A stretch of DNA of 64,000 nucleotides from NCBI RefSeq assembly GCF_001194135.2, contig NC_068997.1, positions 40,248,131-40,312,130 of the forward strand, in the 5' to 3' direction. This document shows positions 1 through 64,000 of this stretch, in pieces; the first letter of the stretch is position 1; every line of letters starts with the position of its first letter. The notes under the pieces are model-generated. The model was not told where the DNA came from, did no database searches, and was given only the letters and a program-made list of their open reading frames with translations. Position numbers and translations under genes: made by a program. This DNA is from Octopus bimaculoides (taxonomy: Eukaryota).

Positions 1-6
1 TCATCA

Positions 7-58
<52 letters not shown>
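1..58. repeat. (TCA)n/(TTA)n microsatellite
   Basis: Direct reading of the trinucleotide run. Confidence 0.95.
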
Positions 59-59
<1 letters not shown>

Positions 60-61
60 AT

Positions 62-1560
62 GACAGCGAGCTGTACAGAAATTGCTTAGAGCTTGGGTCA
101 CCTTCCATCCTAACCCCATCGCCACCCCATCATAATCAGTGCTGAAGTACTAGGCACTCTATACTAGTAGACCGAATGCGTTCGATGCTTTCAACCTCAC
201 TTACACACATTTGCCATTGGATACCCAATACACTGTGGAAAGGCTGTAAGTGAAATCGCACAAACTTTCCATATATCTCCGGCATGTAGCAACGAAAACA
301 AAACAGAAATATTGTAGACACCCGACTTTGTCTTAAGTCAAATTCCATGTCGAGGCTATAAATATCTCTCCAATTTTTCAAATGCCCATCTCTAGCTTTC
401 TTGATTCGGAGCGAGATTTTACCTTGAAGAGTATTTGACATGTTCACAACACTGTCTAAACGCACGAAATTATCCACAACACGCAATTTATGTTCATACA
501 CATCAATTTTGGGCTCAGAGTAGACGTTACTTAGTGCTGATTGGTACATGAGGACTGTCATTTTTTAGACTCAATGCACATTATGTTGTCGAGAAGGAGT
601 CCATAAGATGCTGTATGTCATTGAGCAACAAGATAATGGTCATTAACATGCAAGAATTCACGTATAAGTAATGGAAACAGATTTGTTGTGGAAGCAAACC
701 GTCTTATATTCAGCATGTAATGCTGAACCAATGTAAACAACTATCGAAAGCCTTAGCAAAGTACAATACGAATAAGGTTGGCCCTCCTATATCCCCTTGC
801 TTAACACCATTTTCTCTTGATATTTGATCGGTGAGCTTACCACGTTGTCACATGTATTTATTCCACAATGAAAACTTCCAAGCATAGAGGAAAACTTATC
901 AAGACACTCGAGCTTCTTCAGAATGTTCCATAAGACATTGCTATTGTATCAAAACTTACATAATGAACGACTTGATACAAGTCCATCTTCTCAAATTTAT
1001 TGCAATTGTCTGGCAGAAAGGATCATATGCTTGTCGCCATGCCATTTGCGAAACCACAGTGAGACTAAGAGAACCTCATCAACGATGTTTTTAAGTACTC
1101 TACTATACTTCCCTAAACAACACCTTGCCAACAAAGAGAAGCGATGCTCCATTGTAATTACCAGTCTTCCTACCCACCTTCCCGTTTATAGAGAACCAAA
1201 ATCAGCGCATCTTTCCAATCATTTAGGATACTCTCTTTAATCCAAACCTTTTGCATTAATTCTGTTTGAGATGGAAGCACACTCTTGCTTCCATTATACA
1301 GCTCAGACATCCCAGACTACTTACTATTATCTAGGTTTTGGTTTTTACAGAATTTGGGACCGCTTCAAGCGGAGGAGTTTCTGCTTATATATTTTTTAGT
1401 GATCATGAAAGAAATCGAGCCAATAGACTCATCAGTCTGAGAAAGCTTATTTAAAAGTTCGTTGGTTTGAATATCTTTAGGTTCTCTGACTACACAGAGA
1501 AGTAATATCAGAGAGTGATTGTTTTCGCTTTGTTGAACGTAGTTAATTTTAGTTTCCAAC
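62..1560 (-). mobile_element. Decayed RTE-clade LINE, reverse transcriptase and C-terminal region
   Basis: Manual minus-strand translation gives ordered RTE RT motifs with stops and frameshifts: KVWIKESILNDWKDA, CGFR, SFDT, GVKQGD..PTLF, DIQHLMDSFS, then the 136-561 ORF (EPKIDV..HKLRVVDNF..EISLRI-like, RFH..VLGIQWQ..TSIE). Confidence 0.85.
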
Positions 1561-1707
1561 GCATTATTTTAGTTACGAGACACTCTATTTTCATTATTTT
1601 CATATTTCACACAGAGAAGATTCCACGGCGTATTGTCAATTAAATGCTTGGATAGGATAATCTCAATTGATCGATGTTTCTCAACTTATGTTACTTATCT
1701 GACATCC

Positions 1708-1710
<3 letters not shown>

Positions 1711-1769
<59 letters not shown>

Positions 1770-1878
1770 CCGTATCTACGTGTATACACATAGAAACACT
1801 TTTACACACACATATGCATATATGGATGTATATATATATCAATATATATACACACACGCACATATATGTACATGAATA

Positions 1879-1914
<36 letters not shown>

Positions 1915-1998
1915 TATATATATATATATTTATACATACATACATACATACATACATAATACATACATGCATAATACATACATATATACATACATACA

Positions 1999-2079
<81 letters not shown>
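1711..2079. repeat. Compound microsatellite (CT)n(CA)n / (TG)n / (TACA)n / (TA)n
   Basis: Direct reading; source of the spurious THTH/YIYI ORFs. Confidence 0.95.
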
Positions 2080-3409
2080 CACAATGTTCGAGAATACACT
2101 TAAAAATGACGATATTTCAGTTACTATTGAAATAATGACTGGTGAATTTGTGGACGTAAAGGTCACTCGAGTTCGATGATATTGCCTGGAGAACGATCTC
2201 ATGCTTAGTTGTAACGAATTATTTCAATAGACTTCTAGCTGAGAATTTAGATTCTTTGCATTATGAAACTTTTCCGTTTCATATTTAAATACGACGTATT
2301 ATATTAGTAGCGACCAGTACTGCTTTCTTGTATTCTCCTAAACTTTTGACTGTATTGCTTTTATTTTAAATTTTAATTTTGCCACAGCAAATATTCGCAT
2401 TTCATTTAATCATATTTTTATTGTTTCTTCATTGTTAAAAGACAAACAACATCCACCAATTTTCTTCTTTGTCGTTCAATAGTTGTTGTTGAATAATGAA
2501 GCTATTTTTGTTTACTCCTTTCATTGTTTGTTAGTAAACAATACTTGTTCAAGTTTAATTTGTTCTCTTTGTATGAACGAATCAAAACAATGCAGCAGAT
2601 CTATCAGCTTTTAAAGCCTTCCTTTTCTTATTCTCTGATTTCGGTGGGACTGCATTGTCTTCTTCAACTTGCTAATATTTACTGCAATATTTTAAGTAGC
2701 ATGGGGAACTACTAAGTTGCTCATATTAACTTATTTAATTAGCTAACAAATTATCTAATTGACTGGAGTGCAGAGAAGAACAATAAAAATTAACAAACGA
2801 TGGAATAAAAGAGAAAGTTAAAGAGCAAGTCCGTCATATTCTCTAATGTTTATAATTTCAAATTACAAATCATTCCATATTTTACATGGTATAACAATTA
2901 TTAGAGTAAAAAGAATAGTGAAAGTTTGCAATGTAAAATTAAAGAAGAAATATATTGATAACTCTTGGAATGGGGTCTGTTTATGAAACATGTTTAATCA
3001 AAGAGATATTTGCTGTTGCAATATAATAATCAAACACGTCAATCTATACACTTTAGCGCACTCGATGTTGCTAAAGAAATGAGGAACTTCGGCGCAACAG
3101 TTACAATGCTCGAAACTGTATCATAATTTTCTCCTAACTTTACAATGTCTTTAATTGCGCCTTTAAAATAAAAAATGATGATAAATTATAATAAATAAAA
3201 CTAAATTAGAGAGCAAAATATTAGTTTGCTTATATACTCATCCACATTAGGCTTCCCCTCTTCATCAACAATATCATTATTATCATTGATAATCTCTTAT
3301 GTAATTTCTTAAGGCAAAGTAAATGTAGAATTATTAGTTGATGATGTTAATCTTTAATAAGAATAATTCTAATAATACTTTTAATAATATTAATAATTCC
3401 ATCTAATTT

Positions 3410-3590
3410 TTGACAAAGGGCCAGCAACTTTGAGGAGAGTTGGAAGTCAATTACATTGACTCCAGTACTCATCGTGTGTATATTTTATTGATCACGAAAT
3501 GATGGAAGGCAAAGTTGGCCTCGGCGTTAATTGAACTCAGAAAGTAAAGAGCCGGAAGAAAAGCATCTTGTCCGTGTTGCTAACGATTGA
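3410..3590 (-). mobile_element. tRNA-derived SINE, family A (window label), degenerate
   Basis: Reverse complement matches the family A body (B-box GAGTTCAA, GCCTT..CATC, TGGAGTCAATGTAATTGACTT). Confidence 0.7.
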
Positions 3591-3826
3591 GAAAAATCGC
3601 AGCCTCATAATAGTAATAATGATAATAACAACGACGCGTTGAAGTTCCCTACCCTGAAAACTTCCATAACATTACCAAAACAAAACTCAAAATTAACAAT
3701 AAAAGGTAAGAAAGCAATTACATAGGAATCCAGCATGCACAACTGACCCCTATTTTATGTATAGCAAAAGATTTAATTCACAAGGCATATTGTTAAATAA
3801 TTTGCAATAGTATAAAAGATCAGTTT

Positions 3827-4043
3827 AAGGCGGTGAGCTGGTAGAATCATTAACACGCCTGGCAAAATTCTTAACGGCATTTCGTCCGTCTTCACTTGAG
3901 TTCAAATTCTGCCGAAATCCACTTTGGCTTTTATGCTTTCGGGGTCGATAAAATAGGTACCAGTTGAACACTGGGATCGATGTAATTGACTTACCCCCTC
4001 CCCCAAAATTGTTTGCCTTGAGCCAAAATCTGAAATCAATATT
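3827..4043 (+). mobile_element. tRNA-derived SINE, family A, near full length
   Basis: Head AAGGCGGTGAGCTGGTAGAATC, B-box GAGTTCAAATTC, body CTTTCGGGGTCGATAAAATAGGTACCAG; recurs more than 20 times in the window. Confidence 0.85.
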
Positions 4044-4579
4044 ATAAGCGATCAGTGTTTGGGAGCCAAAGCTGGAGCGAGCCTTTGACTGCACTTAAAA
4101 CAGAACGACTCCACCCAATAAGTACAACTAATACCCAACACACAAGTACTATACATGTGAGTATTATAAAAATAATGTTTTAGTTAAACCACAAACAGTT
4201 ATTGTACAAGTAGACACTTGGGACAAATGAGTTGAGAAAAATGGTAACGAATTTTTGTATCCAAACGAAACAGACCAAATTAAGCGATCATTTAGACAAA
4301 AAAACCACATTCTTTTCTAAAATCAAATCATGTCTACATGATTCAATCAACAACAATAAACTATTTACTAAGCACTGTTTATGATACTAATATCGTTGCA
4401 TCTGTAACTTAAGGAGGCCGTTACACTAAGGAAAGAAAGTGTTGGTGGCCACTAGCAACAGTAACGTTGATGATAATAGAGGTAAAGGAAAAGAGAGGGG
4501 AGAAAGTTAATTACGATTGGCAGAGTTACCACCGCACCATTAATTACTACGACATTATATATTCTCCATAAACATACTC

Positions 4580-4737
4580 GGCGCAGGCATGGCTATATGG
4601 TAAGTAGCATGCTTACCAACCTCATAGTTCCGTGGCATCTTGGGCGAATATCTTCTACTATAGCCTAGGGCTGACCGAAGTCTTGTGAGTAGATTTGGTA
4701 GATGGAAACTGAAAGACGCCCGTCGTATATATATGTG

Positions 4738-4832
<95 letters not shown>

Positions 4833-5018
4833 ATTTATTCACCTCAACATTGCTAGACAACCGATGCTGGTGTGTTTACGTCCTCGTAACTTAGCGGTTC
4901 GACACAAGACATCCGATGGAATAAGTACTAGGCTTACAAAAATAAGTCGTGGGGTCGATTTGCTCGACTAAAGATCGTGCTCCAGCATGGCCGCAGTCAC
5001 ATAGCTGACACAAGTAAA
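4580..5018 (+). mobile_element. tRNA-derived SINE, family B (CORE-like motif, internal (TG)n)
   Basis: tRNA-like head, CTTGGGCGAA CORE-like motif, internal TG tract, tail CCAGCATGGCCGCAGTC..ACAAGTAAA shared with other copies. Confidence 0.85.
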
Positions 5019-5039
5019 TGAATATCCTGTTACTGTATC

Positions 5040-5330
5040 GAGGGTGCATGGCCTATTTGTTTGGATGTTGCTCGCAAGATCGTGGTTTCAATTCCTAGAC
5101 TAGCTGTTGCGTTGTGTTGTTGAGCAAAACATTTCCTCTCACGTTGATCTTCGATCGTGTGACACACAGTGCACCTGTTGAGGCAACACCGATTTGATAG
5201 AGTGAGCGAGCGAATGTACACCACAAACACTTGATCACTAGAAACATATCATTTGTGCACGTTGTCCAGCAAGAAATTGTAGGTCCACATTTTTCGGATT
5301 ACGGATTATCGTCTCATTACTGAGATTAAA
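5040..5330 (+). mobile_element. Degenerate tRNA-derived SINE (head related to the 36745 element)
   Basis: GATCGTGGTTTCAATTCC B-box followed by GTTGTGTTGTTGAGCAAAAC CORE-like motif. Confidence 0.55.
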
Positions 5331-5446
5331 ACAGAATATTAGCTTATTAGAATCTGTTTTACTTAAGGCATGCTGACGTTTAATAAAGTAGAAACTGGTT
5401 AAACTTCCTTCGAATTAGTGAAAATGATTTCTTTTTGTCCCTAACT

Positions 5447-5622
5447 ACCGTTTGACAACTGGTGTTGGTTTGTTTACATCCCCGTAACTTAGCGGTTCAG
5501 CAAAAGCAGTTGATAGAACAAGTAGCAGACCCAAAAAAATGTTCTGAGATCGATTCATTCGACCCTTGAAGGCACTGCTCCAGCATGGCTGTAGTCAAAT
5601 GACTAACATGTAAACAATGAAA
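5447..5622 (+). mobile_element. SINE family B, 3' half
   Basis: TTTGACAACTGGTGTTGG..CCCGTAACTTAGCGGTTC..CCAGCATGGC matches the family B tail. Confidence 0.8.
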
Positions 5623-6293
5623 GATAAAAAAAAAACATGATTCCAAATGTAAGTTACGTTTGGTTGTTTGAGTATGGTTTGTAGAAGTGGTGGTTTTGAC
5701 AATGGTTTGTGTATTATAATGGAAGTGGTGAAACCAGAGGTGATAATGCACACTGCTTTACGTATCAATGTTTTTTAATTGTTACTGGGATTTTATAGAG
5801 AAGATGAGGACCTTCCGGGTCCTTTTAGTGTATGTTGAACGTCATATTGTGAGTTTATTTGCAATCATGATTCGAAAATACCTTAGTATGAGGTTCAGCA
5901 GTGGTTCTCTCAAGAGGTGAACTCCAAAACACAAAAACACAAAGGTGTGTCTGTCCCTATCAGGTGTCAAAGTGTCAAAGGAAATCAATGAAACAGAACG
6001 CTGAACAATGAAAACTAAATTGAAGTGTTGCATTCCTAGTATTATCACCTCGACATATGAGTAGATATGAGGTATAATATTACTGAAAACAGACTTGTGA
6101 AATATATGGAGAGCTATAAAAAAAAATACACCAACAAAATACAAAAACTGGAAATATAATAAATCATCAATAGTATACACATTGAAAATAAAACAAAACT
6201 ACGTATAAAACTGAGTTCTGTCGCCATAGTTTAATTTAAATCATGGCATGTGAACCCTTTCGTGTCCACCCGGAGAGCAGAACAACTCACAAC

Positions 6294-6662
6294 GTACAGT
6301 TCTTTATTCAAGAGACGAGGAATTATGTACATTATTTACATTATTTGTATTTGACGGATATTTGTCTTCATCTTGTTTGTTGTTAACGCTACGCCATATA
6401 ATGGCGTAGTGGTTAAGAATGCGGGCTACTAACCCTAAGATTCCGAGTTCAATTCCAGGCAGCGACCAGAATAATAATAATAATAAAAATAATAGTAATA
6501 ACAACAAAAGCAACATCGAAAATACCTTAGGAATGAGAACCCAGGTTCGAAATTTCCCCAAGACACCTGATGAAGGCTGGAGGGTATATCAGCCGAAACG
6601 TTGTGTTAACAACAAACAAGATGAGGACAAATATCCGCCAAATGTAAATAATGTAAATTATG
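6294..6662 (+). mobile_element. tRNA-headed short retroelement with hammerhead ribozyme and inverted 3'-tail copy (PLE-dependent SINE candidate)
   Basis: A-box TGGCGTAGTGG (6402), B-box GAGTTCAATTCC (6445), (AAT)n linker, hammerhead 6562-6607; 53-bp inverted repeat 6335-6387/6605-6657 (4 mismatches); direct repeat AACTCACAAC at 6284 and 6663. Confidence 0.75.
6562..6607 (+). ncRNA. Minimal type I hammerhead ribozyme (PLE-type)
   Basis: GACAC-CTGATGA-A-GGCTG(10 nt loop)CAGCC-GAAA-CG-TT-GTGTT: stem I GACAC/GTGTT, stem II 5 bp, palindromic stem III AACGTT, GUU cleavage triplet. Confidence 0.85.
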
Positions 6663-6778
6663 AACTCACAACATCACTGAGAAGAAAAACAAAAATTTCT
6701 GCACTTGATGGAAACTGAACAAAGAGTGAAGGAAATCAGAAAAGTAAAATTCTTTGATCCAATCTCGATAGGTTAAGC

Positions 6779-7910
6779 CGGTGGTTCCCAAACATTTTTA
6801 GATTGCTGCCCCCTTGGCTCCTAGGCCACATTCCTAGCACCCTTCATACCACCCCACACCACACCAACACAAGCATAAATCTCTTTCTGCCACTGAAAAC
6901 CACTGTATTTCACAAATAGAATTTAACCTAGCTAACCCATTATTTTGCTGTTTTTACAATATGAAAGAGTAAATATACAACTCACACGTTACGACGTTGC
7001 TTCCGCACTTTTGACGCGAGGGATATACTTTGTGCAGGGATATCAGCTTCTTTACATCCAACTGAAAGGTACCAAGTAATAATCTCAGATCCCCGTCTTC
7101 AATAATTTTCAGTCTGATTCTTTGCTTGGAAAGAAGCTGGGCAGTTGCACTAAAGCTCCACTCTGCAAAATATAATGTTGGGAAGTCATCTTGACTTTGT
7201 TCCATTGAGCAGGGTAGCTGTCAGAAATGTCCTTTGCTATCAAATATCCTGATATGATTTTTTTCAACTGTAGCCAGCTCAATAATATTTTAAAGTGAAA
7301 CCAATTTTTCTGCTGCTGTTCTTGTTACCTCATTCCTGATATCACCCAGGCTGATACATTAATAAAATATAAACGCTCTGAAATCTGTGCAGCTCATCCA
7401 GATGTGAACAATATACTTGAATGTCATTTTCTGCTATGCGCTTTTCCTTCTCCAATTCAGAGAGGCTCAGAAACTGTAAGAACTCACGTTAACTTATGTT
7501 ACATTTAAATAATTGTAACAAAGAAAAACGTGAAGAGGGCAGATTTTACTTTGGTAAGGTTTAACCCCATTTCCTTGCTGTAGCAAATTAATTTCATCGA
7601 ACATTGTGAATATATCTGCCATATAAGCAATGTCATGCTTATTGCGTTTTAGTTCACACAAAGAACAAAATAAACAGTCTTGCAAAAATTCAGCAACTCT
7701 TCTTTAAAAAATGAACATAGAAAAATTATGTGCAACAGCAAAAGTTTAAACATTCTCAGAGCAGATCTATCGAAGTAGCGGAGAATGGAAAGCATATGCA
7801 TTGATAACAGTGCTCAAAAATTTGTTCAGTCTCCCACTAAGATTGCTTGCAACCTGTGGATTAGGCATTGTGTAACTTTTCTATAAACTGATAAAGTTGC
7901 GATGACGACC
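6779..7910 (-). mobile_element. hAT (Buster/Charlie-type) transposon relic: transposase C-terminal part and one TIR
   Basis: TIR-like CGGTGGTTCCCAAAC at 6779; minus-strand peptides SNLSGRLNKFLSTVINA, KHDIAYMADIF..EINL.QQGN and FSATAQLLSKQRIRL..GDLRLLL..DVKKLISLHKVYPS. Confidence 0.75.
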
Positions 7911-8061
7911 TACAGTCAGTGGTGTCTCAGCTATTACTCAAACACGAAATTCTTTCCTCACGTTAAATGCTGAGTTCCAATTAGAACCACACTACGGTAA
8001 CATTGAGTACTTCTTCTTATGTTACTCCAGCAGATCTTAAAAAATAATCATAGTCATTTAT

Positions 8062-8281
8062 AAGGCGGTCAGCTGGCAGAATCTTTAGCACACTGGATAA
8101 AATGCTTTACTGCATTTCGTCCGTCAATATGTTCTCTGTTCAAGTTTTGCCAAGGTCCACTTTGCCTCTCATCCTTTCGGGGTTAGTAAAATATGTACCA
8201 GTTGAACACTGGGGTCGATGTAATTGACTTACCTCCTCCCATCAAATTTCAGGCCATGCGCCTATTGTAGAAAGGATTATT
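8062..8281 (+). mobile_element. SINE family A
   Basis: Head AAGGCGGTCAGCTGGCAGAATC and family body. Confidence 0.8.
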
Positions 8282-8730
8282 ACGTCATACTGCGGAGTAA
8301 GAAATGCCAGATTTCATTGGTATTTTTTTTATACGCTCACTGTCAAACATTAATAAAAGTTCTTACGCAAAAAATAATTTTCTAAGGATGTGAAGTCTTT
8401 CAAGGCGGGAAAATTTTGAAGCCCTTGCATTTGAACCTTTCCAACCGTATCAGATGGTACGATAGGCTTCTGTTTTGTATATGAAATTGAACATAAGGCT
8501 CCGATAATGTTTTGTACAATTTCGTTTTTCTGCTGTAAAGTATCCTAGTTACTTTTACTTTCAATTCAGCTTACCCCGAGATCTTTTCTATTTGTTTGTT
8601 TACAATTTTTTTTTTGTCTCAGGGAATTGCGACGTCTATTATGAGACATTTTCCTTTGTTTATGACATGTATAAAGATAATTGCTCTCTTCAATTGCTCT
8701 GTCTGTCTGGATGTCAAAATCCTATAGAAT

Positions 8731-8742
8731 ATATTATTATTA

Positions 8743-8780
<38 letters not shown>
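8731..8780. repeat. (ATT)n microsatellite
   Basis: Direct reading. Confidence 0.95.
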
Positions 8781-8893
8781 GCCGCTGAATCACTAACAAC
8801 AACTGAAATATCAACAACAAGATTAGTGGTGAAATAATATCAGAGATCAATATAGATCCGGCAGTACTATAGGGATCAATAAGAGCGCATACA

Positions 8894-8910
8894 AGAACAA
8901 CAACAACAAT

Positions 8911-8946
<36 letters not shown>

Positions 8947-8990
8947 AACAACAACAACAACAATAACAACAACAACGACAGCAACAACAA
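8894..8990. repeat. (CAA)n microsatellite with TAA interruptions
   Basis: Direct reading. Confidence 0.95.
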
Positions 8991-10254
8991 TCTACGTAAA
9001 CAACTATAATTTCACCATACTGATTTAGCCAAGTATTTATAACACAGAAAAAAATAACATGTAAAAAAAAATAGACATGTATAAAGTTTTTCAAACAACT
9101 TAACATGTGATTATTTCTCTAAGGGCGCACGCAAAATATTCGCATACAAATATTTACAGAAGCCTACATACATACATGCACAAACACATTAGTACGCATA
9201 TACACATAGAGACAAAACTGACTTGTTCAGCTGAACCATACATTCATATGACCACAGTTATTTGCTAATTGAATTAGGTGATTTGATGTGTTAAGAAAAT
9301 TACTTTGATTCATACTGATGCAATGAAGCGAGGAAATGGTTTAAAGAGATGTGCATTTCCAATGTTAAATCAATTTAGTCCAGTTTCACCATATTTAACA
9401 ATTCTTTCGTGAAATGCTTTCAACCTAGAAATAAAGCAAAGGCTTAAATGGGGTTTTTTTCTTCTTTGCCCTCTCTCTTTTTTCCTCCCTTTTCCTCTCA
9501 CTAACATCGTAAGACCTTTTAACATAAATATGCTCCTGTGACTTTTTCAAGGAATATAAAACACCAGAATGTAAATTAAGTAAACAAAATAAAAAGGCTG
9601 GAAACGTAATTGTATATATTTTCAGCATGATTCTTATTTCCATGTATGTATAAGGCGATAAATTTAGAAAAAAAACAAAAAAAAAAACGAATTGATTTAG
9701 NNNNNNNNNNCATTTAGAATTTTTTTTTTCCTTTCTAGAATTTGGAATCGAATCTGACTGCCACAACAGAAAAGATTATGCTTTGCCTAAGGGCAAGGTT
9801 AGAATTAGAGTATGCTATGCCCTGCTTTGTATATAGAGGGTTTTTAATGTTTAGTCCCAGGTCAGCCCTGGCTGAATAGACAAAGTATGAATAGCGTTTC
9901 AGCCAAAATCACTCCACCCTTTTCTCAGGCATTGTTCCCCCTAGGACTAAATTGTGTCCCTCCCGCCAGTACAGAAGACCAACTGCTAACGCTTCTGAAG
10001 ATGAACAATTACACAATCCCGATGATTGTATAATTGTTCAGTGAAAATCGGACTCATGATCCATTATAGAGAAATTAACTTCTTAGGATCGTTAGCGCGT
10101 CGAACAAATTACCTTGCGGTATTTACTAACAGATCTATCACGTTCTGAATTCTGATCTCACCGAGACTTCGATACACTTTCTAACACTGGGACATGATTA
10201 CAGGGACATTTCTTTATCTTTATAATTTTTTTTATATATCTTTATATCTTTTAT

Positions 10255-10475
10255 CTTTTATAGTCATAAGACTGCAGCCATGCCGGGGCATTACCTTGAA
10301 GAATTTCTAGTTGAACGAATCGAACCCAGCAATTATGTTTAAGCTCGGTATTATTCTATAGGTCTCTTTTGCCGAACCGCTAAGTTACAGGAACGTAAAC
10401 ATACCAACACCGTTTGTCAAGCGGTGGCAGGGAACAAACACAAGCACAAACAATCACTTACACACACATATTTGA
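10255..10475 (-). mobile_element. SINE family B, 3' half
   Basis: GACTGCAGCCATGC..GCCGAACCGCTAAGTTAC..CAACACCGTTTGTCAAGCG. Confidence 0.8.
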
Positions 10476-12006
10476 ACACGTAGATAAATACACAACCACA
10501 TGCATGGTTTGTATCAACGACACCAGCAAATTAATAATTACTACTGCTTAGTAATTTGCTAGACATCACTAATTTATTTAATTACACTTCTATTAAGCAG
10601 ATTATTACGTTAATTTAAAACTGAAATTAATTCGTAACTATTCATACAAATATATCCATCGCTGATAAACGTTCTTTTCGTCACGCTGCTATTAGTAATA
10701 CTGGTGTATAAAGGAATAAACTAAACTCTAATATCAATCCAGAAAAAAAATGGATTCTGACTAGTCTGCTATATTCTTTTCTACTCTAGGCACAGGGCCT
10801 GAAATTTTTGGGGAAAGGGCCTGAAATTTTTGGGGAAAGGGCCAGTCGCTTAGATCTACCCCGGGTCGCAACTAATACTAAATTTATCGACCCCTGCTAT
10901 ATTAACGTCCTCATCTGACTTCAGAAGAGAATATTCAAAAGAAAAAAATTGATTCCAACCAATGAATTATCATGAATGTTTTTTCTTGTTTTATCTTTTA
11001 CACGTTTCAGTCATTAGACTGCGGCCATGCGGGAGCACTACCTTTTAGTCGAACGAATCGACCACAGGAATTATTTTGTTTATTAACGTGGCACTTCAAG
11101 TGTCAATCGGAGTGGGGGGGGGNNNNNNNNNNNNNNNNNNNNNNNNNNNNNNNNNNNNNNNNNNNNNNNNNNNNNNNNNNNNNNNNNNNNNNNNNNNNNN
11201 NNNNNNNNNNNNNNNNNNNNNNNNNNNNNNNNNNNNNNNNNNNNNNNNNNNNNNNNNNNNNNNNNNNNNNNNNNNNNNNNNNNNNNNNNNNNNNNNNNNN
11301 NNNNNNNNNNNNNNNNNNNNNNNNNNNNNNNNNNNNNNNNNNNNNNNNNNNNNNNNNNNNNNNNNNNNNNNNNNNNNNNNNNNNNNNNNNNNNNNNNNNN
11401 NNNNNNNNNNNNNNNNNNNNNNNNNNNNNNNNNNNNNNNNNNNNNNNNNNNNNNNNNNNNNNNNNNNNNNNNNNNNNNNNNNNNNNNNNNNNNNNNNNNN
11501 NNNNNNNNNNNNNNNNNNNNNNNNNNNNNNNNNNNNNNNNNNNNNNNNNNNNNNNNNNNNNNNNNNNNNNNNNNNNNNNNNNNNNNNNNNNNNNNNNNNN
11601 NNNNNNNNNNNNNNNNNNNNNNNNNNNNNNNNNNNNNNNNNNNNNNNNNNNNNNNNNNNNNNNNNNNNNNNNNNNNNNNNNNNNNNNNNNNNNNNNNNNN
11701 NNNNNNNNNNNNNNNNNNNNNNNNNNNNNNNNNNNNNNNNNNNNNNNNNNNNNNNNNNNNNNNNNNNNNNNNNNNNNNNNNNNNNNNNNNNNNNNNNNNN
11801 NNNNNNNNNNNNNNNNNNNNNNNNNNNNNNNNNNNNNNNNNNNNNNNNNNNNNNNNNNNNNNNNNNNNNNNNNNNNNNNNNNNNNNNNNNNNNNNNNNNN
11901 NNNNNNNNNNNNNNNNNNNNNNNNNNNNNNNNNNNNNNNNNNNNNNNNNNNNNNNNNNNNNNNNNNNNNNNNNNNNNNNNNNNNNNNNNNNNNNNNNNNN
12001 NNNNNN

Positions 12007-12037
<31 letters not shown>

Positions 12038-12039
12038 TT

Positions 12040-12426
12040 TTATTCTTTTATTTGTTTCAGTAAATTGACTGTGGCCATGATAGAGCACCACCTTTAGTCG
12101 AACAAATCGACCCCAGGACTTATTCTTTGTAAGCCTAGCACTTATTGTATCGGATGTTTTTTGCCGAGCCGCTAAGTTACGGGGATGTAAACATACTAAC
12201 ATCGGTTGTCAAGCGATAGTGGGGGACAAACACAGGCACACAAACACGCGCGCACACACACACACACGCACACACACACACAATGGACTCTTTTTAGTTT
12301 CTGTATAGAAAATCCGCGCACAAGGCTTTGGACCACCTGAGACTAGAGTAGGAGACCCAAGATGCATTCAATGTCACTGAACCCCGAACCATGTGTCTCG
12401 GAAGTAAATTTCTTTCCAGACAGCCC
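12040..12426 (-). mobile_element. SINE family B, near full length
   Basis: Tail, CA tract and degenerate head (CTGAACCCCGAACCATGTG) in order. Confidence 0.8.
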
Positions 12427-13095
12427 CAAATCTTATAGACCATTTGCTTTTCGACAACTATAATGCTAAATTTTATTTCTTCACATAAAACATAGATTCA
12501 AACTTTTTCACAGATGCACAGTAACAGCAATATTGAATGTCAAAACCCAGCTATATGTCTACTGGCAGGATACTTACTCTATAAAGGTATAGAAGATTGA
12601 GTAAACATGATAAATCCGAAGAACATTAAAGGGAATTATATAACATCTGAGAACATTTTCCTTGGTGGTTTCCTTCCACAAATCCACTCTTTGAATTTAA
12701 AGAACAAGTAAAACTTTGCGACATTGTGCCTTGCTTTAATAGGTCATTGATTGCAATTCGTGTTATCTGCTAAACGGGATATTAGAAGTATTGTCTAAAT
12801 ACCACGTCTAGTAGAGGTTCCACTTGGAACATTTTTCCATCACATGAAAGTTACGCACCATAAAAATTGTCTTTAATTAATTGGTCAACCAAACACAGAG
12901 AATAATTGTACTCGATTGTAATAGCCTTAAACTAAGTTACCCTTGTCCATATCAAAGTAACATAAGAACAGAAATCAATGAATCTACAACAGAATTGGGT
13001 GCCTGACCAGCCTCGAATCATAGCAACCAAGTTTACAAGTATCCGATACGCATCACCAAATTCCTCATTTATTCTAAGATTTTGAAGTATTATAC

Positions 13096-13308
13096 AGGAG
13101 TGACTGTGTAATAAGAAGCTTGTTTCCCACCCACATGGTTCCGGGTTCATTCCCACAGCGTGGCACCTTAGGCGAGTGTCTTCTTATACAGCCTCGGGTC
13201 GACCAAAGCCTTGTGAGTGGATTTGGTAGGGGGGAACTGAAAAATGCTCGCAGTATATGTATATACACACACACACATACACATATATATGTGTGTATGT
13301 GTGTGTGT

Positions 13309-13385
<77 letters not shown>
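13096..13385 (+). mobile_element. SINE family B, 5' half with (TG)n
   Basis: Head GTGACTGTGTAATAAGAAGCTTG, B-box GGTTCATTCC, CCTTAGGCGAGTGTCT CORE-like motif. Confidence 0.8.
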
Positions 13386-13885
13386 ATTATGCTCCTGTGA
13401 AGATGAGCGCACATGTATATGTGTACGCGTGCAAGTCTTTATGTGTCTTTATATACGATAGAGATTCTTATATGTCACGCTGTAATTTGAAAAACTTTGA
13501 ATAACAGTTATTATTTATGCAATGATGATATAAACGCCCCTCGTTAATAAGAGTCTAAAATTGTCAAGACAGGGAAATAATTCTAAGAAAAGGACTATTT
13601 GAAATGTTAGAAAATAGGTTTTTTTTTTAAATCAGCACCCGCGAAGCTGTTTCAGCAATGGTCATATATCGGCTACATTAGTTATCTTGGGTAAAGTACT
13701 TTTTACTCAATTGGCAAAACTAAGATGCATTCATTAGCGTCAGTTCGACACTTAAAATTTATGTTTCCCGCTACCTTTCTAAACAGTATACACTTTTTAG
13801 CTATGGCAGGGTTGTTTAATCAAATTCACTGGACGAATATAGACATAAAAGTTTGTGTTGGCAGTTAAAATGGAGTATTAGCATG

Positions 13886-13925
13886 CTCTAGTTTCGATTC
13901 TAGCTGGCATCTCATCAGGAATTTC
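13886..13925 (-). ncRNA. Hammerhead-like relic (core present, stems I and III broken)
   Basis: Minus strand: TTC-CTGATGA-GAT(10 nt)ATC-GAAA-CTAG-A; U16.1 and stem I pairing are missing. Confidence 0.4.
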
Positions 13926-14214
13926 AGCTTGTCTCTGTCTCCATCACTTATTCCAATTTATGGCCACTAAGACTTGTGAAATATTCAAGCGTCCTTGAAC
14001 GAGTAGAAGTCTTTGCAGGCTTCACAGTCAGTTATTGATCTTATGCACAAAACTGTAAATCGAATTCATTGAATATACGCAATTGCAATCTTTGTAAACG
14101 GTACAAAGATTTAACCAGTGCTATGACTTATAACTACATAAATATATGGCTGGCAACCAAACCAGACCAATGCATCACTCTTCCATCCATGGTCAGATAA
14201 CTATACACCTCTTT

Positions 14215-14410
14215 GCTTTTGTATTTCACTTGTTTCAGTGACTGAAGAATTTTCAGTAGAATCAACCCCAGTACTTTTTTCCCCGTTTCCTTCATGAAGC
14301 AACCCCAGCCCATTTCCTTTAGCCCGGTACTTATTCTACCCATCTTTTTGCCGGACCGCTACGTTACAGGAGCGTAAATACACTAACACTGGTTGTCAAG
14401 AGATTGTGGG

Positions 14411-14451
<41 letters not shown>

Positions 14452-14608
14452 TATGTAACAGGTTTCTTTCAGTTTTCGTCAACCAAATCCACTCACAAAG
14501 CTCTGGTCGGCCCGAGGTTACGGTAGAAGGTGACACGCGGTTGGATTGAACCCGAAGCCATGTGGTTAGAAAGCAAACTTCTTACCACTCAGCCACGCCC
14601 GTGCCTAT
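14215..14608 (-). mobile_element. SINE family B, full length
   Basis: Tail to head, ending CTTACCACTCAGCCACGCCCGTGCC. Confidence 0.85.
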
Positions 14609-14621
14609 ATGTGTGCGTGTA

Positions 14622-14668
<47 letters not shown>

Positions 14669-15559
14669 ATGAGTGTGTAAGTATGTACATGTGTGTGTAT
14701 ACGTATATATGNNNNNNNNNNNNNNNNNNNNNNNNNNNNNNNNNNNNNNNNNNNNNNNNNNNNNNNNNNNNNNNNNNNNNNNNNNNNNNNNNNNNNNNNN
14801 NNNNNNNNNNNNNNNNNNNNNNNNNNNNNNNNNNNNNNNNNNNNNNNNNNNNNNNNNNNNNNNNNNNNNNNNNNNNNNNNNNNNNNNNNNNNNNNNNNNN
14901 NNNNNNNNNNNNNNNNNNNNNNNNNNNNNNNNNNNNNNNNNNNNNNNNNNNNNNNNNNNNNNNNNNNNNNNNNNNNNNNNNNNNNNNNNNNNNNNNNNNN
15001 NNNNNNNNNNNNNNNNNNNNNNNNNNNNNNNNNNNNNNNNNNNNNNNNNNNNNNNNNNNNNNNNNNNNNNNNNNNNNNNNNNNNNNNNNNNNNNNNNNNN
15101 NNNNNNNNNNNNNNNNNNNNNNNNNNNNNNNNNNNNNNNNNNNNNNNNNNNNNNNNNNNNNNNNNNNNNNNNNNNNNNNNNNNNNNNNNNNNNNNNNNNN
15201 NNNNNNNNNNNNNNNNNNNNNNNNNNNNNNNNNNNNNNNNNNNNNNNNNNNNNNNNNNNNNNNNNNNNNNNNNNNNNNNNNNNNNNNNNNNNNNNNNNNN
15301 NNNNNNNNNNNNNNNNNNNNNNNNNNNNNNNNNNNNNNNNNNNNNNNNNNNNNNNNNNNNNNNNNNNNNNNNNNNNNNNNNNNNNNNNNNNNNNNNNNNN
15401 NNNNNNNNNGGCTGCTTGAACCCATTCTCTAGCAGTACCATTTAACTGTTTTAATACAAAGTTTTTATATCATTTTTTCCTTCTTTTTCCCCCCATTTTT
15501 CCTTTTAGTATCGTATGTGTAGTCTTTAAAAAAAATTTGAAACTTTATTCACACTTTAC

Positions 15560-16749
15560 CATTTTATATATGGCAACAAGTCATCGTAATCTGTAACTGG
15601 CGGTAGGCTGTGAATGTCTACCTCACTCCCATTGAGTCCACCTTGTTTCCAAACCATTCCTTTAATTTTTAGTATCTCTCTTTGTCTATTACTATGGCTT
15701 TTGTACTTTCTGGGTAATGTTCCATTGGTAATTTAACTCTTATCTCCGATTTAAATTTGGTGATTTTCCTTTCTATATCTGCTTTTTGTATATGTTATCA
15801 TATGCCATTTGTTTTTCCAAGTCTTTTGACTGTTCGTTCCTGCGGTGGAATTTGGTTGTCTTCGATTGTTTCCTTTTCTTTTTCCTTCGTTGTTGGTGCT
15901 GTTGGTGGTTCATGTAGTGAATAATGTGTATATTCTATTTCACCCTCCTTCTTTTTCTTTCTTGGACTCTTCGGGGATGAGTTCACTAGTTCTTTGGTCC
16001 GCCACTTCGGCATTCTGCTCCTGTTGGCTTCCCTCGTTTTTATTTTCTCTCTGAGGATACTTTATTCTAATTTTCGCCGCATTGATAGCAAATTGGTGGC
16101 CTTCCTTCTAACACCACTCTCAGCCTTATATCCCCCGGTGGTATTATTTCTACAGCGATTTCATTTAGATCTTGTTGTCCGACCTGGATGACTATTTTTA
16201 GTCCGTATTTCTTTGTCACCTTCAGAATTTTGGCGTCTTCCACAGTTTTGTGTATTACGGCTGCCACCAGCCACGCTTCTTTGATTTCTGGTGGTGCTCT
16301 ACCTATTCTAACTCTGGCGACCCTTTTGCCGCAGTACGTATGTAGGAGTACCCATCTTTCCGTCTTCAGCGTCACAGTGGAATGATTTATTGCCTCCTGT
16401 TCGTTGACAAATCTCACCTCCATTGTGCCGTATTTTCTGCCTCTTGTATAGAATGTTGTCAGGTGCATAATTTCCTTTAGCCATTCTTCAATTGCTTCTT
16501 CCGTAGCTATCTCTAATTTTTTGTGGTTGTCGATAGTGTTCTGTACACCACTGTTCTTTTCTTGGTACTTGTTTCCACCTCTTGTGGAGGGGTCAGCTTT
16601 AAACTGGATCCCTCCTTCTGAATCAGCTTGTAGTGTTCCTTCAGCTTCTTCTGTTCAATTTTTATTACTTGCACTTCTTGCGAATCTGTACCTTTTCCAG
16701 CTGCTGAAGCATAACTCCCGGCATGTACTGGGATTGGTTCACACTCCAT
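15560..16749 (-). pseudogene. Gag/ORF1-like protein, copy 1 (frameshifted; zinc knuckle damaged)
   Basis: MECEP.. start; TTFYTRGRKYGTMEVRF..LRVVLEGRPPICYQCGE; C-terminal VEVDIHSLPPV-like segment. Confidence 0.75.
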
Positions 16750-17267
16750 TTTTTTTTCTTTTTTCTGTTACTTCGCTCCAAAATGGGGAAGAAGACAAAC
16801 GCAAAATTTAACAGGTATGCAGGCAAAAACAGCAACGGTATTTAACAAATTCAACCAAACATTACTCACCCGCGCGGGAAGAACTTTCAACAAAGATGCA
16901 ACAAAGTATAGAATGACTTATGTCAACGGGAATCAAAAATGATTTAAAAACCAACAAAAGTACATCACTGACTGACACTGCTTTCCACTATTTATCAGTA
17001 GTGAAACAGCCCACTTATCTCTTGCGGATGTCCGCCACAACACCTTCCCGCTTTGAGATTTATTCCTTCTTCCACAATCATTATAATTTTTCCTTTCTTT
17101 TTCTTCTAAACAGAATTATTTTTCTCTTTTTATTTAGATTTTTTCTTGTTCCACACAGAATTGTAGATCTTTTGTTTCAAAATGCCGCAGGTAGTACCAG
17201 TCTACATTGTTTACCGGTAGCGCTATTAACATACAGTGACTTGACTTAAATCCTTCCAACGGGCTTA

Positions 17268-17510
17268 TATTATTTTTCACTGTGTATAGTTCAGTTCTGT
17301 GTTAGAGTTCCAGTTTTATCAGACATTTTTTTTTCAAAATCTTTTTTGTCATATATTTTTCACTGTGTGCATATTATTTTTCGCTGTGTGTAGTTCGGTT
17401 CTGTGTTAGAGTTCCAATTTTATCAGACATTTTTTCTTCAGAATCTTTTTTTCATATATTCTTCATAGTGTGTGTATTACTTTTCACTGTATGAAGTTCA
17501 GATCTTACAT
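17268..17510. repeat. Tandem repeat, period 103 bp, about 2.3 copies
   Basis: ATATTATTTTTC(A/G)CTGTGT..TAGTTC units start at 17268, 17371 and 17474. Confidence 0.85.
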
Positions 17511-17550
17511 TTAGATCTTTAACATTTTTCCACTGCGTGAACTGAGTCCT

Positions 17551-17650
17551 GTTGCCACGGATAGAACGACACCATAATACAGAGGGAGGTATCCTCGTTG
17601 CCACTGATATAATGACACCGTTATATAGTGGGAGGTATCCTCATTGCCAC
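17551..17650. repeat. Tandem repeat, period 46 bp, about 2.2 copies
   Basis: TTGCCAC at 17552, 17598 and 17644; GGGAGGTATCCTC twice. Confidence 0.8.
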
Positions 17651-17959
17651 GTACCGCATTATGACGACGTATTTCGTCGTCTGCGTGACTGGCCCGAATA
17701 GCGTATCTCGCTGACTGTATTTCTTTATTTGGTACATCGGCAATGATGCAGGTGGGGGGCGGCACAAGGACAGAGAGAACACAATAGTGCGGAAAAAACC
17801 CCATAAAACGAATGAATGAGAAATTAATAATAATTAATGAGGATGTAATGGCTGCTTGAACCCCACTCAAAAAGTTTTTGCATCATTTTTTCTCTTCTCT
17901 CTTTTTTTCCTCTTAGCATCGTATGTGTAGTCTATTTTAACAAAAGCTTACTCACACTT

Positions 17960-20017
17960 TACGAATTCACGTATGGCTTCAAATCTACCTAATCTACAAC
18001 AGGCCTAAAAAGTTCTCAACATGAAATATAGCAGCATACCAAAAACGTGAGCGGGCAAGACATTTAAAATCACCTAAAATGTACCTTAATCCCCTGAGAT
18101 TGCAGATAATATTTCTGAATCTCTTTGATTCTTTAAATGTGCTGGCCCCCTGATAATTAATCGATATTAATTAATATATTAATATATGAATAATTACCAG
18201 ATCTTATAATAATCTNNNNNNNNNNNNNNNNNNNNNNNNNNNNNNNNNNNNNNNNNNNNNNNNNNNNNNNNNNNNNNNNNNNNNNNNNNNNNNNNNNNNN
18301 NNNNNNNNNNNNNNNNNNNNNNNNNNNNNNNNNNNNNNNNNNNNNNNNNNNNNNNNNNNNNNNNNNNNNNNNNNNNNNNNNNNNNNNNNNNNNNNNNNNN
18401 NNNNNNNNNNNNNNNNNNNNNNNNNNNNNNNNNNNNNNNNNNNNNNNNNNNNNNNNNNNNNNNNNNNNNNNNNNNNNNNNNNNNNNNNNNNNNNNNNNNN
18501 NNNNNNNNNNNNNNNNNNNNNNNNNNNNNNNNNNNNNNNNNNNNNNNNNNNNNNNNNNNNNNNNNNNNNNNNNNNNNNNNNNNNNNNNNNNNNNNNNNNN
18601 NNNNNNNNNNNNNNNNNNNNNNNNNNNNNNNNNNNNNNNNNNNNNNNNNNNNNNNNNNNNNNNNNNNNNNNNNNNNNNNNNNNNNNCTAGCGCATTAATT
18701 GTCCACGTTAGTTGTCGACGTTATTTTTAAAATGTACCTTAATTCCCTGAGATTGCAGATAATATTTCTGAATCTCTTTGATTCTTTAAATGTGCTGGCC
18801 TCCTGATAATTAATCGATATTAATTAATATATTAATATATGAATAATTACCAGATCTTATAATAATCTACAACAGGCGGTAGGTCGTCGAGCTCCACCTC
18901 TACTCCCAATGGGTTCATCTTGGTTCCAAACCATTCTCTCAACCTTATATACCTCCCTTGGTCCATCACCATGCTTTCTGTGCCTTCTGTGCAACGCTCT
19001 GCTGGCAATTCCACTCCAATCACCGATTTGAACTTGGTAATCCTCTCCTCTACCGCCGTACATCTCGTATATATCACCATATACCACCTATTTTTCTCGG
19101 GCTCCTTAACTGTTCGTTTTTGCGGTGAACTTGGGCTGTCTGGGTAGGTTTCCTTTTTGTTTGTTTCCTTTTGTTATTGATGCTGGTGGAGATATGTACC
19201 GCATAAGTTCTGCAATGTCCATTTCACTATTTTTCTTTTTGGACTCTTCGGAGGTGACCTCACAAATTCCCTTCCTCTTCTCCTGTTCACCTCTGCAAAT
19301 GCTTCCTCCGCTTCCTCCGTGCATTTCTCACTTTCCAGGGCCGCCACTTTGGCATTCTGCTCCTTTTGGCCTTCCTCCCTCCTACTGTCTCTCCGGGGGG
19401 CACCTTACTCCCATGTGTACCTTCTCTCCGCACCTTAATCCCACGTGTACCTCCCTCCACCACCACTCTCAACCACACGTCCCCCTGTAGAATCACCTCT
19501 TCAGTGATTTCATTCAAATTTCTTTGTCCAACCTGAATGACCATTTCTAGGCCAAACCCCCACCAACCTACTTTCCTTGTCCCTGTCACCCATGAAATTT
19601 TGGTGTCCTCCTTAGTTTTATGTATTACGGCTGCCACCAGCCACGCTTCCTTGATTTCCGGAGGTACCCTGACTATTCTAAATCTGGCAACATCTTTGCC
19701 GCAGTAGGTTGGCAGGAGTACCCATTCTTACGTCCTGAGCGTCACAGTGGAGTGATTTATTGCCTCCTGTCCGTTGGCAAACCTCAACTCCACTGTCCTG
19801 TATTTTCTGCCTCTTGTGTAGAATGTTGTCAGGTTCTTTATCTCCTTAAGCCATTCTTCTATCGCTTTTATTGTGGCTATTTTTATTTCCTTGGTTGTTG
19901 TAGACAGTGTTCTGTTAACCACTGTTCGTTTCATTGTACTGGTTGTCCTTTCTTCTGGCGGGGTCAGCCTTAAACAGGATCCCTCCTTCTGAATCAGCCT
20001 GTTATACTCCTTCAGTT
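17960..20017 (-). pseudogene. Gag/ORF1-like protein, copy 2 (N-terminus in gap; interrupted by insertion)
   Basis: QKEGSCLRLTPP..TTFYTRGRKYRTVELRF..LRVVVEG..CGEKVHMGVRCP..ITKFKSVIGVELP..VELDDLPPVV. Confidence 0.75.
18005..18862. mobile_element. Insertion into gag copy 2 flanked by a 15-bp target-site duplication
   Basis: TAATCTACAACAGGC at 17990-18004 and 18863-18877; copy 1 shows the uninterrupted site; 141-bp near-identical segments 18075-18215 and 18728-18868 on either side of a gap. Confidence 0.65.
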
Positions 20018-20679
20018 NNNNNNNNNNNNNNNNNNNNNNNNNNNNNNNNNNNNNNNNNNNNNNNNNNNNNNNNNNNNNNNNNNNNNNNNNNNNNNNNNNN
20101 NNNNNNNNNNNNNNNNNNNNNNNNNNNNNNNNNNNNNNNNNNNNNNNNNNNNNNNNNNNNNNNNNNNNNNNNNNNNNNNNNNNNNNNNNNNNNNNNNNNN
20201 NNNNNNNNNNNNNNNNNNNNNNNNNNNNNNNNNNNNNNNNNNNNNNNNNNNNNNNNNNNNNNNNNNNNNNNNNNNCAACAATTTGAATCATAGGTTCACC
20301 CTCAGGCGACTCTTCGACATGTATGTAACAAAGCACAGTACGACTTACGTCAACCGGAATCAAAAATGATTTAATACTAACAAATATACCTCGCGGGGTG
20401 CTTTTCTTTATTTGGCAGCCAGGCTATGAACACACTGGGGGACAAGACAAGGACAGACAATACACCACAGTGGGGACAAAAACATAAGTCGAATGAAAAA
20501 TGAAAAATGAAAAATGTACAATGAAATCGATGGTGATGAAATGGCCGCATGCGCCCCACTCACATGCAATACCATTTGAACGTTCTTACTTTCAGTTTGT
20601 AATCATTTCTTTTTTTCTTTGTTTTTTCACAATTAGCATCATTTTGTTTACTCTTTTTTCCCTTAAAAAATAAACAATT

Positions 20680-22083
20680 TTACTCTCTACTGGCGGCAGT
20701 TCGTCAAACTCCACCATGAATCCCGGCTGCTTAATTTGACACATTTCCTTCAACTTGTTATATTTTCTTTATCGATTAAAATAGCTTTGACATTTTCACC
20801 GTACACCTCCTTGGGCAACTTAACCCTTATAACGGATTTAAGCTTGGTTATCATTTTTTGCGTATTTATGCTTTTAGCATATGTCACGAAATTCCAGCTT
20901 GTTTTCTCGGCCTTCTTGTTTGTCATATTCCACTCTTGGCGCCACCGCCTCCATTCTTGTTAGTATTGCTGTTTCTTCTCATTGTGGTCCTAAAAAAATC
21001 TCTAGTGTGCTTGCTTCTATCTCCTCCTCCTCCTCCATAACCTCCTTCTCATCCTCCTTTTCTACCTCTTTCTCGACCTTCTTTTCAATACCCTTTACTG
21101 CTTTCTTTTCAACCTCCTTTACGACTTCCTTCCCCCACCCCTTTATCTGCAGCTCTTTTCTTTTTCTGTCTCTCCGGCGGAGAGTCCACTCTTTCTTTCC
21201 TCTTACGTTTTTTAACCGCTTCAAATTCCTCCTCTATTCCTGTTGTCTCCTTCTCATCTACCTGCACCACATCGTTCACCTTCTCCTGCTCTTCAGACTG
21301 TTTCATCTGTTGTTTCTTCTCTTCTCTTTGGGGGCATCTCGCTTTCATGTGGCCTTTCTCACCACACAGGTATCATATAGGAGGCCTACCCTCCACTACC
21401 ACTCACAATCTCATATTTTCGGGTAGGATAATTTCTTCCGGAATTTTATTCATGTCACTCACACTTGCATGTACTGCCATCTCGATTCCGTATCCCCAGC
21501 AGTTTATTCTTTTCGTTCTTGTTACTTTCAGGATTTTCGCATCCTCCTCCATATTGTACATGACTGCGGCAACCAAAAATGTTTCATTCAACTCTGGTGG
21601 CACTTTTCCCACCCTCACTCTGACAACTCCCTTGCCACAGTATGTTGGTAGGAGCACCCACTCTTCTGTCTTTATGCCATCAGTGGAGTGCTTTATCGCT
21701 TTGTCTACGCTTGCGAACCGCACCTCCACTGTGCCATATCTTCTTCCTCTTGTTATAAACGTGGTGACCTTTTTGACCTCTTTTAAACTCTTCTCAATGT
21801 CTTCTATCGTAGATATTTCGATTTTCCTTGTCGATATCTCCAGTGCTTTGTATATCACTGTCCCGTTCTTAACTCCATTTGTTAAGTCAACCGGGGGCGT
21901 CAATTTAAGGCTGTGGCCTTCCTTTTCCAATAGCTTGCCGCATTCTCTCAGCTTTTTTGGCTCAATTTTAACTTCTCGAACTTCCAAAGCTTCTACTCCT
22001 GTTCCTCTGGCAGCTGTAGCCGCATTACTGTGGCTCTTTGCTGGTTCGGTCTCCATTACAATTTTTCTCTCCGCCTCTCTCAT
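20680..22083 (-). pseudogene. Gag/ORF1-like protein, copy 3 (best preserved; two in-frame TGA and later frameshifts)
   Basis: 226-aa ORF continues in frame as L*VVVEGRPPI*YLCGEKGHMKARCP (CX2CX4HX4C with the first Cys mutated to TGA), a K/E-rich tail, then ITKLKSVIRVKLP..VEFDELPPV. Confidence 0.8.
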
Positions 22084-24737
22084 AAATGGGAAGAAAAAAC
22101 ACAGTTCAACAAAAGCTCGTTAGCAGAAACTGTAATTTCAACAAGGAACAAAACGTGATACACCAACGAGGAGAGACCTTTAACAATTATAACAATATCA
22201 CCACTTACTTCAACGTAACCAAGAAAAACACACTGCCACAGTTTATTCCCACTCTCTTATTTCTATGCCACCGCATAGAAGGAAGAGAGTGGGACACACA
22301 GAAATGGGGACAAAAAGAACTTCGTCGACACATGCGGCAGTAGGATGATCTTATTGAAAGTTAGTGACGCAAGAGAGGAAAGATGGATTGAGGCTCTTGC
22401 CAAGAAGCTTTGACAAGAGACTCACATGCCCGGCACGGTCGAGATCTTTTGTCGAAATCGAGATCCACATAATTACTTTTACCACATTCCTTCAAGGAAA
22501 GAGTTCATTAATGAGCGAGAGAAGGGGTTTATTAGAAGCCAATTTATATATGACTCTATCATCACCTGGTGTAATTCATCTATGTCGTAAAACCTTTGAA
22601 GTTAAAAAAGACATATCAGATGTCCTTTCGACATTTAGATTAGCCAAGCTTGATGCTGGGTCACTATGAGACTATTTCATTGGGATCAGTGTGTGTGTGC
22701 TACTACAGTTTACAGTGTCCTGCTGTCTTATGAACTTTTGTCAGACAAATTCTCGAATAATAAACAATTGACCAATAACTTCACGTGAAAATATGAATAA
22801 TAGATGAAAACGTTCTTTGAAATGATGTCTTAAAGAAAATAACTATGTCGGCTATCAGATTGAATGTCTAAAATTCAGCGGCGCGGGAAAAGCAATAAAA
22901 AATGAACGACATAAAAATGAATATTTGATGGAAAGTTTCATGTCTCACTGAAAAGTGAAATTCTTAAAGTATTTATGAAGAATAATATAGTAGATATAAA
23001 TCTATCGTTACTATCGTCATTATGAATTTATTATCCCATTTTTACGTTGTAGACGGTAAGTGGTAAAAGCTGCAGATCAGAGAGAGCTTGGCGGCAGTAA
23101 TAATATATTTAATAGAAAATTAAGATATTTGAATAAAAAATATAATAGAAATGTTTTTGACATAACGTAAAAATCTTTCTCAGAATATTTTAAAAGTTAT
23201 ATTTGAAAACAGGATGAGTAAAAAGTGATGCACAAAAATAATGGATAGTAAATAACTCATTGGTAGTAAAGAAAAAGGAAAACAAATGAAAGATGTGTAG
23301 AAAAAAAATCTCAGTACTAGAGTAAATTCATGTCGTGTTTGATATAATGTTTTGGTTGCAAAAGATGTGAACTACCTAAAAAAAAATTTTACTTAATCGA
23401 GTGAAAACTAAGGCATAAATTATTTTTTCCATATTTTTCAAGATATATATCAAAGATATTAAAATATTTAATAGAGAAATATGGATAAAAGTTGGAAATG
23501 TTTACTGAAAAATGGAGTGTTTTGGCCCAGAGGGACTAAAAATTTGAAAGTATTTTAGAGAACAGCATGCCAGTCACACAATCTCATCCCTTGTGTTAGG
23601 TGTAGCAGACTGGCTAATTAAAAAAAAACGGTATGTCGTATCAACTATTTCAGTACAAAGCAAAATTTTTAGCAAATAAGGATGATACAGTAAGTGCAGA
23701 TCAGAGAAAACTATTTCATCGGATGTTATCAATACAATATTCTTTCACCTATAATTCTTTTTCGAAACTGACTTCATGCTTTATTCTACCAAGGTTAATA
23801 ACATCAGTACAAACGACTATCATTAGTTGTGTTCGACTAAAGTGGGCAAACTGCATATGTACTACACGTGTACACACCAGTTCTTTGCAGTTTTCAAATA
23901 GCCTTTCTACAACAAGATTTCAGAATCTCCTGGCATTTTGCCTTTAAAAATTCACATTCTGAAAAATAAATACATAAATAAAATAAAAGTTTTAAGAAGA
24001 GAATTATCACTTCCAAACTTTAGGAAGCTGTAATAACAGGAAAATATGTTCATTTCCAGACTCCACTGCCTTTTTCTTATACCATATAATTATTTAGTCA
24101 AAAAGACGAAAATGTATCTTTTCAGTGTATTCGTTTTCTCTTACAAAATACTTGAAGTGAAATAGTGTTAAGAATTTCACATCAGGTACCTTGAAAAACA
24201 AATACAAAAGTGAAACATTTTAAGCTGCAGCCAAACAAGAAACAGTCTATAGTTTTAATTTTCCTTATTTCACTGCAAACATTAAATTTACATTGCAACC
24301 CAGCAATTACTTCGCTTGCTCTCAAAATCTGCATCCTCAAACTAAAACTCAAGACCTTCACAACCGTTTCTAAACTTTTGCCCTATCATGATCTGAATTG
24401 TCGAAAAACTTGTCATGTTTTTCTCATATGAAGAGGAGTTTGAAACTAATGTGGTCACATTTAAGAACTTAGCAAATCTCGTTTTCTCCTAACACATTTG
24501 TTGTTGGTATGATTTTACTTTTCCTTAAACAATCTACCGTTAGCAAAACCTCAATGTTATAGATAGCTTGATAATCAACACTGCTCGCTCCTTATTCACC
24601 TCAGTTTAATTAAATATATATCTTTAATATCTTTGGTTAAAATGAAGATGTTTACACCTCGGTCTGTGTTCAATTTTACTTCAAGCAGGTTTTCTTAACA
24701 GGCAGTTTGGTAATGAGAGCTAAATGTGGGGTTCTTT

Positions 24738-24965
24738 TTTTTTCACTTGTTTCAGTCATTAAACTGCGGCCATGCTGGGGCACCACCTTGAAGAACTTTT
24801 AGTCGAATGAATCGACCCCAGTACTTATTTTTTAAAAGCTTGGTACTTATTCTACTGGCCTCTATTGCCGAACAGCTGCGTTCCTGGGACGTAAGCACAC
24901 CAATACCGGTTGTCAAGTGATAGTGGGGGGGAGAAACACACACACGCACCCAGACACACACACGC

Positions 24966-25062
<97 letters not shown>

Positions 25063-25244
25063 GAAAGAGAGAGAGAGACGACGGGCTTCTTTCAGTTTCT
25101 GTCTGCCAAATCCACTCACATGGCTTTAGTTGGCTCGAGGCTATAGCAGACACACTTGCCCAAGATGCCAGGCAATGAGACTAAACCCAGAACCATGTGG
25201 TTGGGAAGCAAGCTTCTTGCCACACAGCCACACATGCGTCTATA
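24738..25244 (-). mobile_element. SINE family B, full length
   Basis: Complete tail, CA tract, ACTTGCCCAAG CORE-like motif and head. Confidence 0.9.
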
Positions 25245-25551
25245 AAAAAAACCGACTTGCAAAAGCCGGGAAATGAACTCGGGACTCTCAGAACCACCGA
25301 CTATTATGAATAATACTCAAATTTTTTTCAAACTCACTTGATATACACAGCAACAATGGGCAAGCATCAGAGGTAGGCAGATGGAGATTTAACATCCATA
25401 AATGGATTATTCTTCAGAGATTAGTATATTTAAGCGGCTAGACCAGTGCTCTAAAGAAATGTTCCTTTAAACCTTAAAGGAACTTTTATTTAAGGCATGA
25501 AGGAGAATATTAGAATCACAAAAACTTTATATAACCACACTACTTTATAAT

Positions 25552-25945
25552 AGTTTCAATTTTTGGCACAAGGCCAGAAATTTTTGGAGTTGATGCAAAC
25601 GACCCTAGGGCCAACTGGAACTTATTTTATTGAATCCGAAACGATAAAAGGTAAAGTTGACCCCGTCAGCATTTGAACTCAGAATGTAAAAACAGACGAA
25701 ATGCTGCTTAGCATTTTGAAAGGCGTGCTAACGATTCTACCTGTTCACTGCCTTCATAGTAATAATAAAACTAGTTTCAAATCTTGGTACAAGGCCAGCA
25801 ATTTCGGTAAGAAGGTCAGTCGATTACATCGACTCCATTGTTCAACTAACACTTATTTCATCTACCCCCGAAAGGATGAGAGGCAAGGTGGACTTCGACG
25901 GAATTCGAAGTCAGAACGTAAAGACGGACGAAATGTTAGGATTCA
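25552..25945 (-). mobile_element. Two adjacent SINE family A copies
   Basis: Family body at about 25552-25750 and 25768-25945. Confidence 0.75.
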
Positions 25946-26149
25946 ACACTATTTCAGAACATTCCTTACACATAATAGACATCAGCACCCAAGGAAAGTG
26001 GATATGGTCCTCATAGGAAAGTTTGTAAAAGAGTTTAGTGAAAAGATTTAGTGCGAGAAGAGAATGAATAATATTTCCCTTCTGATTCTTACGAATATCT
26101 CCAAGTGTTGCCATCTTAGTCACAAACTGGTGAAATAATGTTCAAGTTA

Positions 26150-26300
26150 TAATCTAATATATATTAGCAATCAGTATTAATACCGAGAGATAATATTTAT
26201 CCCCACTTAAACGTGGATATTCTGCTAATACAAACTATCTACCGCAGTATAGCTTGTTCTAACAGAACATCCGCGTCTTAGACGGGATAAATATTATCTT
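26150..26300. repeat. Inverted pair of family C repeat ends (imperfect palindrome)
   Basis: Arms 26188-26238 and 26249-26299; same sequence family as 47690-47790 and 48020-48120. Confidence 0.7.
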
Positions 26301-26565
26301 GCGCTATTGTTATCTCTCTTCGAGTTGTACATCGCTGTTCCAAGACCCATTTAATTCAAATGTGATTCAGTATCCCGCTACGATAAAGAAATATAATACA
26401 GAGACAGTAAACGGGATTATTTGTTATTGCTGATTTTATTCCAAATGTAGTTTTAGGATTCCGCTGAAGCTGTTTCCATTAGGCAATCTTCAAAGTGGAA
26501 TAAGTAAGAGTATCAAATTAATGAAGAGAAGCTATTCACTTGGAGTAGCATTAAAAGGTAAATTT

Positions 26566-26715
26566 ACCGTAGCTGTTTGGAAAGAAGCTTGCTTCCCAAC
26601 TACATGGTTCCGGAAAGTGTCTTCTGCTATAGGTTCGGGCTGACCAAAAACCAACTGAGTGGATCTGGTAGACGGAAACTGAAAGAAGCCCGTCGTATAT
26701 ATATATATATATATC

Positions 26716-26779
<64 letters not shown>

Positions 26780-26810
26780 TCGTCACCAAGCACAGCCGGT
26801 GTTAGTGTCT
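26566..26810 (+). mobile_element. SINE family B, 5' part with internal deletion
   Basis: AAGAAGCTTGCTTCCCAAC head, GACGGAAACTGAAAGAAGCCCGTCG, (TA)n(TG)n. Confidence 0.8.
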
Positions 26811-27064
26811 ATATATATTTTAAAGGAAAATTGTACCGAAATGTATGCTCTGAGAGTGTACAGCTGTTCATGTTAGGAAACACTTCACCTCCGCTATTTA
26901 TGAAATGCTATTTCAGATATTCCAGGTACACAAGTTAGAAAGGAACGGAATCGGTTGTATAGAGACCTGCGCTTTTAGGTTACTGAGAGGAAAACGAAAT
27001 AACTAGTGTAGATATTGCCGACGAAGAGGGGAGTTTTGCGCAAAAGTATGCTGATAAACATAGA

Positions 27065-27074
27065 GGCATATATG

Positions 27075-27108
<34 letters not shown>

Positions 27109-27134
27109 TGTATGTATGTATGTATGTATGTATG

Positions 27135-27194
<60 letters not shown>

Positions 27195-27584
27195 GAGAGA
27201 GAGAGAGAGAAAGCGAGAGAGAGGGAGGGAGAGAAAGAGAGATAGTCAGAGAGAGAGACACACACACAGATAGAGATATAGAGAGAAAGAACAAATATGA
27301 TGTATATGAATGTCTGTGTGTGCATACGTGCTCGTCTGTGTGTTTGGGTGCTATATGTGCAAACATGAATGACAAGCTTTTGTGGCGGGAACCAGTGTAG
27401 CAACAGTGTAGCAACAGTGTAGCAACAGTGTAGTACCATACATGTAAATAAATAGGGAAAACACTCCTAAGCGCAGAGTATTTCGCTTTACTTCAGTAAA
27501 CAGCATTGCATATACATATCTATTTACCTCCCTCTCTCTCTCTCTCTCTTTCTGTATACATATATATATATATATATATATATA

Positions 27585-27628
<44 letters not shown>

Positions 27629-27660
27629 TGTGTGTGTGTGTGTGTGCGTGTGTGTGCATG
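27065..27660. repeat. Compound microsatellites and 11-bp tandem CAGTGTAGCAA (27393-27433, 3.7 copies)
   Basis: Direct reading. Confidence 0.9.
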
Positions 27661-30600
27661 TGTGGGGGGTGCATATATTCTTTTATTTGTTTCAGTCATT
27701 TCACTGTGACCNNNNNNNNNNNNNNNNNNNNNNNNNNNNNNNNNNNNNNNNNNNNNNNNNNNNNNNNNNNNNNNNNNNNNNNNNNNNNNNNNNNNNNNNN
27801 NNNNNNNNNNNNNNNNNNNNNNNNNNNNNNNNNNNNNNNNNNNNNNNNNNNNNNNNNNNNNNNNNNNNNNNNNNNNNNNNNNNNNNNNNNNNNNNNNNNN
27901 NNNNNNNNNNNNNNNNNNNNNNNNNNNNNNNNNNNNNNNNNNNNNNNNNNNNNNNNNNNNNNNNNNNNNNNNNNNNNNNNNNNNNNNNNNNNNNNNNNNN
28001 NNNNNNNNNNNNNNNNNNNNNNNNNNNNNNNNNNNNNNNNNNNNNNNNNNNNNNNNNNNNNNNNNNNNNNNNNNNNNNNNNNNNNNNNNNNNNNNNNNNN
28101 NNNNNNNNNNNNNNNNNNNNNNNNNNNNNNNNNNNNNNNNNNNNNNNNNNNNNNNNNNNNNNNNNNNNNNNNNNNNNNNNNNNNNNNNNNNNNNNNNNNN
28201 NNNNNNNNNNNNNNNNNNNNNNNNNNNNNNNNNNNNNNNNNNNNNNNNNNNNNNNNNNNNNNNNNNNNNNNNNNNNNNNNNNNNNNNNNNNNNNNNNNNN
28301 NNNNNNNNNNNNNNNNNNNNNNNNNNNNNNNNNNNNNNNNNNNNNNNNNNNNNNNNNNNNNNNNNNNNNNNNNNNNNNNNNNNNNNNNNNNNNNNNNNNN
28401 NNNNNNNNNNNNNNNNNNNNNNNNNNNNNNNNNNNNNNNNNNNNNNNNNNNNNNNNNNNNNNNNNNNNNNNNNNNNNNNNNNNNNNNNNNNNNNNNNNNN
28501 NNNNNNNNNNNNNNNNNNNNNNNNNNNNNNNNNNNNNNNNNNNNNNNNNNNNNNNNNNNNNNNNNNNNNNNNNNNNNNNNNNNNNNNNNNNNNNNNNNNN
28601 NNNNNNNNNNNNNNNNNNNNNNNNNNNNNNNNNNNNNNNNNNNNNNNNNNNNNNNNNNNNNNNNNNNNNNNNNNNNNNNNNNNNNNNNNNNNNNNNNNNN
28701 NNNNNNNNTATATATATATATATATATATATGATACCAATTATGTTATACACAGACACACACACACACACCTATATTTGTAACTATTTGAATGTGTGTAT
28801 GGTCGTAGACAGTTGCAGATAGAATTCTGCTCAAATCATTTTTTTCATTTGCTGTACAAGCCTACATATACACAAACACATACACACACAGTCCCCCACT
28901 GAAATGTAAACATACACGAGCACACACAGTCAAACACACACACACACACGCTTACACACACGCTTACACACACGCACTCTCGTTTATATACTTCTCTAAT
29001 GTTTACTTAGAGATTTTTTTTACCCTTGTATGTGTATGTGTGTATAAAATATATTCAACAATTTTTAAAACATAAAAATCATCCAACACAATTTACTCTA
29101 TTTTTAATAAACTCTAGGTTACGTAGGTGTGTATGAGAGCGAACATATACTTGTGTGTGTGTGTGTGTGTTTATTTTTGGATGGACTTTTTATGTATATT
29201 AATGTATGTCTGAAATTTTTACACGTTCTTTCGTTCACACACATGCAGCGTTGATCATGAAGGTAAACGTTTATATACGTATAAATAGTTGGCGGGGGAT
29301 GTTCGTGTGTGTATATAAAATATATTTAAATGTATCCCATTTATATTTATACACACACACACGAAGACACACATACATATTTACATACATGTGTATGCAT
29401 GTATTGCTGTAAGCATATATATATAGTCTAACGGTTTAATCAAAAGTTTATTTGATGTTTTATTGAGAATATTTTCACATCCAGTTTTTCTGTAATTGGC
29501 AGTGAATAAGTTTTTCAGCATTTTTTCCCTTAAAGCGCCAGTTTCGCTGCCGCACGTTTTAATTAAGTAGCTAGAAAACTATTAATATTTCGATAGAGAA
29601 AAAAAATCGAGTGTAAGCTGAAGAAACAAATGCATTTTAAGATGAAAAAAACACACATTAAATTAGAATATTTTTCTATTTTCAATGGCTTAAATTCCTA
29701 AGAAATGGTCTAGTTACTCACACATACACGCACGCTTGTGTATATATATATTATGTATGTACATTTGTATGTACACACATACACGCATACATACATAGCA
29801 ACGTATATATATAGATATATATACGCATTCATATGTATATAAATACTCAGACACACACATAATGAACTCGAGATAGGTGGATGTGGGTGAGTGTATTACT
29901 AGGTTTGCTGATAAGAAATATTGCTTTAAAAAAATGTATTTTTGAATATGTGTGTGAATGTGTTTATATGTATGTCTGTGTGGTTAGGTATATATTTAAA
30001 TATAAAAAAATATTTTGAATATATTTGCGTATAAACACGTTGACGAGAGACTTTCCGACACTTTAAGTCGCATATGTTGCAGTTTATGGCTGTGTTTGTG
30101 AAAAGAAACGTGAAAGAAGATGTAGAATGCTATGACATACATAACTAAGAAAAAGCAGAGACAATATTACCTACATAGCTAGAGAACAGATAGTGTTATT
30201 GCGGAAAGCAAATAGAAAATAGCTTTCGAACAAATGTTTATAGCTAATTATATATCTATGTAAGGAACAAAAAAACACATGTTTATACAATTTCAAAATT
30301 TGTTTGGAAGCCTTAAGTGCTTTTTAAGACTATAGAATTATTTGTTTATCGCCTTCTAAGTGGTTTACATTTAAATATAAGCGTAATATTTAACTCTGTT
30401 TTACCTGATCGCTTACTGTCAAGACATATGAATGACAATCTATTATTTAATGAGAACATGTTTTACGATTTAACAACACTTATTCTCACAGAAACCAATA
30501 NNNNNNNNNNNNNNNNNNNNNNNNNNNNNNNNNNNNNNNNNNNNNNNNNNNNNNNNNNNNNNNNNNNNNNNNNNNNNNNNNNNNNNNNNNNNNNNNNNNN

Positions 30601-30924
30601 NNNNNNNNNNNNNCAATATTTTCTTTTTCAAATTTGAAGCGTTGTATGTTGACAATATATGTTAAACCCCACTTTTTACATTGCTGTCCTACCTTCCTCA
30701 ATCCCTCTTTTTACTTATTAATGCTTTTACTCTCTTCAATGAAAATGTTTTTTAGAATTAATCCTCTACCTGCAGATAAACGGGTCTCTGCTTGAGTGCC
30801 CAGATAAACGTGTTAAAATGGAATAACTGTCTGCTCCAAGATACCTTAGACCAGATACATACTTCCTCCATGATTCCAGCTATTTTTTGCATTCAGACCT
30901 TCAATTTTCATTCTACTGAGGCGC

Positions 30925-31555
30925 AAGGTAGTTGATTGGCAGAATTATTAAAGCGTCGGAGAAAATATTTTGCATTGTTCGTTCCGGCTCTTTGCGTTCT
31001 GAATTTGTGCCTTGCTGAGATTAACTTTGTCACTCATCCCTTCTGGGGTCAAGACACTAATTGGAAATAAGGTGGCCAGATGGCAGAAACGTTAGCACGC
31101 CGGGCGAACGTCTGTCTACTTTCTGAGTTCAAATTCCGCCGAGGTCGACTTTGCCTTTCATCCTTTCGAAGTCGATAAATTAAGTACCAGTTGCGTACTG
31201 CGGTCGATCTAAACGACTGGCCCCTCACCCAAGATCCCGAGCCTTGTACCTAGAGTAGAAAAAGACACTAATTGTACAGTTGAGTACCGGCTTCCTCCAA
31301 ATTTCCTACCTTGCTCTCACGCTAAAATTAATTATTATTAGAATGGTGAAGAGGCAGAATTGTTAGTGCGTCGAACAAAAAAATTGCCTTGTGGTTATTT
31401 GTTGCCGTTCTTAACAGTCGGTGTTCAATTCTCTCTGTGAGAAATTTCGCCTTCCATCCTTCCAATGTTGATAAAATAAATACTAGGATGGATATAATCA
31501 ACTTAATCTCGCCTGACAAACCTCTGGTTTGGTGCCTCTGTTAGATAAAGTTATT
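30925..31555 (+). mobile_element. Cluster of three SINE family A copies
   Basis: Heads at about 30925, 31069 and 31345; the 31069-31265 copy is well preserved. Confidence 0.75.
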
Positions 31556-31607
31556 CTGAGAGTCACAAAGGGAGAATAGTCCAACAACATCCTTCCATTC
31601 TTATCAA

Positions 31608-31910
31608 CAGTCAAAACGCTAGTGCACCACTACCAGGCCACTGAGTTAAAACTCCAGTGTGCCACTCTACTTAATGAAAATATCAGTGAGCTACTACACG
31701 GAGTCAAGATATAAGCGTGCCACTACTCGGAATCAGGCCATGCATCTCAGTCAAACTCCAATGTGTCACATAAACTATTCGGAATGCTAGTGTGCTTCAC
31801 AAGCTATCCAGAATGACTCTGCACTGTTAAGATTCTTGTGTACCACCCTGTCTAGAGAAAAAGTTAGTGTACCATATTATAGAGTCAAAACGCCACTGTT
31901 CCACGCTGCT
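31608..31910. repeat. Cryptic degenerate minisatellite, unit about 28-35 bp
   Basis: Variants of GAGTCAAAACNCYAGTGTGCCACTAC at 31608, 31643, 31673, 31701, 31748 and 31882. Confidence 0.6.
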
Positions 31911-32350
31911 GGAATCCTGCTCTTTGTTCTAATCTCCAAATAATATCTACACGACTTCTATATTATCTTTCAAATGACAGAAATAGAGAATCAAATCTAA
32001 CCGGAAACTTATTTGTCTGCACAGCAACCATTAGTCGAGATGAGGCAAGAACTACAAACACTAACACTAGACAATCCATTTACATCAACAGTGGGATACA
32101 ACTAAATAACTCTTGACATTACAACAAGAAGGAATATTCTGTCACCCTGCGACACTGAAATCTGGCTGATGGTATCAGAATCACACTGCTGTGAAGCTAA
32201 GGAGTGAAGTTTGCTTGGTACCCTACACAACATGAACATAGATTATGGCCCCCAGACTGTTGGATGAACCATGCGTTTCGATAGACCATGCTTTCTGTGA
32301 CAGTTTTGTCAATATTTCGGATCTGAAGTTATAAACCTCCGTAACTGATG

Positions 32351-32352
32351 TA

Positions 32353-32432
<80 letters not shown>
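32351..32432. repeat. (TAA)n microsatellite, possibly the tail of a retroposon 3' end
   Basis: Direct reading. Confidence 0.9.
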
Positions 32433-32433
<1 letters not shown>

Positions 32434-32784
32434 CAGCTAAAAATCCTGTAGAAGTTCCACGTCATCAACTTTAAAATTGCAAGTCAACGCTCTGCTAGCT
32501 GAGAGCCACCAGGTAAAATTATACGTGTTTGAGTTGATGAGTTCAGACGCCACCAGATTATTCGCCGACTGAAACGAACATTGTTGTGTGGTTAACGCCT
32601 CTTTGTTTGTGTATTTTGAATTGATGATTTAACTGAGAGGTAATAAGGACAGCATGTGTCACCGGTTAAAAAGAGAGAAAATAACATGTCAAAAATAATG
32701 AAGCTGCAAATAAACTCGCAGAAGCAAGTGTATTATTTTCCTCAATGTATGTTGCATACAAGTAGTGTAATAACTTATTAAGAA

Positions 32785-33240
32785 GAATATTCTAAGTTTG
32801 ATCGTAACTCCGATCCAATGAGGATCTTTTTCTCTGATAACTTTTCTGTGCTGTGTGTTTATGACCTATTAAACATGCATAAACACAATCTTCATGAAGA
32901 AATAGTCAACATCCATTAATACCGCTACCTTGTTGGTGATGATAGCATTTTCTGATTTGCTGATTATGCCTCAAATCTATTTTCTCTTACTATATTCATC
33001 TTCTTCAGAACTCCTCGCAATAACGATCGTTCCCAAACTCCGCCGCCAGACTGATTCGTTTATCCAGTCACAGTGGGATTTGCAAGCCGAAAATTACATA
33101 CTCAGCTTTAGGGGGATAGTCCCTGTCTTGTTCGATCATGCAGAACACAAACTTGCATTCGGCCGATTGAAATTGTGGACACCCTACATTACTCCTCATC
33201 GCTAACCTAACAAATATTCCATCTACGCTTCTAGATATTA
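32785..33240 (-). mobile_element. Decayed Gypsy-type integrase fragment
   Basis: GIFVRLAMRSNVGCPQFQSAE resembles IFARHG.P..IVSDNGPQF.S.EF; HSTEKLSEKKILIGSELRSNL resembles HSTTG.SPAELL.GR.LRT.L. Confidence 0.5.
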
Positions 33241-33534
33241 TTAGGACCAGTTGATGCGGTTCCTTCATACTCATACTGGCGTATTCATGAAATCCGGCTG
33301 TGACAGGTTCTCACTCATCTAAGGCAGGGTTTTGCTTATTTGTTTAAAGGATCAAATTAACTTATTTTAATGCAATACACTGTGGCTGGCTGCAGGTCCT
33401 TTTCAAGAGAGAGGGGGCTACCTAGTACGCTAGAGAAACAGATATATGTGTGTGAATGTGCAAAATATTTTCCTTTCGAATGACACATATGTTATATGTC
33501 TGTTTTTTTTTAGCTAATAAATATTCCTATTAGC

Positions 33535-34520
33535 TTGATGAGGCCTAAAATTTAGTGGAAAGGGGACTAGTTGATTATATTGACTCCAATGCTCGACTTG
33601 TACTTATCTTTTTGATCTCGAAAGGGTGAAAGGCAGAGCCGACTTCAGCAGAATTTGAACTCAGAACGTAAAAACGGACGAAATATCGTTAAGCATTATA
33701 TCCAACGTGTTAACAATTCTGCCACCTCGTCATCGTTTTATTGTGTTTTATTTTATTTTTAGATAAATTTACAATTATGGAAAGAAATCATCGTTATACA
33801 AAGACAAGTGTGTTAGCAGAAACGCTAGAATGTCGGGAAAAATACCTTGTGTTATTTATTCCAGTTCTAAGATCAACTTTATCTTCGATCCTTCCGAGGT
33901 TATAAAATAAAGCACCTCATCTCTTCAAAATTGTCCACCTAAATTAAAAACAAATATTATTGTTACACATAAGGCCATATGTTGTTAGAATCGTCAGAGC
34001 ATAGGATAAAATGCATGAGTCACAGCTCGTTACGTTCTGAATTCAAATCCTATCGATGTCAACTTCGCTCATTATTCTCTCTGGGGTTAATTAAATAAGC
34101 TACCAAGTACTGAAGTGAATATAATCAGCTAACAATTCCCTTCAAAATTTCTGGTTTTGTGTGTATATTAGAAAGTATTTTATTTTTATACATTCACATA
34201 GAGTAAGGTACGTCTGTTTATGTTCTGAGTACAAATTCTATCAGGGGCCAACTTTGTACTTCATTATACTGGATTTTGTACAGTAGCAGTCACGTACTTG
34301 TCCCTAATGTACTGAAATACATTACCAAATGTACTGAAATATATGTCATGCCTATTAAAGAACTATTATTAATTTAGATGGTACGATATAAGGCGGCGAG
34401 CTGGCAGAATCGTTTTCCATTTACATATTCAGTTCGTATCCATCGAGACTCAAATTTCCATGTCACCTTTCTTGGGACAATAAAAGAAGTGGTACTGGTA
34501 TATTTCGATTGATTAAATCA
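33535..34520. mobile_element. Cluster of decayed SINE family A copies (one minus at 33535-33740, several plus)
   Basis: Repeated GTTCTGA(G/A)TTCAAAT B-box and AAGGCGGCGAGCTGGCAGAATCG head at about 34390. Confidence 0.65.
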
Positions 34521-36374
34521 ATTCTAGTTCTTCCCATGAAAAGTATATACGGGTCGAGTCTCTGTGTGGATTTAATTATCAATTTAATTTATGCAGCTAA
34601 CATACATGTTTTAATGAAGAGAGGGTGGTTTATTATAGAAGCGGTAGAGCAAATGTTTAGTGGATTTAGTTAAGTTACTTCATGTTCTTTCAAGGACTGG
34701 ACTGCTGCTGCCAATTATACCCAAACACCCTTAAATTTTTGGCATTGTACTTATACTAGCATTCTGTCTTTAATGAAATAGAATAGAATTGGCTGAATAA
34801 ATAAATTAGCGGTCAGTATTCCTCGTGCGTTTGGCTATGGTTCTTCAAGTTGAACTCTGCCTTTGACTTTTATCTCTGTAGGACGCACCGGAGGCGATGT
34901 GATGCGCTTATAACCTACCACCAAATTATTTTGCCTGCTATTATAGTAAGAAATTAATACTTAGCCAATTACTTTGGTGATCTGCATTCAAAACCTATTT
35001 GGTTGTTATTCTGGTTCCGTAGTTAGTCGAAAGTATATGTTCTAGTCAAGTATTGCGGTCGATACAAACGATTTAATTTTGTGGTCATGTACCAATGTTA
35101 GAAATTATTATTATCCATTAAACAGCGAATACATTGGATTCCAGGAGAAATTAAACTGTAAGCTGTAGTTATTAACCTAAAGACTAATGTCATAACTGGA
35201 TAAGAGCAAAATTTCAGAGTGAAACACCGGGGGGCCTGAGAACTTGACAACATGCAATTAATGTTTCTGTCTTCTTGTGGTTTTTATCCTCTCATACGTT
35301 TAGATTTACCACTTGATGTAAGTGAATTTCGATGTTATTAAAGAGAAAATGACTACTAGCATGATCTAATTCAAAGTTCATTTAATTATTCCATTGAAAT
35401 TCTGTAGCTGTCTCACCACTGTCGTGTGGTCTATCTCTCGTGCCTCACTGCATTAATGCAAGTTAAGAATGCGATATTTTTCAAAGTGATTTAGCCAAGT
35501 ATTTGTTTTAAAATGGATAAAATCAAATACAAAAGAGCATAAATTGAAATACAAAAGGAGAAATAAACAATGTAAACACAGTGTTGAGATAATCGTGGGA
35601 GAAGAGCAAAGAAGAGTCGTTAGCTTCGTGATTTTTGATCGGTGGAATGCTGCGATTGCAGTGAATCCTACGTTTTATAACACGGAAACCAAAAGCTCTT
35701 AACTTGTTTATTACTGGACGATGGTGATACATTTTCTCTCAGGAATCGATAAGCAATTTAATGAAGCAACCTTCAGTATCATTCATAATCGAATAAAACT
35801 ATTGGAATTGAATTTTTTCAAATTGTTTAAACCTTTTCAAATTCATTTTATCTCCACTGGCAACTCGTATATATCTAGACGAAATTAGATTTACGCAGCA
35901 TATAGAAACTTCTCTTGTCGGTAGGTATATGGTTTTGATTTGCTAAATGAATGTGTAAATCTCGATAAAACTTGCAAAACTTCAATCTATAAATACAAAT
36001 CTATAGTTTGGCTGAATTATTCGTAAGATATTTTGCAACTTAACAAACAATTTAGTTTTGAAAAGAATAATATTTATTTATTTATCTTTTTTTGAATTAA
36101 AATTCTAGAGCCTGAATGTTATTAAACCTTTCTTTCAGCACACCCAACACTATGTTTAGTCATCCGTTAGTTATTCTGACATTTTGTTAGTTATTACCAA
36201 ATATAAATGCACGAATCGTAATAGAGCGAGATTTCTAGTTGACTCATAGAACAAGCTTCCCTTGCGAAGCGTCGAGAAAGAGTAGGTAGCAAACGATAGT
36301 CACCGTCTGATATGTATGTGTGTGCCAGTGTATGTACATATATATGTGTGTGTGGTTCTGCGCACACGCGCGTG

Positions 36375-36520
<146 letters not shown>

Positions 36521-36744
36521 TATAATTGTGTGAATGAATCTGTTTCTCAACAGTAGTGACATATCCAAAGCAGCCGAAGGCTTAACCGTTCACCAGAGTT
36601 CAAATCCTACCAAAGGTAACTCTAGCTTTATTATACTACAACTACTACTACTGCTGCTGCTGCTGCAATAGCAGAAGCTACTGAAAGTAATATCATCAAA
36701 TTCAAACGTGCCTTTTATTCCACCTTAGTTATCACAATAGTAGT

Positions 36745-37015
36745 GGAGGCGCAATGGCCCAGTGGTTAGGGCAGCGGACTCGCGGTCATAGGATCGTGGT
36801 TTCGATTCACAGACCGGGCGTTGTGAGTGTTTATTGAGTAAGAACAGCTAAAGCTCCACGAGGCTTCGGCAGGGGATGGTGGTGAACCTTGCTGTGCTCT
36901 TTCATCACAACTTACTCTCACTCTTACTTCCTATTTCTGTTGTGCCTGTAATTCAAAGGGTCGGCCTTGTCACACTCTGTCACGCTGAATATCTCCGAGA
37001 ACTACGTTAAGGGTA

Positions 37016-37054
<39 letters not shown>

Positions 37055-37153
37055 AGTGCTCAGCCGCTTGCACGTCAATTTCACGAGCAGGCTGTTCCGT
37101 TGATCGAATTAACTGGAACCCACGACGTCGTTAGCGACGGAGTGCCAACAACA
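36745..37153 (+). mobile_element. Full-length tRNA-derived SINE, family D, with 14-bp TSD
   Basis: A-box TGGCCCAGTGG, B-box GGTTTCGATTC, internal (TG)n, CAA tail; ATCACAATAGTAGT at 36731-36744 and 37154-37167. Confidence 0.9.
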
Positions 37154-37271
37154 ATCACAATAGTAGTTATGTACCAGTAATATACTGCGAAGTTTCAGTC
37201 TGTCTACATCGATGAAAGCTTTTAATGTTTGAGGACTAAAAATATTTTTTGCCCTCGCTTTATAGTTGCTT

Positions 37272-37570
37272 CAGACGAAATGCCGCTAAGCATTCTGTCT
37301 GGCGTGCTAACGACCAGCTCGCCGCTTAACAACAATAAAAATATTCTTTTCTACTCTAGCCACAAGGCTCGAAATTTTTGGGAAGAGAGCCAGTCGATTA
37401 GATCGACCCCAGTATGCAACTAGTACTTAATTTATCGACCCTGAAAGGATGAAAGGCAAAGTCACCCTCGGTGGAATTTGAATTCAAAGCATACAGACAG
37501 ACGAAATGCCGCTAAGCATTCTGTCCAGCGTCCTAACGGTTCTTCCAGCTCGCCGCTAAACAACAATAGA
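37272..37570 (-). mobile_element. SINE family A plus a duplicated head and flank
   Basis: 37272-37337 repeats 37498-37569, including the flank AACAACAATA. Confidence 0.75.
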
Positions 37571-38069
37571 TATATTAACACAGAAATCATAGTAAAAATT
37601 AAAAACTAAATCTTAGCCAACAAGAAGATTTCTACGTGCTCGCTCACTCTGCGAGATATAGCANNNNNNNNNNNNNNNNNNNNNNNNNNNNNNNNNNNNN
37701 NNNNNNNNNNNNNNNNNNNNNNNNNNNNNNNNNNNNNNNNNNNNNNNNNNNNNNNNNNNNNNNNNNNNNNNNNNNNNNNNNNNNNNNNNNNNNNNNNNNN
37801 NNNNNNNNNNNNNNNNNNNNNNNNNNNNNNNNNNNNNNNNNNNNNNNNNNNNNNNNNNNNNNNNNNNNNNNNNNNNNNNNNNNNNNNNNNNNNNNNNNNN
37901 NNNNNNNNNNNNNNNNNNNNNNNNNNNNNNNNNNNNNNNNNNNNNNNNNNNNNNNNNNNNNNNNNNNNNNNNNNNNNNNNNNNNNNNNNNNNNNNNNNNN
38001 NNNNNNNNNNNNNNNNNNNNNNNNNNNNNNNNNNNNNNNNNNNNNNNNNNNNNNNNNNNNNNNNNNNNN

Positions 38070-38128
<59 letters not shown>

Positions 38129-38502
38129 GTTACACAGCGAAATCTATATTACCTATATATTTCACATTAATGGCAAACATATGGAAACTACACAGCATGT
38201 TATAGAATATTGACGGAACCGAGAGATAAATGTAGCAAATGGCAGGATTTAAATAAAATTTTCAAATATTTAGATTAACTCGTATCCTTTTCTTTTCATT
38301 TTTTCCGTAGGGAAATCGTAAACTTCTTTTTAGTGAAATATTCCGATTTCTGAATCCTTATTGTACCAAGATAAGATCTATTGATTACATCTCAGCTATG
38401 CATTAAGAAACAGATATGTTTCTAATTCTAGACATATATGAAAGTGAGAGTGGGTTAGTATGAATATCTGTTTCTATGGGAATATATATGATTTTGATAG
38501 GT

Positions 38503-38960
38503 CAGTGTTGTTCAGCCATACACGGCACGCCTGCGACAACCTAATAACATTATTTTGTCGTGGCTCCTCATTCCTGAGACATTGCTGGAGCGTTTGTAAT
38601 CTCACTTGACCGAAATCGTGACTTTCTAGGTTTCCATTCGATAAAATGATTAATTTCCTTTCTCCATGGCTACTAGGAGCAACGGCGTTTTATAATGTTT
38701 TCATTTTTCGCAAAGTACATCCAACGTTTTCATCTATTGAGATTTCACCAATATCTTTCCTATGGGTTTTACAATTCTTTTCGTCTTTTATAAGTTTTCG
38801 TATATTACAGAATGTTTCTTCATATCAGAGGCAAAAATACAGCTTTCGCAGAAAATAAAGAACTCCAAATCGTTTTCAAGAGTTTGTGTTGCAAATACAG
38901 ATTTATTCGACGGCCTTCCAGGAAATTATTTTGTGTTCAAATCCTGGATTCTTGAAAAAG
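38503..38960 (-). mobile_element. Possible hAT transposon end with transposase C-terminal relic
   Basis: CAGTGTTGTTCAGCC resembles a hAT TIR; weak CE..F.S.MKK and DEN...TLR similarity to the hAT dimerisation region. Confidence 0.35.
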
Positions 38961-40189
38961 TAATAGGATAATATTTCTAACAACGGAAAATGTTATATGA
39001 AATTTTATGTCATTTTTGCACTCCTATGTTTATAAATGTCTGTTATCAGTGAAACACATTTATTTTTTTTCTGTTATTGTAGTTGCTTAGTATTAGATAT
39101 ATCTTAATGAAGCAGGCCTCTGTTTAAAGGCGCTCCACTCATGACCAATACGTATTCATGCGTATTTAAAGCTACATTATCTAATGTCTTCTTAGTATTT
39201 AAGGTAATAAATAGGATGGGATTTAAGGGAAATTCGGCTGCTATTTCCAGGAAGTCAAGCGACCGTGTCGAGTCTCGAACGTAGACTTCTGTAAGTTTTA
39301 GTAGAGATAAGCAGTGAATACCTAGTTTCATAATATATGNNNNNNNNNNAATGACAAAAGTTTCCTCTGAGCGCAAAATTATATATGCGTATGCGTATGT
39401 GTAAGTGAATGCATCTATATATGTGTGTGTGTGTGTGTGTGTGTATATAAATAGTGGGATACTAACACAATAGTACACCAAACTTGGTGGTGTAGGGAGA
39501 TGGTCATGTAGTATTCCACTAAATTTAAGTTGTGTAACAGCATTCTGTCATAAAAGGAAGATTAGACTCCGTACAATAATAAATTGAATTTATTCGGGAT
39601 AGATGATAACAAACACAGGTTTTCATACAATGTAAGAAATCAAATATTAACATGTCGTGGATCCTTTTTGAATAACAAGTAAACTCTAACTAGTCGTGAG
39701 ACAAAATTGGAAGGGTATCAGAAACTCGTGTGCGGCTTAGACGGAAAACATATTCAGTTCATAGCTTGGACTTATTGTTACAAGTTCATAGCAGGTGTCA
39801 TCGCAATTGGTAGCATAACAAGCTAATGTCAAAAATCGCCATGATAACGCAGGATATAATGACAGTTGTTGAATATCGTCGTCAAAACGACGGTGGTCTG
39901 AAATCTGCTAGGCAAACGTCATTAGAACGACGGCACCCGAATATGGTCTATGGCCTGAGGCAAAAGAGGCCGGACAGTTGAATTAAGCTGCTATTTATAT
40001 CTTCTGTGGCCTGGTGCTTGATTTTGGTGTAGGGTCACGATTGGCTAATTGTACTTGACCAACCAACTCATCCAATTACCACGTCACGTGATAGTTGAAT
40101 GAGAAGGCTTTGTATAATCTAATTGAAGACATTTGGTATTAAACAACTGAGGCCTAACATCACACACAGGCTTCTGGTAACCGCTTCTG

Positions 40190-40248
<59 letters not shown>

Positions 40249-40434
40249 NNNNNNNNNNNNNNNNNNNNNNNNNNNNNNNNNNNNNNNNNNNNNNNNNNNN
40301 NNNNNNNNNNNNNNNNNNNNNNNNNNNNNNNNNNNNNNNNNNNNNNNNNNNNNNNNNNNNNNNNNNNNNNNNNNNNNNNNNNNNNNNNNNNNNNNNNNNN
40401 NNNNNNNNNNNNNNNNNNNNNNNNNNNNNNNNNN

Positions 40435-40467
<33 letters not shown>

Positions 40468-40550
40468 CATGTGGTCTGTTTTTGTCGCAAAACAAAACCA
40501 GTTGCACTGTCAGAGTTTAACGTGACTGTTATGAATTATTACTCGGTAGG

Positions 40551-40605
40551 CTACACTGATGAGGCTCAGTGTTTAAATACCCAAAAGCCGAAACCTTGTT
40601 TGTGG
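40551..40605 (+). ncRNA. Minimal type I hammerhead ribozyme
   Basis: CTACA-CTGATGA-GGCT(19 nt)AGCC-GAAA-C(CTT)G-TT-TGTGG: stem I CTACA/TGTGG, stem II 4 bp, GUU triplet. Confidence 0.7.
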
Positions 40606-40943
40606 ATATCCCTAATTGCATATTTTTATTTTGTGCTGTTAAATGTTTTAATTCTTTCTGTTTTCCTCGCATACTGTTTTTCTCTGTTATCTTGGTGCGC
40701 TACGGTGAATTAATTTAAGACCTTAGGTCTTATTTCTAGCAGGTAGATGCTTGTTAAGCATCGTTACGCTTCGTGCAAATTTATAATTCATAGCTATTTA
40801 ATGCTATTGCGCTTGCGATCCACCTACGTCACTGCTGACGATATCATCAGTTTTAAAATTTATCCAGAGATAATATGAACAGTAGTGACATCTGATCTCA
40901 AATCTCAGTGTTTGAATGTTTTGCTTATATATATATATATCAA

Positions 40944-41588
40944 CAACTTGTTTTAAATCTCTGAATGAGAGACATACAGTAACAGTACCAAACAGAAATG
41001 TTTATATGCCAACAGAATGTAGCAGTCCTATAAAGGTCGATGTTACTGTTGTTATAGACCCAAGAAAACATCTTTTCCAGCTGGCTATCGACACACAGTT
41101 TGTGTCCGTATAGCATTCACAAGGGAGGTCATCGCTCCCATCTCTAGATTTACGTGATAGTCACAGACCCAAATTTCTAGGTGATTATCTGTCCTCATTG
41201 GGAGATAATCCACATTCTATTGGCATATAAACTTTACTATTCGGTACCGTTACTGTATATCTCTCACTGAGAAATTTAAAACAAGTTGCTTTTCTCCATA
41301 CGAGATCAGCGACTGTGCGTCGCTTAAAGAATATATAGCATTTGCGAGTGGAGAAAGCTTTTGTCACTAGCCTGTGATTATCTCACAATGAGGACAGGTA
41401 TCCACCTAGAAATCCGGGTCATTGAGTATGACGTAAGGCTAGAGATGGGAATGATGACCTCTCTTGCGAATGCTATACGGACACATACTGTGTGTCGATA
41501 GGCAGCTGGAAAAAATGTTTTCCTGGGGCTATAGCAACAGTAACATCGTCCTTTATAAGACTGTCACATTCTGTTGGCATATAAACAT
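40944..41588. mobile_element. MITE-like element with 77-bp TIRs plus an adjacent inverted partial copy
   Basis: IR 40944-41020/41212-41288; second IR 40998-41211/41375-41588. Confidence 0.7.
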
Positions 41589-42142
41589 GATTATATATAT
41601 ATATATATATATATGTATACTTGTTATTATGAGAATATAGATACTTTTTGAAGAGATGCGTGCATCCAAGTTTCACCGATGAACGCTATGTATCGGTGAT
41701 ATACTAAAAGGATGTCAGTTTTTCATCGATGCTAATTAGTATATAAAGAAATATAATTAAAACAAAATTTTTAAAAAAGTGAAATAAGGTATAAATTAAT
41801 TGGTTAACTGATATAAGTTTTGAAGATATTAATGCATTTCTCGAATATTGTCCTATTGTATTTGTCTTCTTATAATAAATAAAAAATATATTCAACACAA
41901 ATTTTGATGATGTGGTATGCAACTACTATATTATAGTATGTAAATTGAATCCATCACAGTCACGTGATACACAATAAACAATGACCAGGTTTAATAATAA
42001 AAGCTATACTAATTAAAATATTAGTGATTGACTATTAACACCAGCAATTATGAGTAGGTAACTTCGAAAATAATGTTTAATTAACTAATATGAATTATAC
42101 TAGCATTTGTACTCTCACAACCAATAATAGAAATTTATGAAA

Positions 42143-42218
42143 GAAATGGTTTTACTTAACTGTACCGAAATGGTTTTACTTAACTGTACCGAAATGGTTT
42201 TACTTAACTGTACCGAAA
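42143..42218. repeat. Perfect 24-bp tandem repeat x3 (GAAATGGTTTTACTTAACTGTACC)
   Basis: Units at 42143, 42167 and 42191. Confidence 0.95.
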
Positions 42219-42318
42219 GTAGTATATGTGCAAATCTAATGGTTCCTTTGTTTTTCAAATATATTTACACGCACACAAATAAATGAATGTTGATATACTG
42301 AGTCTAGCAATGATATAA

Positions 42319-42527
42319 ATGCCAGCAAGATGGCAGAATCGTTAGCATGCCAGGCAAAATGCTTTGTCCGTTTTCACGTTTTCAGTTCAAATTCCGCTGC
42401 GGTCGACTTTGCCTTTCATTCTTTCGGGGTCGATAGAATAAGTGTCAGTTGAGTACTGGGCTCGATGTCATCAACTTATCCACTTTCCGAAATTGCTGGT
42501 TTTGAGTCAAAATTTAGAACCAATATT
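42319..42527 (+). mobile_element. SINE family A
   Basis: TGGCAGAATCGTTAGCATGCC head, GTCGACTTTGCCTTTCATTCTTTCGGGGTCG body. Confidence 0.85.
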
Positions 42528-44418
42528 CATTATCTCAGTTTCATATGATTGAGAAACTCCTATTTGCTCGTTGATGTAAGTTTGAAAATAGCTTTGAAGA
42601 TAATAAACATAAAGAAAGTTAGCTTGAAATAATTATGCTGGGAAATATACATAGGCGTAGTTTATAAATTCCCCCAACGCAAAACAATATAAGCATCAGT
42701 ATATTTTTAAGGACGGGAATATTAAAAACTGACTAGAAATAATTTTGTGCTGAGGAATATATAATTAGTCATTGACTAATATTGTTTTTATTATTTCGAG
42801 AATTACGAAAGGCAACTTCGGACATATTTCGATCATTTATCCTCATGAATGAAGTATATATCAACGAAATCACAGAAAAAAGTACAGGAAGTCCTATTCA
42901 TGAAGGAAACTTGAATTGTTTAAAGAGCGAATTACTTAGAGACGCCATCCACATGAGATGGTGCAGTCAAAGTGAAACAATGTTGAAATCTCCCACACAA
43001 AAGTAAGGGAGACCAATCTGTTGATCCTACCACACAAAATAATGAAAAAAAATATGACCTCAAGATTTCTTCATAACTTCAGTGCTTTCAGGGAGCTGAA
43101 GTGGAATTCCAGTTGAAGCAGTGAAATCAGTCTTACTTGTATAAAGTAACATTAATTGAATATATCTTAGAGAGCAAAAATAATACGATAAAAACAATTT
43201 TCAGCGGGCAAGTGACTGCCTCACACATAAGTATATATAGACACGCACACACACACATACTTATAAAACAAACATGTACAGACATACACCAAATGCATAT
43301 ATACACACTTCAAACACCCTACTATTCAGTTATGCACGGTGGTGATTTATCGAATTTAGTAGAGTTATTACGCAAGATGACAAGGATTTAGAGGATGGAG
43401 TAAGGAGAATGTGTAAGCATTCATTGAGAGTAAAGTACTAAATCATTCGAAATTATGTCAGAAAGGTAAAGGCTTGCCTAAATATTTTGTATTTACGGTC
43501 TAGTTTACCTATTTGTTTTGTTATCTTTATTCGCATTCTTATGGATAACGTTTGGTGTTATTTAAAAAAAAAAAAAACTTTAACCGGTATATATCTGAGC
43601 CAATGATTTAAATAGAACGAAAGCAAAAAACAAATTAGTTCACAAGAGGTTACATAAGCGGCGACGTATATCAAGAAACACCGACGGCTAAGCAATTTTC
43701 CTGAAATAAGGGTATCTAAGGGAAAGGTAATAGAAATTAGGTAACTAGTACAGACAGAATTGCAAAAAACGTTTTTCTTTTGTTATTGGAGATTTTAACT
43801 GCGATAAAACTGATCGTCTGTCAAACGACCAGATTTTTACCGTTCTATAGCAATAAACGTTCTGAAAAAAACCTATTAATAAGGTTTATTATTATTGCAC
43901 GAACAAAAATGCGGTCAACCAAGAATAATGATAAGAAAATGTGCGCAGTGTACCACCACAGTCATATCCATTCATAGATACATAGCATTCATAGCTACAC
44001 GCCTACATGGACACATACACTGGCCATCAGAGAAGCACAGAGACATCTACCTTCCAAGCTACCTACCTACACCCATATTCGCAAAAAGACAGGCACAATT
44101 CCAAACGTTAACATATTGATAAATATTGCAACACACAAATGCGTGTAAGTGAAATATATTCACACACACACATATGACTCTGTGTGTGTGTATATGTATT
44201 TGTATGTGTGCATATATATATATATATANNNNNNNNNNNNNNNNNNNNNNNNNNNNNNNNNNNNNNNNNNNNNNNNNNNNNNNNNNNNNNNNNNNNNNNN
44301 NNNNNNNNNNNNNNNNNNNNNNNNNNNNNNNNNNNNNNNNNNNNNNNNNNNNNNNNNNNNNNNNNNNNNNNNNNNNNNNNNNNNNNNNNNNNNNNNNNNN
44401 NNNNNNNNNNNNNNNNNN

Positions 44419-44473
<55 letters not shown>

Positions 44474-45258
44474 GCGATTATGTGCTATAGAGTAAATCTA
44501 TAGATTTTTTTAGCCAGCGCAGTGGATATAGACTGTGGTAAACACCACATTACTGCGCATAATATCTTCGACAACAAAATTGAAAGCTCAGCCGAACTAG
44601 TTTCAATCCTTCGTTGGAATTTCTTCACTCCCCTCTTCAATTGTACACAGACTCATTGCATATAAACTTAGATTACCTTCGGTAATCCACTAGTAATTTT
44701 TAAATCGAATTTACCGCCATCATCACATTTTAATATGAAAAACAGTCTGTCCGATTTTCTTACATCCATAGTAAAAATGGATTTATAAGCAATGAATCAC
44801 TGGATAACAAAAAATGTACGCAGTCGTTGGTCAGATACCAACTAGTACTGGTGATTCTTTTTTACTTCTGGAAAAGTAAATGTTATATAGAGTGACAAGG
44901 TGTATAAATGTATCGATCACATGACGCTTTTATTCTTTCGGGGCTGATGAAATAAGTACCGATCAAACAATGGGGTTGTTGTAATCCCGACTAACCATCC
45001 CACTTAAATCTTCAGGACTTGTGCCTCCAGTAGAAAAGATTATTGATAAATAAAGATTAGGAAACGACAAGATTGTAACAATGGAATTGGTGGTCCTAAA
45101 TGTGTAGCTAACAAATATTGGTCACATATTCCAACTACAAATATTCCTTAAACATTCTACCGAACAAATATCGCAGTTCGAAAAAGCATATGCCTTTCTC
45201 AACCTCACCAGCATAAAGAACTGAACATGTCTGTAAAGTGATCTCCATGCTTTGTTGT

Positions 45259-45289
<31 letters not shown>

Positions 45290-45434
45290 TTCCTTTATAA
45301 CAAGTTAAATGAAACGAACCAACTGGCCTGGGATCGAAATCTGATTGTGGAATTGGCTCTCATGAGCATACATTTATCCAACGCTTCCTACTAGAAATCT
45401 TTTGTATCTGCTGACTATAATTATTAGATATATT

Positions 45435-45630
45435 GGTGGCAGTATCAGTAGAGCGCCAAACGAAATAATTTGCTATACAAAGTAACGCCTATTAATATTC
45501 TGAGTTCAAAATTTGCCCAGATCAACTCTACTTTCATTCTCTCGGGGGTCGATAAAAGAGAGTATAAGACAAACACTGAGGCTAATTTTATCGAGTTTCC
45601 TGGCCTTGTGCCAGTGTTAGAAATTATTAT
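45435..45630 (+). mobile_element. SINE family A, degenerate
   Basis: TTCTGAGTTCAAAA, CTCGGGGGTCGATAAAA. Confidence 0.6.
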
Positions 45631-46689
45631 TTGAAGAGTGTGAATTACTACCACACAATCCGGTACATGTTGTACACAGAGCGGGGAAGACGGTAAATTC
45701 GATTGTATTAACACATCTAAGAATTTATTGATAATTGACAACATATTCATTAGAATTCTGTACAGAGCCTTGCAGTTGAGATAAGAAAAGCATATTAGTT
45801 TTCCCTCCTGGTTTAAGATGAATTAATAATAAGGTTTAATTATTTCGTACATATATTTACATACGAAGTTTCTGATGCTTTTGGAAAATACAAATTTAAT
45901 ATATATATATTCTATGCTTTATTTCTGTAAACATTGCTGAAACCTCATATTCATGCTAACTATCATAAATTGTTGAGTATTTGCATTCATACTGGAACTC
46001 TTTGAATTTCATGTATATTTTCTCTCGATTCCTGTTGTATTCGTTTACAAAGCATACCTCTTGCTGTTAAAATATCATTTATTAAACAGTAAATAATTGT
46101 TTATTTCCCAGACAGATGCCTCTTTCTTGTTTGATTTTCTTTGTTGTGCAGATGTTCTGCTTGATCACTGGAACTTATCCACTTCAATAACATGACAGAA
46201 TCGATCACAGCGTTAATTCAGTGCCGAATTGGATCACAAGTCAATTTACGTATTTACGTATCCATCAATACATTACTGCACTAATCAATAAATTGCCGAA
46301 CTACCAATAAATTAGTTCAAAGAAACTATGTTCTATAGAATACGATCTTTATTGCAGTTAGAAGACAAACATTTACTTATAGCAGTAAGAAGACAAACAT
46401 TTGTTCATATGAACAATTTGGTTGTAAACGCCTTCAGATAATGATTGCTGCTTGTTGCAGCGAATGATATCATATGAAGTAAGACGCTTTATTGTTGGTG
46501 ACTTGCTGCTGTTCATATCCATTGTGTGTGTTAGGTCACCATTAATGTTCAAACATCAGTTTTCTACTTAAATCTCTTTGTAACTCTGCTTTTAAAACGC
46601 TCAGTTGAAAATTATGTATATTTTGTAAATATTTAGAGTTCAAAGTTAGGAACTGATCAGCATTCTATATTTCTCTCCGTCTAAGGAAA

Positions 46690-46878
46690 ACGCCGTTAAA
46701 ACGCCGGGTAAAATGCTAAGCGGCATTTTGCCCGTCTTTACGTTCCGAGTTCGAATTTCACCAAGGTAGATTGTCATCCTTTCGGGGTCGATAAAATAAG
46801 TACCAGCTGAACACCGGAGACGATGTAATCGACTCACCGAAATTGCTAGCCTTGTGCTAACATTTGAAACCAATATTA
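46690..46878 (+). mobile_element. SINE family A, 5'-truncated
   Basis: AAAATGCTAAGCGGCATTT..CATCCTTTCGGGGTCGATAAAATAAGTACC. Confidence 0.8.
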
Positions 46879-47461
46879 CGGTCCAGTCAATTTCATCACA
46901 CATTTTGGGGGGAAGCTGGATGTCCTGTGACGTCCATAATTAGAATTAGAGGCAAAGCTTGCTCTCCAAACACCCAGAAGTTGCAAAAATTTAGAGCTAA
47001 AAATTATTGTGTATTTGTAAACATGCTGACCATGTATTCATATTTTGGAAAGAATATCCTGGTTGTAACACTGGTTGTAACAATACTCAAAACTTTTAGG
47101 TCTCTAAATACAGCAACCAGCAATCTGGTGGTGTCACATTGGGCCACACATCTGAAAGAGAGGCGAGCAATGAAAATAATTAGTTTGCAAGAATATCATT
47201 TTAGTTTGAAATTGTTTGAAATCACGTGGCAATTCTAATGTAAATGTGATTTTTTTTTATCTCTGCTGCCTTGCTGTGACACTACTTTACAGGGTGTTAC
47301 TCGATCGTATTAATCGCAGTACTTATTTCAATCTGGTCTTCTTTTATCAGTTACTTGAACAGCTAGGTAATTTATGGCATAAAGGGACATACCTCTGCAC
47401 ATTTCTGTTACATCGGTATGCACAAACATATATACACACACGCTCACAAACAACTACTACT

Positions 47462-48125
47462 CCCAGCGCCTGTTCTGGCTCTGTCAATCTATATATCACT
47501 GACTGGGAGATGAGTCGCTGCTGTCTTTAGCGGTCGAGTGTCAAGACAAAACGAGATCGAAATCACGTAGTATGGTGGTTTCGGCGATGGAGGTAACGGG
47601 GATTCACCCCGCTCCCTGTTAACCATATAAACAAGAGTGCATTTTGCACCAAAAGCCAACTTGAGAGTTTCTCTCATGATATCTACCACAGTAAAGTTTG
47701 TTCTGACAGAACATCCATGTTTAAGTGGGGATAGATATTATCTCTTAGTATTAATACTACCTCTATCACTAATATAGATTTTTTAACAAGCTCAATGGCT
47801 AATCGTGACGCCAGCACCTGTTCTGACACTGTTATTCTATATATCGTTGATGGAGAGATGAGCCGCTGTTATTTCTAGCAGTCAAGCATCCATCATTGAC
47901 AAGACCAAAGAAGGTCAAAATCATGTGATCTGGAGGTGGCAGAGATTTATTTCCCCTCTAGCGATATAAACTAGAGTACATTTTGCACCAAAAGCCAGTG
48001 TGAGAGTTTTCTTCATATCATCTGCTGTAGGATAGCTTGTTCTAACAGAACATCCATGTTTAAGTGGGAATAAATATTACCTCTTGGTATCAATACTGTG
48101 TCTGTCGCTAATATATATTTTATAA
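47462..48125 (+). repeat. Two diverged tandem copies of repeat family C (period about 350 bp)
   Basis: Shared CCAGC.CCTGTTCTG, CTATATATC, CATTTTGCACCAAAAGCCA and ACAGAACATCCATGTTTAAGTGGG blocks. Confidence 0.8.
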
Positions 48126-49861
48126 ATTCTACCGAATTTCACTCAGAAAGAAACCCCTTACAAAAGGTTTCTTGCAGGGTAATGAACCTAGAAGTAGGTG
48201 ATTGCGAAGTGAACTTGTTAACGACACATAACAAATAAAGAATGAAGGAATGGTCGATATTTCATCAAGGAAGCTATTTTTCCCTCCAAAATGTCATCTC
48301 AACCCTTTAGAAGCCGACAAATGGTTTTAAAGACAACGTCGAATGTAGAAGTGGAGAAATATTAACACTGAAAGAGTCCATTGCATTTTCAACTTGTCAC
48401 TAACAGACTTTTCCAACGTTGAGAACCTGTTCATATTGAGCCACGAGAAATAGCAGCAAAACTAACGTTTAAAATATGTTCTAAACTTGACCTGTTTCTT
48501 GTAGATTTAAGTGGAAAGTAATGAAACATTATCTGAAATCTTGAATACAGTTGGACATAAGATAGGTTATTTAGTGATTAATAGGTATAAAATTGTAATC
48601 ATATACATCAGATCACGATTACATAACCTTCGTTGTGGAGGAACTAATCCCATTATGTCACTGATCAAACACCTCACTAAACTTTATCCAAATCTCTAAT
48701 TTCGTGACGTTTAAAAGGAGAAAATGTACTTTTCTACTTTCTTGAATAAACTTATTTTTGAAGTATTACGACCCCTTTAACATATTCTTCTCTCTGAGAA
48801 GTCAATTTTGACTATTCTTCATCTTTAATTTTCATCGTTTCGCTATCTGAAGGTTATTTACAGACTATTTTAACGTAAATTAATTAAAACAAACTACTTA
48901 AACATCAATAAAAGCTGTTAAATGCATTACTGAATAATTAATCATATCTCTCTTCGATTCTCAAATCACCTTTATTTCCATTAAAAGGAATTCCATCCTT
49001 GACCTGAAATCAGCCCTTGTAAATTTGCTTTATATTAGATTACAAACAATTTGTTTGGTTAAGTCAAAAGGGGAGAGCAACAAAAGATTACCCCGACCAA
49101 AGCAGCGTCTATTAGTACACTTGACGAGATTATTATAACATGGATGCTTCAGTGAATTGCCGACTCTCTTAAAGTTTAATTACACCGTCGCCTGACTCTT
49201 CTTTCCATTGTTGTAATTCATCGATTAACTTCCATATTGATTCCATCAAATGTCGACTGATCTCAGACAAGTCATGGAATTAATTTGTCACCTTCTATAA
49301 TGTTGGTTTGCTGACAATGGCAGCAAGAATCAGATTTCACAGTTTTTTTTGTTTTGTTTTGCTGTTTCCCATAATTTCTATTTTATTTTATTTTTCTGCA
49401 CAATTATCACTGTTTAATTAGTTTTCCTTTCGTCCTGTCTAATCCTTTAACAAATATGTTTTGTAAACTTCCAGGCAATTGTGTTCCTTTCATGTCTCTT
49501 ACAGTTAATATCTTCAGTTCAGAATATTAACAGCTACTAGAAGAACATTAATATAAGAAATAGATCGTTCCAAAGCTATTTTGTTTCTTTTCTGATCTCA
49601 ATGTAAAGTCATGGTGTATGCTGTAGTGCAAAAATGAAAAAGAAAAAAGATTCGTCAAGCAGGTGGATTATGTACTGATTAACATGCACGGAATATCTTC
49701 AGTGAATTGAAATTTGTCTGTGAACAGGAGAAAAACAGGTTAAAACGTAACGACAGTTGTTTGCTCAGACAAAAGAGGAAGACATTTTCCAGCAATCAAG
49801 TGTTTTTTCACTGTATAGGAGAAAAATTTAATGCGTTTTTGCTGGCAAATTGTCAGAGATG

Positions 49862-49894
49862 GACATGTTTCAGGTTTTTCAAACCTCATCAGGG
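49862..49894 (-). ncRNA. Hammerhead-like relic (stem I not formed)
   Basis: Minus: CC-CTGATGA-GGTTT(GAA)AAACC-T-GAAA-CATG-TC; palindromic stem III ACATGT and GUC triplet. Confidence 0.4.
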
Positions 49895-50358
49895 AAGCAC
49901 ATTTGCAATCGTGCCCGAGTGGGTGAATTCATGGCTTTACAAGCAGGAGATTTGACTCGTAATAACTCACATAAATATCAAAAATAAAGAGAAAGAAGAT
50001 AACTCAAATGAATCAATGGCATGAATCATGAATTTAAATAATTCAGTTTGCTAATCATCTATTGAATGACGTATCCCCTAAAATTTCAGCGAATTAGAAT
50101 TCTACTCATAAACGGAGAAGGAATGCAACAAAAATGGAAAATAATTTTTATAAATTAAAAATAAATTCTACAGAAAATTTAATTCCTATACTAAGAGGTA
50201 AAATCTGACTTTTGTTGGCAGGAAAAGTTACAGACATGGACATATTCTCGAATTATTATGCCTCATTTCAGCATTGCCTTTCATCCTTTCGGGGTGGTTA
50301 CAATAAATAGCAGCCCCGCTCCCCTGAAATTGTGCCAAAATTCCTATTCATTACAGAT

Positions 50359-50765
50359 ACAGGCGTGGCTGTGTGGAAAGAAACTTCCTTCAAAACTACA
50401 TGGTTCCGGGTTCAGTTCCACAGCATGTCACCATGGGTAAGTGTATTCTACAATAGCCTCGGACCAACCAAAGCCTTGTGAGTAGATTTGGTAGATGCGT
50501 GTGTGTGAGTGTGTGAGTGTGTGTGTGTGCCCCCGCGAGTACGTGTGTCTTTGGGTCGCTGATTGTACGCCCACAACCGCTTGACAACCGGTGCTGATGT
50601 GTTTACGTCCGTGCAACATAGAGATTCGACAAAAGATACCGATGCAATAAGTAGCAGGCTTTAAGAAAATATACAAAGTACTGGGATCGATTCATTCGAC
50701 TAAGAAATTCCCGAAGCCGAAGCTCCAGAATGACCACAGTTTAATGACTGAAACAAGAAAGAAGT
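50359..50765 (+). mobile_element. SINE family B, full length
   Basis: Head AGGCGTGGCTGTGTGG, B-box GGTTCAGTTCC, tail GACTGAAACAAG. Confidence 0.85.
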
Positions 50766-51029
50766 TAAAAAATAAATTAGATTTCACTGGGGAAAAACAG
50801 CGATTTAGTTTCAATTCTCAGCCTTTGTTAACGGTATAAACATCATATTTTAATTTTTATACTTCAACAAAATATAGTTTTGAATCTTGTCAACAGAAGC
50901 TTATTTTATGAGAATTTCATCAAAATAAGTTCTTCGATATTTTTAAACCCAAAGGAATTCTGCACCATTTTGGTTTATTAAATACCAAATTAAATCTCCA
51001 ATAAGGTGTGTGTGTGTGGTGATGGCGCA

Positions 51030-51575
51030 TGGTTTCGGTCACGGAAGTTCCCCTCCGAGGTACAAGTCCAGGCAAGATTGTTCGTGGGAGACCAGCAATC
51101 GCCCATGCATACCAGCCTATTCTTTACACGTCACTGATGCTATCCAAGGGAAAGGCAAGCGCCGATAATGCTTGGCACCAATGACGTCGCAAATCATTTC
51201 TACAGCTGAATTAACTGTAGCAGCATGAAATAGAGTTTCTTGCTTAAGAACATAGCACACAGCCCGGAACATCAGGCTCACAATCAAGAAGTAGTGAGAT
51301 CGTTTCCCGGACCAGGATACGTGTTGTGTTCTTGAGTAAGACACTTTATTTCACGTTGCTCTAGTTCACTCAGCTGTAGAAATAAATCGCGACGTCACTG
51401 GTGTCAAGCTGTATCGGCCCCGTTGCCTTTCCCTTGGGAAACATCAGTAGCATGGAGAGGGGAGGTTGGTATGCATGGGCGACTGCTGGTCTTCCATAAA
51501 CAACTTTGCCCGGACTTGTGCCTCGGTGGGGAACTTTCTAGATGCAACCCCATGGTCATTCATGACCGAAGTGGG
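51030..51575. mobile_element. Head-to-head inverted pair of SINE family E copies
   Basis: Arms about 51045-51268 and 51306-51536 are mutual reverse complements (TGTGTTCTT.AG.AAG, CAGCTGTAGAAAT, TTGCCTTTCCCTTGG, TGGTATGCATGGGCGA). Confidence 0.8.
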
Positions 51576-51869
51576 TCATTACCTATTACCCTATTTTTTT
51601 ACAGTAAGGAGTCTGTAAAAATAAATTCTAACGGAAATGATTATATTTATTCTGCACTAGAAAATAATAACCATCTTTTATTGACGGGATGGACAGTTTT
51701 ATCTGGTGCATTATTTAGTATTAATTGTAGCTGTTTGATTTTTATTAGTGTTGTAAGAATTCAAAAGAACATCTATTACAGTGAGAAATCAAATTAGAAG
51801 TATTAGTTGCTATTCTCAACACTTAAACAATGTAATTTCGTTGTCCGTAGTATCGCTGATTTAGAATTC

Positions 51870-52100
51870 TTTTATTCTTTTATTCCTTTACTTGTTCCGG
51901 TCATTTGACTGCAGCCATGCTGGAGTACTGCCGTAAGGGCTTTTAGACGAAGAAATCGATCTCAAGACCTATTCTTTGTAAGCATAATACCTATACTATC
52001 GGTCTCTTTTGCCAATCCGGTAGATTACGAGGAGATATACACACCGGCATCAGTTGTCAATCGATAGTGGGGAGGGGACAAACACAGACACATAGGCACG

Positions 52101-52152
<52 letters not shown>

Positions 52153-53050
52153 CGAGGTCTGATAGATAATTATCCGGACTGTTGCCATAATAACGTAGCT
52201 AAAGCACGCAGAATAAAGTCGCTTGGAACAGATTAACCTTGAACTCTGCTGTGCATGCGCACTAAGTTTTAACGTTCTAGCTTGCTTCCGCTGTTTGCAG
52301 CGGTGCTTGGAAGGAAGGTGTGTAGCGTGTGATCATGACGATACCTGCTCAGAGGCCTACACAAAGTTGAAGAAAGTGTATGGAGAGGAGTGTATGAGCC
52401 CCAAACAAGTATACGAGTAGTTCAGATGTTTCCAAGATGGCAGAAAAAATGTCGATATTGACAAAAGTTCTGGGAGATCCGCAATCAGCAGAATTGAAAA
52501 AACATCGCAGATGTGCGTGCAGCTGTGAGGGGAAATCGTCAAATCGTCATCTGTGAGTTATCAGAGAATGTGCAGATTAGTTACGGTAAAGTTCAGTCCA
52601 TTACAACTGAAGATTTGGGTATGAGATGCGTGTTTGTGCTAAAACTGCTTTCAGCTGACCAAAAAGATACTCGGATTTCAGTTGCAGAAGATCTCCTTGA
52701 TTGTGTCGAGAACGATGAAAACTTTTTGTAAACTGTGCATGGGCCTTTGGGTAAGCATCACCAAGCCTTGGAAAAATTTGTTGTAGATTCTCTGCTCATC
52801 TTTCTCAGTCATGGTCAATGCGACGATCACACACTACACACCTCCATCCTAAGCATTTCTGTAAACGGTGGAAGTGAGCTAGAACGTTAAAACTAAGTGT
52901 GCATTCACAGCAGTGTTCAAGGTCAATATGTGCCAAGCAGTTTCACTCTGCGTATTTTAGCTTTTTTACTATGGTAACAGTCTAGATACTTATTAATCAG
53001 ACCACGTACGACGGGCTTCTTTCAGTTTCCCTCTACGAAATCCACTCACT
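51870..53050 (-). mobile_element. SINE family B split by a mariner insertion
   Basis: Tail and CA tract at 51870-52150 resume as CGACGGGCTTCTTTCAGTTTCC at 53009. Confidence 0.8.
52153..53006 (+). mobile_element. Mariner (Tc1/mariner) non-autonomous derivative, TA TSD, about 190-bp inverted ends
   Basis: TA-CGAGGTCTGAT...ATCAGACCACG-TA; transposase relic KVYGEECMSPKQVYE..DGRKNVD..SGRS..ELSENVQISYGKV..LGMR..QKDTRISVAEDLL..DENFL. Confidence 0.9.
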
Positions 53051-53055
53051 TGTTG

Positions 53056-53163
53056 GGGTACCACCATGCTGGAACACCGCCAGGCTGGGGCACCGCCAGT
53101 CTTGGGCACCGCCAGGCTGGGGCAACGCCAGGCTGGGGCAAAACCAGGCTGGGGCAATGCCCT
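53056..53163. repeat. 16-bp GC-rich minisatellite (GGGCACCGCCAGGCTG, about 6.7 copies)
   Basis: Direct reading; the unit resembles the SINE B motif CCATGCTGGAGCACCGCC. Confidence 0.85.
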
Positions 53164-53164
53164 G

Positions 53165-53520
53165 AAAGGTTTTGAGGAAGAAATCGACGCTCATCCTTAC
53201 TTTTGAGATTGGTGCTTATTCAGTCTGTTGTGCAGAAGCGTTGTATTACGGAGACGTAAACAGAATAACACCGGTTGTCAAACGATGAGAGGGGGACAAA
53301 CACAATCACAAAGGCACACATGTACATAAATGTGTGTCTGTCTGTGTGTGTGTGTCTGTGTGTGTCTGTGTGTGTGTGTGCGTGTGTGTGTGTGAGTGTA
53401 TGACGGTTTTCACACAGTTTCCTTCTACTAAATTTGCTAACAAGTAATGTGTCAGCCAGAGCTATAATAAAAGACTTTTGCCCAAGGTGCTTCGCAGTGG
53501 AAATAAGAATGACGGTACTC
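53165..53520 (-). mobile_element. SINE family B, degenerate
   Basis: ACACCGGTTGTCAA, TG tract, TTTGCCCAAGGTGC. Confidence 0.7.
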
Positions 53521-54654
53521 CGTTATGTAAAGTACGAATAACTTTTCTTTGGTGATCATTTTTCACATCGCAAAACTGTACGATGCTTAAGGTAAGATCT
53601 AAAACATTTCTTGGTTTATATTAAAGGTAGAACGAAGTTCAATCAGAGCGTTAGACTTCACAGAAATTCTGTAAGATCTTTGTTTTATTTATAGCAACCA
53701 GATAAAGGCAACAAATCGTTTGTGTGTGTGTTCAAGCGTTTCGTTAGGATATATCAGCTGGAACGTGAACCAGTGACTGAATCCATCTCAAAGCCAACAG
53801 GATTATATAGTCTTCGGCAGTGTTCTGTAAATACAAACTTCCTTTAGCATTAATAGCCTTGAAAATACAAAGCAGTATTTACGGTGAAAATTTTAATGAC
53901 GTTCAACAGCAGATATAAACTAAGATCGTGATAGTTGACACAAAAGTGATGTAGGAAGGATGTATGTTTTTTTGTTTTTGTTTCTGTCTGTTATTTTTAT
54001 ACATGATACAGAATTGGAAATAATCTATTTTGTGAATGAAAACAGATTTCGTCTTGTAAAAATACTATGGTGGCGACCCATATTAAAGCGCAGCATAGTT
54101 GGTAATTTCAATCTTTTCAGACCTAATATAGCCACGTGAAATTCTCTTTCATTCAAATGTATGGAAATTATGGTGTAATTAATGACAGTGCGCCATTTTG
54201 CTTTCGAAAAACAATAGTAAATTATATATGCAATATAATTTGATGACTGGTTTTACTTAGGGTTTAACCTACGAAAACTTTGAAAACAGGAGTGTATTAA
54301 CAAATACAAAATGGATTTATTTATTCATGATCATTGAGGAAATACTAAAGAAGTGAACCACTTACGATGGAGAGATGGATTTGATGTGGTTTTTTGTTGG
54401 AATATATCTGGTTGAAATTACTCGTTAAGTGAACTATACATTTGTCTGTATCCAAACACCATTTAATAGACCTAGTTTTAGGATCAATTCAAGTGTATAA
54501 TGCAGGTGGCCGTTTCAACGTCGCACAGATTTTTTACCATACCAATCAGCACTTTACAGAGTTATTTTACTTAGATGAAGTTTATTTCATAAGGTTTTCT
54601 TTCATATTAACAATATCTATAATATTTGATTTTGCTCTCGTTCTTAATCTTCTG

Positions 54655-54775
54655 AGTTCAAGTTGCGCCAAGACCAACTCACCTTTCATTCATCCATTTG
54701 ACATCTATAAAATAAAGTACAAGTCATGGACCGAGCTCGATTTAATGGTCCGCTCCCCACGTAACTTCTAGCATG
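54655..54775 (-). mobile_element. SINE family A fragment
   Basis: TTTCATTCATCC..ATAAAATAAAGTAC body similarity. Confidence 0.45.
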
Positions 54776-56135
54776 AACAAATCAGTTATTAACTACACAG
54801 CCATAACACAAATAATAAAGTAGTAATTGACCATACACACCAACAAAGTTGCATCACTGCCAAGAACACATTAAACAATAACATACCATCACGCACATAA
54901 TTTATCCAGATAGCACAACATACATACAACATCTTAAACTATAAATAAATCAGATTTCAGAGGAATTATCAATAAAAGACTATACAAAAACTGCTAGTAA
55001 ACAGCCACAGCCAGCTGAGGGAAAAAAACACCTGTCTCTTCATAAGAATAAAGTAAGGGATCCTTTCTCACTCTCTTCTCTCTCGTCAATTATGGCTGCA
55101 CTTAGAATAGACAGTACGAATGCATGTAACCCGGGAAAACCCTTCGAATTTAGATGTGATGACCGGCAGCAACACCAGTTTCCGATTCACAAACCTTCCC
55201 GCCCATTTTCGGTGGATACGAAATTTACTTATATCCAAGTCAAATGGAAGAGGAGGGTGCGATATCCTCAAAAACTGGCTCAGACATTTCCCACTGCTTG
55301 ACAGGCTGCGACTGGATTTCCTGAATGAATCAATGGACAAACCGTATCGTTCCATCCAGGCCTTATCTGGATAGAATATTCTGTAGGAAGGTAAATATAA
55401 ATCTTTGGCTACAAAAACACCAATAATATGTTGTGAGCAGTTAACCTAAATTAGCTTCGTAGTTAGGGAACCGGTAATTGAAGCTAAACGCTTAGCCCCG
55501 GCACGCCTGGCTTACAGAGACTAGATTAGAGGATTAGTTAACCGGACGTTGACATGGACAATTGTCAGTAACAGATGGTAGACCACTCTGTAAAGAGAGA
55601 TTAGCATAGAATCGGTAAGTTCGTGGCGATAGAGAAATATAGAATAGGCGGGAAGGGCAGGCAATTTTCCTTTGTCTCGGAGCTATAGTGAAAGATTTTG
55701 TGTGTTGGATGAGTCTGAAAGGGCTAAAGAAAGACACTTTCCTTTTCAGCTAAGCCTTCATCGGTGTTTACAAGTTCCTATTGGGAAGGAAGGTAGGAGT
55801 GAAGAGTAAAGTGCTGTTCCTCAGCAAATTTCTTGAAAGATGGGTAAATGCTGCAAAGATGGTCCGAGTGAATGGACGTACTCTAAGCATGTGCTTGCTG
55901 GTTAAAAACTACTGACGAGGGAGAGAGAGGGAAGCACTTGCTACAATACTCAAGTGATCTCGGCGAATCTGTGGGGTTCCTTGTCTCCTTTCGATGGTGT
56001 TTCCTCATATTAGGGAATTTTGTTGTTAACATTTTCCTAACCTTTTATTGTTTACACATGTTTATGTAGATTCCCATTGCCCCGTGTCTTTGTATTATCC
56101 GTAATGTTTTTCGCTGCCCATGTGACCGATGAAAA

Positions 56136-56180
<45 letters not shown>

Positions 56181-56181
56181 C

Positions 56182-56620
56182 TAGGCGGTGATCAGGCATC
56201 GTCAGCACGCCGAGTAAAATGCGTTTCGTCCGTCTTTAGATTCTGAATTCAAATACCTCCGAGATCGACTTTGCATTTCGTCCTTTCGATGCGGATAAAA
56301 TAATTACCAGTTGAGTGCTGAGATCGATGTAATCGACTTTTCCTCCGCTCCGAAATTGCTGGCTTTGTACCAAAATGTGAAACCATTAATATTATTATTA
56401 GCGTCGAGCTAGCAAAACGGTTAGCGTGTCGGTCAAAATCCTTAAAGGCGTTTCTTTAGGCTCTTTACATTCTGAGTTCAAATTACTCCGAAATTGCTTT
56501 GTCCTTTATCCTTTCAGGGTGAATAAAATAAGTACTACTTCAACACCGGAATCGATGTAAACGACATACTTTTCCCCTAAAATTATTAGCTTTGCACCAA
56601 AATTTGAAACAATTATTATT
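56182..56620 (+). mobile_element. Two tandem SINE family A copies between (TTA)n tracts
   Basis: Heads at about 56182 and 56398. Confidence 0.75.
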
Positions 56621-56626
56621 ATTTAC

Positions 56627-56659
<33 letters not shown>

Positions 56660-56839
56660 CGTTTTTATTATTGTGAAAGCGATGCATTTGTAAAAGTAAC
56701 ATTCTAATTAATATATCTAAATATTCTAATAAATTGTTTCTTTACTCAGAACTATTTTATTGCTCGTAGAAATTTCATGAATATCACCACTTCTTTTCTT
56801 CGTCCTTGTAAGACTTGCATGCTTTTGCAAGAAATTATC

Positions 56840-56968
56840 AATCATCATCATCGTCGTCATCATCGTCATCACCACCGTCACCACCACCACCATCNNNNNN
56901 NNNNNNNNNNNNNNNNNNNNNNNNNNNNNNNNNNNNNNNNNNNNNNNNNCACCACCACCACCACCACC

Positions 56969-57000
<32 letters not shown>

Positions 57001-57015
57001 TATTATTATTATTAA
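56840..57015. repeat. (CAT)n/(CAC)n/(TAT)n compound microsatellite around a gap
   Basis: Direct reading. Confidence 0.9.
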
Positions 57016-57895
57016 ATTTGTAAATTATTTTAATATAGGAAACGATAAATATATCTGCCAATCGAAGAAATGCTCACAACTATATTCTTATTTGCAATAG
57101 CAGTGCATATGCAATATTGGTGAATAATTCAGCTGGTGTTGATGGGGAAGGAAAAATATCTGCTTTGAACCTATTGCTGTTATTGGATTTGGATAATTTG
57201 TCTTTTTGTTGTTTTCTATCTTTCATTTACTTTAAATTTCTTCAGGTAATGAATGAAATAATAACAAAAACACTGCGTTTATCAGGAATTGGAATCCAGA
57301 GTTTTGTGTTGCTGTTATTTAATGCCAAGTCAACCAACAAATATGCTAATGATGACAAAGAAAACTAAAACAACACAATTCTAAATACATTTTTCTTAAA
57401 ACCAAAATTTGCACACATTTTTAAAATCTGTTACGTCTTTTTGGTTATAATTTTTATTTAATTTTTCTCAATTCTTACCTCCTTTATTATCCTCTTATTA
57501 CTATCGCAATTAGAATTGCTTTTTATTTTGCCTTCTTTTTTTCATGTAATTTTCTCCGGGGAAGAGCAGATATCTTCATTAGTTAGTCTTACCCGAAAGC
57601 GTACTTTGCTTAATTTCAAACCTAGCCAAATATATCCCCCACAGAAATAGGGCTGATATTTTTCTTCAATGAATATTTGCAAAGTTTAAGCAGTTAATAA
57701 ATGAAGTTTGAATAAAATTAACATATTGCAGAGATAGCAAGATTGTTCTATACAATTTTACTCATTAATGTCTTTTGTGATGCAAAGCAGTATCCAACCA
57801 TACATTAATTTGAATGCGCAGTCGTGAAAACAAAATATATAAGTTGGAGAAAATCCTCATTAACTCGTAATTTTTTTTATTAATATTATTATTTG

Positions 57896-57896
57896 T

Positions 57897-57952
<56 letters not shown>
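57896..57952. repeat. (GTA)n microsatellite
   Basis: Direct reading. Confidence 0.95.
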
Positions 57953-58319
57953 AACCTGTCTGTTATTATTAGTCTTTTCTATGATTAATAATATATATAT
58001 ATATTTTCAGGAAATTGTATATTTTGAAACAATTCTTTCTAAACAGTTTTAACCATAAAACACATCACACTAAACCGCCAGCGTTTGAATTTAAAGTATA
58101 AGCACCAAAATTTCTAACAATTTTATGTGAGTGTGTATACGTTTGTACATACAAGCACATACAAACGTTTACACATACAAACACACATACATGCACTCAT
58201 ATGTCTAGCTAAAACACAAATTGTGTGCTTCTGTGTGTGTCTGTATTTTTAAACCGAGTGATACCATAGACATATAAAGCAAATGTGAACATGAATATAA
58301 GTGTAATGTATGTATTATA

Positions 58320-58520
58320 TATTGGCTTCAAATTCCAGGGGAAGGAGGAAAGTCAAGTACATCGGCCCCAGTGCTCAAGTGGTACTTATTTTATCAACTC
58401 CCGAAAAGATGAGGGGCAAAGTTGACCTCGTCAGAATTTGAACTCAGGAGTAAAGACGGGCGAAATACCACTAAGAATTTTGTCTGGCATGCTAACAATC
58501 ATGGCAACTCGCTGCCTTCG
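58320..58520 (-). mobile_element. SINE family A
   Basis: Reverse complement of the family body and head. Confidence 0.8.
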
Positions 58521-58747
58521 TCTGTATTTTGTATTGATGTCCAATGATATTACTGAAAGATGTTGGGCCTTGTGACACACATCCTCTCTACATTCCTCAT
58601 TTTTATTATTTCTTTAGAAGAGAAACTACCCCTCCAAGTGCTCCCTTTCATGGTCTCCGAGGTAACATAGATAAATGTAGAATGATATCCACAGATCAGA
58701 GACCTCCTCTGAATACTTGCAACAGACAGGATTCCACTGATAGCATA

Positions 58748-58762
58748 CAGGGACGGATTAAC
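58748..58762 (+). mobile_element. Solo hAT-like terminal inverted repeat
   Basis: CAGGGACGGATTAAC resembles CAGGGCCGGATTAAC-type hAT ends; no partner found. Confidence 0.3.
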
Positions 58763-59299
58763 TAACTACCCCACACTTATATCTACGACGCGGTCAGCAG
58801 AGACCCCTAAGAGTTGATGATGACTACCCACCAGATTTTGAAATCTAAGAAATGTTTTTCTATTGTTTGGTTTAGCATTGAGGTGTTGCTTTTATTCTTT
58901 AGTTCGATGACATAGACTCCAAGTATTAGAAGCACAAAATTATCGCTACCACTCTCCCCTTTCGAAACTGTTGAAGACGTATGACATACTACCACCTTTT
59001 CCATCGGTCTTTGGACATTAAGGTCATATTGGCGCGGAAGACAAGAGTGGTCGTTAGCTACTTCAAGTTCCCTGAAAGAGAGGTGACATTTTGTCCTTTT
59101 TTTCCACAGGTTCATTCCAAGTAGCATGATGCACCACGCAAAAAAATACACAATAAGTTTAACTGCTTTAATAATTTTCCACATGCGTATATTTACTTGC
59201 CTTCATGTTTTGAATCTACCTTTTATATTTGATGGCTGCATCAAAAGAGAGTCTTCCAGTAGCTGAATTGTGAACGCAGTTATCCAGAAAAGAAAGATT

Positions 59300-60280
59300 C
59301 TAGTTGATTTCACCAGATAAGCAAGAATCTCAAGACCTATACAGAAGTAGAAATAGTTCATATACAATCGCTGCCAAAGTGTTGCTCCAAGTCACAGACT
59401 TTATCCAACGCTAATCCATTTTCTGATTGTTTAAGAAAATATTTATTGTGTATAATATAAATAGTTAATTCTTAAATTCTCAGTCCACTTTTCTATAAAT
59501 AGTTGCTGTAGACTTAGAGCATCTCGCAAATGAAACCTGGAATTAACATTCATTTCGTAACCTTGCAAGTTTGACTTCAAGTTATCTTGTAGGTATAACT
59601 TAAAAGGTACCAGTTACATCAAGATGTCTCGGTGTTAGACCTTCAGTGGTGTTCAAGCTTTGATCTAGTGTCTACAGTTTTGAATTTTTAGTAATATATA
59701 AAACAAAGCACTTGATAAAGGGAACTATTCTCTACTCACCCAACTTAAGATGGAAGCGAAACCCAAAGGGATAATGTACAATATTTAAATGAGTTTATTA
59801 AGATAGAAAAGTACATTCTCAGTGCCAAGCTCTCGGAAAATACCATAGGTGGAAAACGGGGTTCTCAACAATATAACCACATGCAGCACTCAGTATAACT
59901 CTTCTAAGTATATTTTGAAATAATTGTTAGACTAATTTATTATAGCGTGTCTCAAGAAATGGTACATTATACTAAAATATCTATAATCATTTCAATCATG
60001 ATTGAAAATAATGTTCACGAACCAGATTTATTCTTCCTCCGCGAACACAATGACTGAAAGAAGCACCTTCTGGTCTTGGTTTTCGCTGTTACATGCGTAC
60101 TAACAACCAAGCAGAGCTTTGTTGCAATGATTTTAGTTTCCTTTAAAGACAAATTGATTATTAATTCTGTTTATGTAGTTTACATGAGGATATCATTAAA
60201 TATTAGTTAATATCAGACACAAATATTTAGGCTATTGCTGAAGACGAGGAGCGAAGAGCGCTGAAACGTTAGACATCTTG
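59300..60280 (+). mobile_element. Possible decayed Penelope-like element 3' region
   Basis: Weak DLYRS (LYRK-like) and KPKGIMYNI..KYI (GIY-YIG-like) peptides followed by the hammerhead-like CTGAAGA..AGCG/CGCT-GAAACGTT at 60238-60270. Confidence 0.3.
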
Positions 60281-60476
60281 CCTTATAGCATAACAATCTA
60301 TTCTATTGTTTAAGCAACATGAACTACTATTTGCCGACACAGACCATCGCTGTTTTCCCTCTAATTCTACTGTTTTACTTTAATGTTTAAATGATTGCAC
60401 ATTATGGTTATTATTGATTATATTGTCATTTTGAAAGCGACAAAGAGATTCGTATGAATAACAGCTATTGCTCTTT

Positions 60477-60566
60477 ATGTTGAACTTCCAGATGTTGAAC
60501 TTCCAGATGTTGAACTTCCAGATGTTGAACTTCCAGATGTTGAACTTCCAGATGTTGACCTTCCTG
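60477..60566. repeat. 15-bp tandem repeat ATGTTGAACTTCCAG x5 plus one variant
   Basis: Direct reading. Confidence 0.95.
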
Positions 60567-60699
60567 TTGAAGAGTCTGCGGTTTGTATATTCCCACTGTT
60601 TCCCAGATCATAATCAAAACTTTAAGGTTGTCTGCTCTTGCTTATTTTAATGTGGATTCACTATTAAGCTAAAGGTTCTTTCCTCTTACTGTAGCTGTA

Positions 60700-60919
60700 A
60701 TACTGGTTTCAAATCTTGGCACATGGCCAGCATTTTCGGGGCAGGGGCTAAGTCGATTACATCGACTCCAGTACTCAACTGTCACTTATTTTATCAACTC
60801 TAAAAGGATGAAACGCAAAGTCGACCTCGGTGGAATTTGAACTCAAAACGTGAAGACGGACGAAATACAGCTAAACCTTTTAGTCGGCATGCTAACGATT
60901 CTCCCAGGTCGTCGCCTTA
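60700..60919 (-). mobile_element. SINE family A, full length
   Basis: Ends GTCGTCGCCTT (head); family body intact. Confidence 0.85.
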
Positions 60920-61211
60920 ACTGTAATTGAAATATTAATTGATCGAAATCTCTTGGTTCACTATGCTATATAAGCACCGAATTTACTTATATAGATTTTA
61001 TGCAGAATTTGTCCCTGAGTATATTTCTTTAGTTGTTATATCACTGATTCCGGTCACTTAACTATCAATATGTAAAGGAGACAGCAATCTAGTCAATTTT
61101 CCAATAGATCGAAAGTAGATAACCAGTAATAAGAACTACATTTTCTCACCTAAGAGCTCCCCAAATCGGCAGATTCTCTACTTCCTCCTCGTAAATATAT
61201 TGCAGGTATTT

Positions 61212-61430
61212 AAGGCGATGAGCTGGCATGAATCGTTAGCACGCCACGCAAAATGCTTAGCGGCATTTCGCCCTTCTTCACGTTCTGAGTTCAAATTCCA
61301 CCGAGGTCGACTTTACCTTTTATCTTTTCGGGGTTGATAAAATAAGTATCGGTCAAGCATTGGGGTCGATATAATCGATTTGCCCCCTCCTCCGAAATTG
61401 CTGGCTTTCTGCCAACATTTGAAATCAATA
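61212..61430 (+). mobile_element. SINE family A, full length
   Basis: AAGGCGATGAGCTGGCATGAATCGTTAGC head, GAGTTCAAATTCC B-box. Confidence 0.9.
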
Positions 61431-61710
61431 TATTGAAAGTATTTCTGATGAAAACGAATTAATATAAGGAAAGCAGTGTACTAATTTCATTGGAGATTTT
61501 CTAATGATATTACTATTTATGATTACATGTTTTTACTAATTATGCTGCCTTCTTCTATGTTATAAAATATAACATAGTATTAATACGTATACATACATAC
61601 ATACATACATANNNNNNNNNNNNNNNNNNNNNNNNNNNNNNNNNNNNNNNNNNNNNNNNNNNNNNNNNNNNNNNNNNNNNNNNNNNNNNNNNNNNNNNNN
61701 NNNNNNNNNN

Positions 61711-61745
<35 letters not shown>

Positions 61746-64000
61746 GTATACATACGCAAACATACATATAAATGAGTGAGGAAAATACCCAGGGACATAT
61801 GCTGCAGGAAAATTTTGCTGTAAAGTTCCAGTTTATTTTAAGTCTAGTTAGTTCAGAAGTAAAAATTAATTAAATACGCAATCCATATTTCGCAGTTTTC
61901 TTCCATGCATTTATTAACTAGAATTTGTTATTTAAATAATGATTTATTCACTTTACTTAGAGTTCACTTTGAATTAATCAATGTTACTGCCAACATTATA
62001 ATACATAACGAATATTAAGATATTTTCATTGCTCTGTGATCGACTATAGCATTAAGAGAAGTAGACAAATGAAGATATTGTCAAAAATGTAGTTTGGATA
62101 TCATTAAATCAGACATACATAAATGTATGTATACTTTAAATTGTTATAAAACAAATAAAATGTTACAGTCTGTTTTGTCAATAAAGGATACAGTCTGTGT
62201 CTCTTTAGAATGGCATACGTTCGTAGTTGCTCTTATTATCCAGGAAGAGTCATTAGATTTAATTTATAAAAGGAACGAAATAATGATAGAAAGAAAGTTT
62301 TTAAATATTGAAAGGAGTGTATTGCCTGGGTCCAAGAGGAAATTGAATTCTAACTATAGAATAATTAGAGAAAATATAGAAACAATTTTAAAATACTGAG
62401 GGTAACATTTTTTTATTACATTAAAACGTTTTCCTATTTCCAGTCTAATTTGTGAATGATGTAAGTCTCATGGCAGTTATGTGATTACAATTATCAATAC
62501 CTGCAATTTGAAATGTAGCAGAATGATCTTAGCTATTTGTGATTCTAATCAAAAGTTTGGCTAATTGAACAATGCAAAGGTCTTCAAGAAAGAATCAGAA
62601 TTTGCGATGGTGTGTTTAGTCTTATATTATTCACTGATGGAATGTGATCGGTTGTTTCGAAGATGGGGAAATTAAGTTGCCAAGATCCAAACGCAAAGAG
62701 AATTTAAAATTCAACTTTGTAAGGAATGTATGAGTGTGGAGAGAACTGTAATATTTTAAACTAGACAATATGGGTAAGAGAAACTATTGAAGAACGGCGA
62801 CATCGATGGCGTGTGAATGCGAAGTGAGTTAACACAAGTATAAAATATTTTAGGAGAGGTGACAATATTCTAATATCCTCATAGTTCATATAATATGAGA
62901 GATATCTATCATCACTAATTGAGATATGGTGTTGTCTTATTAGACAATTTCCAGGTTACGCAATTGTGTTATTGAACAGCTTTACAAACAAGATCCTCAA
63001 GCAGATTATGTATGGTCCATTTCACTAAACGAACGGCAGCAATTGTTTGCTCATTAAAGCTAACTACTTAATTTATTTCTTGGTTTTTACCAAACATCGT
63101 TTGTGTCATTAAGAACAAAATGGTTTATCGATATCCTTTACTTTCTTGTATCTCTATCAACTTATGGGCTTGAGTTTCTTATCTCTATTCTCTATCAAAT
63201 CTCCGTCTTCTTTACTTTTGTGGTCTTTTGAAATTCTGTTTGTCAGCTTCTTTTCTTCAACTGTTGTCACTCATCTTTGTGACGTGTCCAGCTCAATTCC
63301 ATTCCAATGACTTTCAACAATTAAGATAGAGAAATTAGTATCCATCGGATATCTTTGATGTATTTACAGAGATTCAGTCAAATTAATCTCTTCACTTTGA
63401 TTGACATATTAACTGTAGTTTTATGTAAACGACATAACATAGTGTTATCATGCTACTCAGATATGGCACTTGTTATATCTGATAAATTAAAGTATCTCTT
63501 ATTCTATATTACTATATCTTTGCTATATAATGTTACATGTGGTATGCTAACGCGATGCCATTGAATTTGGAATCTACTTTTTATTGCTATATAACCCACA
63601 CATCCCAACATCACGACTCTTCCCATCTCTTCTCAAACATTCCCACTCCACAGGCACCTTGCGTTCTTCACTAATTTTACCATCTATATACAAATTGGTA
63701 GAAAATCTATGAAAAATTACACACTTCAAAACACTATATTTGTGTTGTTACTGTTTTGCTGTTTTTAGTTGTAGTTTTTAACGATGAATGGATTGTGATG
63801 GCGACTGTAGAAGGGTAGCGGTGGCGGCGGAATCGGTGGTGGTGGTGGTGGCGTAAGTGGTGGTGATGGTGGGGGTTGGATGATGGTGGAGGTGTCTGTG
63901 GGGGATGTTGGCGATGTTGGCGATGTGGGCGTGGTGGTGGAGGAAGATATGGTGGTTGAAATGATTACCGTCGCAACTAATCAAGTCTTTGTTCTCTCTT

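What the first reader, a model, noticed from the sequence alone, without database searches (positions are those of the whole stretch)
15410..22340. Head-to-tail array of three diverged gag/ORF1-only elements with no reverse transcriptase
Seen: three minus-strand copies of a roughly 400-460 aa ORF (RRM-like segments, VVEGRPP.CX2CX4HX4C knuckle, K/E-rich tail, conserved C-terminal LPPV block). Each ends about 130-150 bp before a shared terminal segment, with no room for or motif of an ORF2. By eye, copies 1 and 2 share about three quarters of residues and copy 3 about half, with mainly conservative changes, so they diverged under selection rather than by local duplication. Known: ORF1-only HAL1 elements, gag-only HeT-A head-to-tail arrays and target-specific Tx1-clade LINEs exist; the knuckle context most resembles L1/Tx1 ORF1p. 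Inference: a non-autonomous gag-only retroelement family whose different lineages insert repeatedly at one site, perhaps into their own ends.
Basis: partly seen in the sequence, partly recalled or inferred. Interest (0 to 1): 0.85.

Follow-up and report, generated by a model that had tools for sequence, protein, structure and literature searches.

The report
Decayed ORF1-only LINE concatemer in octopus
The region holds three dead copies, lined up head to tail, of an octopus jumping gene that has kept only the RNA-binding "gag" gene of an L1/Tx1-type LINE and lost its reverse transcriptase; the family repeatedly forms such end-to-end chains, which is unusual but fits known LINE biology.

Summary
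Window 15410-22340 (minus strand) carries three copies of a ~455-aa ORF1/gag: two RRM-like domains, one CCHC knuckle, a K/E-rich linker and a C-terminal "LPPV" domain. All three are broken by stops and frameshifts, and none has an ORF2. The window is octopus DNA.

The protein is the ORF1p of an octopod L1/Tx1-type LINE clade. Full-length relatives with an intact APE-RT-zf-RVT ORF2 exist in O. vulgaris, O. sinensis and Argonauta hians. The window copies belong to an ORF1-only branch with a 5'UTR, ORF1, an A-rich linker and a conserved ~190-bp tail ending AATAAAGAAA, without poly(A).

The copies diverged under purifying selection: dN/dS is 0.31 for copies 1/2, and synonymous sites are saturated against copy 3. 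They are separate lineages, not local duplicates.

Head-to-tail chains recur at 4 of 10 loci sampled, including one that mixes ORF1-only units with an ORF2-bearing LINE and one of three full-length LINEs. Single copies have 11-27-bp target-site duplications at unrelated sites, whereas junctions inside arrays have none. I therefore favour concatemers made by reverse-transcriptase template switching over repeated self-targeted insertion; this step is inferred.

Verdict: a new variant of a known kind (HAL1-like), of moderate interest.

The parts
20402..22232 (-). Copy 3: a complete, fully sequenced ORF1-only unit (5'UTR ~22084-22232, ORF1 remnant 20595-22083, 3'UTR and tail 20402-20594)
   Evidence: There is no N inside the unit. 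The 5' limit is approximate (+/-20 bp).
21406..22083 (-). Copy 3 N-terminal ORF (226 aa, intact), predicted to fold as two RRM-like domains
   Evidence: AlphaFold2 with a 44-sequence alignment gave pLDDT 88.4. The best Foldseek PDB matches are tandem-RRM proteins (La, IMP3 RRM12, NONO, Prp24), with probability ~1 and TM ~0.3.
21328..21402 (-). Copy 3 'VVVEGRPPI*YLCGEKGHMKARCP' CCHC zinc knuckle. A stop at 21373-21375 stands where the first Cys should be, and another stop lies just upstream at 21403-21405.
   Evidence: Pfam zf-CCHC scores E 0.0034, below the cutoff; relatives reach 22-24 bits.
20595..20896 (-). Copy 3 C-terminal domain remnant (WNFVTY...ELPPV), split over two frames with one stop
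20402..20590 (-). Copy 3 conserved 3' tail ending ...TGCCAAATAAAGAAAAG. It abuts the 5' start of copy 2 directly, with no poly(A) and no TSD.
17720..20395 (-). Copy 2: 5'UTR 20276-20395, gap 20018-20275, ORF1 remnant 19090-20015, C-terminal domain 18863-19086, foreign insertion 18005-18862, end of ORF and 3'UTR 17720-18004
18005..18862 (.). Foreign insertion in copy 2 just before its stop codon, bounded by the 15-bp direct repeat GCCTGTTGTAGATTA (17990-18004 and 18863-18877). It contains gap 18216-18686, whose flanks are 141-bp near-identical repeats.
17720..17880 (-). Copy 2 conserved 3' tail ending ...TACCAAATAAAGAAATA
16967..17719 (.). ~750-bp spacer between copy 2 and copy 1. It is unrelated to the family and contains 46-bp x2.3 and 104-bp x2.3 tandem repeats. 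Origin unknown.
15410..16966 (-). Copy 1: 5'UTR ~16750-16966, ORF1 remnant 15559-16749 (longest open stretch 16070-16654), stop 15556-15558, and the start of the 3'UTR running into gap 14712-15409

Best explanation
Shown:
- The three copies are dead members of an ORF1-only (gag-only) branch of an octopod L1/Tx1-type LINE clade.
- A unit is ~1.8 kb: a ~150-bp 5'UTR, an ORF1p of ~455 aa, an A-rich linker, and a conserved ~190-bp pyrimidine-rich tail ending AATAAAGAAA with no poly(A).
- ORF1p consists of two RRM-like domains, one CCHC knuckle, a K/E-rich linker and a small C-terminal domain.
- There is no ORF2.
- The ORF1 evolved under purifying selection.

Inferred:
- The elements make their own RNA-binding/chaperone protein but borrow the endonuclease-reverse transcriptase (ORF2p) of related autonomous LINEs. 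Those LINEs share the same kind of 3' end (motifs CATTCG, TGTCTGTCC, GTCCCCTCT, AATAAAGAAA).
- Integration is by target-primed reverse transcription. This is shown by the TSDs of single copies.

Favoured but unproven:
- The head-to-tail chains arise in one integration event. After copying one RNA to its 5' end, the RT jumps to the 3' tail of another family RNA. This stitches together whichever lineages are present (ORF1-only units of different subfamilies, or the LINE itself), with precise junctions that lack a TSD.
- After insertion the window array decayed neutrally and was hit by one later insertion.
For: Homologues and taxon:
- All named homologues are octopod proteins. The profile search found 562 hits, 157 of them at E<1e-10.

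Full-length relatives:
- L006 (O. vulgaris) has an intact ORF1 of 503 aa and an intact ORF2 of 1132 aa. Pfam gives Exo_endo_phos 2e-15, RVT_1 8e-31 and zf-RVT 5e-9. The ORF2 matches human L1 ORF2p at E 2e-71, against 1e-24 for R2.
- L007 (O. sinensis) and L008 (Argonauta) also carry ORF1 plus ORF2.

ORF1-only anatomy confirmed on gap-free sequence:
- Window copy 3, L004 and L005.

Selection:
- Copies 1 vs 2: pN 0.145, pS 0.38, omega 0.31.
- Copy 3 vs copies 1 and 2: pN 0.22-0.27, with pS 0.80-0.83, which is saturated.

Phylogeny:
- In the NJ tree the ORF1-only copies cluster apart from ORF2-linked ORF1s, and array neighbours are not each other's closest relatives.

3' tail:
- Strongly conserved among ORF1-only lineages (z 15-50).
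- Conserved at motif level with LINE tails (z 3.7-5).
- The LINE unit D in L003 ends with the same motif and is followed by a family 5'UTR.

Integration:
- L008 has a perfect 16-bp TSD, L007 a 27-nt match in (ATT)n, and L005 an 11-bp TSD.
- Copies L001 and L004 are 5'-truncated.

Arrays:
- Found in the window, L003 (A-B-C-LINE D-E), L006 (three or more full-length units, period 5270 bp) and L009.
- Internal junctions run AATAAAGAAAAC directly into the next 5' end, with no TSD.
- The L006 junction nucleotides differ although the units are 99.4% identical.

Precedent:
- R2 proteins jump from a finished cDNA to another 3'UTR RNA and give head-to-tail repeats (PMC11371274).
Against: - No array could be checked for a single TSD around the whole chain. 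The ends lie in assembly gaps or are undefined.
- In the window only one of the two junctions is a direct abutment. 750 bp of unexplained DNA separates copies 2 and 1.
- In L003 the last unit E is only a 5'UTR fragment, which the jump model does not predict.
- Tail similarity between ORF1-only units and sampled ORF2-bearing LINEs is weak, and no conserved RNA fold was found. The actual autonomous partner is therefore not identified.
- L003 A/B (dS 0.15) and the L006 units could also have grown by unequal crossing-over.
- The Tx1-versus-L1 placement rests on domain architecture, not on an RT phylogeny.
Confidence: 0.6

Rival explanations
1. Serial self-targeted insertion. Each unit inserted separately, with the endonuclease or priming step preferring the end of a resident copy. 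This is the first reader's idea, and it resembles target-specific Tx1-group LINEs or HeT-A.
For: - Arrays contain different lineages.
- Tx1-group LINEs are known for target specificity (established knowledge; PMC4640811 covers target-specific LINEs in general).
- The 5' flanks of several first units contain ATAAA-like motifs.
Against: - Single copies sit at unrelated targets with 11-27-bp TSDs.
- The flanks of L002 and L003A are not similar.
- Internal junctions show no TSD and no duplicated tail or flank.
- ATAAA-like motifs are expected by chance in 62% AT DNA.
Confidence: 0.2
2. Local tandem duplication or unequal crossing-over of one inserted element (or of a host gene), followed by divergence in place.
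For: - L006 units are 99.4% identical.
- L003 A and B are each other's close relatives (dS 0.15).
- Window copies 1 and 2 are each other's closest relatives in the small sample.
Against: - Window copy 3 versus copies 1/2, and L003 C versus A/B, have saturated synonymous sites with pN of only 0.22-0.38. They therefore diverged as functional genes, yet all are now pseudogenes.
- Copy 3 is closer to copies on other chromosomes than to copy 2.
- The L006 junctions differ at several of ~25 nt while the units differ at 0.6%.
- Dispersed copies are 5'-truncated and flanked by TSDs, which shows transposition.
Confidence: 0.12
3. A host (domesticated) ZCCHC3-like gene family arranged in tandem, not a transposon.
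For: - Several intact ORFs are annotated as genes in O. bimaculoides, O. sinensis and O. vulgaris.
- The ORF is under purifying selection.
- Vertebrate ZCCHC3 has the same architecture of two RNA-binding domains plus a CCHC knuckle (Pfam RBD_ZCCHC3 families in fish LINE ORF1).
Against: - There are hundreds of diverged, mostly broken copies.
- Copies have TSDs, 5' truncation and conserved element termini.
- Close relatives are linked to an ORF2.
- All three window copies are pseudogenes.
- Some gene models are obvious chimaeras with unrelated domains.
Confidence: 0.05

Closest known systems
HAL1 (half-L1) elements of mammals
   Same: - A non-autonomous L1 derivative that keeps the 5'UTR, ORF1 and 3' end but lacks ORF2.
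- ORF1 is kept under purifying selection.
- It is presumed to be mobilised in trans by L1 ORF2p.
   Different: - HAL1 has the type II ORF1p (coiled coil, RRM, CTD; Pfam Transposase_22) and a poly(A) tail, is dispersed, and is mammalian.
- Here ORF1p is type I (RRMs plus CCHC), there is no poly(A) but a conserved tail, the elements chain head to tail, and the host is an octopus.
- The ORF1-only branch here looks old and diversified; amino-acid identity falls to 25-30% between its lineages.
L1/Tx1-group LINEs (Tx1L of Xenopus; 'L1-Tx1' families annotated in Octopus vulgaris, PMC13282606)
   Same: - Full-length relatives have an APE endonuclease, RT and a C-terminal zf-RVT ORF2, best matching L1 ORF2p.
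- ORF1p has RRM-like domains and a CCHC knuckle, the type I architecture that is typical of Tx1 (PMC5203782).
   Different: - The window copies have no ORF2.
- No conserved target site was seen, whereas many Tx1-group lineages are target-specific.
- Placement within Tx1 by RT phylogeny was not done.
HeT-A of Drosophila telomeres
   Same: Gag-only, non-autonomous, found in head-to-tail arrays mixed with RT-bearing relatives (TART/TAHRE), with gag under selection.
   Different: - HeT-A belongs to the Jockey clade, has a different gag and joins through oligo(A).
- It sits only at chromosome ends and has a host (telomere) role.
- The octopus arrays in L003, L006 and L009 lie tens of Mb inside chromosomes, and their junctions have no A-tract.
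R2 and other non-LTR RT template jumping (in vitro concatemers; U6/L1 chimaeras; partial tandems of Penelope-like elements)
   Same: The RT continues from the 5' end of one RNA onto the 3' end of another. This gives head-to-tail junctions without a TSD (PMC11371274).
   Different: For R2 this is mostly an in vitro or engineered-cell observation. Here it would be a frequent natural outcome that joins different subfamilies. It has not been demonstrated for this clade.

Membership tests
L1 superfamily / Tx1-group LINE clade (for the family the ORF belongs to) | ORF2 with an N-terminal APE-type endonuclease, an RT and a C-terminal Cys/His (zf-RVT) domain | tested here: met
   L006 ORF2 scores Exo_endo_phos 2e-15, RVT_1 8e-31 and zf-RVT 5e-9. 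It matches human L1 ORF2p at E 2e-71. This holds for relatives, not for the window copies.
L1 superfamily / Tx1-group LINE clade (for the family the ORF belongs to) | Type I ORF1p: RRM domain(s) plus a CCHC knuckle | tested here: met
   The AF2 model has pLDDT 88.4 and Foldseek matches tandem-RRM proteins. The CX2CX4HX4C motif is present; Pfam zf-CCHC scores 18-24 bits in relatives.
L1 superfamily / Tx1-group LINE clade (for the family the ORF belongs to) | RT-domain phylogeny grouping with reference Tx1 elements | not tested
   No reference Tx1 sequences were available. The nearest named relatives are unnamed fish LINEs with a ZCCHC3-type ORF1.
L1 superfamily / Tx1-group LINE clade (for the family the ORF belongs to) | Sequence-specific target site (a feature of many Tx1-group lineages) | tested here: not met
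   The TSDs and flanks of L005, L007, L008, L002 and L003A are unrelated.
ORF1-only non-autonomous LINE (HAL1-like) | Has ORF1 and element termini but no ORF2 | tested here: met
   Window copy 3, L004 and L005 are contiguous units of ~1.4-1.9 kb. No ORF2 hit was found in them.
ORF1-only non-autonomous LINE (HAL1-like) | ORF1 maintained by purifying selection | tested here: met
   omega is 0.1-0.47 in all measurable pairs, and synonymous sites are saturated between lineages.
ORF1-only non-autonomous LINE (HAL1-like) | Shares its 3' end with an autonomous partner that mobilises it | tested here: inconclusive
   Only motif-level similarity to LINE tails was found (z 3.7-5). One LINE (L003 D) lies in the same array with the same terminal motif. 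No partner with a closely matching tail was found.
ORF1-only non-autonomous LINE (HAL1-like) | Mammalian L1 type II ORF1p (HAL1 in the strict sense) | tested here: not met
   There is no Transposase_22 hit, and the architecture is different.
HeT-A-like telomeric gag-only retrotransposon | Head-to-tail arrays of gag-only units | tested here: met
   Window, L003 and L009.
HeT-A-like telomeric gag-only retrotransposon | Location at chromosome ends | tested here: not met
   L003 is at 51.5 of 94.6 Mb, L006 at 31.9 of 40.2 Mb and L009 at 28.1 of 58.2 Mb. The position of the window is unknown.
HeT-A-like telomeric gag-only retrotransposon | A promoter in the 3' end that drives the downstream unit | not testable with these tools
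   This needs transcript 5' ends or reporter assays.

The most novel reading that the evidence does not exclude
This octopod LINE clade habitually builds heterologous head-to-tail concatemers by serial RT template jumping onto a shared, poly(A)-less 3' tail. An old, diversified ORF1-only lineage propagates mainly by being picked up in such jumps, riding upstream of the LINE that supplied ORF2p. That would be a natural, frequent in vivo case of multi-template TPRT and a new mode of LINE parasitism. It might come with HeT-A-like 'promoting in tandem' from the tail.
Probability: 0.3. Interest if true: 0.7.

Novelty: new variant of a known kind. Interest (0 to 1): 0.5.

Why it matters
ORF1-only LINE derivatives are known mainly from mammals (HAL1) and from fly telomeres (HeT-A). 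An old, selected and diversified ORF1-only branch in a mollusc L1/Tx1 clade would show that keeping gag while borrowing RT is a recurrent, stable parasitic strategy.

The mixed head-to-tail chains matter for three reasons:
- They offer a natural system for studying RT template switching during target-primed reverse transcription.
- They bear on how LINEs seed tandem arrays and satellites.
- They explain several chimaeric or fused 'uncharacterized CCHC protein' gene models in octopus annotations.

Tried and rejected
- Pfam and PDB sequence searches of the gag found only the zinc knuckle.
- A single-sequence AlphaFold run failed, with pLDDT 30.
- Rfam found no hammerhead, HDV-like or other ribozyme, or any known RNA, at the junctions. 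I therefore dropped the Penelope/retrozyme-like and R2-like ribozyme ideas.
- LTR-like structure was rejected. First units and single copies have no tail copy upstream.
- RNAalifold on eight tails found no conserved fold.
- A conserved external target was rejected.
- The idea that the 750-bp spacer is a short non-coding family member was not supported.
- A tail relic upstream of copy 3 is only weakly suggested: 2 of 300 shuffles reached the score.
- Profile-profile comparison of the octopus N-terminal domains with a fish ZCCHC3-type LINE ORF1 matched only the knuckle.
- Homology of the C-terminal domain between ORF1-only units and LINE ORF1s is weak (hhalign probability 30%, E 5e-4).
- Looking up the window ORF by exact sequence found nothing, so the source species was not pinned down.
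- The third homologue search, using the profile, returned only 4 proteins.
- No array had both ends readable for a whole-array TSD test.
Full report
**Observation**

The window is AT-rich animal DNA with 13 N-gaps.

On the minus strand of 15410-22340 there are three copies of one coding sequence. Each copy has, in order:
- an N-terminal region with two 'TRGR.YGTVEVRF'-type segments;
- 'VVEGRPP' followed by a CX2CX4HX4C knuckle;
- a K/E-rich stretch;
- a C-terminal block 'W..VTY...KAIVIDKE.Y.KLKE.FG...P.GVEV.FDELPPV'.

None of the copies is intact.
- Copy 3 keeps a 226-aa open N-terminal part (21406-22083). It then has stops at 21403-21405, 21373-21375 and 21109-21111, plus at least three frameshifts.
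- Copy 2 has lost its start in gap 20018-20275. It has a stop at 19728-19730 and a frameshifted knuckle that lacks its first Cys.
- Copy 1 has several stops and frameshifts and a truncated knuckle.

**The gaps**

Gap 20018-20275 lies between the 5'UTR of copy 2 (20276-20395, homologous to copy 1 at 16896-16966) and its codon ~45. Copy 1 has about 199 bp in that interval. The two sides are therefore collinear, but the frame across the gap cannot be known.

Gap 18216-18686 is different. Its two flanks repeat the same 141 bp at 98.6%. The whole stretch 18005-18862 is bounded by a 15-bp direct repeat, GCCTGTTGTAGATTA, and interrupts copy 2 just after 'LPPVVDY'. The rest of the C-terminus and the 3'UTR resume at 18004. 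This is a later insertion into copy 2, and possibly also an assembly redundancy.

**Anatomy of a unit**

I compared the window with related loci from public octopus assemblies. A unit starts at a defined 5' end (alpha type GTTGAGCAGCAG...). It has a ~150-bp 5'UTR, the ORF, an A-rich linker, and a conserved pyrimidine-rich tail of ~190 bp ending ...GTCCCCCTCTGTG..GCCAAATAAAGAAA(A)C, with no poly(A).

Copy 3 is such a unit, 1.83 kb long and fully sequenced. Its tail (20402-20590) abuts the 5' start of copy 2. Copy 2's tail is at 17720-17880. Copy 1's 3'UTR runs into gap 14712-15409.

Copies 2 and 1 are not adjacent. 750 bp of unrelated DNA with two short tandem repeats lies between them.

No EN/RT similarity exists inside the region.

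**What the protein is**

Sequence searches against Pfam and PDB see only the knuckle.

With an alignment of 44 relatives, AlphaFold2 gives a confident model of the N-terminal 226 aa (pLDDT 88.4). Its best PDB matches are tandem-RRM proteins: La, IMP3 RRM12, NONO and Prp24.

Homologues named by their sources are all from octopods: Octopus bimaculoides, O. sinensis, O. vulgaris and Argonauta hians. A profile search of 1.84 billion representatives gives 562 hits, 157 of them below 1e-10.

More distant homologues (25-37% identity) are the ORF1 of full-length LINEs.
- L006 (O. vulgaris) has an intact 503-aa ORF1 overlapping an intact 1132-aa ORF2 with APE endonuclease, RT and zf-RVT domains. Its best PDB match is human L1 ORF2p at E 2e-71.
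- L007 (O. sinensis) and L008 (Argonauta) have the same layout.

RRM(s) plus CCHC is the type I ORF1p typical of Tx1-group and plant L1 elements (PMC5203782). 'L1-Tx1' families are annotated as recently active in O. vulgaris (PMC13282606). The nearest named ORF2 relatives are fish LINEs whose ORF1 carries Pfam RBD_ZCCHC3_1st/2nd plus zf-CCHC. No sequence-level link of the octopus RRM region to those models was found.

**ORF1-only status and selection**

Contiguous units without ORF2 are window copy 3, L004, L005 and L003 A-C.

In a neighbour-joining tree the ORF1-only copies form their own clades, apart from ORF2-linked ORF1s.

Nei-Gojobori estimates give:
- omega 0.31 for window copies 1/2 (pN 0.145, pS 0.38);
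- saturated synonymous sites (pS 0.80-0.83) with pN 0.22-0.27 for copy 3 against copies 1/2.

The copies therefore diverged as functional genes and died after insertion. They are not local duplicates decaying neutrally.

**How they move**

Single copies show hallmarks of target-primed reverse transcription.
- L008 has a perfect 16-bp TSD.
- L007 has a 27-nt match in an (ATT)n tract.
- L005 has an 11-bp TSD.
- L001 and L004 are 5'-truncated.

The targets are unrelated.

The tail is very well conserved among ORF1-only lineages (z 15-50). It is shared only at motif level with ORF2-bearing LINEs (z 3.7-5), and it has no detectable conserved fold. Mobilisation in trans through the tail is therefore an inference, and the partner is not identified.

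**Arrays**

Head-to-tail chains occur at 4 of 10 loci examined.
- The window.
- L003: ORF1-only A, B and C, then a LINE (D) with APE and zf-RVT, then a 5'UTR fragment E.
- L006: three or more full-length LINEs with a 5270-bp period and 99.4% identity.
- L009.

One gene model (P0003) also fuses two adjacent copies.

Internal junctions join AATAAAGAAAAC directly to the next 5' end, without a TSD or A-tract. In L006 the few junction nucleotides differ between junctions although the units are nearly identical.

Rfam finds no ribozyme, and there is no LTR-like terminal repeat.

These facts fit concatemer formation by RT template jumping onto another family RNA within one integration event. This behaviour is documented for R2 proteins (PMC11371274). 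They fit this better than serial self-targeted insertions or unequal crossing-over, although the latter may have expanded L006 and L003 A/B.

The decisive test is one TSD around a whole array. It could not be run because the array ends fall in gaps.

**Verdict**

Two points need correcting:
- RT-bearing relatives exist, and they share arrays with the ORF1-only units.
- The junction evidence favours concatemerisation over repeated insertion at one site.

This is a new variant of a known kind: HAL1-like in logic, HeT-A-like in arrangement, and L1/Tx1 in ancestry.

Noticed in passing
window 18005-18862: An 858-bp insertion (471 bp of it N) in copy 2, bounded by the 15-bp direct repeat GCCTGTTGTAGATTA. 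The two flanks of the internal gap repeat the same AT-rich 141 bp at 98.6%. This could be the terminal direct repeats of a small element or an assembly redundancy.
   Followed up: partly
window 16967-17719: A 750-bp spacer between copies 2 and 1 with 46-bp x2.3 and 104-bp x2.3 tandem repeats and an A-rich end. It is unrelated to the family, and its origin is unknown.
   Followed up: partly
window 22200-22340: Just upstream of copy 3 there is a 48-bp hairpin (22247-22294) and a weak match to the family tail (TTTTTGTCCCCA..CTGTGTGT; 2 of 300 shuffles reached the score). This may be a relic of a fourth unit.
   Followed up: partly
window 55649-55882 (+): A weak tblastn match (28% identity, E 9e-6) to the C-terminal end of the L006 LINE ORF2. 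It is probably an old LINE fragment unrelated to the array.
   Followed up: no
window 139-564 (-): A 142-aa open frame that looks by eye like the region downstream of an RT in some LINEs. It has no Pfam hit.
   Followed up: partly
window 3823-4047, 8061-8283, 25545-25935, 37334-37578, 60697-60938, 61209-61443 and others: Many copies of a ~170-220-bp SINE-like repeat. A second ~400-bp repeat (4580-5024, 12030-12425, 24732-25244, 50365-50777) is often next to (TG)n/(CA)n microsatellites. The same repeats occur in the O. sinensis and O. bimaculoides loci.
   Followed up: no
window 40998-41588 and 51045-51536: Two ~500-600-bp stretches that match their own reverse complement at 76-77%. They are large imperfect palindromes and may be foldback-type elements.
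   Followed up: no
L006 4440-19184 (O. vulgaris OX597840.1, ~31.87 Mb): A tandem array of at least three full-length LINEs. The first unit has intact, overlapping ORF1 (503 aa) and ORF2 (1132 aa), so it is potentially active.
   Followed up: partly
proteins P0006, P0008, P0029, P0095 (octopus gene models): These gene models fuse pieces of this ORF1 to unrelated domains: ISXO2-like transposase, RGS, WD40 and (by eye) LDL-receptor class A repeats. They are likely annotation chimaeras or exonised element fragments.
   Followed up: no
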